From Trichodelitschia bisporula (taxonomy: Eukaryota), in assembly GCA_010356995.1 (NCBI GenBank), contig ML996689.1, positions 1,196,691 to 1,260,690 on the forward strand: DNA of 64,000 nucleotides. The letters run 5' to 3'. A program made the position numbers and the translations under genes. This document shows, one piece after another, positions 1 through 64,000 of this stretch. The notes below the pieces were generated by a model. It saw only the letters and a program-made list of their open reading frames with translations. It did no database searches and was not told where the DNA came from. Within the stretch, counting starts at the first letter, position 1. Each line of letters begins with the position of its first letter.

Positions 1-401
1 CGGGTCCCGTCGGATGCCCGGGACTCTTTGCGCACGCCGCGGGCCCGTTGACGTAAATATGTATATCGCCCGCCGGTGGAGTCGTCGCGCTGGAAACGAC
101 GCACTGTGCGTCCCCTGACGAAGGGGAGGTTTGGCGGCACACCATTTGTGGGGGACAGGCGGTTAGGCCTGGTGGTGAGGGGGTGGTGCTGTTGCCACAG
201 AAGGCGAGGAGGGCGGTTGAGGCGCAGTAGGTGAGTTTGCTGCCGGAGGGGGCGCAGGCAAGGGAGGGTGGTGAAGAGGAGGGGTTGCTGTAGAGGTTAG
301 TTTAGGTTTGAAGGCGGTTAGGGTGGGGGGACGGACTATGTGAGTTGTGCGTTGGAGAGGGAGAGGGTTGTGAGGAGGAAGGCGAAGAGTAAGCGGGCCA
401 T
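1..401 (-). CDS. Putative small secreted cysteine-rich protein (3' end outside window)
   Basis: Not in the ORF track. ATG at 401, exon 401-337, 49-nt intron 336-288 (GTCCGT..CTAAC..CAG), then open to base 1: MARLLFAFLLTTLSLSNAQLTYNPSSSPPSLACAPSGSKLTYCASTALLAFCGNST..ACPPQMVCRQTSPSSGDAQC. Hydrophobic signal-peptide-like N-terminus and 7 Cys so far. Confidence 0.7.
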
Positions 402-1576
402 TTTGGTGGATGTGAGGAGGGTTGAGGAGGTGGTGATGAGGTGAGGTGCGTCGATAAGGACCGAGGACTGGCGATGTCCGCAGTGGTAGTAATATTGCGA
501 TGAGGATTAGTTGCACTGCACCACGAGAGTTTTAACAGCGTTAACAACAGAGCAATCAGTCATCGCCGTACCACCATCTTATATCACCCACTGCTCCCCC
601 AACCCCCGCCTTCCCCCAAGTCCCAGCTCCCCACCACCCAAACACCACCCGCACATCAACCTCCAACTCCCCCCCTCAGTTTCCACAAAACCCCATCACC
701 ACCCCAACGCCGCACCGACCCCTCAATTATCACCCCGCCAAAATCCAGGGACGACGCTAAAACGTGGGCGGGGAACTGCCACATGCGGTAGGCGCGAGGC
801 TGGATGTGGCGCTTCCCCAGCCTCTCGCTTGGCGCACGGGCCACTTTGTGGTTGGGGTGGCGCAGGGCTGAGGCTACTATCAACAGGGCTGACAGTCAGG
901 ACTGGTTTATGATGCACAATAATGCGGAGTGCTCTGTGTGGACTTTGCTTGTTTGTGAAGGGCTGGGCGGGACTGTGCTAGTTGTTGTGGGTGTGCTGAG
1001 ACTTGCGATGTCCGTTGTTGTGGCGTCACGTGACAAGCCGCGATAGAACATCAGCTTCCCGCAGTCTGCAGCTGGCGACAACGCGGTGGCCAGAGCGTAG
1101 ACATCGAACTGAGCAATATTGTAGTCAGAGGCAGACGGGATCGTTTATCTCACCCCGCTCGCCACAAAGAAAAGCGTATACACCATTCAACCCCCCCTTG
1201 GAGGGCCCACCCACGCCTATGTACCCCCACAGTCTTCTCCATCGCCCTCCCCTCAAGCGTCCAGCACATCTAGACCCATCAACTTGTCTCGCAAGCAGTA
1301 GAAGCCCCCCACCCTCTCACCATCGCTCTGGAAACTCCATACGCACAAGGTATCACACGCGGGCGCACCCCCCATCGCCACCAATGCATCACAGATCAGT
1401 AGCGCAAAGGGAAAGGGAGAAACAGAACCCTCGCAAAAAAACGCCGCAGCCTGCCTTACACACCCCACATACCCAAGTACCCCGCCCCCCGTCATTCCTC
1501 GTCGTCTATCTCATAGTACACGAACCAGCGTCAATCTCCCTCATCAAACGTGTATTGAACAGCTGCGTAACTCGGA

Positions 1577-4500
1577 TCACGCCCTCTGGTTAAAGAACCA
1601 GCTACTCCGCTTTCCACCGCCATTGTGCGCACCCCCGTTCCCAGTTTCCTGCGCCTGTAGCGACGAAATCGTCGGCAATGCAGCAATAGGTTCACCGACC
1701 GCGCTGCCGCCGCCGCCACGCAGCGGCTTCGCGATCCGGCTACCGCCACCGAAGGCGAACGACGCGTTGGACGTTTCTGACCCGAGGCCACGCGTGGAGC
1801 CAGCCTTAGCGGCTTCGAGGCGCTCCTTGACGGCAGTGAGTTGGACCTCGAAACTACGCCGGTTAGTTGCGTCCTCAGATACGAGATGTTTATGAAAAGC
1901 ATACCGGTGGTTCGCAGTCGTCAGCTTTTCCTGGCTGTCATGCAGCAGCGACTCCAGGCTCTGGATGCGCTCGTTGCGCGCGATCAGCTTGCGCTCCGCG
2001 ATCGCGACTTCCTTCTTGAGCGTGCTATTTTGCTCGACGAGCTGCCGCTGCACGACTGTAAGCTGCTCGAGGTTGCGCTCGAGGAAGGCCATTTTCTTTT
2101 GCTGCGCGCGGTTGTTCGAGGTGCGGAGTACGTTGTTGTACTGCTCCCGCGTCTCGTCGAGGGAGATCTCAAGCTCGACGACCTGGAAACCTGTTAGCAG
2201 ATACCAGGAGAATAAGAGTCAAACTCACCCTCTCGCAGCGGTTCTGCAGATCCCGCATCAAGCTCTTCTTCATCGCATCAAACTCAGCAATTTGCTGCTG
2301 AATTGTCTTGCCATTCACAGGTGCGCCGTTGGCCAACCCATTGACAGCAGTCGCCCCGCTCTTGATGCGCTGCTGCAGAACATCGATCTCCTCCTTGAGT
2401 TTCTGATTCTCCTCCGCGCGCCGCGCCAGATCTTCTCCTAACGCAGCGAGATGCTCAGCTTGTCCCTCTTGCCGCGCCTTGTATGCTTCCTCGAGGCTTT
2501 TCTTGACAGCTTCCGCGTCCTCAGCAGGCAGCTTACCCTCAAGCAACGCTTCATACTCCTTCTGAACAGCAGCCAGTCGTGCTTCCAGTGCCTCGCGCCG
2601 CAGGAGAGCCGCCTCTTCCTGTTCACCTTTCTGGTTAACAGCCAGCTCAGCCTGCCGCACGATGCCTTGAGTCTCCAGTAGCTTGCGCCGCAGTTCGCTA
2701 AGCTGCTCGGGTGCGAGACCGTCACCCTCCTGCAGTGCATCAATGTTCTCAATCGCCTTACGAATGGCCCGTTCGTTATCGCTGAACAGCTCGCCACCAA
2801 GATCGAAACCAGCCATCATGGTCGCCATGCGCTCCCGCTTCACGCGCTCCTTCTCGTCCATGAATGCGCCGTTTTCGCGTGCCGACATGCGAGCGTCCAG
2901 AAGCTGCTGCTTGACCTCGTCAAGTTCGGCCGTGAGTTCGGCATTTGCCTCCTTGAGGCCATCCATGGTGATACGCTCCTCCTTGACCTCAAAGTTGATC
3001 TTCTCAACCTGCATGCGCAGCTCATTGACCTCCGTGGTAAGGCGTTCGTTGTCGCGGTTAGCCCGTGAATCATGTTCGCGCAACAGCTGCAACTCGTCCC
3101 TCGCCTCCTTGAGGTTCTTCTCCGCATTGGCAAGCAGTGTTTCCTTCTCCGCCAGCTGGTCCTGCAGCTCGTTCTCGCGCCGCAAGAACTCCTCCTTCTC
3201 GTCCTTATCCAGCAGACTTGGCGTACCCGCGCGCTCAAGCTCCATACGAGACTCGGGCCGCGATGAAGATGGCGTGTCTGGTCTTCGCTCCGCGTTCTGC
3301 AGACGAGTTGGAGTGCCCGGTACGCGAGCTTCGGGCTTGCGGGCTGCCGTGCCACCGGTCAAAGATGGCGTCCATTGTTCCGGCGGAACGCTTTCGCCCT
3401 TGCGCCAAAGCTGTATCTCAGACTCAAGGTTGCCGATATATGACTCGAAAGTGGTGATCTGCGTTTGCACCTTCTTGAGCATGATCTTCAGTTCCGTGGG
3501 GCTAAGCTCCGCATTGATCTTGGCCTTGTTCTTGATCGACTTCGCGCGTACACCGAAGCGCAGCGTGCTGAGAGTTTCCGCATCGTTGTAGCTGCTGGGC
3601 GAGCAGTTGATGATGAGCGTTGTGCGCGAGTTGCCACCCAGAGACTCCTGCAGGATGCGGGTCAACTTCGAGTCACGATAGGGAATATGCGATGATTTGC
3701 CGTCCGTCAGCGAGTTGATGACCATGCCGAGCGCGCTCAAGCTCTTGTTGATCTTCTTCGCCTCCTCAAGTGTCTGTCCGCTGGCTCCGGTCTTGCCGAC
3801 CTTTTCGCTACCAGCAAGATCGACGAGGAAGAGCTGCCCGCTCTTCGCTGAGCCAGTCTCGACATTCTTCTGGGTGATCGTGACAACGAATATGGAATGC
3901 GACCGCGAGGACTCCTGGTTCATGTTCGTAGCTGCAACCGCGCGGGCCAGCCCGCCACGTCGCATGACCTCGTAGACCTCTTGCACACTGGAGACGTAAA
4001 TCTCCAGCAAGCCCTTGACGTACACACCCCTGCTCTTCTCCTCATGCACAGGCAGATTGTCGTTCTGTGGCGCCAGCAGATCGCGGATGCGCTCCATGTA
4101 GATCTCCATGTAGCTGACGCGCACGGTATACTCGATGTTGCCGGGGCTCGACAGAATACTGGCGAAGATCTGCTCTACAATGCGCGGGATGATACCCTTG
4201 GCCTCGTCGTCGTCGATATCCGCGCCCATCATCGTGAATGATTTACCCGCACCCGTCTGGCCGTACGCAAACACAGTGCCGTTGTACCCATTCAGGATGT
4301 CGTCGACAGTGGGGCGGATGGAGAAGTCGAACACATCCGCCTGGCGCGAGTCCATGTCGAACACGCGGTCGAAGGTGAAGGCATTCTGACCTTCCCGAGT
4401 CTATGTCCGTGTAAGCCGGTGCACCGAAGCCTATTCCCCACAGGAATCCGAAGTTGCCACATACGGTCACCCGACATGTGTCCTCTGTCTCAAACTCGAC

Positions 4501-4723
4501 AATCGGTTCACCACCGCTGGCGATCTCGATCTTGTTCTGTGGGCGGAAGCGCGCAAGAACTGCACAATAAGCGGTTAGCCTCGGCAGTCGCCTCGCGCAC
4601 ACTGATTCCTTAGACGTACCTTTGATATTGTTGGTCCTGAGCGCAAGCGCCGGCGGGCTCGAGTTAGTAACTGTTCTTTCGCGGGAAAGCCCAGAGCGGG
4701 GAAGAGGGGTATACGCACGCCAT
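1577..4723 (-). CDS. Conventional kinesin (kinesin-1) heavy chain, multi-exon
   Basis: P-loop GQTGAGKS, NQESSRSH, LVDLAGSE and HIPYRDSKLTRIL motor motifs; coiled-coil stalk; tail with RIAKPLRGG. Spliced start MATNNIKVLARFRPQN from exons 4723-4719 and 4636-4620. Confidence 0.96.
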
Positions 4724-5731
4724 TGCTAAACAGTCGGAGCTCGAGTTTGGCCCAACGGCCCAGCTGGAAACGGGTCAAGCCAGAGTATAAAGCTATGTCA
4801 GGCACCAGCGGAAGAGAGTTGTCTCTCTGTATACGGATGTACACACAGGCGGTTTCGTGGCAGCGGGCCGGCCAACGAACATACACAGCAGGGCAGGGAT
4901 GGAATGGACGGTTGGCGGTGGAAATTGCAATATGAGCAACGTCAGGGAAGCCGGGCTTGCGGAACCAGGGAAGAGATGGCTTTAGAAGACGTAGTTCCTG
5001 GCTGAGCGGTAGTGAATGATATGAACAGATTCAAAGGATGTTGCTCGGTGTCTCTGTTGACATATTTTGGGGTTGCTGAGTGTTTTGGACATGAACGCTA
5101 CGCGGATGTTCCGCGCCAGGGCTTGGCGCCCGGTTTGGCTGTTCCAACGGTCTCGAGTGGCAGGTGGCGATGCGCATGGCAAATAATGAGGGGCCAGAGG
5201 AAACAGCACCTTTGGGGTATTCCAAGTAGCAAATGATCGCCTTCCCTTGGGCCCTTTGCATTAGAGTACCAAAGCATGCGCAGCTATAAAGCTGAGAAAA
5301 CGTCCCGTCAGCCTTGCCTTTGAGCAACTCTCTGCCGCCTTCGCGCTACGTAACGGGCGACAGTGGCGCTCTCTTTGACCACTGGTTTATCCACGCCCCA
5401 TTCTCGCACCAGCATCACACAAGCCGACGGCAGCATGCAGTCTCTCATACTACACCGTACAACCACCATGTCAACCGAGAGCTTGTGCTATGATAGCCTG
5501 AATATACGCACAAAGGCCGATATTGATACCCACGCCGGGAGTCGCGCCTGGAACTCCGATGCTGAATTTCCGCCGACGCCCACCCAAAAAAAGCGATGGA
5601 AAGGCAAAGGGGAATCATAAGTGCCGTGTCCTCTACGCTTGTCCTGGCCGCCTCGTCCTAGTGCATAGATCGCATCATGTTGTCCATTTCGTTCCGTGAC
5701 TCCTGCTAACTCCTACACCTGAACAACCCAT

Positions 5732-6493
5732 TCAGTCTTCCCAGCTCTTCTCCACCGTCTCACGCACCCGCTTCACGTACTCCTTGCGGTTCTCCTTGTA
5801 CAGGTTCGATGCTTCGACGTTTGCGGGAGAGGACGTGTTCGGGTCGTTGAGAAGACTGCACTGGTCAGCTTAAATCTTGATGCAGAGCACGATACATACC
5901 TCTGAATACTCGTAAGGATGGCAGCCACATCATACGTCGGGCTCCAACGGTTCTGGAGAATGTCCAGGCACAACTCGCCCGTCCCGTACACGTTGGGGTG
6001 GAACATCTGGCTCTTGAACTTGACGCTCGGTGGCTTGTTCGGGTATGCCTCCTCGAAGTTCATGGACAAATGAAAGGTACCATCTTCAAAGGGCGTGTCT
6101 GCGGGCCCGATGATGACGGCGTTCCTAGCCACCTTCAGCAAGCAGTTCCTCTTGAAACAATACGGCCGACATACCAAACCATGACGTTATCGGCGACTGG
6201 GGAAGCGGAGACTCCGGCAGGAGGGTCGGACTGCATGCGCTATACAAATGTGAGCTCAGAGTTCAGAGGTTGGTTGACAGAGCGGAAGCGGAGAAGGCAA
6301 ATGATGCTATGACGGACGCGCCGTTGAGTCTGATATGTCGAAGCAGCGTAGAAGACGCCGCTTCAACCGCGTACCGGAAGGACACCGGGTTATACGGAAT
6401 CTTTCAGACATGACAGACATGCCGCAGAGTTATAGGTACGGGGCGATTCACCTTAAAGTCGCGCATCAAGCGCCTGCGAGCCGGGGAGGACAT
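5732..6493 (-). CDS. RAD6: Ubiquitin-conjugating enzyme E2 (Rad6/Ubc2), multi-exon
   Basis: [14 protein letters not shown] start, [25 protein letters not shown] active-site region, ends KSWED-stop; introns with canonical sites. Confidence 0.95.
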
Positions 6494-7181
6494 GTCGAGA
6501 ACGAACTGAGGACAAGTGTTGGGGAACAGGCGGTCGGAGATGCAGAGATAAAGGGACAAAGAACTTAACACCTGCAAGCAAGGTGGCTAGATGTGCAAAA
6601 GCGTAGAAGTTGGAGGCGTTCGAGATAGATGTGGGGGTTTGACTTGCCGACTCGCCTTCACCAAGGACGCAATGACGAGGGCCGGGCTTTTGGTGGGGGA
6701 GGAAGTGTGCACGGCGTGACTGCCGTGCATGCAAGATCCCAGCGGATGCTGAACGACCTACATTTCACGTGATTTGTAAGCCGTCTTTCGTCCCTCGGAT
6801 GCGTTCGAGAACTGTTGGATGAGCTTCCTAAGGTACTATACGTACCGTAGTACTTTTGGAAGCATTTTGCTGCTCGTGAAGATTGAGATTTGAGCTGAAC
6901 GCGCAGGCCAGTATCCCCATCAGCTCGACAGCTAGCACAGTAACTTCAAATAAACAGTGAATCCAGAAATTCGGACCTCATTACAGCGTACAGCATATCA
7001 GCTATGTAGTCCATCACCGTGTCTAATCCCATAACAAGAGTGTCGATTTGCCCCCATATTTGACCGTGGAATTCCCGCCGCCGGAACCCCAAAGCCCAAG
7101 ATCCATGTAAAGCCCAACATCACTCAGGCCGTCTAATGTACAGTGAGCCATCGTAGCTCATTCCGAACTGCTGCGGATGCA

Positions 7182-9321
7182 TCACCACTCCGGCTGCGGC
7201 TTGCCGTAGGACCCCCTCTGTCCATCGCGCCCGCCATCACGCCCGCCGAATCCGCCACCAGACCGGCCACCATATCCTCCTCCAGACCTACCACCGAATC
7301 CGCCCCCAGACCGGCTCTCGCCGCCAAACCTGCTGCCTCCGGACCTGTCACCGAACTTGTCGCCACCGAACCCGCCGCCGCCAGACCGACCGCCAAACCC
7401 ACCGCCGCCAGACCGACCGCCGAACCCACCGCCGCCAGACCGACCGCCGAACCCGCCGCCACTGGGTCGACCGCCGAACCCACCGCTGCCGAAACGGTCA
7501 TTGGAGTCGACCTTGCGCCTAGGGGGCTCGCCAATGACCACGCCATCGCAGCGATGAACGCCGAGCTTCATGGCGCGACCGTGCGAAAGAGCAGGCGGCG
7601 TCTCCATGCCCCAGCCGTACCGCGAGAGCCGGTTGAGCGAGTCGATAAGGCGCTGCTTGTGGGGGAACCAGTTGAACACGCCCAGGAGCGAAGAGTAAGC
7701 GTCGCTCAGGGAAACAGGGTCAACGCGCTTGATCGCGCCGCCCACGCTCTGGAGCAGCGAAGCCACCTTGGCGGGAAGCTGCGCCGGGCGAGACATGTCC
7801 AGTGTAGCCGAATGCAGCGACTCGTCTTTGGAAATCGGCAGGCCGCCGAGGCGTTGGCGAGCCTCGTTCATCTCGATGGGGCTGCAGAACAGCCAGGCTT
7901 CACCCTCCTTGCCCGCGCGACCGGTACGGCCGATACGGTGGATGTAGTTTTCGCGGGAAGTGGCAAGACCCATCTGAACCACATGAGTAACATTGGGGAA
8001 GTCCATACCGCGAGCGGCAACATCCGAAGCGAAAAGTATGGCGCTCTCCGCGCCCTTGAAGTTGTCGGAAGAGCGCTGGCGTTGGCCCTGGGTAAGCTTA
8101 GAATGGATCTCGTAGAGCTTCGTCCGGGGAAGAGGGTTCTCAGGTAGCCTCGTGAAAAGCTCCTGAGCCAGAGAGACTTCGGCAGTCGAGTTGAAGAAGA
8201 CGATGGTCTTGAACGGGCGGCTTTCACCACTCTCAAACTTCTCGGTTTCGCGGAGAGCCAGTTCCAACAGCGCGGGGACCTGGTTCTCCAAGCCAACCAT
8301 CGGGACAATCTTCTGAGGAACACGCTCGTGGGTGGGGACCTCGTCGTGCTTCACGCACTGAACAAATTTGTAGTCGGGCTTCATGAGCTCGCGCACAAGC
8401 GTACGAATCTCTGGCATGATGGTGGCCGAGAACATCATGGTCTGGCGCGGCACCTGCTCCGGGTCAGGGCAAAGGCGGTTGATCTCAAGAATCTCGGGTA
8501 GGAAGCCGGCGTCAAGCAGGCGGTCGGCCTCATCGAGGACCAGAGTGGTCAGGTCCGGGACGGCCACGCCGCTATGCGGGTCGGAGATGATGTCCTTGAG
8601 CCGGCCAGGGGTGCCAACGAGGATGTGGCAACCCGCACGTTGCAGCTCCCGCAGCATCTGTCTCTTCTGAGTGCCACCGACGGCGCACTGCACGACCAGG
8701 CCGGTGTTCGAGCAAAGTCTCCGCGCTTCCTCCGCAATCTGCTCCGCCAATTCACGAGTGGGGGAGATGATCAGCGCCCGAATGTCCGAGGGAGAGGCGT
8801 TAAACCGGCCCCGCCGAGCATTGAGAGAGGGGTCATTCTTGAGGATACGTTCGATGGTAGGGAGTAGGAAGGCAATCGTCTTGCCAGTACCAGTTTTAGC
8901 CTGCGCAATCCTAGTACTGTTAGCTGTATGCCATTGACGAAAGGTAAACTAACATATCGTCACCCTGCAGCGCCTCGTTGATGGTCAACTTCTGCACTTC
9001 AGTCATCGTCTCTAACCCCATTTTGGTGATAGTCTGGATGATGTTTTGGTTCACCAGCTCACGTTCACCAAGTTCGGCGAAGGTAGACGCCAGACCATCG
9101 TCGACTTCTACCGATAGATTGGGATTGTGTGCGGAAAGTGTGCGGGTGGTGTGCAACGAAGCCAGACCCGTCCACTGTCTCCGAGCAACATGGACAGGTT
9201 GTGCAGTGATTGAGGCATTGGAAGTGATGAGAGAAACTCTGCCTGTGGCGACCTTAGTTGAGCATGCTGTGCTTAACGTCCGAGGGACAGATGCAGAGCA
9301 TCTCCGTAGGGCGGCGAGCAT
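7182..9321 (-). CDS. MSS116: Mitochondrial DEAD-box RNA helicase, Mss116/CYT-19-like, with Gly/Arg-rich tail
   Basis: Presequence-like MLAALRRCS N-terminus, AKTGTGKT, PTRELA, DEAD, SAT, ARGMD and HRIGRTGRAG motifs; one intron near 8912-8952; C-terminal GGFGGRS repeats. Confidence 0.9.
7362..7492 (-). repeat. 27-nt coding tandem repeat (GGGGFGGRS units) in the helicase tail
   Basis: Repeated ccgccgccagaccgaccgccgaaccc-like units. Confidence 0.85.
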
Positions 9322-9946
9322 GGCGCGTGTGAATTGAGCTGCCTCGGAGGCCGGAGTGCAGTGAGTGTGTCGACGGACTGGAAAGCGCACTCGAGAAAGG
9401 AGTGCGGTTGGAGGGGAGGGAGGGATGATGGAGGGAAGGGTGGGTGAATGATGCAGTGAAGGTGAAATACTCGAAACTTTTTTCTGTGAGAGAAAAAAGG
9501 CCAATCTCTCTTGGTCCCTTCGGGCTTAGCGTCCGATCCAAGGGCCAAGGGGCCAGACTACGTAGTAACATTTCATGGCCGACCCAGTCCGCAAAAGAAA
9601 CTAGGCAGGGCAGCCACAACTTTTTCGGGTGGCCCTTGGTCCGTTGAAGTGGGGCCGCGTTCGAACTACCGTAGAACAAGCGGGGATATGGAGGGATCAT
9701 ATGCGGACAAAGACATCAAACGTGGGGATGTTAATGTGACAAGAAGCTTGCTTTCGTTCTGTAATGTGCTATGTCGTCTTTACGCTGGCATACTATACAC
9801 AGAGCGCATTTGATGCACATGTCCAAGCCGGGACGTCTCTATCATACACATTCCGAAGACGTTGAACGACTCCATGCAATGCGCCCAAAACACCCAGCAT
9901 ATAAGCTGGTCTCCCACAACTCCGTGCAGTCCATTCCCCGAAAAGC

Positions 9947-10654
9947 TTAGGCGTCCCTCCCCCACAGCTCCTTTCTCCTCCGGCGTTCCAACCGCGCCTG
10001 TCGCCGCCGCGGACCCCACTTCGCGATGATAGCATCCTCCTTCTCCCGTGCCTCCAGGCCCGCCTCCTTGTTCTTAGCGATGAGACTGACGAAGAACTCA
10101 GAGCATCCGAACTTCTCCGCCAGCTTGTTGCGCGTCCACTGCTTCGGGTCCGAAAGGCGCAATGAGCGTATCTCGGCGATCTCGGCTGGCGTCAGGTGGT
10201 ACTTCTTCTCAGAGGGTTCCTTGATTGGCGGGGGCAGCGGTGCATGTGCGGGCAGCACCGGTGCCAGCGAGGCCGGGAAGGTGGACGTGCTCTCATGCAA
10301 CGCTGTGCCTGGCTTGACCACGGGCGACGCGGTGAACTTGGGCGCATCGGTCATGGTGTAAAGTGACGGCCCCGAGGTGTAGAGGGCGCGACGCATGTCA
10401 TCCGGCGGAAGGAACTTAAGCGGGGTATGATAGACATTCGGTGTTGTCGGAGGCGGATTGAAGATTACGTGCGTGCTAGCCGGCGTGGAGGTGTTGGCGA
10501 GGAAGGAGGGTGGGGGTTGGATCATAAGGCGTTTGGCGTGCCGGCGGAAGGACGACTCATGGCGGACCGAGATCTTTGAAAGTGGCGAGCATTTGGAAGC
10601 TTGTAAAATGCAATTGGCGTGTAGAACGGACCGGGAGAGTGTGTTTGGGGACAT
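9947..10654 (-). CDS. MRPL20: Mitochondrial large-subunit ribosomal protein L20 (mL58)
   Basis: KYHLTPAEIAEIRSLRLSDPKQWTRNKLAEKFGCSEFFVSL matches the fungal MRP-L20 family; basic presequence-like N-terminus. Confidence 0.88.
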   Translation of the reverse strand: MSPNTLSRSVLHANCILQASKCSPLSKISVRHESSFRRHAKRLMIQPPPSFLANTSTPASTHVIFNPPPTTPNVYHTPLKFLPPDDMRRALYTSGPSLYTMTDAPKFTASPVVKPGTALHESTSTFPASLAPVLPAHAPLPPPIKEPSEKKYHLTPAEIAEIRSLRLSDPKQWTRNKLAEKFGCSEFFVSLIAKNKEAGLEAREKEDAIIAKWGPRRRQARLERRRRKELWGRDA

Positions 10655-11011
10655 TTTGGCGTTGGAGAGCAGCTCCGTCCGACGTGCAGAAAATGTTGGG
10701 CTCCCTTGTCCTGGGATGAAGCTTCTCGGAAAATTGATGACCCGGGAGTCGAGTTAACATACCGCAGCCAACCTGACATTCATACTCTCACCCAACGATG
10801 CGCGATGCCTGCTCATTCAAGAACAGGCGAATAATGATACTATTCATATCACCTCCACTCGATGAACAGAACCGCGAAATGTGAAATGCTCTATTCTTTC
10901 ACAAACTGCTATAGCCCATTTAAGGAACCCCCCGGTTTCCATGTCGAAGCACAACTTCAACACCACTACACACCTGGACGTCCTTGAGCAACCGATCCTT
11001 GTCAACTCAAT

Positions 11012-11557
11012 ATGATGCATCTTTACGCCAACGACGGCTTCGATAGCCCCAGGGGCCAGAAGCAGCGTGAACGGTTCAGGGCTGCCCGAAAGTCCATCTG
11101 CATGCTTTGTCATTCCCGCATCGCTGAGCTCCCCGCTCAGATGGTTTGCGGTCACTTCGCCTGTTTCTACTGCCTGCGCCAGGCGATTTTAGCCTGTGAA
11201 TTATGCCATTGCCTCCACTGCGGAGCAGAATGCTTGGACCTTCTGCTCCTCGATGAAGATAGGGATGAACTGGTATTAATCGACAGGAAGGAGCTCTCTA
11301 GTTTGCCTAAGGGGCAGTTACGGTTTGAAACCCACCTTGATGACCCCGAGCCGTCCACATTGAGCCTCAACATCTACGATGGCATCTTCGAGAGCGGCGA
11401 CGACGAATCGGACAGTAACTGTTTTGACAACGACAACGGATGGGACAGCGACGACTTTGAAGACGTCATTGAATGGGACAGCGACGACTCTGCAAACGTC
11501 ATCTCGGCCAAGCCAGTGGTAGCGGCAGACAGTGAGGAGGAGACATCGGAGGATTAA
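11012..11557 (+). CDS. Orphan C3HC4 RING-finger protein with acidic tail
   Basis: CMLC-x12-CGHFACFYC-x12-CLHC spacing; D/E-rich C-terminus; intronless; start uncertain. Confidence 0.65.
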   Translation: MMHLYANDGFDSPRGQKQRERFRAARKSICMLCHSRIAELPAQMVCGHFACFYCLRQAILACELCHCLHCGAECLDLLLLDEDRDELVLIDRKELSSLPKGQLRFETHLDDPEPSTLSLNIYDGIFESGDDESDSNCFDNDNGWDSDDFEDVIEWDSDDSANVISAKPVVAADSEEETSED

Positions 11558-11876
11558 GAACCAGGAGAGTGCATGAACGATTTTCAGTCCCTACTGCCAC
11601 TATCTGGCCCTAAGTCAGATCGAGGTGATTTCCGTTGCCCAAATCAGTTCCCGAGTTCGCTTTAACGGTTGCATCAACGATTCGAGCGTGTGAACTCCCC
11701 ATGTGATCACCGAGGGCCACTCACTGAGGAACCAGTATAAATACGCCGATTCTCCACGTTCCTTTGCCGTCCATAACCATACCGCTCTTCTATCATCCGT
11801 TCTTTACAAGCTCAAAGCAAACGCGATCCAAATTCCAATATTTCGTACCAAAACCAAACAACACCCAAAGCCGAAT

Positions 11877-12608
11877 ATGTTAGTCCAGCGGGCAGTCCGA
11901 TTCGTCCCCTGCGACGGGTTCCACGAGCGCTGCCCTAATCCCTCAGTCGTTGAGTGTTTCCCTTGTGGGTGTACGATGTGTGACTATTGTTTTGAGTATT
12001 TGGAAGACATGCTCGCGCCTCGATGCGCGAGGCACAACATGTTAGTCACCAGCTTCGCGCCCTTCGACCCGGCTGCCCGGGTGGAATTCCACACGCCCGT
12101 GGCTGAAGTGGCCGTCCTAGTCCCGTGGGGCGTCCCCGTCGGAGTGGGCGTCCCGGTCGGAGACCAGGGAGCACTCGTTCCAGGAGGCATGATGGCTCAG
12201 CAAGGTGCACCCGTTCAGGGAGGCATGATGGCTCAACAAGGTGCACCCGTGCAGGGAGGCTTCGCAGCTCAGCAGGCAGCAGCCGGTTTCAATGCCACTG
12301 CCGCAGGTGGACAACGTGGGAATGAATGGGACGAAAATGGTGATACTCAAGGTGTTGGAGACCTAATGCTGGACGATGATGGTAGCCAGTACGACGGTGG
12401 TGGCTGGGCCGGCGGCCAGGTTGCCCGCGGGGCTCGGGGTGGTGGTGTCCAGCGTGGTGGGCGTGGTGGCCGCGAGGGTGGTCCTGCTGGCGGTGGGGGT
12501 GGTCGGGATGGTCGGGGTGGCCACGGTGGGGGTCGGGGGGGTAGCCAGGGCGGCGGGACTGGGGAGGAGTTTTATGAGGAGCGGATTGTTCGGCGGGGGA
12601 GGCGTTAA
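11877..12608 (+). CDS. Orphan protein: degenerate RING-like Cys cluster plus Q/G and RGG-rich low-complexity tail
   Basis: TATAAA near 11736, ATG at 11877; CDGFHERC..CFPCGCTMCDYC..CARH; about three 36-nt GAPVQGGMMAQQ repeats; GGRGG tail. Confidence 0.6.
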   Translation: MLVQRAVRFVPCDGFHERCPNPSVVECFPCGCTMCDYCFEYLEDMLAPRCARHNMLVTSFAPFDPAARVEFHTPVAEVAVLVPWGVPVGVGVPVGDQGALVPGGMMAQQGAPVQGGMMAQQGAPVQGGFAAQQAAAGFNATAAGGQRGNEWDENGDTQGVGDLMLDDDGSQYDGGGWAGGQVARGARGGGVQRGGRGGREGGPAGGGGGRDGRGGHGGGRGGSQGGGTGEEFYEERIVRRGRR

Positions 12609-13361
12609 GGCTAGACCCGGTGGAGTCTGAGCGGCCTCTGCTCAGATGACATGCTCGAGAAGTAGTTGAGCTTTTAGAACTTGTAGGCAAATGATATTAC
12701 GACTTGACCAGAAATTTGCTTCACTGCAATGTGCTCGAACGTGAACTGTGGAACATGTCAACGGTACCTTGTAAAGATGCATCTATACCCTTGATCAACA
12801 TTTAGATATCATCTAGCACTCTTCTCGAGGCTCTATCTTGGGCTCCGGCTCGCGGTACGCTCTGAATCTCACAAGAATCTCGTGACTGAAATCATCATTG
12901 GGGAACTCGACTTGCAAATGGGGAGTTGCATGGATTTGATGCTTCTAAACAGACCGGCAAGTCCTCTAATGTATGGACTCGCATCGTATGACCTGCCAGA
13001 TGTGGATGAGTCAGTGCAGTCAAACGGCCTGATATGCTGGATGAGTGCCGTTAAACTATTGCTCCAAACGCCAGGTGTACTGAAGCCATATGAGCCAGCC
13101 CTCCTTGGTCACAACCCTGGACGGTTCTCGCGAAAGAGTGTTTGGACCTACAATACGTTATCTTGAGGTTGGGTTTGTGAAAGGATTACCAAACTTCCGG
13201 CTCATGTTTGTTGGCTTTGAGGGCGTTCGCATGAACGTTCCTTAACGCTCATGGCGTTTGTAAGCCCGCATCTACTATTCTTCAGGATTGATATATATAG
13301 CCACCGTCTGAAGCCATTACAGCTCTTGGTGGTAATAAGATATATCCTTCAATCCAGCGAT

Positions 13362-14988
13362 ATGCCCGGCTGCTTCGGCTTCGGTCCGGCAGGGTTGGGC
13401 GGGTTTATCCAGAGGTACTGGATGTGCGACTCCTGCACCTCGTTGAAGATGAATTCAACAAGCGCACTTCATCTATGCACTCGTCACAATATACCACTCA
13501 CCATTTTGAAGCTTATAAGCGCCGGGAATCAGCCAGGGCTCCAATTCACGACAACCGCCTCCATTGACCAGGGCCAAGTCCCTTAACACAAGCCAATGGT
13601 CCCAAACCGGACACAACTGACACAAGCATACCAAGGAGGGTTAACCGACGCAAACAGGAGAAGGGTCAGCGTAGTCGCCAGGGTGGCGGCCCTGATTGCC
13701 CTCCGTATGATGACTACGACGAGCAGGCCGAGAGTTATCCGGCAGGCGACTACGACGACCAGGCCGGCCAATACGACGACTGCGGCACAGACGACTGGGG
13801 CCAGTATGGTGACTTTGTCGCCAGCGGCAGCAACCCGAGCCCCTACAACGACGAGTACAGCTTCGCCGACCTCGACGACCTTCAGAATCGTATCGGGGGG
13901 CGTGGTATTCCTAATGCGACTCAGAGTTCTGCTGGCAAGCGGCCAGCTGGAGCTCGCTCTGAGAGTCAGGCTGAGAGCAGTAGGAGCAAAAAGGGGGGTC
14001 GCAATCATACTCCTACTCCTAAGGGTTATAAGCCGTCACCTTCACCTGCTTCACTGGCTAAGGGCCGTATGAGTGATCGTGAATCTGAGGGCCGTCGGAC
14101 TCTTCGTAGGCCAGTTCGGGCGCCTCCAACCCCTCGTGGAAGGGCAAGGGTCGTGCCGTTGAGCCACCGCGTCGCGCTGCTGAGAGCTGGGGAGGCCAAG
14201 GTAACGATCCTGATGATCCTAGCGACCCAGACGACGATGACGATGATGAGGGTGATGGTGACGACTATCACGGCAGTGAACGTGGCGACCGCGACTTTGG
14301 AGACCAGGATTCCGAGCCGGACAACAGGGCCTTAGCCGTTGTCCAGAAACTTCGAGAACGGCCTGTTAAGAAGCGTGCTCCGGTGTAGGATGATGAGCAT
14401 GCGGAAGAGGAGTATTGGGAGGAAAACCGACCTCGGGCTAGTAAGGCCACTGGCCCACCTCGTGGCCGAGGCCCGAAAGTGCCAGCTGCGAAGAAGCCAG
14501 CTCCTGTATCCGATGACGAGCATGAGGAGGAGGAAGATTGGGAGGAGCCTCCGCAACAGCCTCGGAGGCCCGCTCGTGCACCTGGACCTCGTCGTCAGAT
14601 GGCCCCCGCACCGGCCAACCTGGAGGAAAACGGGTGAGAAGAAGAGGAAGAGCAGTGGGGTAATTGCGGTGGGGCATTGGCTCGCCGAAGGAACGACGGG
14701 TTGTGGAGAGGTGGGGCGTGGGGTTCCGTCTTTGATGGCAACTATTGGGGTAGGGATGATTACTGGCATGGTGAAGGAACAGTGGCAGGCCGGTTTGGTG
14801 ACGACTTTTGGGGCGGCGGGGCGCGGAGGAACGACTTCGACGACGAGAACCAGGAATGGGAGGAGTACTACGAAGAGAAAGCATTTTACGAGGAGAATGA
14901 TCAAGAGGTTCATGAAGGTCAGTACACGTACCAGGAGGATGCACAGGGCGTTCGTGAGGGGAAGCGCCGGCAGGGCCAGAAGTTCTAA
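13362..14988 (+). pseudogene. Disrupted paralogue of the 11877 gene (Cys cluster plus long acidic/Gly/Trp low-complexity tail)
   Basis: MPGCFGF..MCDSC..CTRHN resembles PCDGF..MCDYC..CARHN. Protein-like text continues through frameshifts at C-runs (~13582, ~14132) and stops TAG 14386-14388 and TGA 14635-14637, ending RRQGQKF-stop. Confidence 0.65.
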
Positions 14989-15418
14989 GCATCGTAGGTC
15001 TAGTTTAGTTGTATTGACCGTGATTGAACTGAGAACAGAAACAAAGATTTTGACTTCCGAAAGCGCTACCGTATCTTGAGATGAGCAACATCGTTGTTTG
15101 ACGTTGGAGGAATCTCCGGGCCGCCGCCGAAGGGTCATCTCCGTACCCCGTGACTTGGACACCGTGACACCGTGACGACGTCAACCTCAAAGTTCCCCCC
15201 TCTTAAGCCTTTTCTGTCAAAACGCACTCAAGTGAGGCACCATCAAATATGGCACTACCAATCTGTTTATACACACGATCCTTTTGAACGGTCATCACAC
15301 AAGTCATGGTGTTACGGTAGAGTAGTCATCTTAATGACCTCTCTGGGAGAATCTCAGACTTGTTGATAGCTAACTAAGCTATTGCTCTCCAGACCGTCCT
15401 AATGTACCGGGCAGACTT

Positions 15419-16265
15419 TCAAGCCCCATTATATGTTCTGCCTTTTGAGTCCTTCGCCTTAGGCTTAGCATTAGGCGCGAACCTCACCCACTCATCCTCA
15501 TCACAGCTCTCAATCTCCCCGAGAACATATCCGCCCCCATCAACCTCCTCTAACTTTTCGGCCTTCTCCTTCTCCTTCTCCTTCTCCTTCTCCTTCTCCT
15601 TCTNNNNNNNNNNNNNNNNNNNNNNNNNNNNNNCCTTCTCCTTCTCCTTCTCCTTCTCCTTCTCCTTCTCCTTCTTGTCCTTCTTCTTGTCCTTCTTCTC
15701 GTCCTTCTTCTCGTCCTTCTTCTCGTCCTTTTTACCCTTCTCCTTATCCTCCTCCAGCTCCTCCTCCGCGGGCTCCTCCGCAGTCATCCCCCTCCCCCGC
15801 CCACAGCCCCGCCTTCGACCTCTCATCCCCCATGGCCCCCGCCCCCCTTCCCACTGCTCGTGTAATATCGCCCTAAAGGCCTCAAAACCGTGTCTCCCTC
15901 CCCTCCCCGGCATTTCCCTTCCCCCCCTACGCGAATCGTCCCCCGTCTTGCGCCAAGAAGAGGAACCCATCATCCCAGCCCTTGTCCTTATTAAGCGTAA
16001 CCTCAATGAGACCCTGTATCTTCAGCACAATAACGCGGTCTATCTTTTTGTTACACTTCTTTGCCTGACACCGCTGATCAGCACGGAGGATCCGCTCAAG
16101 GCAATCGCAGCAGTAGATGTGTCCGCAGGGATAACAGCCGACGGGGTACTTGGGGTACTTAGGGCGCTCGTTGCAGCCTGGACAGCGTTTGGTGGGCTTA
16201 AGGAGGGTTTCGTAGCAGTAGTCGTTAGATGAGCCGCGGTTTCCTGGACCACGTGCGTATGGCAT
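15419..16265 (-). pseudogene. RING-finger protein with RG-rich and KE-repeat tail, split by one frameshift (pseudogene or assembly error)
   Basis: CPGC..CYPCGHIYCCDC..CQAKKC RING. Removing one G from the G5 run near 15940-15944 joins ORF 15927..16265 to the frame of 15419..16006. TATAAAA upstream near 16345. Confidence 0.6.
15563..15730. repeat. (CCTTCT)n microsatellite and 12-nt repeats containing a 30-N assembly gap (15604-15633)
   Basis: Directly visible; encodes KEKEKE/KKDE on the minus strand. Confidence 0.95.
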
Positions 16266-17707
16266 GTTAGTGTGAATTGTGCGCGACTAGGTGTGTTGTG
16301 GATGGTATTGGAGATGGTGGTTATAGAGTGGAGTCGGGCTTTTATACCCTCCGGCGCGTGACTGGACGGGATGAATGCGCCGTGTGACTCCAGTCAACGA
16401 GCCGACTCACACGCCGTCAGCACAGCAGCATCTTTCTGACCCAATGGATCATGGCTCAAGGCACGTACAAAGGGAAAGAATGTGGAGTAAAAATCTTTTA
16501 ATGATGAAGGACAGGAGAAGGCCAGCGGCGGAGCCGCGAGAGATCAGTTACGCTGCCTTAGATCTCCTATATACTCTTTCCCGAGCAGCAAAGCTCACGC
16601 CCTATATTTATATTATGGTCCATCTCTTAGCCTCCGCCTGCTTCTCCTTCTCTGCTTCTCTCCGCTTCAGCCCCTCCGCTTCTTCTGCTTCTTGTGTTCG
16701 TACTTCTCGCAATTCTTCCTCTTCTTTTCTGCCGAACACCTTTCCTTTTGCTGTCGCCCCAACCGGCACTGCCGCTCTTTATCCATCCGTACAATATAGC
16801 TAAGACCGAGACGCTGTGAGTGACGTGTTGCTGGAGATCGAATGATGCTGTTTATTATAGTTGATGGACTAGCGGTTTGGCAGTGCAAAGCTCTGTACAA
16901 AGACGTGTTCGAATTGATGGAGCAATGCCGCGGCGATGTGTTGCCAGGAGAGATATTTAGTTTTGGCCCTCACCGGTAGGTGATTGGTGGTTATCGGTGC
17001 CTTGGGGAATTAGCAACGCTGGAAGTAGGTTGAGGAGTGAACTTACATTTTTGTGACGTTTGGATGGCTTTGGATGTGTTGGGTTGTTGTTGTTGTTTGA
17101 AATTGTTGTTAGTGGCAGATTGGTGATGCGATGTCGGGTTCGTGAAAACTGAGAAGCAGGGAAGAGGAGCGCCACACCCCTCTCCATGCAGATAATATAC
17201 CGAAGGCTACTGTATATGCCGGCTGGGTACCTACAGTTGCTTGAAACTGTGGTTAGTGAGAGGTTGTTGATGGGTGTCGGGTTTGTGGGAGCTGAGGAGC
17301 AGGAGAAGGGGAGCTTCACCCCCTCTCCATATATATAATACACCGAGGCCACTATTTATGCCGGCCGGGTGCTTGATGCCATCGTTGCCGGGTGTTTATA
17401 TACCCACGGCGGTACCCGGCGGCGATATATAGAATTATACTGTGGGACGGTCAGTAACGAGCGAACCATGTGTTATCAACATGGCAGCATCTTCCGAGCC
17501 ATGCCGCTCTTCATTCATTCAAACAAAATAGATACAAGACGCTTGAACGCAGTAACAACTGCCGGTGACCAACAGCAACAAGCCCACCATATGTATCCTG
17601 CATCGCAAATAAAAAGTCGGCGAAAGCGGATTACGCCTTTGCGACACAAACGCCGGCAGTGATGAAACGCAGAAGTCCGCGCACGATGTTCATCGCTCAG
17701 TCAACAC

Positions 17708-18430
17708 TCAACAACGCAACATCTTGCGAACCCACGCCGCCGTCTTCTTCATCCAACCAGGTACGAAACGCTCACACCCCTTGACCGACGCCTCACTAAC
17801 CGTGCCCGCCAAACTGCGCTCCCTCCCATACCAATGCATTTCCTGTGCCCTCTGCATCTCCGCTGAGTCCTGCTCTGCCAGAGCCTCCTCGATGTCCCAT
17901 AGCATAGCTGGGTGGACCGGGTGCTGGTGCCCGTCTTTCACGAAGGGGTAGTTCCCGTCGCGTGGGCGACGGGCGGCGGGGGGTTGGTGGGGGACCATGG
18001 GGGTGGTTGGGCTGAAGGAGATTAGTTGGCTGGAGAGAGGGTGGTGTGAGGGGGATGTACTTACTGGTGATTGGAGATGTTGTAAGGGGGGAGTTGAAAA
18101 GGGTGGTGGAGTTGGAGATGGTGATGGAGTTGGAGAGAGTTGTGGATTTGGAGAGAGTGGTGGATTTGGAGAGAGTGGTAGAGTTGAGTGTGGGGGAGTT
18201 GGAGAGTGTGGGGGAGTTGGAGAGTGTGGTGGAGTTGGAGAGAGTGGTGGAGCTGGAGAGGGTTTGGGGAGCGGCTGAAAGGGTTGCCATTGTACGCCAA
18301 GCAGTGAGCTTGAAGTGGCCGTCAGGAAAATGAACATCTCGAGAAGGAGCGCAAGCTGCAGATTTTTGATCTGCAGACTTTGGTGGGGAGTTCGGACGAT
18401 GGATGTGGGGCAATGGGGGTTGTATCCCAT
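17708..18430 (-). CDS. Hypothetical Pro/Ser-rich protein (start uncertain, possibly 18337)
   Basis: 240-aa ORF with SPTPPH/SPNPPL repeats and a protein-like C-terminus; no recognisable family. Confidence 0.35.
   Translation of the reverse strand: MGYNPHCPTSIVRTPHQSLQIKNLQLALLLEMFIFLTATSSSLLGVQWQPFQPLPKPSPAPPLSPTPPHSPTPPHSPTPPHSTLPLSPNPPLSPNPQLSPTPSPSPTPPPFSTPPLQHLQSPVSTSPSHHPLSSQLISFSPTTPMVPHQPPAARRPRDGNYPFVKDGHQHPVHPAMLWDIEEALAEQDSAEMQRAQEMHWYGRERSLAGTVSEASVKGCERFVPGWMKKTAAWVRKMLRC
18090..18262. repeat. Degenerate 18-nt tandem repeat (gagagtggtggagttgga-like)
   Basis: About nine imperfect units visible. Confidence 0.8.
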
Positions 18431-18912
18431 GTTCGTTGTTGTCGCGAGGCTTCAGCCTTGCCAAGTCCAGACGACACAAGGGGAAAGTAACAACACCATA
18501 CCATCCCAAGTCTCGAGCCATCACCACATTCAGACAACAACCACAGTTTGCCCCAGAACCCAAACCCCAAAGTTTGATGCAAAAAAGCAACCTTAAAATA
18601 TGCAAAAGCTCACCCCACCCCTCATGGTTGCTCTCCCGTAGGAGCAACCGTCAACAGGGTGGAGATATAAGAAAACCTGCAAACTCAAGTAGCCAACTGG
18701 AGAAGGAAGGTTTTGCTGGCGAGGGTCAAACCCGGGTGGCCGTGCGGAATAGGCAAGTGGGCGAAAGAGGAAGGTGGGAGGTAGCGGACTGAGAGATAAA
18801 CCACTTGACTATTCTGCCCCGGAGGACGGCGACTCGTTAATTAATGTTGGCAGCAACGGGGAATATAAAGGGACAGTCGGTTACCACGTCTCTGGTCTAC
18901 CCAGGCTTACTT

Positions 18913-19232
18913 TCAAGTAGTCAACGTCATACAATGCTGCTACAGCACCACACATCATCAAGCCCATCATGATGTAGAGCAACAACATATTCATCCCAAC
19001 CGTAAGTTAAAACATCAACACCCTAACCATACCCAAACGCCAGACGCCAACCCCCACTTCTCCCAGCTCCTTTTCCCACCATGTAGAACTAATCACTATC
19101 CCCATACTACTCAAACTCCCCACTCAACCCCTCCCCATCTTCATCATCACCAACAGCAACCTTTTTGCTCACCACTGCAGCCTACCAACCCCCCCTTTCC
19201 ACTCCCACCCCTAAAATCAAGCTTCCCGCGCC
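18913..19232 (+). repeat. Diverged direct copy of the TOP2 3' end and downstream flank (21685-22060)
   Basis: Identical 29-mer tcaagtagtcaacgtcatacaatgctgct at 18913 and 21685, followed by colinear similarity including ctaatcactatcc (TOP2 stop region). Confidence 0.85.
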
Positions 19233-19299
19233 TAACTACCCGTGTTTAAGCCCATCCCATACATCACCGCACCCCCGGCTCAACCGATACGCCTCCTTT

Positions 19300-20030
19300 G
19301 CTCCTCCCTCACATTATATTATGTCCCTTGCTTATATAAGAATGCTCCTCCTATAACCATGTTAGTCTCCTACACTCCGAAATTCCCTCCCTCCCGGTGG
19401 CATCATTGTAGGAGAGCTCGTAGGGGGATCCGAGCAGGTCTAGAGCGGCATCTGGTGGTGCAGGTGTCGATTGACGATGGCTGAGGAGAGAGACGATTGC
19501 GAGTAAAGCGAAGAGACCGGTAGACGTACCGATGGATTGATGGCGGGTTCAGATGGGTGGAAGGACGGTTCCGATCGCTCTGCCGTTAGGCTGCGTGATC
19601 CGAAGGAAATTTTTATATCCGACTGCCGTTTGGCCTGTTGGATTGAAGAGCCGCTCCGATTGTAGTGCCGGTGGGCCGTGCGCGTCGGAGAGGAGTGTTT
19701 CAATCGCTGTGCCGCTAGGCGGTGCAGGTCGAGACGGCGAGAGGGTAGGTAAGGCCGACCGCGTGGGCTGTAAAGCTGGCAGACCGAGGAGGGTATCTTG
19801 ATCGCTGTACCGTTGGGCGGTACTGGTTGAGGTGGGGTTGCTGAATGCTGTCCACAGTACCGTTGGGCTTTGCGGGTCGACAGAACACCTCTGCTAGTTC
19901 TACTGTGTCGTTGGACGTGCAGCGAGATGGGTGGAAGCGGCCCCGGCAGGTAGGTCAAAAACACAAAAGATGGTGATCATTCTCAGACTTCAGCTACCAG
20001 GGATGTAAGGCAGGGCTTACAGCACGTGCA
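19300..20030 (-). pseudogene. Possible decayed tandem paralogue of the 20167-21610 locus
   Basis: Stop-interrupted frame with a Pro-rich segment then GYKNFL..GLFALLAIVSP (neighbour: GFKNLM..GIFMIVAPS); intron-like gtaagc..ccttac..ctgag near 20020-19982. Confidence 0.35.
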
Positions 20031-20166
20031 TGACAATATGAAAATTGTGAAGTATCAAAGAAGACGAGGGAAAGAAGAGGATTCTGAGGACTCTCGCGAC
20101 GAGAAACATGTTGCGCATGGACGTCCATTGTACCTTCCTCCTCTTCGTTCCCCACGTCATGCCTTG

Positions 20167-21610
20167 TTAAGATGCTCCTTCAGACTCTACTGCATTTTCG
20201 CGTGACTCCAGAACTAGATGCCTTAACCTTAGCGCCTTAGCATCCTCCATGCCCACATCACCACTGCCGCGGCCACCACGCCCACCACGCTGGTCATCAC
20301 CACCCCGACCGCCAGCAGGACCACCCCCCCGGCCACCACCACCACCACCGCCCCGACCGCCAGGAGGAGCATCCCCGCCGAAGGTCTGAAGGGCAATGGC
20401 CTCCGGCTCTTCCTGCTTTTTGGGCGAGGCCTGGTCGGCAAAGATTGGGACGCTAAGCTGCATGTACCCGGCGTAGACCGAAACTCCCTGGGCGGTAACT
20501 GATTACCACACATAAATCGAAGGGGCGACGATCATGAAAATGCCGCTGATGGCGGCGATCGTCCACACAATTGTTGTGTAGGAGCCTTGAAGCTTCAACA
20601 GGGACTTGGCAGTCCGGTGGAGCCCAATACGCTGGGTGAGGAAGACGGCCATGAGGTTTTTGAACCCGGGGCCCTTCACGCTTGCGCTACCCGCAGGCGG
20701 GAGCGCAATGCCGGATAGTCGGGAAGGCGGGGTAAGTGGGGGGGGCACCGCGTTGGTACTGCATAAGAAATCCTAGGGTCGGGTCGGCGTAGCTGGGGTG
20801 AGGTATGCCGTAAGTGGTGGCCCTAGAGTCAGTAAAGGGATTGGAGGCAGCGGGGGGGTTAGATACGGCAGGCTGGCCCTGCGCAGGCGCCGGAAGTCCG
20901 GGGGTGTGCCAGCTGAGTTGGCCTGGAACACGATGCAGAAGTAAAGAGAGGCAATGATCAACACGTAGTTAAAGAACGTTCCCTGAGGGCTTAGTACGGT
21001 ACGGTAAGGAAGAGAAGTGCCTTACGAAGATCCATTTTTTGAACCATTCAGTAACTCGAGAATGCGTTTAGCCTAGACGTTCTCAGGATCACGAAACTAA
21101 GAGACGTCAGCCGTGCCTCGTTGTTAGAGCGATAGGCCATACCAATCCGTCGTGCCAGATGCTAATAAGGGTAGAAAGCGAGTCTTTACTGGCCCATTGC
21201 CGAACCGAAATGAAGGCTAGCTGGGCCTCGATCTATAGCAGAATGTTATAACATTCACCATCGCTAGGATAGACATTCGAGTCTTGGAGCTCGGAAAGCG
21301 TGGTGGAGGTTTGGAGGGGCGTAATGAACCGCTGAATCTGTGGGAGGGTTGCCCGCGGCATGCAATTATAGGTAATGAGGCACCAGTCAACATGGTACAA
21401 CACCACGGACCTTTGATGACTTTGAATGATGGGGATTAGTACACAGAATGGGACGATGTGTGGTTGAATGGTGTGGTGTGTAGTTGTGGGAGAAGAAAAG
21501 TCTGCGTTCAACTTCGAGCAAGCTTTATAGGGAAGGGGCGCGACCGTACCTTACCATAGCCCTCCGCAACCCCATGCGCCTTCCTTTGCTTCGTAGAAGT
21601 AAGCAACAAG
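20167..21610 (-). pseudogene. Decayed intron-containing orphan gene (hydrophobic segment, RGG tail) with upstream flank
   Basis: ORFs 20773..20964, 20503..20748 and 20167..20463 share one frame separated by single stops; introns 21142-21097 and 21025-20983 closely match those at 37565-37610 and 37820-37862. Confidence 0.6.
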
Positions 21611-21968
21611 GCAGGTGCAACCTCGAGCAAGCATAGGGAAGGGGCGGATTGTACCTTGCCATAGACCTCCACCACCCAATGCTATCAAGTAGTCAACGTC
21701 ATACAATGCTGCTGCTGCACCACACATCATCAAGCACATCATCCTGTAGAGCAAGAGCAACTTCATCCCAGCCGTGAGCTAACATCAACACCCTTAGCCA
21801 TAGACAGACACCAGACGCCAACCTCCACCCATCCCAACCGCTTTTCCCACTCCCAACACTAATCACTATCCTCAAAATCCCCCACTCAACTCCTCAACTG
21901 TCACCACCACCAACATCAAGCTTCCTGCCAACCGCCACAGCCCTCCAACCCGCTTTCCACTCCCACCC

Positions 21969-24900
21969 CTAATCACTATCCTCATCCTCCTCGAAATCAT
22001 CACTCAACTCCTCCCCACTCTCATCATCACTAACAACATACTTCTTGCTCACCGCCGCCGCCCTCCTTCCCGGCCTCGCCGCCGGCTCCGGTGCAGCCTT
22101 AGCCACAGCCTTAGCCGCACCAGGCTTAGCCGCAGGCTTCTTCGCCACCGTCTTGGCCTTCGGCTGCACAGCCTCCTCCACCTCACTATCGTCGAGGATA
22201 TCATTCGCCAAATCCCCCTCACTGTCCTCCTCGTCCGAGAAAATAGCAGTCTTCTTCTTCGCATATGCCTTCGCCGCCGGACTCAACGCTAACTTCTTCG
22301 GCGCGGGCGCAGGCTTCGGAACCGGCTTCTTCGCCATCGGTGCCGCCTTAGCTGCAGGCTTCTTAGCCACCACCTTAGGCTGTGGCATCGGCTCACTCAG
22401 CAACTCCTCATCCTCATCCACCTCCGAAATGAAAGTATCATTGCCCTTCCTCCCAGGCCTCCTCGGTGAGTCCGCAGGAATCAGTTTGGAATAATCCGTC
22501 TCATCGACGTCACTATCACTCTCCACCACGCCCTTCTTCTTCGTCAGCCCCGCCAGGCCAGCCGAACTCCCCGGGCGCCCGGTCACCGTCGTCGTAGCAG
22601 AGAAAAGCGGGCGCGGCGCCGTGGCAGCCGGTGCGCCGGACCCAATCCCCTTGACCATCATGCTCACGTCGCCGAGGTCGTCGCCGCCGTCTGAGTCGTC
22701 GGACGAGATGGCGTAGCGCACGGGCTTCTTTGCGACGGTACGCGAGGTGCGGGCTGGGAGCTTGGTCTCAGCGGGTTTGGTTTCCTGGGCCACGGCAGCA
22801 AAGACGTCTGTGTCGTCGATGTCGGATGAGGGGAGCAGGACGGGCTTCTTAGGCGCGGCCTTGGGCTTGACAGCGGGTTTGGCGGCCGCGGCTGGGGCCC
22901 TTTTCTTGACGGCCAGGATGGGCGGGGAGTCGGGGAGCGAGATGATCGAGTCGTCTTTGATCTCATCGACGTCCATAGGGCTGGCAGCTGGTAGCGCAGG
23001 TGCGGGCTCGGGCTCGGGATCCGGCTTCGGATCCGGCTTCTTGAAGAAATTGGCCAAGGTATTGGGGCCCTTGCTTTGGGCACGCGCCACCACGCCCTTA
23101 ACCGCAGGCTTCTTCTTCGCAACGACGAAATCGTCATCACTGCCGCTGTCATCACCCTTCTTCTTGCGACCCTTGCCAGTGGCCTTTATGCCAAGCTTGG
23201 CAGAGTGACGACGCGCCACGCCAGCAGACTTCTTAGCACGCTTGCGCTCCTCATCCAGGGAGTTAGACCACTCCTCGAGGAAATCATCGAGATCGCGGTT
23301 CCACAGATCCTTAGGCGAGAGCTTGATCAGCTCGTCGATTTCCATTTCCTTGTCGCCGATCTGCTTCAGGATCTTGTCGATGCGCTCTTGCGTCAGCGAC
23401 CAGATCGGCATGCCCAGCAGGTAGTCGTAGCCGTTAGCGGCGGTTTCGGTCTCCTCGCTGTCTTCCTCGTCGTCCATGGCTTGTGCGAGCTCGCCTGCCC
23501 GCGCGGCCTCGGAGACTTTGGCGAAGGCGATGAAGTTGAGGCGCTTGAGCTCCTCCATAAGGGCGGCCTTCTTCTTGCGCGAGATGACCAGGTCGCCGTC
23601 GATAATCATCTTGATGAAGCGCGCCTGGTTACTCATCCTGTCCAGATCGCGCTGCAGCTCAGCGAGCACATGCTGCTTGCGCCTCTCGTAGTACTTGAGG
23701 CGGACGTGGTAGAACTCCTCCATCATGTCGAGGGGCGTGTCGTACTTATGGATGCGGCCCTCGGCGTCGAAGGCGACGAGGTTGGACGTAGCCATGGTCT
23801 TGCTCAGCTTGAACGTGTCCTCGAGGCCATTCGCCATGACCGTGTCCATGTTCTTCTCGTCAAGCTTGATGACGAAGTGCACCTTGGTCGGAGTATTGTA
23901 GTCCACGTAGTCCTTGATGAAGGACGGTACCTTCTCGCCCTTGATGATGTCCTCAAGCCGATCCTTGAAGTCTTGCGTCCACATCCGCACTGGAAGCTCC
24001 GTGACCTCAACCTCAGTAGGGCTAATCTGGCGCGCGACTCCAGTGAACTTCCAGCGATCGCCTCCCAGGTCCTCAACCGTACCAGTAAACCCACGGAACC
24101 AGGGCTTCATAGGAAGCATGTCATCCTTGCAAGTACCAGCCATGCGGCGCTTGATATTGTCGACGACATCTTCGGGCTTGTAATTGGGAATCGACGTGCT
24201 CCACCCCGTTCCAATACCGTCGGCACCGTTGATCAAAATGAGCGGGACAACCGGCACAAAGTTATGCGGTTCGATGGGCTTCCCGTCATCCTGGTGGTAC
24301 GTCAAGAGCGCCTGGTCAGCAGGGTGGAACAGACGCTTCGCAAAGGGCGATAGCCGCGTGTAAATGTAACGCGGGGAAGCCGCATCGGCACCACCCATGC
24401 GCCGACTGCCGAAATTGCCGCTGGGCTCGAGGCAGATGACGTTGTTCGACCCGACAAAGTCTTGCGCCAAACCGACAATGGTCTGCTGCAGGGACGTTTC
24501 ACCGTAGGCGTAGGCGGTGGTTCCGGACACAGTACCAGCGAGTTCCACGACCTTGAGATCCTTTTTCAAGTTCAGCTTGAGGGCCGTGTGGATGACCTTC
24601 CGCTGCGAAGGCTTGAGCCCGTCGATGACAGAGGGAATGGAACGTAGATTGTCCGCCATGCTGAAGAGGATCAGTTCCTTGTTCACGAAGTCGCTGTAAC
24701 TGATGAAGTGGGCTCTCATGTCCAGGAACGTGCCGGGTACGAAGTCGCGCAGCCAGTTCTTGCGCGCATCAGCCTTCTTCTTCGAGAACGCAAGGTCAAT
24801 CAGCTCGGCTTCCTCCGTCTTCATCGGTTCAAACTCCTTGAGATGCCGGTCCAGATCGCCGAAGTACACCTCAGCCTCCTCCGTCTTGCTGGTTCCCAAC

Positions 24901-27188
24901 CCCTTGTAGTACTTGTGCTCCCAACCTTTCTGATGACCGGGCTGTTCGCGCCAGGCATCATACTCGGGCATGGTGAAGAAGGACGTCAACTGACGCGGGT
25001 GTTTGGCATCGCCCTTCCAGACCTTGACAATCGGCGTAATAAACACCGTCAAGAAATCCGGGATCTTCAGCAAGCTGGGGTACTGAGCCTCCAAGAAGTT
25101 GATCAGCAAGCCCTTGATGTGGCTGCCGTCGTGATCCTGATCCGTCATAATCATCAGGCGGCCGTACCGCAGACTCTTCGTGTCCGTGTAGTCCTTCTTG
25201 TGCTGCAGGCCCATGAATTTCTTGATGTTCTGGATTTCCTGGTTGTTCGAAATGGACGTGATGCTCGCGTCGCGCACGTTGAGCAGCTTGCCGCGAAGCG
25301 GAAACACGCCGATGAGATCGGGGCTCACAACCGCACGGCCTGCCAGCGCAAGACCGCTGGCCGAGTCACCTTCCGTCAGGATAAGCGTGCACCGATGTCC
25401 GTCGCGTGTGCCAGCCTTGTTGGCGTCCGTCAGCTTCGAGTTGTTCATGCGGGCGCGGCGACTGCCATCAGACTTGGCGAGCAACTGATCGGCTTTCTTC
25501 TCCGCGAAGTGCATGATGTTGGTAATGACCTCGGACTTGCAGATCTTTTCCAGAAACGAATCGGTGAGCGGGCACTTGGAGCCAAACTGGCTGGCCTTGG
25601 TAGTGAGCTGCTCCTTGGTCTGTGATGTGAAGGCGGGATTGACGATGAGACAGTTGACGAACAGGAACATGTGGTTCTGAATCTGTCCAGGCTTCAATGC
25701 GACGCCCTTCTTGTTCTTCTTCTTCATGTACTCCTGGATCCGCGTCACAATCTGGTCCGCCACCGCCTTGACGTGTGTGCCACCCGACGTCGTGGCAATG
25801 GAGTTGACGAAGGAGACTTGGCGGAAAGATCCGTCTGAAACCGCAAACCCGACCTCCCAACGCTCGTTCGGCTTGTCGATGATGATGAGTTTCGAGGGGT
25901 CAGTGGGCGCATCCTCAGTTGCGCCCGCCTCCAGTGCAATGGCCTTGGTGTACATCTGCATGTACTTCTTGAAGTTGTTGATTTTGATCATCTCGCCGTT
26001 GAGCTTGACTTTGACGCTATCGATGGTGCCTGCCAAATCGTAGATACGGCGCTTGACGAGGGCCTCAAAGTCGTCGTCCATGCCTTCCATACCAAAGCGC
26101 GCGTAGTCTGGCAAGAATGTGACTTTGGTGTAGTCGTCGCCCTTGTGATCCGTAATCTTGGCCTTGCCCTTGACGCTCATATTCTTGGTCCACGTCTGCT
26201 TGTATTTCTTCTTCTGCTTCGAGTCCGCCGTTTCCACGGTGAACTCCATGCTGAAGATGTTACAAAGCTTCGCACCGTACCCGTTACGGCCACCCGTGAC
26301 CTTGGCCTGGGCGTCATCGTAGTTGGAGGATGTCAGAAGGTGACCGAAGATCATTTCGGGGATGTAGATTTGTTGTTTCTAGTCCGTCAGTCATTGTCCA
26401 CATCATGAAAGGATAAACCTACCGCGTGAATCTCAATCGGAATACCCTTCCCGTTGTTCCACACGCTAATCTCGCCCGTCTCACGATTGACCGTGACCCT
26501 GATCTCGTTCATGTTCTTGTCATTCTGGCGATTGTCCGCAGCATTGACAAGCACCTCGTCGAAGATCTTGTACAAGCCAGGCACGTACTTGACATCGCGG
26601 AACTCCATCAGATTCGTGTCCGAGTTGAACACCCACATCTGCGCGTCGGTCCGCTCAATTGAGCCAATGTACGTATCCGGGCGCAGGGTGATATGCTCGA
26701 TATGCGAAATCATCTGATACTTCTCGCTGGAGCCCTTTGCACCGGCAGGTGGGGTCCCATCCATCGGCGCCTCATTATCGATCTCGCCAAACGGCGTCTT
26801 GCCTCCAATCTTGGTAGGGTTCTTGCGCGCCTTCTTCGCCGACGGCGGCGTGTTCGCAAGCAACGAGTCGTCGTGGAGGGAATCGTGATCGCGCTCGCCC
26901 GCGGAGTTTTCATCATCTGACTCGGGGAGTGCGCGTTTCTTTCCCGCTGCTTTGGGCGCAGCTTTCGCCTTCGGTGCGGCTTTGGGTTTGGGAGCTGCTT
27001 TGGGCTTCGCAGGGGCTTTGGGCTTGGGCGCGGCTTTGGGTTTCGCAGCGGCTTTCCTCGGGGCAGCCTTGGGTTTCTACCTCGCGTCAGAGGGGGGGGC
27101 AGATGAAGAGCAGTGGGGTACTAACAGCCTTGACCGGCTCAAAATCCGAGCTGGCGCCCACGTCAAACATGGACTCGTCGGAAGACAT
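21969..27188 (-). CDS. TOP2: DNA topoisomerase II
   Basis: EVLVNAADN, GGRNGYGAK, LTEGDSA, PLRGK, MTDQDHDGSHIKGL, YYKGLGTS and catalytic SPRYI; start MSSDESMFD at 27188; introns near 26380-26422 and 27078-27124. Confidence 0.98.
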
Positions 27189-28108
27189 GGTGAAGCAGTT
27201 CACTCCTCTGGGGGAGGACACAGAGGCGGCTCGCCGAGAGAAACGCAGGCAACGCGAGCAATGTAAACAAAAGTAACAGCAAATCGCCTAGAAAGAGAGA
27301 GCAAAATGGGTCGCTAGTCGTGATGCGTGGATGGTGAAATGAGGGAAGAGAGTCGTGGTTGTCGTCATCACAACACACGGCGTTTAGATTGTTTACTCTC
27401 GCTCCCGCGCAGGGCTCGAAACGCTGTTGTTGTTAGCGCGACCCTGCGGCACGGGCTGCTTGGCGTCGAGAAGCGGAGAGAGGAGACACAACCCCTGCGT
27501 CTTCGGGACTTGGCAGGGCTTTGCTATGGGCGGGCACAGCGGGGATGATTATTAACGATGAACTTGATGAGCGTGATGGCGAAAGATGTTTGCTTGCGGG
27601 GTCTGCTGGTGCATAAGTATCAGACGGAAGGAAGCTTATTATCACCGCATCCTTGTTCAGTCAAACTAGAACTAGTAACCCGGTCAAGAGCCAGCGATCC
27701 GAGGGGCTACGGCCTCATGGATATGCATACGGACAGAATGTGATGCATCACAGCCTGCTGTTCAAGACTACACTGGAAGCCATTGGTTACGTACATGCCT
27801 AGGCTACACAGTACCGTCCACCTTTCTTCCCACACAGCCTTATCTTCGCTGTTGGCCGTCGAATTGCCCCTCACCATCTGCCTCACATTGTGACGATTAC
27901 ATCGTTGCGAGACTGCTCTGCGGGGAAGATTTGCCTGAATCCGGGGATATCAGAGCGTGGTGGGGGATCTCTAGCGGTGATGTAGACACCTCACAGCCCA
28001 CATCACCACCATAGCCGATCACGCCCAGAACCAGCCAGTATCACTTCACGCAAAGGCCTCAGATTCCGAGCAAGGAGTCCATAAGTGTCGACAACGCTTG
28101 CCCATGGC

Positions 28109-28720
28109 TCACAAGTCCTCCTTCTTGATGACGCCCTTATTCTTCCTCCTTTTCTCATTCCTCTTCCTCCTCTTCTCATCCCGTTCCCTCTCCTCAACCT
28201 CCCTCCTCCTCTCCAACCTCTCCCCAAGATCCACAACCTCCCCACCCACCTCCTCCCTCCTCTTCCTCGCCAGCCACCTTAGTCTCTCCCTAACCTCCTC
28301 CACCCTCGCAACCTTCACCTCCCCCGTCTCCCCCACCTTAAGCAAATGCTGTCGACTATTAAAATGCTCCACAAGCTGCAAGCTATCCTTATACGTGAGA
28401 TCACAATCCGGACAATAAAACCCCGCACCCTTCCCCCTCTTCCCCACCGCCGCCCCCGCAGGCACAAGCATCGTCTTCCCCACCTGCGCCCCGACATCCA
28501 ACCGGCTCATCCGCGCCGACGTGTCCTTGGCGTCGGGGGGCGTACTCGCGCGCCGGAAGTATTTCTTGCCCGCGAGCTTGGCTTCGTAGCGTAGGCGCCC
28601 TTCTTCCTTCTCCTTTGCTTCGTGCGCGGCGGCTTTGGCGGCGTATTCGGCCTTGTCCCATGTTTTGCGGAAGGCGGTGTCGCCACCGCCGGGCCCGGAG
28701 GCGGTTTGTTTCTCTGACAT
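28109..28720 (-). CDS. SNU23: U4/U6.U5 snRNP component Snu23/ZMAT2 (matrin-type zinc finger)
   Basis: FRKTWD, GFYCPDCDLTYKDSLQLVEHFNSRQH, charged C-terminus. Confidence 0.9.
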   Translation of the reverse strand: MSEKQTASGPGGGDTAFRKTWDKAEYAAKAAAHEAKEKEEGRLRYEAKLAGKKYFRRASTPPDAKDTSARMSRLDVGAQVGKTMLVPAGAAVGKRGKGAGFYCPDCDLTYKDSLQLVEHFNSRQHLLKVGETGEVKVARVEEVRERLRWLARKRREEVGGEVVDLGERLERRREVEERERDEKRRKRNEKRRKNKGVIKKEDL

Positions 28721-29618
28721 GTTGTGAGGGCTGGTGGAGGGTGTGCGGAGGAGGGGGAGTTGAAGGGAGGGTTCGTCGTGGGGGAGGAGCGGAGTAGCCG
28801 CGGTGGTGGAGGCTTCGTGGGTGTGAGGAGTTGAAGCTGAAATGTGCGATTCGCTGTGGAATGCTCAGTGGCTTGTGTCAGAGTTTCTGCGACGCAGGTG
28901 TGGTTCTGGACTCCTTGTTGGATATGGCGATGAGAAAGGTAGACGAGTGACGAAAGCGCGTTGAGATGCTGATAGTGGCTGATAAGATAAGATTTGGAGC
29001 TTGGCCAAATTGGGCTCGGGCTTTGGGATTTCACAACAGGAGGACGAAGATGCTTGATCTGAATTCGAAAGAGCTCTAACGACTATACCTGCAAATAGCT
29101 CAGACATCTAGAACAGTTCAATTGTGATAGATCGCTGTATAGTCCGGATATTTGTACAGCATCGCTTATCACACTCAGCATCGCGAACGACTGGTATCAG
29201 TTCTACACCCCGACCCCACAAGAGGGCCGGATATCCCGATTGTACACACCAACTTCCACAGCACTATCAATGACGATGATGCCAACGGTGCCTCTGCCTC
29301 CTATCCATAAAGGTTTCGTCCGCCACCATCGTCATCAGTGATATCTCAACCACAAGCGCAACTGCCGCTCGAACACCTTTTGAAGGACAGTAATCCCTCT
29401 TGGTCAAATCAATAATAGCCCACACATTACAGTCATTAACCATCCCGCTATACCTCTTTCCACTGCCCATCACTCAGCCCATGAAAAGCAATGAAACAGA
29501 CCCAGGGATATCAAAACCGCCCGCCAACAATCGCAAAGATGAGAGGTCAGCCCTCCCACAGCCGAGCCAGAGGTGGCAAGCACATGTGGCTTTATCACCC
29601 TCCGTCACTTCCCCGTCT

Positions 29619-31024
29619 CTAGTTCTTGCTGAATCGTCTCTTCAGCCAACTCTTTCTCTTTCCTTCATCACCCATCGACGGCCGCTGGACAGGCTCATAC
29701 TGTTGCATCCGCTGGCCGCCGGTCATCATGGGAGAGGGAGCGCCATCTCCACCACCAAGCTTGATAACGTTCCTCCTAGGCGCTTCCTCTTGCCGCATCA
29801 CAGGTCCATCAACATGAGGCCCACGGCCCTGCCCTTGCGGAGGAAAGAAGCCAGACTGGTTGTTTCCTGGCATCACCCCCTGCTGCGCAGCATATGTATA
29901 GTCGCCCTCCTCCTGAATGCCTCCCTGCGTCGCGTGATACCGGTCATCAGCCCTCACGCGCTCCATGCTGCTGTTTTCGCTGCCGGGGTCGCCGGCCCCA
30001 TTGCTACCGGGCCATGCGTCGCTTCCGGTCGAGCCGCCAGTATTGACAGTTGCTTGCGAGGCAGTATATCCCGGGTTCGGGTAGACCGCGCCCGGGCCGT
30101 ATCGCGCGAGCTGAGGGTCCGATTGCTGGCGAGCGGCACCTGGGAGGCGCCGCTGCGGGTTGGGGGGTGGACCCGACTCATAATATGAGTCCCGGGGACG
30201 GGTGGAGGTCCGCGTGGATTGGTCGTAAGAGCCGACGCCTAGATATGTTAGCTGTGATCAAGAAGCGGCAATAATCCAGTTCCAGCTATCGTCAACGCGC
30301 CCAAATTCCACAGTCAACGCCGCAAAATCCATTGAAGGACAAATTCAAAGACATCCAAGATGTCAAGAACAACACGATACTGACTACGAAAACGATGCTT
30401 AAACAACGCGGACGGATGACGCGACATATCCCGGGAATAAAGAAAGGAGGGATCGGGGGACCTACCCCAGTGGGCGGAAGACCGGCGGCTCTGGGCGTCA
30501 TACTCGTGCGCGTGTTCTATTCCGATCAGCTTTTGCCAGTATGCATCGCACATGGGCACACTCACGACGCCGGTAGTCGCCATCAATGGCGGCTTCGAAC
30601 GAGCGAATGGTCTCGAGGGGCCGCTCGTCGCGGCGACGAGTCGGATTGGAAGGGTCGGGATTGGCTGGTATGTTAGCTAGGCTATATACGGTGATGGTGT
30701 ACGTACTGATGATGTTGCCATACATATCAGTATACGTTCCGGCGCGGAGAGAGCCCATGGTGGACTTTTCCAGAGCAGCCTGGACTAGATGATGGATTAG
30801 GGCAGTCTTACGATACGCAAGGCAAACCTACTCGGCTGGAACTCCGTCATGGCGGCATTGGGATTCGCCTTGCTGGTGGAGCTCATATGCTGCTTCGCCT
30901 TTTCATCGTGACTCTCTGCAAGCGACTCCTTGCGCCGTGCAGAGCCCTTGGTTGACGCAGAGCGATCACTGTGGAAGCTGAAGCCCGACTTTGAGCGCGG
31001 GCGACCGCCTCGCTGAGCTTCCAT
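29619..31024 (-). CDS. DUF2406-family fungal protein, multi-exon
   Basis: KANPNAAMTEFQP, TDMYGNII and NPDPSNPTRRRDERPLETIRSFEAAIDG; ends KRKSWLKRRFSKN. Confidence 0.8.
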
Positions 31025-33219
31025 TGTAGGTGACGTAGAGGTGAGGTTCGGGGGAACGATATATGAGTTGTGCAGCCGTTAGCCGGCACGGTGAAAAGGG
31101 AGTGCAGTCGACGATGGGTTGTGTGCGGCGCGAAAGTCGTGCGGTGGTCAAAGAAGCCGATCGAATTGTGGCGGGTCGGCAATGCGCACAGGGCGGGGCT
31201 GAGGCAGAGACTATGTGCGTGGCAGTGGGGGGTCTGCGTGGATGAATACAAAGCAGCACAAAGGAGCAGAGTGAGGATGAGATAGGTTGGTGTGCTTGAT
31301 GGAGAGAAAGATAAGATGTGTGGATGTTCAGTTTGCTGTGCTGGGAGGGATGGATATGGAAGGGTCGTGGTCGGGGTCACGGAATAATATGTGGAGGGTT
31401 GGGTAATGGGGGAGAGAGACGTGAATGGGTAGTGGCCACTGCACAGCCTTCTCTAGCCTGGTCTTTTGATTTGCTTGGTCGAGCTACCTACAGCTCTTCT
31501 TCCTTCTCAACCGTCTTAGCTTTACGAGTATTGATGGGCGGAGAACTCTCCAGCCGGATGTTCAAAGACCCTCTATTCACATCTCATCCCCTCCACACAC
31601 ACAAGCGTGACGAGGCGAGGCGGGGCCGGAAGGTCATCCTAGCCCGGGAATTTAGCAAATGAATCGTCGAGCCTACGTAGTGATGCATACATTTCGATAC
31701 CCGCTGCAGCGCCGATGAGGCCAATCAGGGCGCCACCGGGAACTCGTTGCCTCTTGTTGAGTGCGTTGGGCGATCTGTTTACAAAGGCCTCACACTTTTC
31801 ACCGACGGGAGTTGACACGCTTTTTTCACGGGTTGACGTCTAATGTCTTAAAGCCCAGCTTCTCCCCGCCCTTCCCCATAAGCCAAAGAGCAAGCCAAAT
31901 CTCCCCCACAAAGCCATCCCACACGGACGCGCAAGAAAAAGCGGGGGGGGAGGGGAAAAGACAGACGACAAAAGACCTCAAACCGAGCCGTTGCAGCACC
32001 AGGAACCATCAAGATCAATTTCTATCCTGCTCGACGCACCAACCTACTCTTCATCCTTCCATGGGGCGATAAAATCCTGCTTTTCAGAGTTCTGACCACC
32101 AAGCTGCAAACTACGGAGTAGGTAAAGAACAGCCCACGACTCGCAAGTTTGTATGCCACACCGTTGTGTCTATCTCTCTCTATTTCGCCAACCAGCCAGT
32201 CATCCCACCATCTTCCCAGTTCCAAACTAAATATCAGCTCAGTTCCTCCGCGTCCCTTTCGCCGCACCATATGTTCTTATCGCAACCGAGACGAACATCG
32301 GCCCCGCAAAGGCTCGGGATGATCAACCTTTGGTGCTTGGTAGTCCCTTAGTTAGACCCCTTGAGGCCAGATATGTTTAACCTTTCCCCTTCTTCGTTCT
32401 CTCCCATGGAAATCCCCATAATCCGTAGGGATGTACAGCAATCCACTATGCCCATCATCAAATCGAAACACCTTCCCAACTCCGCCAGGCCGTCCAGAGT
32501 GGCTGGCAGGGCTGTGCAAGCCAGCCCCACCCCGCCTCCCCCCGGCTTCCCGGCCATTGCGCCACCCAGCCAGTCAGGTCAGCCACCGATGCAACGTGAG
32601 GGACGTGTCTCACTCTGCGACGCGTCTCATCCGAACGTGCCGGAAGGATAAGGTTAACGGCGAGAAAATGCCCCGCATCGCGAGTTGGACAGCCTTATCT
32701 CGTTATCATAAATGCAAAGTTGAACGTCCGGACCGTTGAATTCCCTTTGTCCGCTTGTACGCCGTAAACTGTCCGGCCCCCGCGGCCCGCTCAATGCCGC
32801 AATTCACATGTTCTTCTCATCATGGGGCCTTGTGCCCCAGACCCACTGTGCTATGGCCGCAGCAACACGTACGGTACCGGCACAGACAACACAGCAGTAT
32901 CCGGCGTGCTAGTATCAAACTCCCCCGTTTCACCACCCCTAAAGCTCCACCCAGTCACACCACTTTATCCGCCAGGCTCTAGGAATCGGCAGCAAATCCT
33001 TCCACGGGGAACAAGTCATACCCGTTAGAACCCCCAAGCCCGTCTAATATGCACATCGGCCAAGTCTCCAAGCCACCCTCCCCCAATACCCCAAGACCTT
33101 GTGCACATCATATAGACAAGCCGAATCCCACCGGTGCGATATACACTTCCAGAACCCTTCTTCTTCCGCTCGGAAATCGTCCTTCCGGCCGCGCCCAGCC
33201 TATTCCGCGCCTTACATCA

Positions 33220-34429
33220 TCATCCGCTCGCCTTCTTACTCATCACCGCCGCCGCGTCAACCCCACTCCACGCCCTCACTACGCGTTGAACCCCTGCCGG
33301 CAGCGCTGGCACTAGCGGTACGAAGCGCGTGTACACCGGACGGCAGATGTCACCGCTGCGGCCCGCATCGACTAGATCGACGATCTCGCGCGCGAGCTCT
33401 ACGGGCGGGACGACGGGGGCTAGAAACGCGGATGGCGTCGTGAGGCCTGCGAAGAGACCTGTGTCGAGCTGGCCTGGAGCTACCAGTATGGTTTTGATAT
33501 TCCGAGCATTGGGATGGGTGGAGTAGGCGAGCTCGGCGCGAAGGGACGCGTGTAGCGCAAGAAGGCCGGCTTTCGCGGATGTGTACGATGCTGCATTGTG
33601 GGTCAGGGGGCTGTGTTGTGGGTTTGGTTTAAGGCGGGGCTTACAGAGGTTTGCGCAGCCCAGATAGCCGAGAACGCTAGCAACGGTCACAACGGTACCG
33701 TGGCCCTGGGTAAGCATGTCGGGGAGGAAGGTATGGATGGTGTGGAAGTGGGACAGTAAGTTGACGCGAATGCTTCTATGGTCCGGTTAGCGGTTGACTT
33801 GAAGTTTTGAAGAGCCGTACTTCTCCGCTTCGGCTGACGTCTGCTCGAGAAGCGACTTTCGGTGGACGATGGCTGCGTTATTGATGAGGATGGTCGGTAT
33901 TCCGAGCTGAGTATGTCAGTTCACGATGCTCATTGAAGCTCAACGGCAGGTAGTGAGATTCATCGTTGCATACGTCAGCTCTGATCCTCTCCGCCGCCTT
34001 TTTCACACTCCCTGCATCCCCGATATCGCACTCGTAGAACGCCAACCCCATAGCATCCTTCTCCTCCACCTTCTTGACATCCAAAACTGCCACCGCCGCG
34101 CCTCTCATTGCGTAGAAATCGGCTACCAGCCGTCCTAGCCCGCTGGAACCTCCCGTAATCACGATCACCTCGTCGGAGAGATCGACATCGCGAGCAACGC
34201 CGTACGCGACGCGGTTATTGATCGCCGAAAATACGGACAGGAGCGTGAGGAGCGCGGCGTACGCGACGCTCAACGTGAAGGAGAAGTCGGAATATGGCAC
34301 AGCGACTGCGCGGAGGGAGAGAGGCACCATCCATGCCACAAAGGGGTGGAAGATGGTTTTGCACGCGGCGACGAGGACGATGTCGACTGTGAGGGCGCCG
34401 TGCCAGGCGGATTTGCTGGTGGTAGGCAT
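33220..34429 (-). CDS. Short-chain dehydrogenase/reductase (retinol dehydrogenase-like) with N-terminal membrane segments
   Basis: VIVITGGSSGLG, INNAAIV, VASVLG and YTSAK catalytic motif; three introns. Confidence 0.88.
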
Positions 34430-34912
34430 ACTGCGGAGGTCCCTAGATGCTCACTGGGAGCTGCGCGTGAGGGGAAGTGCGGAATAGGAGCATCTGTGAT
34501 ATGTTTCCCGCACTACTGCGACCACTGGCTAGTTATATTCGCCTGCACGCGTCGTCCGACTATTTAGGGTGGTGTTGAGCGGCGCTTAAACAGATCTGCA
34601 AAGTGATTGGCGCTGTGCATTGGCCAGTGAGAGATGAGATGTTATGTCTCGGTTATTGGTTGTTCCATTCCGGTAGGCTAGACCCTTTTTGGAAGCATGG
34701 CAGCAATGGTGCTCGTTCGAAACATCTCCGCCCGCCGCACTACTCTCTCGTCTCAAACTATCTGAGGTAGAGAATACACGTTTAGCTTGATCCCCACGTC
34801 TTGTCTCGTGCTGCTGTCTCTTCCACTTTCAGCTTGAACCTCTATTCATCATTTGACACTCTCAATACCAGCTTTCACCACCCAAAGCTGTCCGAACGCA
34901 TCATCCCTCACC

Positions 34913-36562
34913 ATGGCGCGCATTCGCAGTCCTTCACCCGACCTCTCGCGACATTCGGGCTCTCCGCCGCCTCCACAGTCCAAGCGGGACAAGCGACGGA
35001 CCATGTTGTCCGATAAACTGAACGATATGATCGCCTCGTTCAACGCGAACCTGCGCCCGCACTACGAGGCGCAAGTGGGCGCGCTGCAGGTTGACATCAA
35101 CCTGATCCTTCGCGCCGACCCCTACCAGAACAAGCCGCTCGAGGACGACCCGGCCGAGATCCAGAACTTGATCATGAGCACCGTGGGCAATAAGGCGCCT
35201 GGTGATCAGGTTGGCGAGCAGGACTTTCAGGCCGATGCGGGGAAGCTGTACACGGGCTTTGTCCACGACGTGAATAATGCGCAGGAGGAAAGAGACATCA
35301 ATTTGACACTTCTCGCGGTGAGTCTACCCGGCTGTGGGTTGGACCGTTGCTGATCTTCTTAGACGAAGCACCAAAATGCCCTCGCTGAGCTCGACCAGCG
35401 ATACCAATTCCAGGTCCACCTTGCTCACCAAGAGCACCGCCTCCTTGCGAACACGATCCGCGAACGTCTCCTCCACCAAGTTAGCCAAAAGAAAGCTCGC
35501 CTCTTGAAGGAAAAAGAGCAGCTAGATATCGGCGACAGCAACGCCTTCCTCCTCCACCCGAACCAGTTCAGCATCACAAACCCTGCCTCTCCAGGCGGAG
35601 GCCACAAGCGCGCAACGCGCAACACAGGCAAGCGCGGCGCAGACATGGACGAGAGCATGGCACAAGAAAACAAGCGGCGCCGCAAAGCGCTTTTCGAAGA
35701 AATCGAGGGCCAGTCCCCGGCACCGGGCAACTCCCGCGGCGGCGACAGCTCGCCGTTCCGCAGCGAGAAGGCGAAGAACGCGTATCACCAATACGAGGCG
35801 CCGGCATATTCTATCGACCGGCTATTCACGGAGCGCGAGCTTGCAATGACGATGAACCTGGCAGCCATTGCCACGACGAACTTCCTAGTCAAACAGAACT
35901 CAGGCCAACCGGATACAAATGGGGCATCAAACGGACAAGCCGACACCGAAGAAGCAGCCTCCGGGTCCAACACGGCCGCCGACGGAGATGAAGAAGACGT
36001 CCCGCCCCCCGCAGCCCCGGAAATGGAACGCACCGTCAGCCAATCCTACCACGCGACGCGGGGTGCAACGCGCAACGCCCTCACAGACCTAGCCGCCGCC
36101 GCAACCCGCGACCTCCCCTTCTCCTCCGTTGTGCCAACCTACATCCCCGCCGTCATCGGCAGCAAAGCCAACAGTGCCCCCGTCACCGCAGCCCCGCTGA
36201 GTCAAGCCGAAATCGAGCAGGATCTCGCTATCATGGGGCGTGACACGCGCGGCGCAGACGAGTATAATGACCGTTTGCTCCGCCATGCTGTGGCACCGCA
36301 TCCGCCGAGCGAGTATTCGTACCAGGCGCCGGCGCTGCTGCTCCCGAGTGGTGAGCAGGAGTTGTTTGGGCTGCATGCTGGCCTTGCCGGAGGCGTGGCG
36401 ATGAGTGCACAGAGTAGTGCGCAGGGTCACGGGAATGAGGCGGGGGTGCCGATGAGTAGGCAGGGGAGTGCGAGGGGAGGGTTGGCGAAGCAGAGTAGTT
36501 TTACTGGGGCGGGGGGGTTGTTGGGGGTTGGTGAGGGGGGAAGGAGGAGGGGTGGAAGGTAG
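34913..36562 (+). CDS. SDS3: Sds3-like Rpd3/Sin3 deacetylase complex subunit
   Basis: SKRDKRRTML..LQVDINLILRADPY, RLLKEKEQLDIGDSNAFLLHPNQFSITNPASPGG and SIDRLFTERELAM; intron ~35318-35362. Confidence 0.82.
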
Positions 36563-36719
36563 AGGGATGGAAGGTGGGCGAGGGAAGGTTGAGGGGCGGA
36601 GGGTGGAAGGGTGGAGGGGTGGAAGGTAGAGGGGAGGAGCTTTGCTGAGTAGGGGGGTTGAGGAAGTTGAATTCTATTGCGATGCTGGAGATCGCGACTG
36701 CACGGTTGGCGGCATAGAC

Positions 36720-38615
36720 CTCGTTACTTACTTCTACGGAGCAAAGGAAGGCGCATTGGGTTGCGGAGGGCTATGGGAAGGTATGGTTCGCTCTTTTCCC
36801 ATAAGCTTGCTCGATGTTTATCGCAGACTTGTCTTCTCACTAAATGTGTACTGCCCCACAGCCACATATCGTGCCACTCTGTCGACCAAATCCCGTAACC
36901 TTATCGTGGAACTCGCTCTACGATTCCTAGCCATGCCCAGGAAGATCATTTACTGTCCGTGGTGTCACCACGAAGGCCACTGCATTATCACCCACAATTG
37001 GATACCACTGGCGACCGCGGAGCAGATAGACCGAGCCCTTCGGCGCCACGCAAACTGAATCACTTAACGCCTCCAACACCACATCCTGTGATATAAGTAT
37101 GGGTAGGGACAGATCACGTGATGGAGTCTAGGGTACGGACAGCAGTATGGTGTCATGCCATGCATTATGCGAGGGCAGGAGTGACCGTGGAGAATATATC
37201 GTATTTAAGAGTTTGCTTGCTTCTGTCTTTTCCTCTTCATTACAACACAGAATCATCAACATCATCATCAGCATCATCGTCAACATCATCATCATCGTCG
37301 TCAACACCACCATCATCAACACAGAATCAAGACCACAGCAGATTGTTTTTCTCACACCTTCCAGGTGTCGTTTTGCTTGCTCTGCTTTGCTTGCTAGCTT
37401 GCTTTGAGAGTCATACTCTCACCATCCTGCACCTTGAGGAGGACTCCAATACCACATACCACATTCCCATGTGGTTCAGGGCGCAGTTAGCCTTTGCTAT
37501 GGCTGATCCTATAGCCGATGACGAGCTCCTAACTACCGTCCCAAACGCGTGGAATAACGGGTTTGTGTGGGCCATCGCTCTGAAAACGAGGCACGGCTGA
37601 CGTCGCTTAGTTTGGTCGGGAAATCCAAGCTTACGGTCACGGCATTTGCGCGGCACTGGGTGCGACCACAGCAGCCTTGTCCCCAGACCATGTGACCGCG
37701 CACGTCGTTCGCGGAGCTCTGGCTCCAGAGTTCCTGCCGTCCTCACAGGTATCACCGTACAAGCCGTGGATATGAACGTTGAACCCCCCAATGAGAATGG
37801 AGAGACGAAAAACACCATGGTAAGGCACTTATCTTCCTTATCGTACCCTACTAAGCCCTCAGAACGCCGCTATATACGCTTGCTCGATGTTTGATACACA
37901 CTCTTCTTCTCTCACAACCACACATCCTATGTATCAAGTCTCTCTTCACTTTAAGTCACTCTTTACTTCCTCTGCCATATCCTCCTCGGCCAGGTCCTCC
38001 TGTGTACTAAGTCACTCTTCACTTCCTCCGCCATCTCTTCCTCCGCCAGGTCCTCCTCCGCCATGCCCTCCACCCTCCATGAGACCACAACCCCGACCCC
38101 CATGGGATGGGCGAGGAAATTTTTCCTTGTAAGGCACTTCTCTTCTTTGCTGTGCCCTAGTAAGCCCTCACAGCGATGGCACCCGCGATTGTATCAACGG
38201 TCTGAGCTTTGCCGCATCCCTTTTCCTCTATGGATGTGCTCTATTTGCCGAGGAGAACGATGAGCCGTCCTACCTCGACCCAGCGTGCCTGTCAATGCTG
38301 GTAGGCCTGATCTTACAAGCATACGGAGCTTTCATCATTGCGTTGTCGCTTTGCAATGCTAGGCTGGGCGAGGCGTAGACAAAATGGGCATGGCTGTGTC
38401 TCATCATAAATGCCGTGCTTATGTCCTGGGGCCTGCCACTGTACAAGAGATTCCCCAGTGCGGCTTCAACGACCTCCGCCATATGTGGCACCTTCCAGAT
38501 GCACATCACCGCCCTCGTCTTTAATGCCTCTATGAAGACGCGGAGCTGGCAACAAAACCTCGCTAACCCGGATCGCTACGCCACTCATGTCAGCGATCTA
38601 TCGGTTGAGGATTGA
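36720..38615 (+). pseudogene. Inverted paralogue of the 20167-21610 locus; decayed orphan membrane-protein gene with a duplicated intron unit
   Basis: 36720-37080 resembles the reverse complement of ~21300-21610; shared introns 37565-37610 and 37820-37862, third copy 38129-38173; last exon encodes hydrophobic stretches with one internal TAG. Confidence 0.55.
37253..37320. repeat. (CAT/CAA)n-type degenerate microsatellite
   Basis: atcatcaacatcatcatcagcatcatcgtcaac run. Confidence 0.85.
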
Positions 38616-38708
38616 TGTGGGTGCGCGGGTGATGTGGGAGCGTGGTTGATGTGGGTGCGTGGTTGATGTGAGTTCGTGGTTGATGTGGGTGCGTGGGTGA
38701 TGTGGGCG
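38612..38708. repeat. 17-nt tandem repeat (tgatgtgggtgcgtggt), about 6 copies
   Basis: Directly visible, starting at the TGA that ends ORF 38415..38615. Confidence 0.9.
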
Positions 38709-38998
38709 GATATTGTGTTGTATGTGTTGTGTGTTCTGCTAGAGTAAAATGTGATGAATCGATGCTCAAAGCTGGGGGGGCAGAAGACTATGTTCGATGA
38801 CTGACTTGTTTCGACGGAAACGAATGAGGGACTCGCTACTCCAGATACCGGCGCCAAGCCCAAACAGAACGACTGACTCCTACTGTACAACAGGGCCGTC
38901 CTTTCCGGACATATCCGCATCAACAGCTGAGTGTCGCAGGAACACCCCAAAACTAGACACCAGCCCACCCACCCCTAATGTCCCCAAAAACCCGATAC

Positions 38999-39414
38999 CT
39001 ACTCCGCCTTTTTCGCTTTCGCCTCCTCCTCCAACCGCTCCGACTGGTCCTCCCGCATCGCCACAACAACATACGCAATCAGCACCACATTCGCCATCAT
39101 AGCCGCAAAACCACCAGCGTACGACGAGTTTCCTAACCCAGTTAGAACCTTCACTCTAGTAATCCAGGCCAGTGCAAACCATTAAATAACGAATTCAGCG
39201 TGAAAAAGTACGACCCAATGGGCAACGTGACCATCGCAAATGTGAAGCTGAGCAACTTGACAATAACATTTCTTCACAGCGTTAGCATACTGGGTATTCT
39301 GTCCACGGAGAACACGTACGCAGGCACTGCAGGCCGGATGTCGGACACTGTCTCCGCGGGCGCGGGAGCTTTCTCAGTACTCAGCGCACTGGCGGGCGTG
39401 CGGCGCGTGGCCAT
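38999..39414 (-). CDS. VMA21: V-ATPase assembly factor Vma21
   Basis: Spliced (2 introns): MATRR..PAVPA/NVIVKLLSFTFAMVTLPIGSYFF../GNSSYAGGFAAMMANVVLIAYVVVAMREDQ..KKAE-stop, ending in a KKxx ER-retrieval motif. Confidence 0.92.
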
Positions 39415-39857
39415 TGTTGCCTTGAAAGTAGTGAAAGAGGGAGTCTCGGTATCTGGCAGGTATCCGGTTTTTGTTTTACGTATTTGTACTAGCCGTCCAG
39501 GTGCAGAGGAGCAAATAGGAAAGACGGGCTGGTGGATGGGGCGAAGTGAGGTTGAAACGAGGGGATGTACAAGGTGATGATGTGGCCAGAGTATTATTTT
39601 ATCACGGACGATATGACAGGAAATTGTTGATTTAACTACCGATGCAATGTTGCGATGCTTCACTGCCTGGATGATGCGGCGCATGCTCGCCAAGATGTGA
39701 GGTTGGAATAAAGCTGTGTGGGCCCCTGTCTCGTGTCACGTGGGAGCGCGGCGTATCGCGCGTTGGCCAGCATAGGGCTAATTTTGCAGGCGCGCCAATA
39801 TTCAACACCAGACAATACCACTTGGGGCAACATCAAGACAATCACAAACGCGCAAAA

Positions 39858-42800
39858 ATGGACTCGGATCCGATCGAGGACTCGTCCTCGCCTGTTATAA
39901 AGATGCGCAACCACTTAGCGCGATTCAGTTACTGCGCGTCGACGATATCGACCTCCTTGGCGCAAGAGCGCGCGTGTTTGCTGCCATTGACACGCAACAC
40001 GCTCCCATTGTCTTCGGAAAAACTCCTGGCAGCAGCCAAGCCATCGCGAAGAAGCCTGTGTGCACAGGCCACCGCGAGCTTGCATAAAGGTCGAGGAGTT
40101 TCCTTCAACCAACTTTCTTCCTCGTCCGTTACGTACTCTTCACCACATTCTCAGTTCCGAAAGTCAGCTCGGCAAACAACTGGAAAGTTACCTTTCAACC
40201 TGAGAACTCCTCTTTCTTCACCATCAACACCTTCCTCCTCGCCGCCACCTTCGAACCCGCCATCGACATCCGAGATGGCTCCTAGTAAGCGCGAGGTCGA
40301 CGACTTCGTGGTCTCAGACGATGGCGCCGAGCTTTTGCATGGGGGGGTTGCGGCCACTTTCAAGGCCTCCAGCAAGCAAATGCTGCCCGAGATCGAACGC
40401 CAGGAGCGTCTGTTTGCGGAGGGCGAGACGAACGGCGAGAAGGACGTCAAGAAGTCGAAGAAGGAAACGGTCAAAGAAGCCCAGGTCGAGCTGAAGGACC
40501 TCCTCGATGACGGGGTAAGAAGAAATATCACGCGCATGCGTCTCGTATTTCCCAACTTCCCAGAGTCCGATCTTCACCAAACACTTTTGCTAAATCATGG
40601 GAACGTTCAACAGGCAATGGCCGCTCTGGTCTCCGATGATGAAGAAGAAAGCGCCGAAGCACCGAAGAAGCGCCGCCGCCTTGTGCGTGGTCGCCGTCCT
40701 GCTCGCGCTCCGACTCCGTCTGATGACGATGATGTCGTGCTTCTCCCCGCCGCCCGCAAGCGCAAGAGCGCTCCTGCCAGTGTCCGACCCCCCACTAAGC
40801 GTCAACATCTCGAAGACCCCGCCACGGTCATCATGTCCGGCGTCAAGCGCGCAGCCGACCAGGCGGCTAAGCCTGTTCCTCCCACCAAGCGTCAAAATCT
40901 GGAAGATGTGTCCACGATCAAGTGCAGCACCAAGCGTGCTGCCTCTCGCGCGTCGACTGCTTCCCCCAAGCCGAAGAAGGCCCGCATCTCGGATTCAACT
41001 AACGACAACATTGTCGTTCCCGATTCGCCCGCCACGGTCGTTACCCTTTCGGACACCGACTCCGACTCTGATCATGACGAGGATCAAGAGGCTCTTACTG
41101 CCGCCGCCATCAACAAGCAGATTCTCGAGCTGGCCAACACCGCTTCCCTCGGAAAGCTGGTCGAGTTTACGAATTGCTCCCGTCGCAACGCGGAGCTCAT
41201 CATCGCTGAGCGCCCGCATCACGACGTCGACGATATCGACAATCTCAAGCACGGTGGCAAAGGTCGTTCGATCGGTCCTAGCGTTACCAACGCTGCCCGC
41301 AACGCTTTCACAGCTCTCAACGCTGTTGACGAGATTGTCGCCGAGTGCGACGTAGCCAAAGAGGAGATCAATGCTGTTGTCAAGACCTGGGGCGGTGAAG
41401 AAGGAATCTCGACCGAGGGTCTTTGTCTCAAAACATTCAGCAAGGCCGCAGAAGGCAATATTCAGATCCTGGGCAAGCCCCAGTCCATGGCTGAGAGCCT
41501 CATCATGAAGGACTACCAGCTTGTTGGCCTCAACTGGCTTAATCTTCTCTACGAGAAGAAAATGGGCGCGATCCTCGCTGATGACATGGGCTTGGGCAAG
41601 ACTGTCCAAGTCATATCCTTCCTTTCTCATCTCGCCGACAACGGCAATCCCGGACCTCATGTGGTGATCGCTCCGAACTCGGTCCTGGCCAACTGGGGCA
41701 AAGAGCTGGAAAAGTTCGCTCCCAACCTCACGTACATCACGTACCACGCGAAGGAAGCCGAGCGCAGGGAGATGGCATGGGAAATCCTGAAAGATCGGAC
41801 GAAGTACAATGTCATTCTGACGACGTACACCACGGCGTCGAACGATTACAAGGTTTTCCTTCGTAAGCTTGTTCCAGAGACGATGACCTTCGACGAAGGT
41901 CATATTATGAAGAATGCCGGCACCGCCTTGAGCATGCATCTCCTTTCGGTCGAAGCCAAGTTCCGCCTTGTCCTGACGGGCACCCCTCTTCAAAACAACC
42001 TTCAGGAACTGATGAATATGGTCAGGTTCATCATGCCGGCTCAGAGCTGCTTCCATCAGTACCAAGAGCAGCTCTCGACCTTTTTCAAACCGAAGAACCC
42101 GAAGCCTGATGCGGTGGACCTCCATACTGGTGTCGTGTACGATATGTGCGTCGAGCGTGCGCGTGCTATTGTCAAGCCGTTCATTCTGCGTCGTCAGAAG
42201 GAAAGTGTCCTTCAGGACCTCCCGCCGAAGAACCACCACTTCGTGCCTTGCAAGATGATGCCATTGCAGGAAGAGGTCTACAAGTACTTCGAGCAGAAGC
42301 ACCGGGACTGCATTGCTTCTAAGAAGCTCGTCCATGAGGGTCAACAGCCACCGAGGGACAAGGAAAACACCTTGATGAACCGTCGCCTAGCCGCAATCCA
42401 TCCTCTTCTCTTCGACCACCACTACCAGAAGGTCAGCCACAAAATGGAGAAGATAATGCAGCAGGTCTTGAAGCGCGAGTTAGGGAAGTGGAACAAGCAT
42501 GTCGAGAAGCAAGCCACGATTGTCCATGAAAACAATGACTTCCAAAACCACCAGTTGTGCATGGAAACTCCTGAGCTAGAGGAGTACATTTTGAAGAATC
42601 AAGAGTGGCTTGAATCAGGGAAGCTTCATGAGATGCTTCGCCTCCTGGAGGAGTTTGAGAAGGAAGGCGCGAAATCCTTGATCTTCTCCCAGTTTACGAA
42701 CGTTCTAGATATCATTGAAGCCGCGCTCAATGATCACGACATCAAATTCGTGCGCCTGGATGGCGCGACGCACACGGATGACCGCGAGAACCTGATTGAG

Positions 42801-43229
42801 GAGTTCCACAATGATCCGGAGATCAAGGTGTTCCTCATCACGACAAAAACTGGCGGCGCTGGCATCAACCTCGCTTGCGCGAACAAAGTCATCATCTTTG
42901 ATACGTCTTTCAACCCCCAGGACGACGTTCAGGCTGAGAACCGCGCCCATCGTGTTGGGCAGATGAAGCCTGTGGACGTTTATCGTCTTGTCACCGAGAA
43001 CAGCATCGAAGAAGAAATCTTGGAGATGCACCAGTCGAAGCTGCTGCTCGATCAGCGCATTTCGGACCTGGACCCGGAGAAGACGGCCCAGAAGCTGGGA
43101 GCCCAACTTGAGAAGAAGATTGAGGCGGAGTTTCTGAAGTCCGATGAGTTTAAGAAACAGGAGGAAGAGTTTCAGCACGAGGCCCGCTACCGGAAGGGCT
43201 ACTATATGGAAAAAGGCGGCGACGAGTGA
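39858..43229 (+). CDS. SNF2-family chromatin remodeller, Fun30/SMARCAD1-like (start 39858 or 40274)
   Basis: CUE-like FPNFP..LLLNHGNVQQAMAAL, LADDMGLGKT, DEGH, LTGTPLQNNL, LIFSQF, GGAGINL and QAENRAHRVGQ. Confidence 0.88.
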   Translation: MDSDPIEDSSSPVIKMRNHLARFSYCASTISTSLAQERACLLPLTRNTLPLSSEKLLAAAKPSRRSLCAQATASLHKGRGVSFNQLSSSSVTYSSPHSQFRKSARQTTGKLPFNLRTPLSSPSTPSSSPPPSNPPSTSEMAPSKREVDDFVVSDDGAELLHGGVAATFKASSKQMLPEIERQERLFAEGETNGEKDVKKSKKETVKEAQVELKDLLDDGVRRNITRMRLVFPNFPESDLHQTLLLNHGNVQQAMAALVSDDEEESAEAPKKRRRLVRGRRPARAPTPSDDDDVVLLPAARKRKSAPASVRPPTKRQHLEDPATVIMSGVKRAADQAAKPVPPTKRQNLEDVSTIKCSTKRAASRASTASPKPKKARISDSTNDNIVVPDSPATVVTLSDTDSDSDHDEDQEALTAAAINKQILELANTASLGKLVEFTNCSRRNAELIIAERPHHDVDDIDNLKHGGKGRSIGPSVTNAARNAFTALNAVDEIVAECDVAKEEINAVVKTWGGEEGISTEGLCLKTFSKAAEGNIQILGKPQSMAESLIMKDYQLVGLNWLNLLYEKKMGAILADDMGLGKTVQVISFLSHLADNGNPGPHVVIAPNSVLANWGKELEKFAPNLTYITYHAKEAERREMAWEILKDRTKYNVILTTYTTASNDYKVFLRKLVPETMTFDEGHIMKNAGTALSMHLLSVEAKFRLVLTGTPLQNNLQELMNMVRFIMPAQSCFHQYQEQLSTFFKPKNPKPDAVDLHTGVVYDMCVERARAIVKPFILRRQKESVLQDLPPKNHHFVPCKMMPLQEEVYKYFEQKHRDCIASKKLVHEGQQPPRDKENTLMNRRLAAIHPLLFDHHYQKVSHKMEKIMQQVLKRELGKWNKHVEKQATIVHENNDFQNHQLCMETPELEEYILKNQEWLESGKLHEMLRLLEEFEKEGAKSLIFSQFTNVLDIIEAALNDHDIKFVRLDGATHTDDRENLIEEFHNDPEIKVFLITTKTGGAGINLACANKVIIFDTSFNPQDDVQAENRAHRVGQMKPVDVYRLVTENSIEEEILEMHQSKLLLDQRISDLDPEKTAQKLGAQLEKKIEAEFLKSDEFKKQEEEFQHEARYRKGYYMEKGGDE

Positions 43230-44165
43230 GCGTGGGGCGAGTGGACTGCGGCTGGGAATGGCTGATGTGGAGCGTTTAGCGATCGGCGATGCTTTAGGTT
43301 AGCATCCCTAGAAGAATCTTGCCTTCAACTGCTTTGAATGATGTGATGTTCATGATGATGTTCCAAAGGATTGTCGTTGACTCTGAGGTATCTCATGGTC
43401 AGTACAGGGTATAGGTATATGAATGACGTGCTGTTTCAAGGGCCTATCAACGTATATACCGTACTGGTTCCATGTCGTAGATCGGTCCCCGATCCACCAT
43501 TATCCTGGGATATACGCCGTTTCCTCGTATATTGTCCAACAACATGATAGCAATTGAGCTACATCGGATACTCAGAGATCCAAACCCGTTCCCCCAACCC
43601 ACACTCCGAACCTGAAGTGCATCCTTACCTCGCGCAGTCCATCGCGGGCCCCGCCGATCGCTGCACGCCCCACGATACAACAGTTAGCCGTTCCCTATCG
43701 CGCCACGTGCACATGCACGCAACCGCAAGTCATCCCGGCCATTAAGGTTACGGCGCAATCAAAACCGGTGATAACTCCGGATTCTCTGAGCCCTCAAAAT
43801 AATCCCGATCCACGCTGGGAATACTCTATGCAACGAACGTACCACCCTCGCTTCCTCCTGCCCAACCCCCCCGGCCAGCGTCCTGATCTAATCGGCCCGT
43901 CGACCAATCACGCAATAACGCGGGGTCATAGGCCACACTTGCCAGGCCCGCCAGGATGCTAGTTGCGCGGCGCCGCGACCGGTCGCCGGGACAGATTCTC
44001 CAGGCGTTGCGCAGCGCTGGGATCGGACACGCCCGTTGCGCCCCTTCGTGCTGTTCTGGTCTGCCCTGCGACTCCGGGGCGCCTTCCATGTACTTTGAGC
44101 GATACAGTCAATTGTAGTACTCTTTTTGTTGATCTATTTTCTGACAAATGGGCGGGGACTTGGGT

Positions 44166-45532
44166 ATGGAGGCTACACGATCGCCTTCGGCGGAGAAGAA
44201 GAGTCCAAGCCCGGTGCAAGTTGCGGGGAGTGATGGTGGCACAGAGAGTTTGGGGTTCGGGCACGACGAGGGCTATGCGGACAGCTCGGTGGAGAGTATC
44301 GAGGTTGAGGTTTGGGTACGTATCGCATGTCAGTGAGAGATAGAACCGTGCTCATGGCAGTGCTTAGGACCATGATTCCTCATACGGTGATGAGCTGTGC
44401 GTTCATCCTCCAGCCCGTGGTCGTGTGAGGTGGCTAACATCGCGCAGACAATCGATGACAACGTCACTATCGTCGACCGCATACCATTTCGTCGAGGAAC
44501 ATGGAAGGACATATCACTCTTACCGACAAGGACGTACGTTCCCCCCATCTCTACGCTCTTGCTTTCTCTCTGTCGACGCATCCAACGAACCACACGCTAA
44601 GATCACTAGGATACAAGCTCCCCAACGACGAAATCGAAGCAGACAGACTCGACATCCACCACGCCCTCGTCCTCGCCATCATGCACGGCGAGCTGAACCT
44701 CGCGCCTATAGCAGGAGATATCGAGTCGGCAATCGATCTGGGAACAGGCACAGGCATCTGGGCTATGGACTTCGCGGACGCACATCCAAACACAGACTTA
44801 AAAGCCAACGACCTCACCCCGGTCCAACAACACATGGTCCCCCCCAAACTCGAGTTCATCGTCGACGACATCGAAGACGAATGGCTCTACGAGCACACAC
44901 CCTTCGACTACGTACACGGGCGCTTCCTCGCCGGCGCCATCCTGAACTGGCCCCGGCTGATCCAGCAAGCATACACGTGCACCAAGCCCCTAGGCTGGGT
45001 CGAATTCCAGGAGTGGGACACGCGAATATATTCCGCAGATGGCACGCTGCACCCCTCGCACTCGCTCCAGACATTCCACAATATCACAAGCGACGCGCAC
45101 GAGAAGCGCGGGTTCGATATGAGCCCCGGCAAGAAACTGCAGGGCTGGTTGCGCGATGCCGGGTTTATCAATATTGTTGCGAAGAGGTATGTTGTGCCGC
45201 TGGGGATGTGGGCGAAGGATAAGCACTATGTAAGTGATGCAGTCAGGTCTGGTGGTGTGGGATGTGAGGCTTATGGATGCAGAAAACCATCGGCGCGTAC
45301 AACTTCCTGCAGATGAAGCAGGCGTTTGAGGGCATTGCCCTCGGCACTTTGACGCAGGATGGGTGGACGGTGGAGGAGTGCCAGATTCTGGCGGCGAAGA
45401 CGCTGACCGATGCGAAGGATCCGAAGATACATTCGCAGTATGACTTGTAAGTCTCCATCCTCCTTTCGTCACTGGTGGAAACTGGCTCACGCCACTAGTT
45501 ATGTTGTCTATGGGCAAAAGCCTGCTGGGTAG
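44166..45532 (+). CDS. LaeA-like class I SAM-dependent methyltransferase, multi-exon
   Basis: EHGRTYHSYR, LPNDEIEADRLD, DLGTGTGIWAMDFAD, FDYVHGR, GWVEFQE; ends VVYGQKP. Confidence 0.9.
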
Positions 45533-46052
45533 CGTCGTTCACTACTGTACGGTACATTAAAGCGAGCTTGGGGTTTGGTATTTTTTTTTCTCTACCGGGG
45601 GGAATGGTGGTCGGGACATTTTTGGCTCCGGTTGGGGAGCTTGGATGGAGCTTTGGACGAGAGATTCCCCTTTTGATATACGAGTTTTGATATCGGGATC
45701 CTACAAACCCATGAAACACTTTGGCCAGTTCTATCCCATTAGCATGAATCCATCATTGACATTCTGCTATGAACTGACGGCCCGATCACCTGACAGGCCG
45801 CCTTAGGGTGGATACTCCGGCCCTTTAGCGCCCCTCCGGCATATCCTAGCGCCTCATCCTCTCGGCATTCTCACTAGCCTCACCATCGCGATAGCTAGAA
45901 CTAGGCATTAGTCAACCTCCGGCCCAGAACTAAAGCCAGGGGTCCCCCCAACCTCGAACCCGAGTATTCGAAACCCATTGAACTGGAACCATTGCCCGCA
46001 CATCACTTTATGTTAGCACTCAATTGAAGCTTCTAATCCAATATCTATCCCA

Positions 46053-47418
46053 ATGGCCGATCCCGCTGGCCTACCTCCGTACGCCGACGAATGGCTCAAG
46101 GTACACTCTCCCCTCCCCTACCCCGCACCCACATCCCCGGGGATGCCAGGGTCAGATCCTTTCCCCAGCGCGCAGTGCGACGTCCTGTACAACGTAGTAC
46201 AACGATGTGCCGCAGCTCGTGGGCCATTCAAGAACAGGCCCGAATGGGCTCGGGCTCTGATATTGGATCTTGAGCAGAGGCCATGAACACGAGCTAACAC
46301 ACCCAGGCCGAAGCCCAAATGGGCGGACGCTTTGTCCTCAAGGGCAACGTCGATGATATCCGCGCTCAATTTACGGGGCTCTTCGCCGGGCTCGCGGGCA
46401 TGCTCCCCCCTCCTTCGGATCGTGTCTCGGCTGTAGACGAGACGGTCCCGGGCGGGCCGGCTGTGCGCGTGTACACGCCTGTCGAGGCGGCGAAGGCGGG
46501 GGAGTTGCCGATTGGGTTGTAGTAAGTGCGTTCCTGGGGCGAGCGGGGAAGGGGCTGACGGGGTAGTATCCACTCTGGCGGGTTCGTGGTTGGGTCGAAG
46601 GAAGCTGAGGACCGTGAGTGGTGCTTGGTGTAGGGATTTGAGGGAGGGGCTGATGGGGACAGATATCGTAAGAGATATTGCCCAGCGCGTGCCCATGGTG
46701 CTGGTCTCGACGGATTACCGCCTTGCGCCTGAGAATCCGTTCCCGGCCGGGCTGGAGGATTGCGTGAGCGCGTATCGCTGGGTGGGTTCAGGTTCAGGGT
46801 TCAGGGTGGTGGGGCTGACGGGGACAGATGCTCGAGAATGCGACCCGTTTTGGGGCTCGGCCCGGGCCGGCGGTTATCATGGGTGGGTCGGCTGGTGGAA
46901 ACCTCAGCGCGGCCGTGGCGCTGAAGTTGGCGGATGAGCCGGATGTCAAGCCGCGCGGGATTGTGGTTGCGGCGGCGAGCACGGTGCATCCTGACTTCAT
47001 TCCCGAGGAGTATAAGAGCTACTGGCATCCTGAGCGGGTGGCGGATGCGGCGCTACTGAATCGCGAGGCGATGATGGCGTGTCTCGGTAAGTAGTTCTGA
47101 CTGAGGGTTGGAAGTGATGCTGACGGGATAGATGTTGTTGGCGCTGCGCCTACTGAGCCGCTGTTTTCGCTGCTTTTGAATCCTGAGCTCAAGAAGCTGC
47201 CGCGCACGTGGTTGGTTGCGAGCGATAAGGATCCGACGCATGATGAGATGCTCATGTTTGCGGATAAGTTGCAGAAAGAGGGCGTTGATTCGCAGCTTAC
47301 GGTGTATGAGGGGTATCCACATTTCTTTTGGATGCTGCCGATGCTGGCCAAGACGCAGGAGATGATGGATACTTGGGCGCAGCAGCTAAGGCGGATGCTT
47401 GGGACGGAGGAAGCATAG
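46053..47418 (+). CDS. Alpha/beta hydrolase, hormone-sensitive-lipase family esterase, multi-exon
   Basis: HSGG oxyanion motif, [23 protein letters not shown] nucleophile elbow, DPTHD and GYPHFF. Confidence 0.9.
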
Positions 47419-48083
47419 GAGCTAGGATTGGGAGTGCTTGTATATAGACATGCTGGAGATGGGAGGCTTTCGTTAGCACTGGAGACTTTGGATATTGAGC
47501 ACTATGCTTTTTTGGACTAGGTTGAAGTCAGACATCATTCACCATCGAGGCCTTGATCATCGTGACGCTAAGCAGAAAGTCAAGATGCTGAGATGAGTAG
47601 CGAAGCCGCTCTATGACGACATTCCTACGAGGCACGTATCTGTCGTTAGCCAATTGCTGCTTAGGGCGCAGTGCAGCTGATGGGAGCAAAGCTCCAACAT
47701 AGGCAACGGCAACTGTGTCAACTGAAGATTGAAGTTGAAGAAGAAGAGAGGAAGAGAGGAAGGGACTCTCTCGAGACTTAGATACGCGATGCCAGGTGTC
47801 CCCCTTGACTCCTTCCCTCTATCATGCGCTCATTACATCATGTCTCTTACAACTCGAACTAGAACTAGAATGCGCCTCCCCGACATAACAATGCTCCCTC
47901 CACGTCCACATCAGCAGCCTTGTTTGACCTCTCCATCAAACATCATCTCACCAAACACGATGGCACAGACCTATCTCGGTCTTAGTATAAAAACCGGACG
48001 CTTCCCGCTTTAATGCCACACTATCTTCCTCCTACTAAATTACCACCCTTCATTCGATTGTAGTGTGAGCCGCACAGCATAAA

Positions 48084-48270
48084 CGGACGCAGGTTCCTCT
48101 TACGCCTGAATACGCCATCACGATCCACAAAAGCCAAGGCATTACAGCGGGCAGTTCTCAACATTGCTCACAAGGATTTCGCCCCTGATCTCTCCTATGT
48201 CGCGGTATCGCGCATCAAGAGCTTAGTAGGCGTCATGTTTGAAGAGCCGTCCGATTTACGCCGGTTTACC
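48084..48270 (+). mobile_element. Relic of a PIF1-family helicase C-terminus (Helitron-like transposon fragment), frameshifted
   Basis: RTQVPLTPEYAITIHKSQGIT, frameshift, then AVLNIAHKDFAPDLSYVAVSRIKSLVGVMFEEP, matching PIF1 motifs V/VI (AITxHKSQG, YVAxSR). Confidence 0.8.
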
Positions 48271-49127
48271 CCGCGGGTCAACGACAGCGACAGTACCCCA
48301 TCTGCGTCATCCATCAGCAGCGAAGCACCGGAGGCGGCAAAGAGTGAAATGCTCTCCACCGCGAAGTTGGTACATATACCGTCTCCACTTGCAAGAGCTC
48401 ACGATGTCGTTGACAGAAGTCGCCTGTCTGACCGCCCGTATAACGGTAAGCACGTTGGACCGTACGCCTCTCCCGGTTCGCCATGAGTTTAGACAATAAG
48501 CCTTCAGGCTTGGTAGACTTCTTCATAAAAGAGCTCAGCACATACTGGAAGCGTTCCATCGCCAAAGGATGTCCTGGTATTTCCAAAACCGGCGTCCGCT
48601 TCTGTAGGTCCAATATCTGGGGGCGGGGGTGATGACGAAAGCAATACATCCCGATGCCGGCTCCCGAACAAGAACACTTCAGATCCATTGTGGAGCAAGA
48701 CGTCCTATCATTAGGGCTGTAGCTGCAAGTTCACGACAACCTCGAGGCGAATATGGGACAGGAACTGGAGGCTTTGTGACCCTTGAGGGCGGCGTGAGAG
48801 TGTAAGAGTGAACGAGGTTTGCATCAGGACTGACGGCGAAGGACTCAGGGTACGCGCATTGTATAATTCAAGGGAATGCATCTTCTGTTGCACGAGGTGA
48901 GCGTGGGCCATCTCGCTCCCCAATCACCAGCAAGACCCTGGCGCCCGTAATACAGGGCTGGCGTGGCTGGGTACCACGGCGCAACCCGAACACAAGCTTT
49001 GATACTTCCGAGCCCTCGTCCATCAGCCAAACTTCAGCAACAGAAACGAATCCTCGCATTGGTATCCAAGCAACCAGCAGTAGTAATATTAACACATCAC
49101 CAAACAAACAGCCTCCACATTCACAGC

Positions 49128-49727
49128 CTACAACATAACCGCCAACCCGAGCACACCCGCCGCTCCCGCCATACCCGCAGCAATCAACCCCGTCGGCCGC
49201 GCCGCCGCCCCATTCCCACTCTGCTGCGCCGCGCCCACAGTGCCAGTCGCCTTCGCGCCGCTCTGCGTCCCGGTGCCAGCGCCCGTTCCGGTCTGCGCCG
49301 CGCTGGCCTTCCCGGTCTTCGCACCGTTCGTCGCTGCCGTGCACACGCTCGGCAGGCTCAAGCCGGAGGTGAACTGGTTCAGCTCGGAGGAGTGCTTATC
49401 GGCCCAGCTCACGGCCGCGAGCTCGTAGCTGGTGAGCGCAGACTTCACGTCCGCGGGGAGCGACTTGAACCAGCCCGGCGTGGAGGTCAGGAGTTCGCAG
49501 CCGTAGTCCGCGTTGGTGAGGACAGACTGGGGGATGGCGGTTGCGAGGACGGAGAGAGCGCTGGAGGGGAGGGTGGGCATATCCGATGTGATGGCTTGGA
49601 GGGCGGAGGCGGCGCTCAGGAGGGAGGCGGTGTCCAGGTCGGACATGGTGAAGTCCTGACGCTTTTGGATGGGCTCGGCGATGGCGGCGGTGGCCGCGAG
49701 GGCGAGGACGAGGATGTTGGAGAGCAT
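49128..49727 (-). CDS. Secreted Ser/Thr/Ala-rich, probably GPI-anchored cell-surface protein
   Basis: Signal peptide MLSNILVLALAATAAIA, KR site, PGWFKSLPADVKS core, hydrophobic C-terminus after GNGAA. Confidence 0.82.
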   Translation of the reverse strand: MLSNILVLALAATAAIAEPIQKRQDFTMSDLDTASLLSAASALQAITSDMPTLPSSALSVLATAIPQSVLTNADYGCELLTSTPGWFKSLPADVKSALTSYELAAVSWADKHSSELNQFTSGLSLPSVCTAATNGAKTGKASAAQTGTGAGTGTQSGAKATGTVGAAQQSGNGAAARPTGLIAAGMAGAAGVLGLAVML

Positions 49728-50716
49728 GGTGATGGTTTTTGGTGGGAGAGTGAGGTTAATGCGTGGGTGCCGTGGTGGGAGAGTGAGTGAGTAGCGACGG
49801 ATACGCGTGAGCAAAAGGTATATTCGAGAGAGCGACGAGAAAGACGAAAGACGGTGGGTGGTATGCGTGAGATTTGGGGTGTCGGGTCATGAAATAGCCT
49901 CCGTGAGGAGGCGGGCAGGCGCCGCCTGCAGCGGCTTGAAACGCGCTGACTGGACGCCAGCGGTCGGGATGCGGCACGGCTGCGCTATCGCAATCTGAAA
50001 AACACGACTCACACGAGCGGGGAGGCTGCTGTGGCGCGTTTGCTGGGGGCGAGATCTTCAGCTCGTGTTGATCCTGAACCGCCTCGTAGATCTACCTCCT
50101 TTTTTAACCTGTGAAAAGTTTGTATCTACACACCTACCGTAAAAACAGAATGCCGCCCAAACAAGTCATGAGAAAATACTGTTTGCAACTTCAGTACCAT
50201 CACCAAACCTTCACACCTCCTGTGTCGCCCCGCACTACAGCAATAGCGGTCCCACTTTCCTCCAAAAATATCAAGGGCCCCACACAAAGAGAAACGGGAG
50301 GTGGCGCGAGTACGATGTGGCGCAGCACATTCCCTGTCGCGCGGCATTTTTCCCTGTCACGCGATCACGTGGAGCCGTTGTTCACGGGGGGCTAAACCAT
50401 TGCTGCCTAGCACCGGCGCCTATTTCAATCTCGCGGCGGGGAGCGCTCCAGCCCCTGGCGCTGACCGGTGTGGCCCCGACCCGAAACAAACAGGTGGAGA
50501 CGACGCAGGGGCCAGATGGGGGTCAGGAGAAGCTTTTGTGGCGTTTGATCGGAAGATGCCGCTGCGGACCAAAGACATGGCATCGCAACACGAACGAGGC
50601 TGAGACGGCCCCCACAGCAGAGTGGAGATAACACCGGCGGAACCGGTGCAACGTGATTGCAGACATGCACATAACGTGATTATAAATCCAGCGATGTCTC
50701 TGGCAAGCTCGCCCCC

Positions 50717-53700
50717 TTAGGCGACCAACTGCTTCACGAGAAACGACTTGCTCCTCCCAAAGTGATCGAATGGCACTCCCGAATCCATCCGCCGGTAGTT
50801 CTCCGTAATAAGCACCTCGACCGCGCCCCGTGTGCCCACAACCGGCCCGCTGGGCACACCATTCGGACGTACCTGCCAGATGACGAAGTTCATCTCGGGA
50901 ATCTTGCGCAGCGGCACGAGCCGGGTCGTCGCGCGGGGCACCAGCGTAAACCGTATGACGTCCGACCCCGCCTGCTTCTCCATGACGTGCACGTTGAAGC
51001 GCGGGTTCGTCAGCATTTTGCCTCCAGGACCGGTGTACGCAGCGCACAGGTCCTGTGCGCGCACCCCGAGGGGAATATCAACGTCTACGGTGTACAGCTG
51101 GAGGTTGTGCAGCGTGTCTTGCTGAATTGGATCCTTGGGCCCGGGGGGCGTGAGAGTTACAACAATGTCGAGTGGGATGTTGCGTGGGTCGTGCGCGTCC
51201 TTGTACACGGGAATCGTTGCCGCGGCTCCGAAACTGGGCGGTGGGTGGTGCAAGGCGTAAACCTTGGGAATGAACTGCGGGCCGCAGTCGCGAGCAAGCA
51301 CGAGGCTCTTGTTGTTCTTCGGAATCTGGGTGCGCTCTGATAGCGGTATGTCGGGATGAGCATTCGCGTTGATGTATCCCGGACGGGTGGGACGCAGTGG
51401 CGGGTAGACCGGTGGTGAAAGGTGGGTTGTATCCGGAGTGGGAACGTCGGTAGATGGCGTCGGAGGAGCTGGCTTCGAATGGTTCTCTGGATGAACTTTC
51501 TTCCAGGTTGTTGGGTCCTTGTCTGCGTCATCTTGGATGCGGATGTGGCGCGGCTTCTTGAGTGTGTCTGGGGGAGCGTCGACAGCAGCTGTGTCAGTTT
51601 TAGGCACTAAAATCTTCATTTGGGATATGTAAGAGGTGAGCATCGTGCCGGCGACGGCCGAGGTGGACACATCGTCCTTGAAGTACGGGTTATTTGGCGG
51701 AGAGACCATGAAGTTTTGGAGGACTTCATTGCACGCTTCCGCAAAGGCTGGGAAGATGATGGTTCGAGATCCCCAATCGAAGATACTTCCTGGCAGATTG
51801 CTGTCCTTTACGTGTTGTTCCTCTTTCGTATGGACTGCCTTCTTCTCATCGCTTGCATTTGCTTCCAGCGGTGGCACGTCTGGGGCTTGGCCCTTTGTCC
51901 AGTTGATAGTGGCCAGCGGCTGATGGAGATCAAACTTCCTTTCTGGATGGCTAAGGTCCTGAGTTGGGGGCTTCTTCGTTGTGAAAAGATGCTTGAATGT
52001 GATTTCAACAGCCTGCTCGGTCACGGTGCCCGAACCACCAAGTCGAAAGCATTGCTGATGCGGAGGCTGTGAAATGACAATCTGCAGATCATCATCCCAA
52101 TGCGGGGACGCGGGCATGCGGTCAAAAAGACACAACAACACATCTTTGTCGATGGTTTCCAAGCGCAGCACGGGTTCTCGTGATGGTCGCAGCTGCTCGT
52201 TGTCCGTGCCAGGGTCATCCGTTCTCGGCCACGGTGCATGGACCTCAAGGTTCGGAAAGGCCTTGACAACCGAGCTTCTCATGAGAAACCCAAAGCACGG
52301 CACTTGAGGAAAGTAGTTGAGGTCGGGGTGGTCCGTCCTGTAGCTGGCGCCAAGGTACTTGTTAAGTGCTCCCTTGAAGGCCTGCCTCACGACGTCATCC
52401 GACCGGTCGAGGTGATTGCCGATGCTTAGTGCACCATCAATGAAAGCATCCATCCAATTGGTGTCGACGTAGAAGAAGCGAATGGTCTCCCTGGGCAAGA
52501 ACGAGGGGTCTGGGATGAGGTAATGCGCCGGTATGTTCTTCAAGAAGAGATTGTTCATGATCCATGACTGAACGATCCCCCAGTCCGCGGAATTCGGCAC
52601 GTTGATCTCGCTGAATGGGATAAAGACTTCATCGTCATCTGAATTCGAATTGTCTGGAAGGGGCGGAATGGGGTCCTGTCCAGACGTCATCAAGACAGCT
52701 GTAGCGGCCACATGTGTACGAAAGATATCCCCGTGGACCTCGCCAACGCCCACCGGATTGGACTCAGCATCATTACCAGAAACAAATGTGGGGTGAGGCG
52801 TGCCCGTCACAGCGAATCTGTTGGAAGGGTCGACCACATTCTCGCCAGGGGCCGCTGACGCCAAAGCATCCACGGTGTCGATTGCGTCTGCCAGCCCTGC
52901 AAGCATACGCGCTTTGGTATTCCCAACATTCTTAGCTGCAAGAGCCTTCATCACTCCCCTTCGAGCAGTTGTCTGGATGGCCGTCCGAAGCCGTACGAGT
53001 GCGGCGGAAAAGGCTTGATCTGCAATTCCCAACGTCCGGCCAAGCTGCCATGCGGCAGAATACGTGAGATCCTGGATCCCAAGCGAACTATCGAGCACCT
53101 GGTAGTCCGTCGAGAAGTTGGACTGAAAGGGCCACCAACTTGCGGTGATGGGGGGAACGTAGCGTGGCGTCAGTGGTCCCCGATAAAAGGATATCGTTTC
53201 CTCACCTGTCTGCAAGAGGTATCGTTGGAGCATAAATCCATCGCTCATGCGTTCTTTTAGGCGCGATTTGAACGCTGTGGGCATTTGCGCCGTTCCAGTC
53301 CGGTCAATGGACGCAATGACGGCATCAGGAGCACGCAGCCAACACTCTCCAGTTTCCGAGATACTGTTTCCGATATGGCGCATGGTATCAGTGAAGTTCA
53401 CGGAGTCCGGGGGCAGACAAAGATATGTCCAGCTGTAGAGTGACACGAGCGCGATATGCGTCTTTGGGTCTTTCAACGGCAGCCGCATGTGGTCCTCGAT
53501 GCCTTCGAGAGTCACGAGGTGCACGATGAAAGGAGTGGCCTCGGTCAAATCAAGAGGCCCAGTCCTGTGACCATGGATGACTGAGTATAGCCCTTCATCT
53601 TCCACTCCGGCTCCAGCCATATTCTTCGTGTTGATATTCCGCACGTGGGCCAGGTACTTGTATCGGTGCAGGTCGGGGATACGGGCCTGGTTTGGATCAG

Positions 53701-54906
53701 TCACTAGAGGTTTGGAGCCGTCGGGAGTGTAACTGCAAAACAGATCCTCAAAGTTGTCCCGAGGAATAAACACAACGTCAACTTGCTGATCTTTGGGAAT
53801 CGGCTCGTCGCTTCGATCCTTGATCGGGATGGCCACCTGAACGTCATGCCCCTTTTCGTCGACATTTCCAGCACGCCCAAGATCCAAATATTCGTCCATG
53901 GTCATTTTCACCGCGAAAGTGCTCTTGTCTTGTTGGCGATCGAAGGGGGATGGTTGCGTACCGCTCGTACCTGGAGCCGGTGTACTCTTCGGGGGAACCT
54001 TAGGGGGGCCCTCGGGAAAGAAGCCACCCTCACTTCTTGGTTTGAGCTGATTTGGTTTAAGCTTGATTTCGTCCTCAGAAAAGGTGAGAAGAGCCAGCCA
54101 TGGCACCATATTTCGTCCATGCATATTGCCATCCGCGGGCTTTTCTGGGGAGTCCGGCGTGTCCGGTTTGGCTGCAACGGAGCTCGGTTCCGTTGTAGAA
54201 GAAGCTTCATCCGCTTTCTTTTTAGCATCGGCGGCTGCTTTTGCGACTGCCTCTTTTGCGGCTTTCAACTCCTCATCGTGGTCGATGTGGGATGCCTCTT
54301 GCTCCCAAGGTAGATGAGGGTCTTCGAAGACCATATGGGGTAGGACATTGTTGTGATCTCCCAAACCCTGCGGAGGGTATGTGTGGTGAACAATCCCCGG
54401 AGGCAAAGAGAAGCGAGGCGCATTGACATTGAACTTTTGCAGACTCTTCAGCACGATTTCCTTGGACTTGTCGAGTGGTACTGGTGGGGGTTTCCCGTCA
54501 GTTGGCTTTGTCGGATCTTTCTTGTCGTCTGATTTTGGGTCCGGCGTTGGGTCCGGTTTGGGATCGGGTTCAGGCTCTGGAGGCTCCGGATGCTTGAACT
54601 TGGGATGGGTTACAGTTTGGACAACTTCGATGTCGTAAACGCCTCCTTGAAGACCCGGAGCTGCCTGCCCTTAGCTTGGGCGACCCACAAATCGTACACG
54701 TATTTACCATAGTAAGAGTACATCTGCATCATCCCGGGTGTAAGAGATGGTGGTTTGTTCGGGTCGTCATCTTCAGTGAACTCATTGTTTCCGGCTACAG
54801 CCCTACTGAGAGCAAGCCCTCGAGCCTCGCTCAATGATGATGCCTGGCTCTTCAAGTGCTTGAGCACCCGCAGTCGAGCATTGTCGGGCTTGATAATGGT
54901 GTCCAT
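50717..54906 (-). CDS. Large uncharacterised protein A (~1380 aa, 2 exons)
   Basis: ATG at 54906, exon to 54708, 47-nt intron 54707-54661 (GTAAAT..GCTAAG..CAG) giving MQMYSYYAPGLQGGVYDIEVVQ in frame with ORF 50717..54454. Motif-like blocks PRFSLPP, LPHMVFEDPHLPWE, YSAAWQLGRTLGIAD, YLIPDPSFLPRETIRFFYVDTNW. Confidence 0.85.
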
Positions 54907-55607
54907 TTGGATTTCTGGTAGCACTGTCGCCTCGAAGGGAGTAAGCAAACACAACGCGGCTTGAGGCCGTAGACTAACATGAACCGTGATCTGCCATCGA
55001 GAGAACAGGTCACAAACCCGGAATCAGTCATTAGAGCCATTGGTTGCCAGAGAGGAGCCCCCCTATGGTTCGGATGCTAAAACTGCTTTCAGCTGCAAGC
55101 GCTAGAGCTGATCATGAGAGTGAAATGACGCTGCATGGTGCGGAGAAAAAGAAGGTGCAGCTGGACTGCATCCCCGGTTTCCACCCCGAAATAGTACGAC
55201 GTATCCTGGAGCCATTGAGGTACGGTAGGTCAAGAGCCTGCATGAGGAAGGATAGGGTGAGCTAATATAACCGAGCTGAAATGGATGGAAGCAGAGCTAA
55301 CCTGACTGCATGAGAGAACGTTGACATATGGTACTTCGTCCTGGTAGTTGCATGTAGGGCTGGGTTGAGCTGAGGTTTGGGTTGGGCATCCTGGCATCGT
55401 TGGAGGCTTGGCGGGACGATGTGGCGTCAAGGATGGCATTCTCACTCACATGCAGGAGTTGCATAATTTTGTGAATCCTATCTCGAACCTACTGTCAGAA
55501 GAGAAAGAAGTCGGGATCCAAGATGGGCGTCTCAAGGCTCACAAGCTCTGTCTGCTTGCAGAAGCCCTTCTCACCACTTCGAGGACGACGACGACGACGA
55601 CGAAACG
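54907..55607. promoter_or_regulatory. Probable bidirectional promoter region between genes A and B
   Basis: 701-bp gap between divergent start codons; inferred from geometry only. Confidence 0.45.
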
Positions 55608-58600
55608 ATGGCGACCGATGCTGATCCCGTCCTTCTTGTGCCCATCAAGCTCGATGCTTGTGTGATCAATCCTTCTGTTTGGTATGAGAGCGAATGATGT
55701 ATCTAAACCTATCCTGACAGCTACCAGCGGAGATTTCCCTAACTCTACGCTTGCCCCGCTATCCCAACCGAACTTCACATTCCTCCGGACTGACTCCTCT
55801 CTGATTTCACCGGATGTGCTGCCGTATCATGACCTCCACAATGCCTCTCCGGCATCAGTCAATCCAAGGCTCACAAATTTGGCCACTTCTCTTCCAATAC
55901 CGGAACGGCAAGGCGTGTATCTCCACTGGATGCTCCCCCGAACCTATCGATCAGGCACTGCTTCCGACGCCAACGATTCAACTCACGATCTAAGAGCCCC
56001 CGTCTTCAAGAACTCGCCGGACCGATGGCTGGTAATTCGGCGACTACACCCCGGCTTCAAGCCTGAGGATGCAGTTCGGCAGGGGAAAGTGAAAGAAATT
56101 ACAGCTTGGGTCATTGAGAGCAACCGGCTCCGGAATATCCAGGAGTTCGATCGGAATGTCGACATTGAGCTCGAATGCTCGCCCTTCATTCAAGCTGACG
56201 CGTCGGCACCGTCTCTGGATGGACAAGCCGAAATCTTCATTGGCAACAAGGTTGAACTGGAGCAGTGGACTGAGCAGCTCGGTACTCAACCCAATCAGTT
56301 TGTCCAGCTCAACGTGATTGGCGCCGCAAACCCTCTGTTTGCAGATTACGCGCCCCATAACTCTAACGTCTTCTCGATGTTCGACAACTTCGGTACAAAT
56401 CTTACCGATGCCACTGTGAGCTACTATGTCGTGGGGTGGCATGCCAATTCTCGGGACGATCCATTGTCGAACTTGGATGAGTCGGCTTTGCTCTCGAGCA
56501 TCTTGAGGGACTTGAAGATGGAATTGAAGCTGTCTAAAACTGATGACACCAAAGTTGACATCGATGCCCGCAAGCATTCTCGGGTCCTGTGCCATGGTGC
56601 GCTGTACACCGTCCGGTTCAACAATTCCGCTTTACCGACTGACGTAAAAGTCCCGGCGAACGATGCAGGGTTGAAGTTCGGAGACAAGTCGTCGCATCCG
56701 GTCACCGTAGGGACGACCGCGTTGGATGCGGTCTTGTCGTACGTCAAAGCACATCATGAGGAGACGAAGACACAATCTACACCGTCCGATAAGGAGCTAG
56801 ATAAGACCGAGGCCGATATTCTCCTCCTCGACACACTTCTCCTCAAGCAGGAGGATGAGATTGATGCCCAGCAAGAAGCCCTAGACATGCTCTCCGCCAA
56901 CAATTTCCAGCCAGCCAAGGACAGCGGAACCCACTGGCACTTCTCTGCCGCCGATGCGGCCCCCATGGACAGCAAGTTGCCCAACCGTACGGCGAAAAAC
57001 TTCAGCCCGAACGATGATCAGAAGCAAGTCCTTGCAGATCTTAATGCCGCCCAAGAGGTGTGTGATGTTGCGACCCGGGAGCTTCAATCGGAACGCTGGG
57101 CTCTGTTCGCTCTATGGTGGCAGTACGTTGCTGACCCAGCACTGCAAGATATTAAGAATCGGGATACTCTGGTCTCCAAACTCAGAGGCCAAGTTGACCT
57201 CGTAGAGCGTCTACTCAAAATCCAAGGCAGGTTCAAGAAGCTGGTTGACACGTGTCTCGTTCCTTTTGGTTCCGACGAAGACACGCGAATTGTTCAGCCA
57301 GGAAGCCAAACTCGCTTCTACACCCAAAAAGACCCAACCATTCTTGTTCCCGGAGTGACGAACCCTTGGCCTGTAGACTGGATATCGACGTTGCAAGCGC
57401 GGCTGAGTCCGCAAGTGAAGCCCAACAAGCTTCCCGATAACCTTCCGAATGGGTGGTCTGGCTTGCAAGACATCAGCTCAAAGCAGGTCCCGAAGCGGAT
57501 GCCCGCAGCCCTCCAGCGTGGAATCCAGACGCTCTGCTCGGAGTTTTTCAACTTGCACCCGAAAGACACAACCGGTGATACCTGGTCGCCAATTTCAGAG
57601 GGAACACTGCCATTGTACCATGATTTCGTGGAAGACAACATCGTCAAGGAGGGCCTTAAAGGAGGCACAGGGCGAGATCAATGGAACAGTGCGCAACCCT
57701 GGTTCCCGCTCTTCTTGGAGTGGGAGGCGCGATATTATCATATCCCTTGGGAGAAGTGGGGATTCATGGAAATCGACGCAAATCCGGCACCCGGCAAAGT
57801 GAAGCGCTGGCGGTGGGGAATCAACGAAGGGGATACAATCCAGGGTTTGGCAGACGATACTGTGACCAAGGATGTCGATGAGAGAGTAATCTCTGGGCGT
57901 GTGCTTATCCTGCCGCAGCCGGGATTCAGCTTGCGAGTCAACATTCAGCAGATTTTCAGCTCGACTTCGAGGGACGATCTTCCCTCTGACCTGAAGTTCG
58001 ACCCGACAAGAGTAAGCGGAAGCGGAAATCAAAAGTCCGCAGCAGACCAGGACAAGCAGATTCGCGACCAGTTTTTGTCACGGGTCGAACGCCTCAACTA
58101 TCTTTCTGCTCCGCTGGCGGGGTTCCAGGACCACCTCGTCACCAAGCTCAATGGTACTCATCTTAAGCCGTCGTATCGGGTACCCAAAAAGCCTTTGGTT
58201 CCGTTCAAGGCTGCCGTTGAGGCAGGAAAAATGGGTACCAGCCTGACCGAAGCGGAAATCGGTCACTGGATCTCCTTGATGGATATTGAGACGGACAAGG
58301 TCCCATTTACCAACCACGTCCCGTTTCCAGATCGCCAAATTGCCCCTCTCAAGCCCGTTTGCCACGGCCAATTCAAGTTCACACGCCTAGACGTGTTTGA
58401 CAAGTTTGGACAGGCGATCTCCGCGATTAACCCTGCCCCGACCAACGCTGTCCCTCCACTGTATCCCGTCCTTAGCGAATATTTCCACCCGCAGCATCTG
58501 AGCACCGATCCAGCAAGCGAGGGATACCTTCAGGCAAAGTCGGTTGGCAAAGATCCGTTTGGCAGTTGTCAATTTGGCCAATACCCTCCCATTATTAACC

Positions 58601-60045
58601 AAGATACGCGCATCAATACGGCTTTCATGCATTGGGATGAAAAGGCTGGAGTATCAGGTCTTTGGCGCCCTTGCACTGAGTGGGAGAATCCGATTTGGGG
58701 ATACTTGGTGGTCAACTATGCGGAGTACGCCATGCAGGTGTTTCTTCCTGACGGACAATTCTATCGCGAAATCCGAATGGGCGGGCCCACCGGCACAACG
58801 GAAAAACCAGCATGGGCACCCTTCGAACAGCCCAAGGAAGGACTCGAGAAAGTGACCGGGAGCCCAACCGAGGCGCAGGCGCTCGTGCAGCTCGATAACC
58901 TCCTTTCTCGGTTCAAAGACCTGTCATATCTCCAAAACTTCTTCCGCATGATCAACAAGTCCCTCGACTCCATCGCCCACACTCCCAATTCCTACGCCGA
59001 TTACCTCTCCAGCATCGTCGGCCGACCCCTCGCCATCGCCAACATGGGCTACTCAATTGAGCTTGCGCAGCCGCCGTTCAAAAACCAGTGCACCCTCCCG
59101 ACCGACGCCGATGTCTCAAAGCCTCTCGAGTCGTATGACTTCAAGCTGAAGCTAGGCGACCGGGACCGTGTTTACGACGGCTTGGTCGGGTATTTCGACA
59201 GTAGCGCTGACTTCGAGCATTTCGGCACGGAACTCAACCTCGACACCGTGTACACATACTATCCCACGGACGAGGCCCCAACAGCGGAAATTCAGCCGGC
59301 AAACTACCTCCACGCCCAGCCATACCACTTCAGCACGGCGGATGCATCTCGTACCACTGCTGCCGCAGCCACGGATCCTAACATGACCGACGCGACAGCG
59401 CAAGCTGCCGCGGCTGCGTTCACGGAAGTCCACTGGCGGAAGATGAAACTTGCGGGCGTGATCTTCGATCCATTCTCCAAGCTGCACGTCTACAGTGGGA
59501 TCTTGCCTATCGCTACGCTTCAGCTGCCGCAGTGGTCCCTACAGGCGGCTATGCAGTCCATGACGGCATTTTTTAGCATGGGACCGCTGCTGATTACTAC
59601 GCCGGACCTGCAGCGGCAGTATAATCCGAAACGAAATCTGACTAAGGAGATTAATTTGCTGGCGCTGGAGGAGGTGGAGAAGGCCGATGAGGATGCGGAT
59701 AAGGATAAGGATGGCAAGAAGGATGAGAAGACGGATGAGAAGAAGGTGGATCCCGCGCAACCGGTACCGTTCAAGGGGATTCCTATCCCGGCCATTCAGT
59801 CAGCGGAGTGGAACTGGTTGCAGCCGTTTGCAAGGGATATCGTAGCACCGACTGATGGAGGTGCAGGTGATGCCGGTGCCGTTGCCGGGTCAGGGACAAC
59901 AGTGCCGAAGAAAGAGACACACTGGAATCCGTTCGTCATCACTCACCTCGACAACAAGCCGAAGTTTGAGAAGGGCCCGTACACGGCGATTGAGGGATAT
60001 CTGCAGTTGAAGCGGCCGATCATGCAGCCTTTAGCGAAGCAGTGA
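55608..60045 (+). CDS. Large uncharacterised protein B (~1463 aa, 2 exons)
   Basis: ATG at 55608, 46-nt intron 55682-55727 (GTATGA..CTGAC..CAG) giving VLLVPIKLDACVINPSVCGDF in frame with ORF 55684..60045. Blocks GVYLHWMLP, PDRWLVIR, QPWFPLFLEWE, ISGRVLILPQ, VFDKFGQ, GRPLAIAN, DGLVGYF, HVYSGILP, IEGYLQL. Confidence 0.88.
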
Positions 60046-60153
60046 CCTGGGTTCTAGTTTGGCCATTACGTAGTTCAAAGCGCTGTTCAATGCATTTCTT
60101 ACACCGCTATCCAAAGTCTTCTATTGTATAGATCCCCTACCCACACCCACCCG

Positions 60154-60948
60154 TCAAGCACTCTTCTCCTCCTCCACCGCCGTCTCAACCCCCACTCTCG
60201 GCCCCTCCCAAACACTCTCCACCATGCACGCCGCAACCCCCGCCAACACCGCTCCAGCCGCCGCCCACCCCACAGCTTTGCCCATCAACCACGGCCCAGC
60301 AAAGTCCTGGCTCACAATATCCGCATTATTTGGATTCCCCGTCGTATACCAGTCACCAATCGGGTACTGGATGTTCACCAGCGTATTCGTCGTGATAATT
60401 GTGCCGATTAGGAGTGCGAGAGCGGACAACCCCGCGCAAAGACGCGTAAGCAGCGCGAGCCAGGCCGCGGGAGTGTGATTTGCGCGGCGCAGCTCGGTGC
60501 GGCCGTGATGTGGTGTGCGCGTGAAGAGCGGCGTGAAAGATCCTGTCGCGGAGCGCAGGACACGCGGGAGCGTCAGTGCAGTCAGGACGAGGACGATGAG
60601 CAGTGCGAGCGCGAGAAGAGCGTTCCCCGCGTAGAGGAGGCGGCCGCCGAGCGCGAGCTGCCGGCAGAAGTGTACGTTGTCGGCGCGGGAGTTGCTGTTC
60701 TCGTCGCACAGGCCTCCGGCGTGGAGGGTGTGCTGGCACTTGTCGATTGCATTGGGGAGAGCCGGGAGCTGGCAGGACACGAAGGGGCCGCGGTGAACCT
60801 TGCCGAGGGAGCCATGGTCGGATTGGGAGTATTCAGTGCGGTAGGTCCAGTCTTTGTGGGAGGTAGAGTAGGCGGAGAGGATGAAGGATGGGATGAGGAG
60901 GAGGGTTGGGAAGAGGGTTAGAGTGAGGGCGGAGATTTTGGCAGTCAT
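60154..60948 (-). CDS. Four-TM membrane protein, claudin/Sur7-PalI-like topology
   Basis: Four hydrophobic segments; first loop W..RGPFVSC..C..C..C resembles the claudin-superfamily W-GLW-C-C signature. Confidence 0.65.
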   Translation of the reverse strand: MTAKISALTLTLFPTLLLIPSFILSAYSTSHKDWTYRTEYSQSDHGSLGKVHRGPFVSCQLPALPNAIDKCQHTLHAGGLCDENSNSRADNVHFCRQLALGGRLLYAGNALLALALLIVLVLTALTLPRVLRSATGSFTPLFTRTPHHGRTELRRANHTPAAWLALLTRLCAGLSALALLIGTIITTNTLVNIQYPIGDWYTTGNPNNADIVSQDFAGPWLMGKAVGWAAAGAVLAGVAACMVESVWEGPRVGVETAVEEEKSA

Positions 60949-61867
60949 GGTGCTGTGGATGGCATGGAGAAGGCAGTTGCGGGCCAGGGATGGGTAGCCA
61001 GAGAAGTTGAATGGGAAGGAATGAGTGTCAAGGTGTTCTCACAACCAACTCAAGGGGGGAAATTTCAAACGGCTGTCAAGCAGAGGGAGAAAACAGCAGT
61101 TGTTCACTCGTCGTCGTCGCGAGGTCTCAGCTCGCGTACCAGCGCCTGACGCGCAACGGCGACAACGGATCTCAGCCGCAAACGCCACGACGCAAGATTT
61201 GCACAACTCGAAGCGCCGACGGTAACGGTAACGCTGTACAGACCGCACGGTAGGTTACACCAGCGAGTCAAAGATCTAGAATCCGACAAACCCTGGCCGC
61301 GCAGGACGCCTTGCTTCTTGGAGCAGCAGATGATGCTGAGTCGATATAATTGTGGTGATTGGGCTGCGTTATTCCCTTCGTCCAGTGGTGCGATCCAGTC
61401 GGGTTTGGGACTAGTTAGGTTTCTTGCTCCAACGTCACGTCTTGATGATGCAAACCAGCGAGCTAGCACTGCCAGCTGAATGCATCACCATGCAACTTGC
61501 AGCTTCGTATCGTATGTCGAAAATCAAATGGCGCAGGAATTCGGATTCAGCTCGCGAAGCAGGCCTCTTGCCGTTCCTTGTAGGAAGCAGCTCTCAGCCC
61601 GACAACCTACCCAAATTTGGCTAGGATGCGGAGGCTCACCCACGAATGTCATGCTTCCATTGTGACGTTTGTTGCAGTCCTAATTCTGGAAATGCACCAC
61701 ACACTGGATTCAGCAGCTCAATGATTGAGCTCGTCGAGGGCTTCGAGAACCTCACTGAGCGATCCCCCAAACCATGAGCTCCTAGAGGCGAGTTGCCGAC
61801 CGAACTTTGGATTCTTCGCCTTCTATCCCAATCCGGGCCTGGGTGAGAAGTCTCTAATCTCTCCATC

Positions 61868-61902
61868 ATGTCTGCCATGACCGGTGTCGTTAGCTGGCCA
61901 TC

Positions 61903-61936
<34 letters not shown>

Positions 61937-64000
61937 TCCTCCTCAAGTTCGAACATCCCTCCGCCGACGCCCTCATCACTCCCTCCCGTCAACTCGGGGT
62001 CGGCGAAAGCGGCCACCGGACCGACACAATGGACTACGCCGAAGAACGATTTCCAGTTGGCACAGACGAGACTCGCCGTGGACGTCTATCATATCAACAT
62101 CCGGACTGGAGACAGTGCAATTTACTACCTGGTGGAGTACCCAGATGAGGCTGTTTTTGCCAATTTTCCCAACGCTAAACCCTACATCCACCGAGCGGTA
62201 CTGATCGATGGTGGCAAGGACACTGGGTCAAGCTACATCCGCACCTTTTTGTACAACCGAGTTCTTCGCATGTATGATTTCGATGACACGCACGGAGGAA
62301 TCAGGACTAAGGCCGCCTTCCCTCCGTTCGATGCTATTCTCATCACGCATTGGGACTCTGATCACTATGCCGGAGTGCTGGCCCTTATTGTCGACGACTT
62401 GATCCTCCGGAACCAAACAGGACTCGTTAACCTGAACACCTATCTTTCGCCGTACCTCAAGTACGCCCCAGCAACCTCATCCGCGAACCTGCGCGATGAA
62501 CGCGCGCTGACGTACCTTTACGTGCCCTACTGGGCCAGGACTACGATGCTTGACTCCACAAACACTCCCCGGCAGCCGAAATTCCCTTGGACGCAGTGCA
62601 AACCGAATGGCATGGTCTGGACCAACCCAGATAAGGTTCAGACCTTAGCCAACGGACAAGAGGCCTTTCTTGACTGGAACTCGCGCCTTGAGCCCCTGGG
62701 CAATCCAAAAAATCCCGATGAGTGGGCCACGAAGCTGTGCCGAATGAGATCCGGGAATGGATTTCTTCTCGGCACAAACTTGTTCACCAACCACCCGATC
62801 GGATATACGTCGGCCATGACCATGATGACGAACCCAGGATTGCTTGCACAGGCCCATCAGCTGTGGATGCTAAATAGCGCTTCCGCACCTCCCAAATTTG
62901 AAATGCCGGTGCTCTGTATCGTTGCTGCCAATTTCGAATGCTGTGGTCAGGGCGCGAGCCTGAACCTCGAGGCTGCTAAGCTCGCTTTGCAGAACTTATA
63001 TGCCCCGGACTTCACCGGGAAGGTGCGGACGGTTGACGCCGCTTTCGACGTTGAGCAAAACCCGGAGAGGCTGAGTGAATGCGAGCCCGAGGTTCTAGAA
63101 TACATGCAAGCTGTACTCAAAGCGCGAGACGACGCCGCCAAAAAAAGAGTGGTTCCTCCCTTGCCGGATGACGGTTCCAACGGTGGCTCCAACGGTGGCT
63201 CCGACGATATGACGCTTGATGATGGGTCTGGAGACTCGGGAGGGACCAAACTCAAGGACTCGAAACAGTCTCTTGCGGCCCACTTGTCCGGTGGCAGCGC
63301 AGAACTCCAAAATCTGAAGGCCGTTGTCGCTGAATCTCCGTCGGGTTCGGGGGGGACTACCCCACAGAGCAGCACTAATCCTCGGAGCGGCACCATCTCC
63401 CTCAGTGACTCCAGTACAAGCCCGCCCCAGTTTAGTAAAAAATCTCTGAACCCCAGAAGTGTCAAAATCGTCGATATTGCGCCGTATCTTTCTGAGAAGT
63501 CGGAGCTTGCCAACGCGATCAGCGTCCAGTCTATGGTGATATGGACCGACGGACAAATCTCACAATATACGGCCGGGGATGCAGACTGGGATAGCGAGAT
63601 GAAGGTTGTTGCTTGGGTTTATGCCGGCAAGAATAAGTACCAAACAGCTCGTTCCATCAAACTTTCCCATCATGGTTCCCGAAGCTCAACTCCGGTGGAG
63701 ATGATCCGGCATTTTCGCCCGAGAAACATTGTCATTAGTTGTGCAACGACCCAATTTGGACATCCGAGTATGTGTTTCCTTTCTCCCGAACCTGAGTCTA
63801 ATCAGTTTCAGGACCTGAAGTTCTTCTTTGGCTTAACCTGTGGCATCAGACTACCAAGCTATATCGCTACGTGCCAGACAATGGGAACAGACGCAAAGAA
63901 ACAGGCATTCTGTCAACAACGGCCTATCCATACTACCTGGCCTACCAGAACGTCGGTGGTGTTAGTCCTTGGGCAGAAGTTGTGAGAGCCAGCGAAGGAT
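61868..64000 (+). CDS. Protein with N-terminal ComEC/Rec2-type metallo-beta-lactamase-fold domain (gene D); continues beyond window
   Basis: HINIRTGDSA, VLIDGG, THWDSDH, TAGDA, IKLSHHGS, IVISC..FGHP. A 44-nt intron 63768-63811 gives GHPRPEVLLWL..TAYPYYL.., open to base 64000. Confidence 0.85.
61903..61936 (+). repeat. (AGC)n microsatellite encoding poly-Ser
   Basis: About 11 AGC units. Confidence 0.9.

What the first reader, a model, noticed from the sequence alone, without database searches (positions are those of the whole stretch)
61868..64000. Bacterial-type ComEC/Rec2 MBL domain in an intron-containing fungal gene
Seen: the ordered motif set GDS, LIDGG, THWDSDH, GDA, KLSHHGS and GHP. 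Established: HxDxDH with HHGS and GHP typifies the ComEC/Rec2 C-terminal MBL family, not the eukaryotic HxHxDH nucleases (SNM1/Artemis, CPSF73, RNase Z). The motifs are spread by long insertions, including a low-complexity one at ~63150-63450. The ORF-track stop at 63985 is an artefact of an intron (63768-63811). Inference: a metal-dependent nuclease or phosphodiesterase module on a larger protein.
Basis: partly seen in the sequence, partly recalled or inferred. Interest (0 to 1): 0.7.

Follow-up and report, generated by a model that had tools for sequence, protein, structure and literature searches.

The report
Fungal giant-protein cassette with nuclease-like head
The bacterial-looking metal-dependent enzyme domain is real and is the front end of a 2,817-residue spliced fungal protein that sits in a conserved four-gene cluster related to an uncharacterised bacterial giant-protein operon with swappable enzyme heads, which suggests fungi own an undescribed enzyme-carrying machine.

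Summary
All six motifs lie in order, and RNA-type contigs skip intron 63768-63811 and four more introns, giving one 2,817-aa protein: a ComEC/Pce-clan metallo-beta-lactamase (MBL) head, a long amphipathic beta-sheet and a DUF6603 domain. It is not ComEC. It belongs to a fungal family (393 hits; 30 of 30 long hits carry DUF6603) with almost invariant metal ligands. Two giant neighbours (50717-54906, 55608-60045) are homologues of the genes that follow DUF6603 in bacterial operons (83 of 83 and 80 of 83 loci). A four-helix membrane gene (60154-60948) recurs only in fungal copies. In bacteria the head slot holds an MBL (10 of 83 loci, one fused) or lipases, proteases, PLD or a RIP-like domain. 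Best reading: an enzyme-carrying, membrane-engaging conflict machine whose fungal head is a di-metal phosphodiesterase, probably a DNase (0.42). Main rival: a lipid-handling groove (0.25). Substrate, complex and role are untested. Earlier scan notes reported the bacterial cassette on other DNA and an MBL of this type in another fungus; I found no note or paper on the fungal cassette.

The parts
61868..63767 (+). Exon 1 (aa 1-633) of the 2,817-aa MBL-DUF6603 gene: poly-Ser leader and most of the MBL domain
62081..63766 (+). MBL core with predicted metal ligands D114, H161, D163, D165, H166, N549, D571, H601/H602, H632
   Evidence: 97-100% conserved in 93 aligned sequences; model pLDDT 74, Z 15.7 to ComEC 9ic4
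62966..63460 (+). Lineage-specific insertion before motif III: a helical part, then a disordered S/G/P/D-rich part
63768..63811 (+). Intron 1 (44 nt, GT-AG), directly after GHP; many relatives' gene calls also end just after this HP
63812..64000 (+). Start of exon 2. The gene runs on beyond the window to G000:C3:1267229 (6 exons); DUF6603 at C3:1264656-1266275
60154..60948 (-). Gene T: 264-aa protein with four hydrophobic helices and conserved Cys in loop 1; divergent from the MBL gene; recurs in fungal copies of the cluster
55608..60045 (+). Gene B: 1,463 aa, intron 55682-55727; homologue of the second gene after DUF6603 in bacterial operons
50717..54906 (-). Gene A: about 1,380 aa, predicted intron about 54661-54707 (not checked against RNA); homologue of the gene directly after DUF6603 in bacterial operons

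Best explanation
The MBL is the enzyme head of an undescribed multi-protein machine shared by bacteria and fungi. SHOWN: one spliced 2,817-aa protein (MBL, then a long one-sided amphipathic beta-sheet, then DUF6603) with no signal peptide, encoded beside A, B and a four-helix membrane protein. In bacteria the position in front of DUF6603 is filled by unrelated hydrolases or toxin-like domains. FROM KNOWN FAMILIES: the ligand set HxDxDH, Asn, Asp, HH, His is that of the Mn2+-dependent phosphodiesterase and nuclease domain of ComEC. INFERRED: the head is an active di-metal phosphodiesterase (about 0.85), most likely a DNase (about 0.55). The DUF6603 sheet with A and B forms a carrier whose hydrophobic face engages a membrane or wraps the cargo (about 0.7), and in fungi gene T ties it to a membrane. 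The machine restrains the enzyme and then releases or delivers it in a biological conflict, either antagonism or defence (about 0.5).
For: Single transcript. 30 of 30 MBL hits of 1,900 aa or more carry DUF6603. In 83 bacterial loci: A in 83, B in 80, an MBL directly upstream of or fused to DUF6603 in 10. Of 66 upstream ORFs, 21 have Pfam hits: lipase 5, trypsin 4, MBL 4, and one each of PLD, S8, C39, M91, EEP nuclease, glycosyltransferase, RIP and eCIS-core. MBL-headed bacterial copies are scattered on the DUF6603 tree, at least 7 changes forced, so heads are exchanged. Fungal-type loci with at least 2.5 kb upstream hold A or B in 14 of 15 (11 of 12 after removing near-duplicates), and L240 repeats the window's order and strands. 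Gene T recurs in 5 distinct fungal loci and in no bacterial locus held. Strand faces are 0.78 versus 0.34 hydrophobic. ComEC ligands and Mn2+ nuclease activity: PMC8579336 (passages). Lead only: five adjacent Trichoderma harzianum genes, two matching this cassette by label and length, are co-induced up to log2 11.6 on Sclerotinia cell wall (PMC4004048).
Against: No activity, complex or phenotype was shown. 45 of 66 upstream ORFs had no Pfam hit, some probably wrong-frame picks. Pce, a phosphocholine esterase, ties with ComEC in fold score (Z 15.1 versus 15.7), so DNA is not the only candidate substrate. Many fungal DUF6603 proteins lack the MBL (52 of 54 hits of 1,400-1,948 aa, a length band that excludes full fusions), and two have degenerate heads. 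No export route is known. The fungal head is conserved, not polymorphic as a toxin tip would be. The Trichoderma genes were not checked by sequence, would be an MBL-less copy, and were compared with glucose, so starvation could explain the induction. The DUF6603 model resembles no solved delivery machine specifically.
Confidence: 0.42

Rival explanations
1. Lipid-handling machine. The beta-sheet is a hydrophobic groove, like bridge-type lipid transfer proteins (resemblance recalled, not tested positive). It is anchored by gene T and feeds lipid to a head enzyme; the MBL then cuts a lipid head-group phosphodiester, as Pce does.
For: One strongly hydrophobic face. Repeats of 4-6 strands plus a helix in the first 430 residues of exon 5. 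Lipase and PLD heads in 6 of 66 bacterial loci. Pce fold match Z 15.1. A membrane protein in the fungal cluster.
Against: Proteases, an EEP nuclease, a RIP-like and a glycosyltransferase-like head fit lipid transfer poorly. The motif has Asp where Pce has His (PMC8579336).
Confidence: 0.25
2. Gated pro-nuclease of intracellular immunity. Like HamM, Avs1a or CanC, the insertions block the active site until a protease cuts them, and the cell dies.
For: LmuA-type, RTasMBL and Avs1a models match 93, 91 and 90 of 93 members. Motif II to HHG spacing is 188-461 aa in fungi, 195-268 in six Avs1a-like proteins and 108-148 in ComEC. The second insertion lies before NxxS. A fungal plus gated clade is not rejected (p-AU 0.44). 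A serine proteinase lies in the co-induced Trichoderma block. Mechanism: PMC12799240 (parts 1-2 of 6 and passages) and PMC12642450 (passages).
Against: No conserved cut-site residue: a hydrophobic-hydrophobic-acidic motif occurs in only 34 of 91 sequences, and the insert varies from almost none to about 170 aa. No protease or sensor family among 64 flanking ORFs scanned, apart from NACHT-type ORFs beside truncated DUF6603 copies. All scores are far below the family cut-off (26.7 versus 420 bits).
Confidence: 0.17
3. DNA-uptake or DNA-salvage system analogous to ComEC: the beta-sheet forms a channel and the MBL degrades incoming DNA.
For: Closest solved relative is the ComEC domain. The DUF6603 core is curved like porin sheets (Z about 15, rmsd 12-13 A).
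Against: No Competence or OB domain and no transmembrane helices of that kind. The head is replaced by non-nucleases in bacteria and absent in many fungi. The high rmsd means only a generic beta-meander.
Confidence: 0.06
4. The MBL is a passenger with a structural or ligand-binding role and no catalysis.
For: MBL-less lineages and two degenerate heads (P0317, P0327) exist.
Against: All predicted ligands are 97-100% conserved at 24-52% overall identity.
Confidence: 0.05

Closest known systems
ComEC/Rec2 C-terminal MBL nuclease domain (TIGR00361; PDB 9ic4, 9vc6; PMC8579336)
   Same: Fold (Z 15.7, rmsd 3.2 A over 209 residues) and ligand set HxDxDH, Asn at motif III, GD, HHG, GHP.
   Different: N-terminal rather than C-terminal; HWDxDH signature; two or three large insertions; no Competence or OB domain; fused to DUF6603; not nested in ComEC in the trees.
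Gated defence MBL pro-nucleases HamM, Avs1a, LmuA-associated, CanC (PMC12799240, PMC12642450)
   Same: Same clan, best profile scores on this protein, long insertions between motifs II and III.
   Different: No partner protease or sensor in the cluster, no conserved cut site, fused to a giant scaffold, scores far under the cut-off.
Pce/CbpE phosphorylcholine esterase (PDB 1wra, 2bib)
   Same: Fold, Z 15.1, tied with ComEC.
   Different: Pce has His where this domain has Asp in motif II (PMC8579336); no choline-binding repeats or signal peptide here.
Pfam DUF6603 (PF20248) proteins and their unnamed bacterial operon partners
   Same: DUF6603 domain (E 3e-149), genes A and B, and an optional MBL head (fused in L013, a separate gene in 9 other loci).
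   Different: Spliced, non-operonic cluster; bacterial gene D not found with one query; an extra four-helix membrane gene; fungal DUF6603 sequences form their own clade.

Membership tests
ComEC/Pce clan of MBL hydrolases | MBL fold closest to ComEC and Pce | tested here: met
   Z 15.7 and 15.1 versus 11.1 for the next family; profile E 9.5e-12 to 9vc6
ComEC/Pce clan of MBL hydrolases | HxDxDH, Asn at motif III, bridging Asp, HHG, later His | tested here: met
   definition from PMC8579336
ComEC/Pce clan of MBL hydrolases | Ligands cluster around two metals; metal-dependent phosphodiesterase activity | not testable with these tools
Both halves align to one ComEC domain, which implies clustering, but no distances were measured.
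ComEC/Rec2 (DNA uptake protein) | Competence membrane domain and OB domain with a C-terminal MBL | tested here: not met
   No such Pfam hit in any exon scanned; one hydrophobic window in 2,817 aa
ComEC/Rec2 (DNA uptake protein) | TIGR00361 cut-off 190 bits | tested here: not met
   21.4-21.7 bits
Gated defence MBL (HamM/Avs1a/CanC) | Insertions relative to ComEC | tested here: met
   Spacing 441 aa versus 108-148 in ComEC
Gated defence MBL (HamM/Avs1a/CanC) | Adjacent protease or protease-sensor gene | tested here: not met
   None in the window or among 64 flanking ORFs scanned. ORFs under 170 aa and split exons were not scanned.
Gated defence MBL (HamM/Avs1a/CanC) | Conserved cleavage residue in each insertion | tested here: inconclusive
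Eukaryotic MBL nucleases (RNase Z, CPSF73, SNM1/Artemis) | HxHxDH motif and family scores | tested here: not met
   Motif is HWDxDH; RNase Z about 12-13 bits versus cut-offs of 252-293; Z 11.1 or less
DUF6603 cassette | DUF6603 protein with A and B homologues adjacent | tested here: met
DUF6603 cassette | Fourth bacterial gene D | tested here: inconclusive
   Not found in G000 with one query; detected in only 27 of 83 bacterial loci, flanks limited
Bridge-like lipid transfer proteins (repeating beta-groove) | Concave hydrophobic groove and fold match to VPS13/TamB/YhdP | tested here: inconclusive
   Amphipathic sheet; the fold lists cover mainly residues 531-927 of the model

The most novel reading that the evidence does not exclude
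Fungi carry, from one ancient acquisition, an undescribed class of membrane-anchored effector machine (DUF6603 scaffold, A, B and a fungal four-helix anchor) that holds a restrained DNase and deploys it against competing or host fungi, or against its own infected cell, without a signal peptide.
Probability: 0.3. Interest if true: 0.88.

Novelty: categorically new. Interest (0 to 1): 0.62.

Why it matters
The enzyme domain alone is only a new branch of a known clan. The system around it matches no described family: A, B and T have no meaningful hit in the Pfam, PHROG or PDB-sequence searches run, nor A and B in NCBIfam, and DUF6603 or PF20248 appears in no paper of the library searched. Relatives occur in many ascomycete classes, a basidiomycete and a chytrid, including Fusarium, Trichoderma, Metarhizium, Cercospora and nematode-trapping Orbiliomycetes, where some are labelled 'srcap-like transcriptional activator'. 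The fused fungal form ties a testable catalytic site to the machine, and a genetically tractable fungus gives a direct way to find out what the bacterial cassette does.

Tried and rejected
Single-protein pattern search of bacterial genomes with the DUF6603 stretch found nothing; an alignment then found 408 relatives, 80 kept. Origin of the MBL is unresolved. Fungal MBLs form one clade (99-100 support) on a long stem. The best tree first grouped them with three standalone bacterial MBLs that have no DUF6603, A or B neighbours (98/85), then with two bacterial cassette MBLs with a HYDxDH motif (87/52). AU tests did not reject sisterhood with ComEC-like (0.20), gated (0.44), cassette MBLs without L013 (0.29) or L013 alone (0.054); only fungal plus all cassette MBLs together was rejected (0.019). 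These trees used 51-105 chosen rows and 154-167 core columns. No bacterial donor could be named from the DUF6603 tree. Foldseek gave no MBL match at E 0.001 or better. For the DUF6603 model it gave only generic beta-sheet matches with TM about 0.15; VPS13/TamB-type grooves were not among the listed rows, which excludes nothing. ESM Atlas gave only unnamed clusters. No listed holder was on record as RNA; splicing in the contigs is the evidence used. No complex prediction was obtained, so binding among the subunits and self-association of DUF6603 remain open. GC of the cluster (0.54-0.55) is like other genes of the window (0.55-0.58), so there is no sign of recent transfer. Literature searches that returned no description of this system: (open-licence PMC and bioRxiv only; bioRxiv supplements were closed and could bear on the defence-MBL trees). 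PMC8855566 and the papers were seen only as search listings.

Full report
1. Observation. None of 20,000 shuffles held the two main motifs. The window is G000:C3:1196691-1260690. Reading on in the genome gave six exons and five 42-45-nt introns that splice to 2,817 aa with a single terminal stop. Contigs of two runs from one sample, RNA by guess, skip all five introns at GT..AG, and one contig spans from exon 1 to past the stop codon. The gene is thus expressed as one transcript.

2. The protein. Exon 5 holds DUF6603 (E 3e-149), single copy in this genome and found in 0 of 14 control genomes. Exon 1 has 393 relatives in the 50% library. All 30 relatives of 1,900 aa or more carry DUF6603, and the 17 named ones looked up are ascomycete proteins labelled hypothetical, DUF6603 or, in one case, RNase Z-like. 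Many shorter hits end just after the HP motif, as expected of gene calls stopped by the same intron (inference). In 93 aligned sequences at 24-52% identity, D114, D165, H166, N549, D571, H601 and H602 are invariant and H161, D163 and H632 are 97-98% conserved. The model (pLDDT 74, about 90 or more at the motif segments) matches ComEC 9ic4 (Z 15.7, rmsd 3.2 A, 209 aligned) and Pce (15.1), well above RNase Z, RNase J and CPSF (11.1 or less). PMC8579336 (passages) describes this ligand set, with Asp in motif II and Asn in motif III, as binding Mn2+ and giving phosphodiesterase and DNase activity. Defence MBL models score higher than ComEC on this protein, all far below cut-off. The low-complexity insert is lineage-specific and disordered. 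The exon-5 model (pLDDT 77, pTM 0.53) is a long beta-meander with interspersed helices; its strands have one hydrophobic face (0.78 versus 0.34 over 41 strands), and only generic beta-sheet matches were found. No N-terminal hydrophobic signal was seen in this protein or in the A and B main ORFs.

3. The cluster. The DUF6603 stretch matches 19 plasmid records. In three of them the two genes after DUF6603 match window genes A and B (E to 6e-24 and 8e-30). Over 83 bacterial loci (3 plasmid plus the best 80 of 408), A is present in 83, B in 80 and D in 27. An MBL of this clan lies directly upstream in 9 and is fused in 1 (L013, 2,340 aa). For 66 of 80 loci an upstream ORF was scanned; 21 had Pfam hits, nearly all hydrolases or toxin-like domains. 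Of 8 relatives of a Streptomyces cassette MBL, 6 lie before DUF6603. In metagenomes, 43 of 79 loci were of fungal type. Of the 15 with at least 2.5 kb upstream, 14 hold A or B (11 of 12 after removing near-duplicates; one of these has only a weak B fragment). L240 repeats the window's order and strands. The 264-aa four-helix gene at 60154-60948 has relatives in five distinct fungal loci (40% identity in L208) and none in the bacterial loci held, so it is a fourth, fungal part. Its likeness to claudin/Sur7-type proteins is recalled from memory; Pfam and PDB gave no hit. MBL-less fungal copies exist at genomic level (L212, L230, L262, L274). The idea of an exchangeable head came from earlier scan notes and was then tested.

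4. History. Fungal DUF6603 sequences (27 rows) form one clade apart from 47 bacterial rows (SH-aLRT 100, quick tree, midpoint root). MBL-headed bacterial copies are scattered, and MBL-less fungal ones arise at least three times. Fungal MBLs also form one clade, but their sister is unresolved. A B homologue in a chytrid and a DUF6603 protein in a basidiomycete point to an old origin. Direction of transfer was not tested.

5. Expression leads. PMC4004048 (section 6 part 1 and supplement file 5 rows) lists five adjacent T. harzianum genes on scaffold_33:96708-123863 induced on Sclerotinia cell wall with one time profile. They include a 1,416-aa protein (log2 11.5), a 1,682-aa 'srcap-like' protein (11.6) and a serine proteinase (10.2). 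Trichoderma B homologues are mostly 1,416-1,421 aa and MBL-less DUF6603 proteins 1,679-1,688 aa, and the 'srcap-like' label sits on DUF6603 proteins. Identity is inferred from label and length only, and the control was glucose. PMC4071046 (one passage) names FGSG_07822 as the gene most reduced by mycovirus FgV1; it neighbours the B homologue FGSG_07821, but its own identity was not tested.

6. Mechanism. Best reading (0.42): a conserved scaffold (DUF6603 sheet, A, B) carries an exchangeable enzyme and engages a membrane. In many fungi the enzyme is a fused di-metal phosphodiesterase, probably a DNase, and gene T supplies the anchor. The toxin-like range of bacterial heads points to conflict. 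Rivals are a lipid-handling groove (0.25), a protease-gated death nuclease (0.17), DNA uptake (0.06) and a non-catalytic head (0.05). Gene structure, ligands, fusion, clustering and head exchange are shown. Catalysis, substrate, complex formation, localisation and role are inferred.

7. Verdict. The domain is a new fungal branch of a known clan. The system matches no described family, and DUF6603 is absent from the papers searched (related searches). The scan has noted the bacterial cassette before; the fungal four-gene form, its transcript and its membrane gene were not in the notes returned. Interest 0.62.

Noticed in passing
L243:6981-11556 and L227:297-6069: Fungal loci where only the C-terminal half of DUF6603 was detected, directly after a NACHT/NPHP3_N ORF (L243) or followed by a SesA/PigL_N ORF (L227); possibly an NLR-type link to DUF6603.
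   Followed up: no
L254:6040-7689 and L272:1286-3001: Bacterial MBLs with a HYDxDH motif and a long insertion directly upstream of DUF6603; weakly the nearest relatives of the fungal MBLs.
   Followed up: partly
L046:5197-7740, L081:5358-7634, L133:7896-10091: Streptomyces cassette MBLs with 465-533 aa between motif II and HHG, that is, very large inserted domains.
   Followed up: no
L195:8270-9568, L196:9263-10810, L197:2261-3898, L198:7945-9555: Standalone proteobacterial ComEC-clan MBLs with an N-terminal extension, two of them next to a HerA-like ATPase; no protease partner seen.
   Followed up: partly
P0317, P0327: Eurotiales DUF6603 proteins of about 1,430 aa with a degenerate MBL head and a shortened middle.
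   Followed up: no
window 61901-61951: A run of 17 serines (AGC repeat) at the N-terminus of the MBL protein, absent from most relatives.
   Followed up: no
window 63768-63811 and downstream introns: All introns of the cluster checked are very short (42-46 nt).
   Followed up: yes
window 2169-4400, 7182-8948, 21969-27076, 39675-43229; L003:595-4239: Ordinary housekeeping genes flank the cluster: kinesin, DEAD-box helicase, topoisomerase II, SNF2-type ATPase, and an SF3B1-like splicing factor (names recalled from sequence, not searched).
   Followed up: no
L228:4255-5811: A fungal ORF with an SsdA-type deaminase domain directly downstream of a DUF6603 gene.
   Followed up: no
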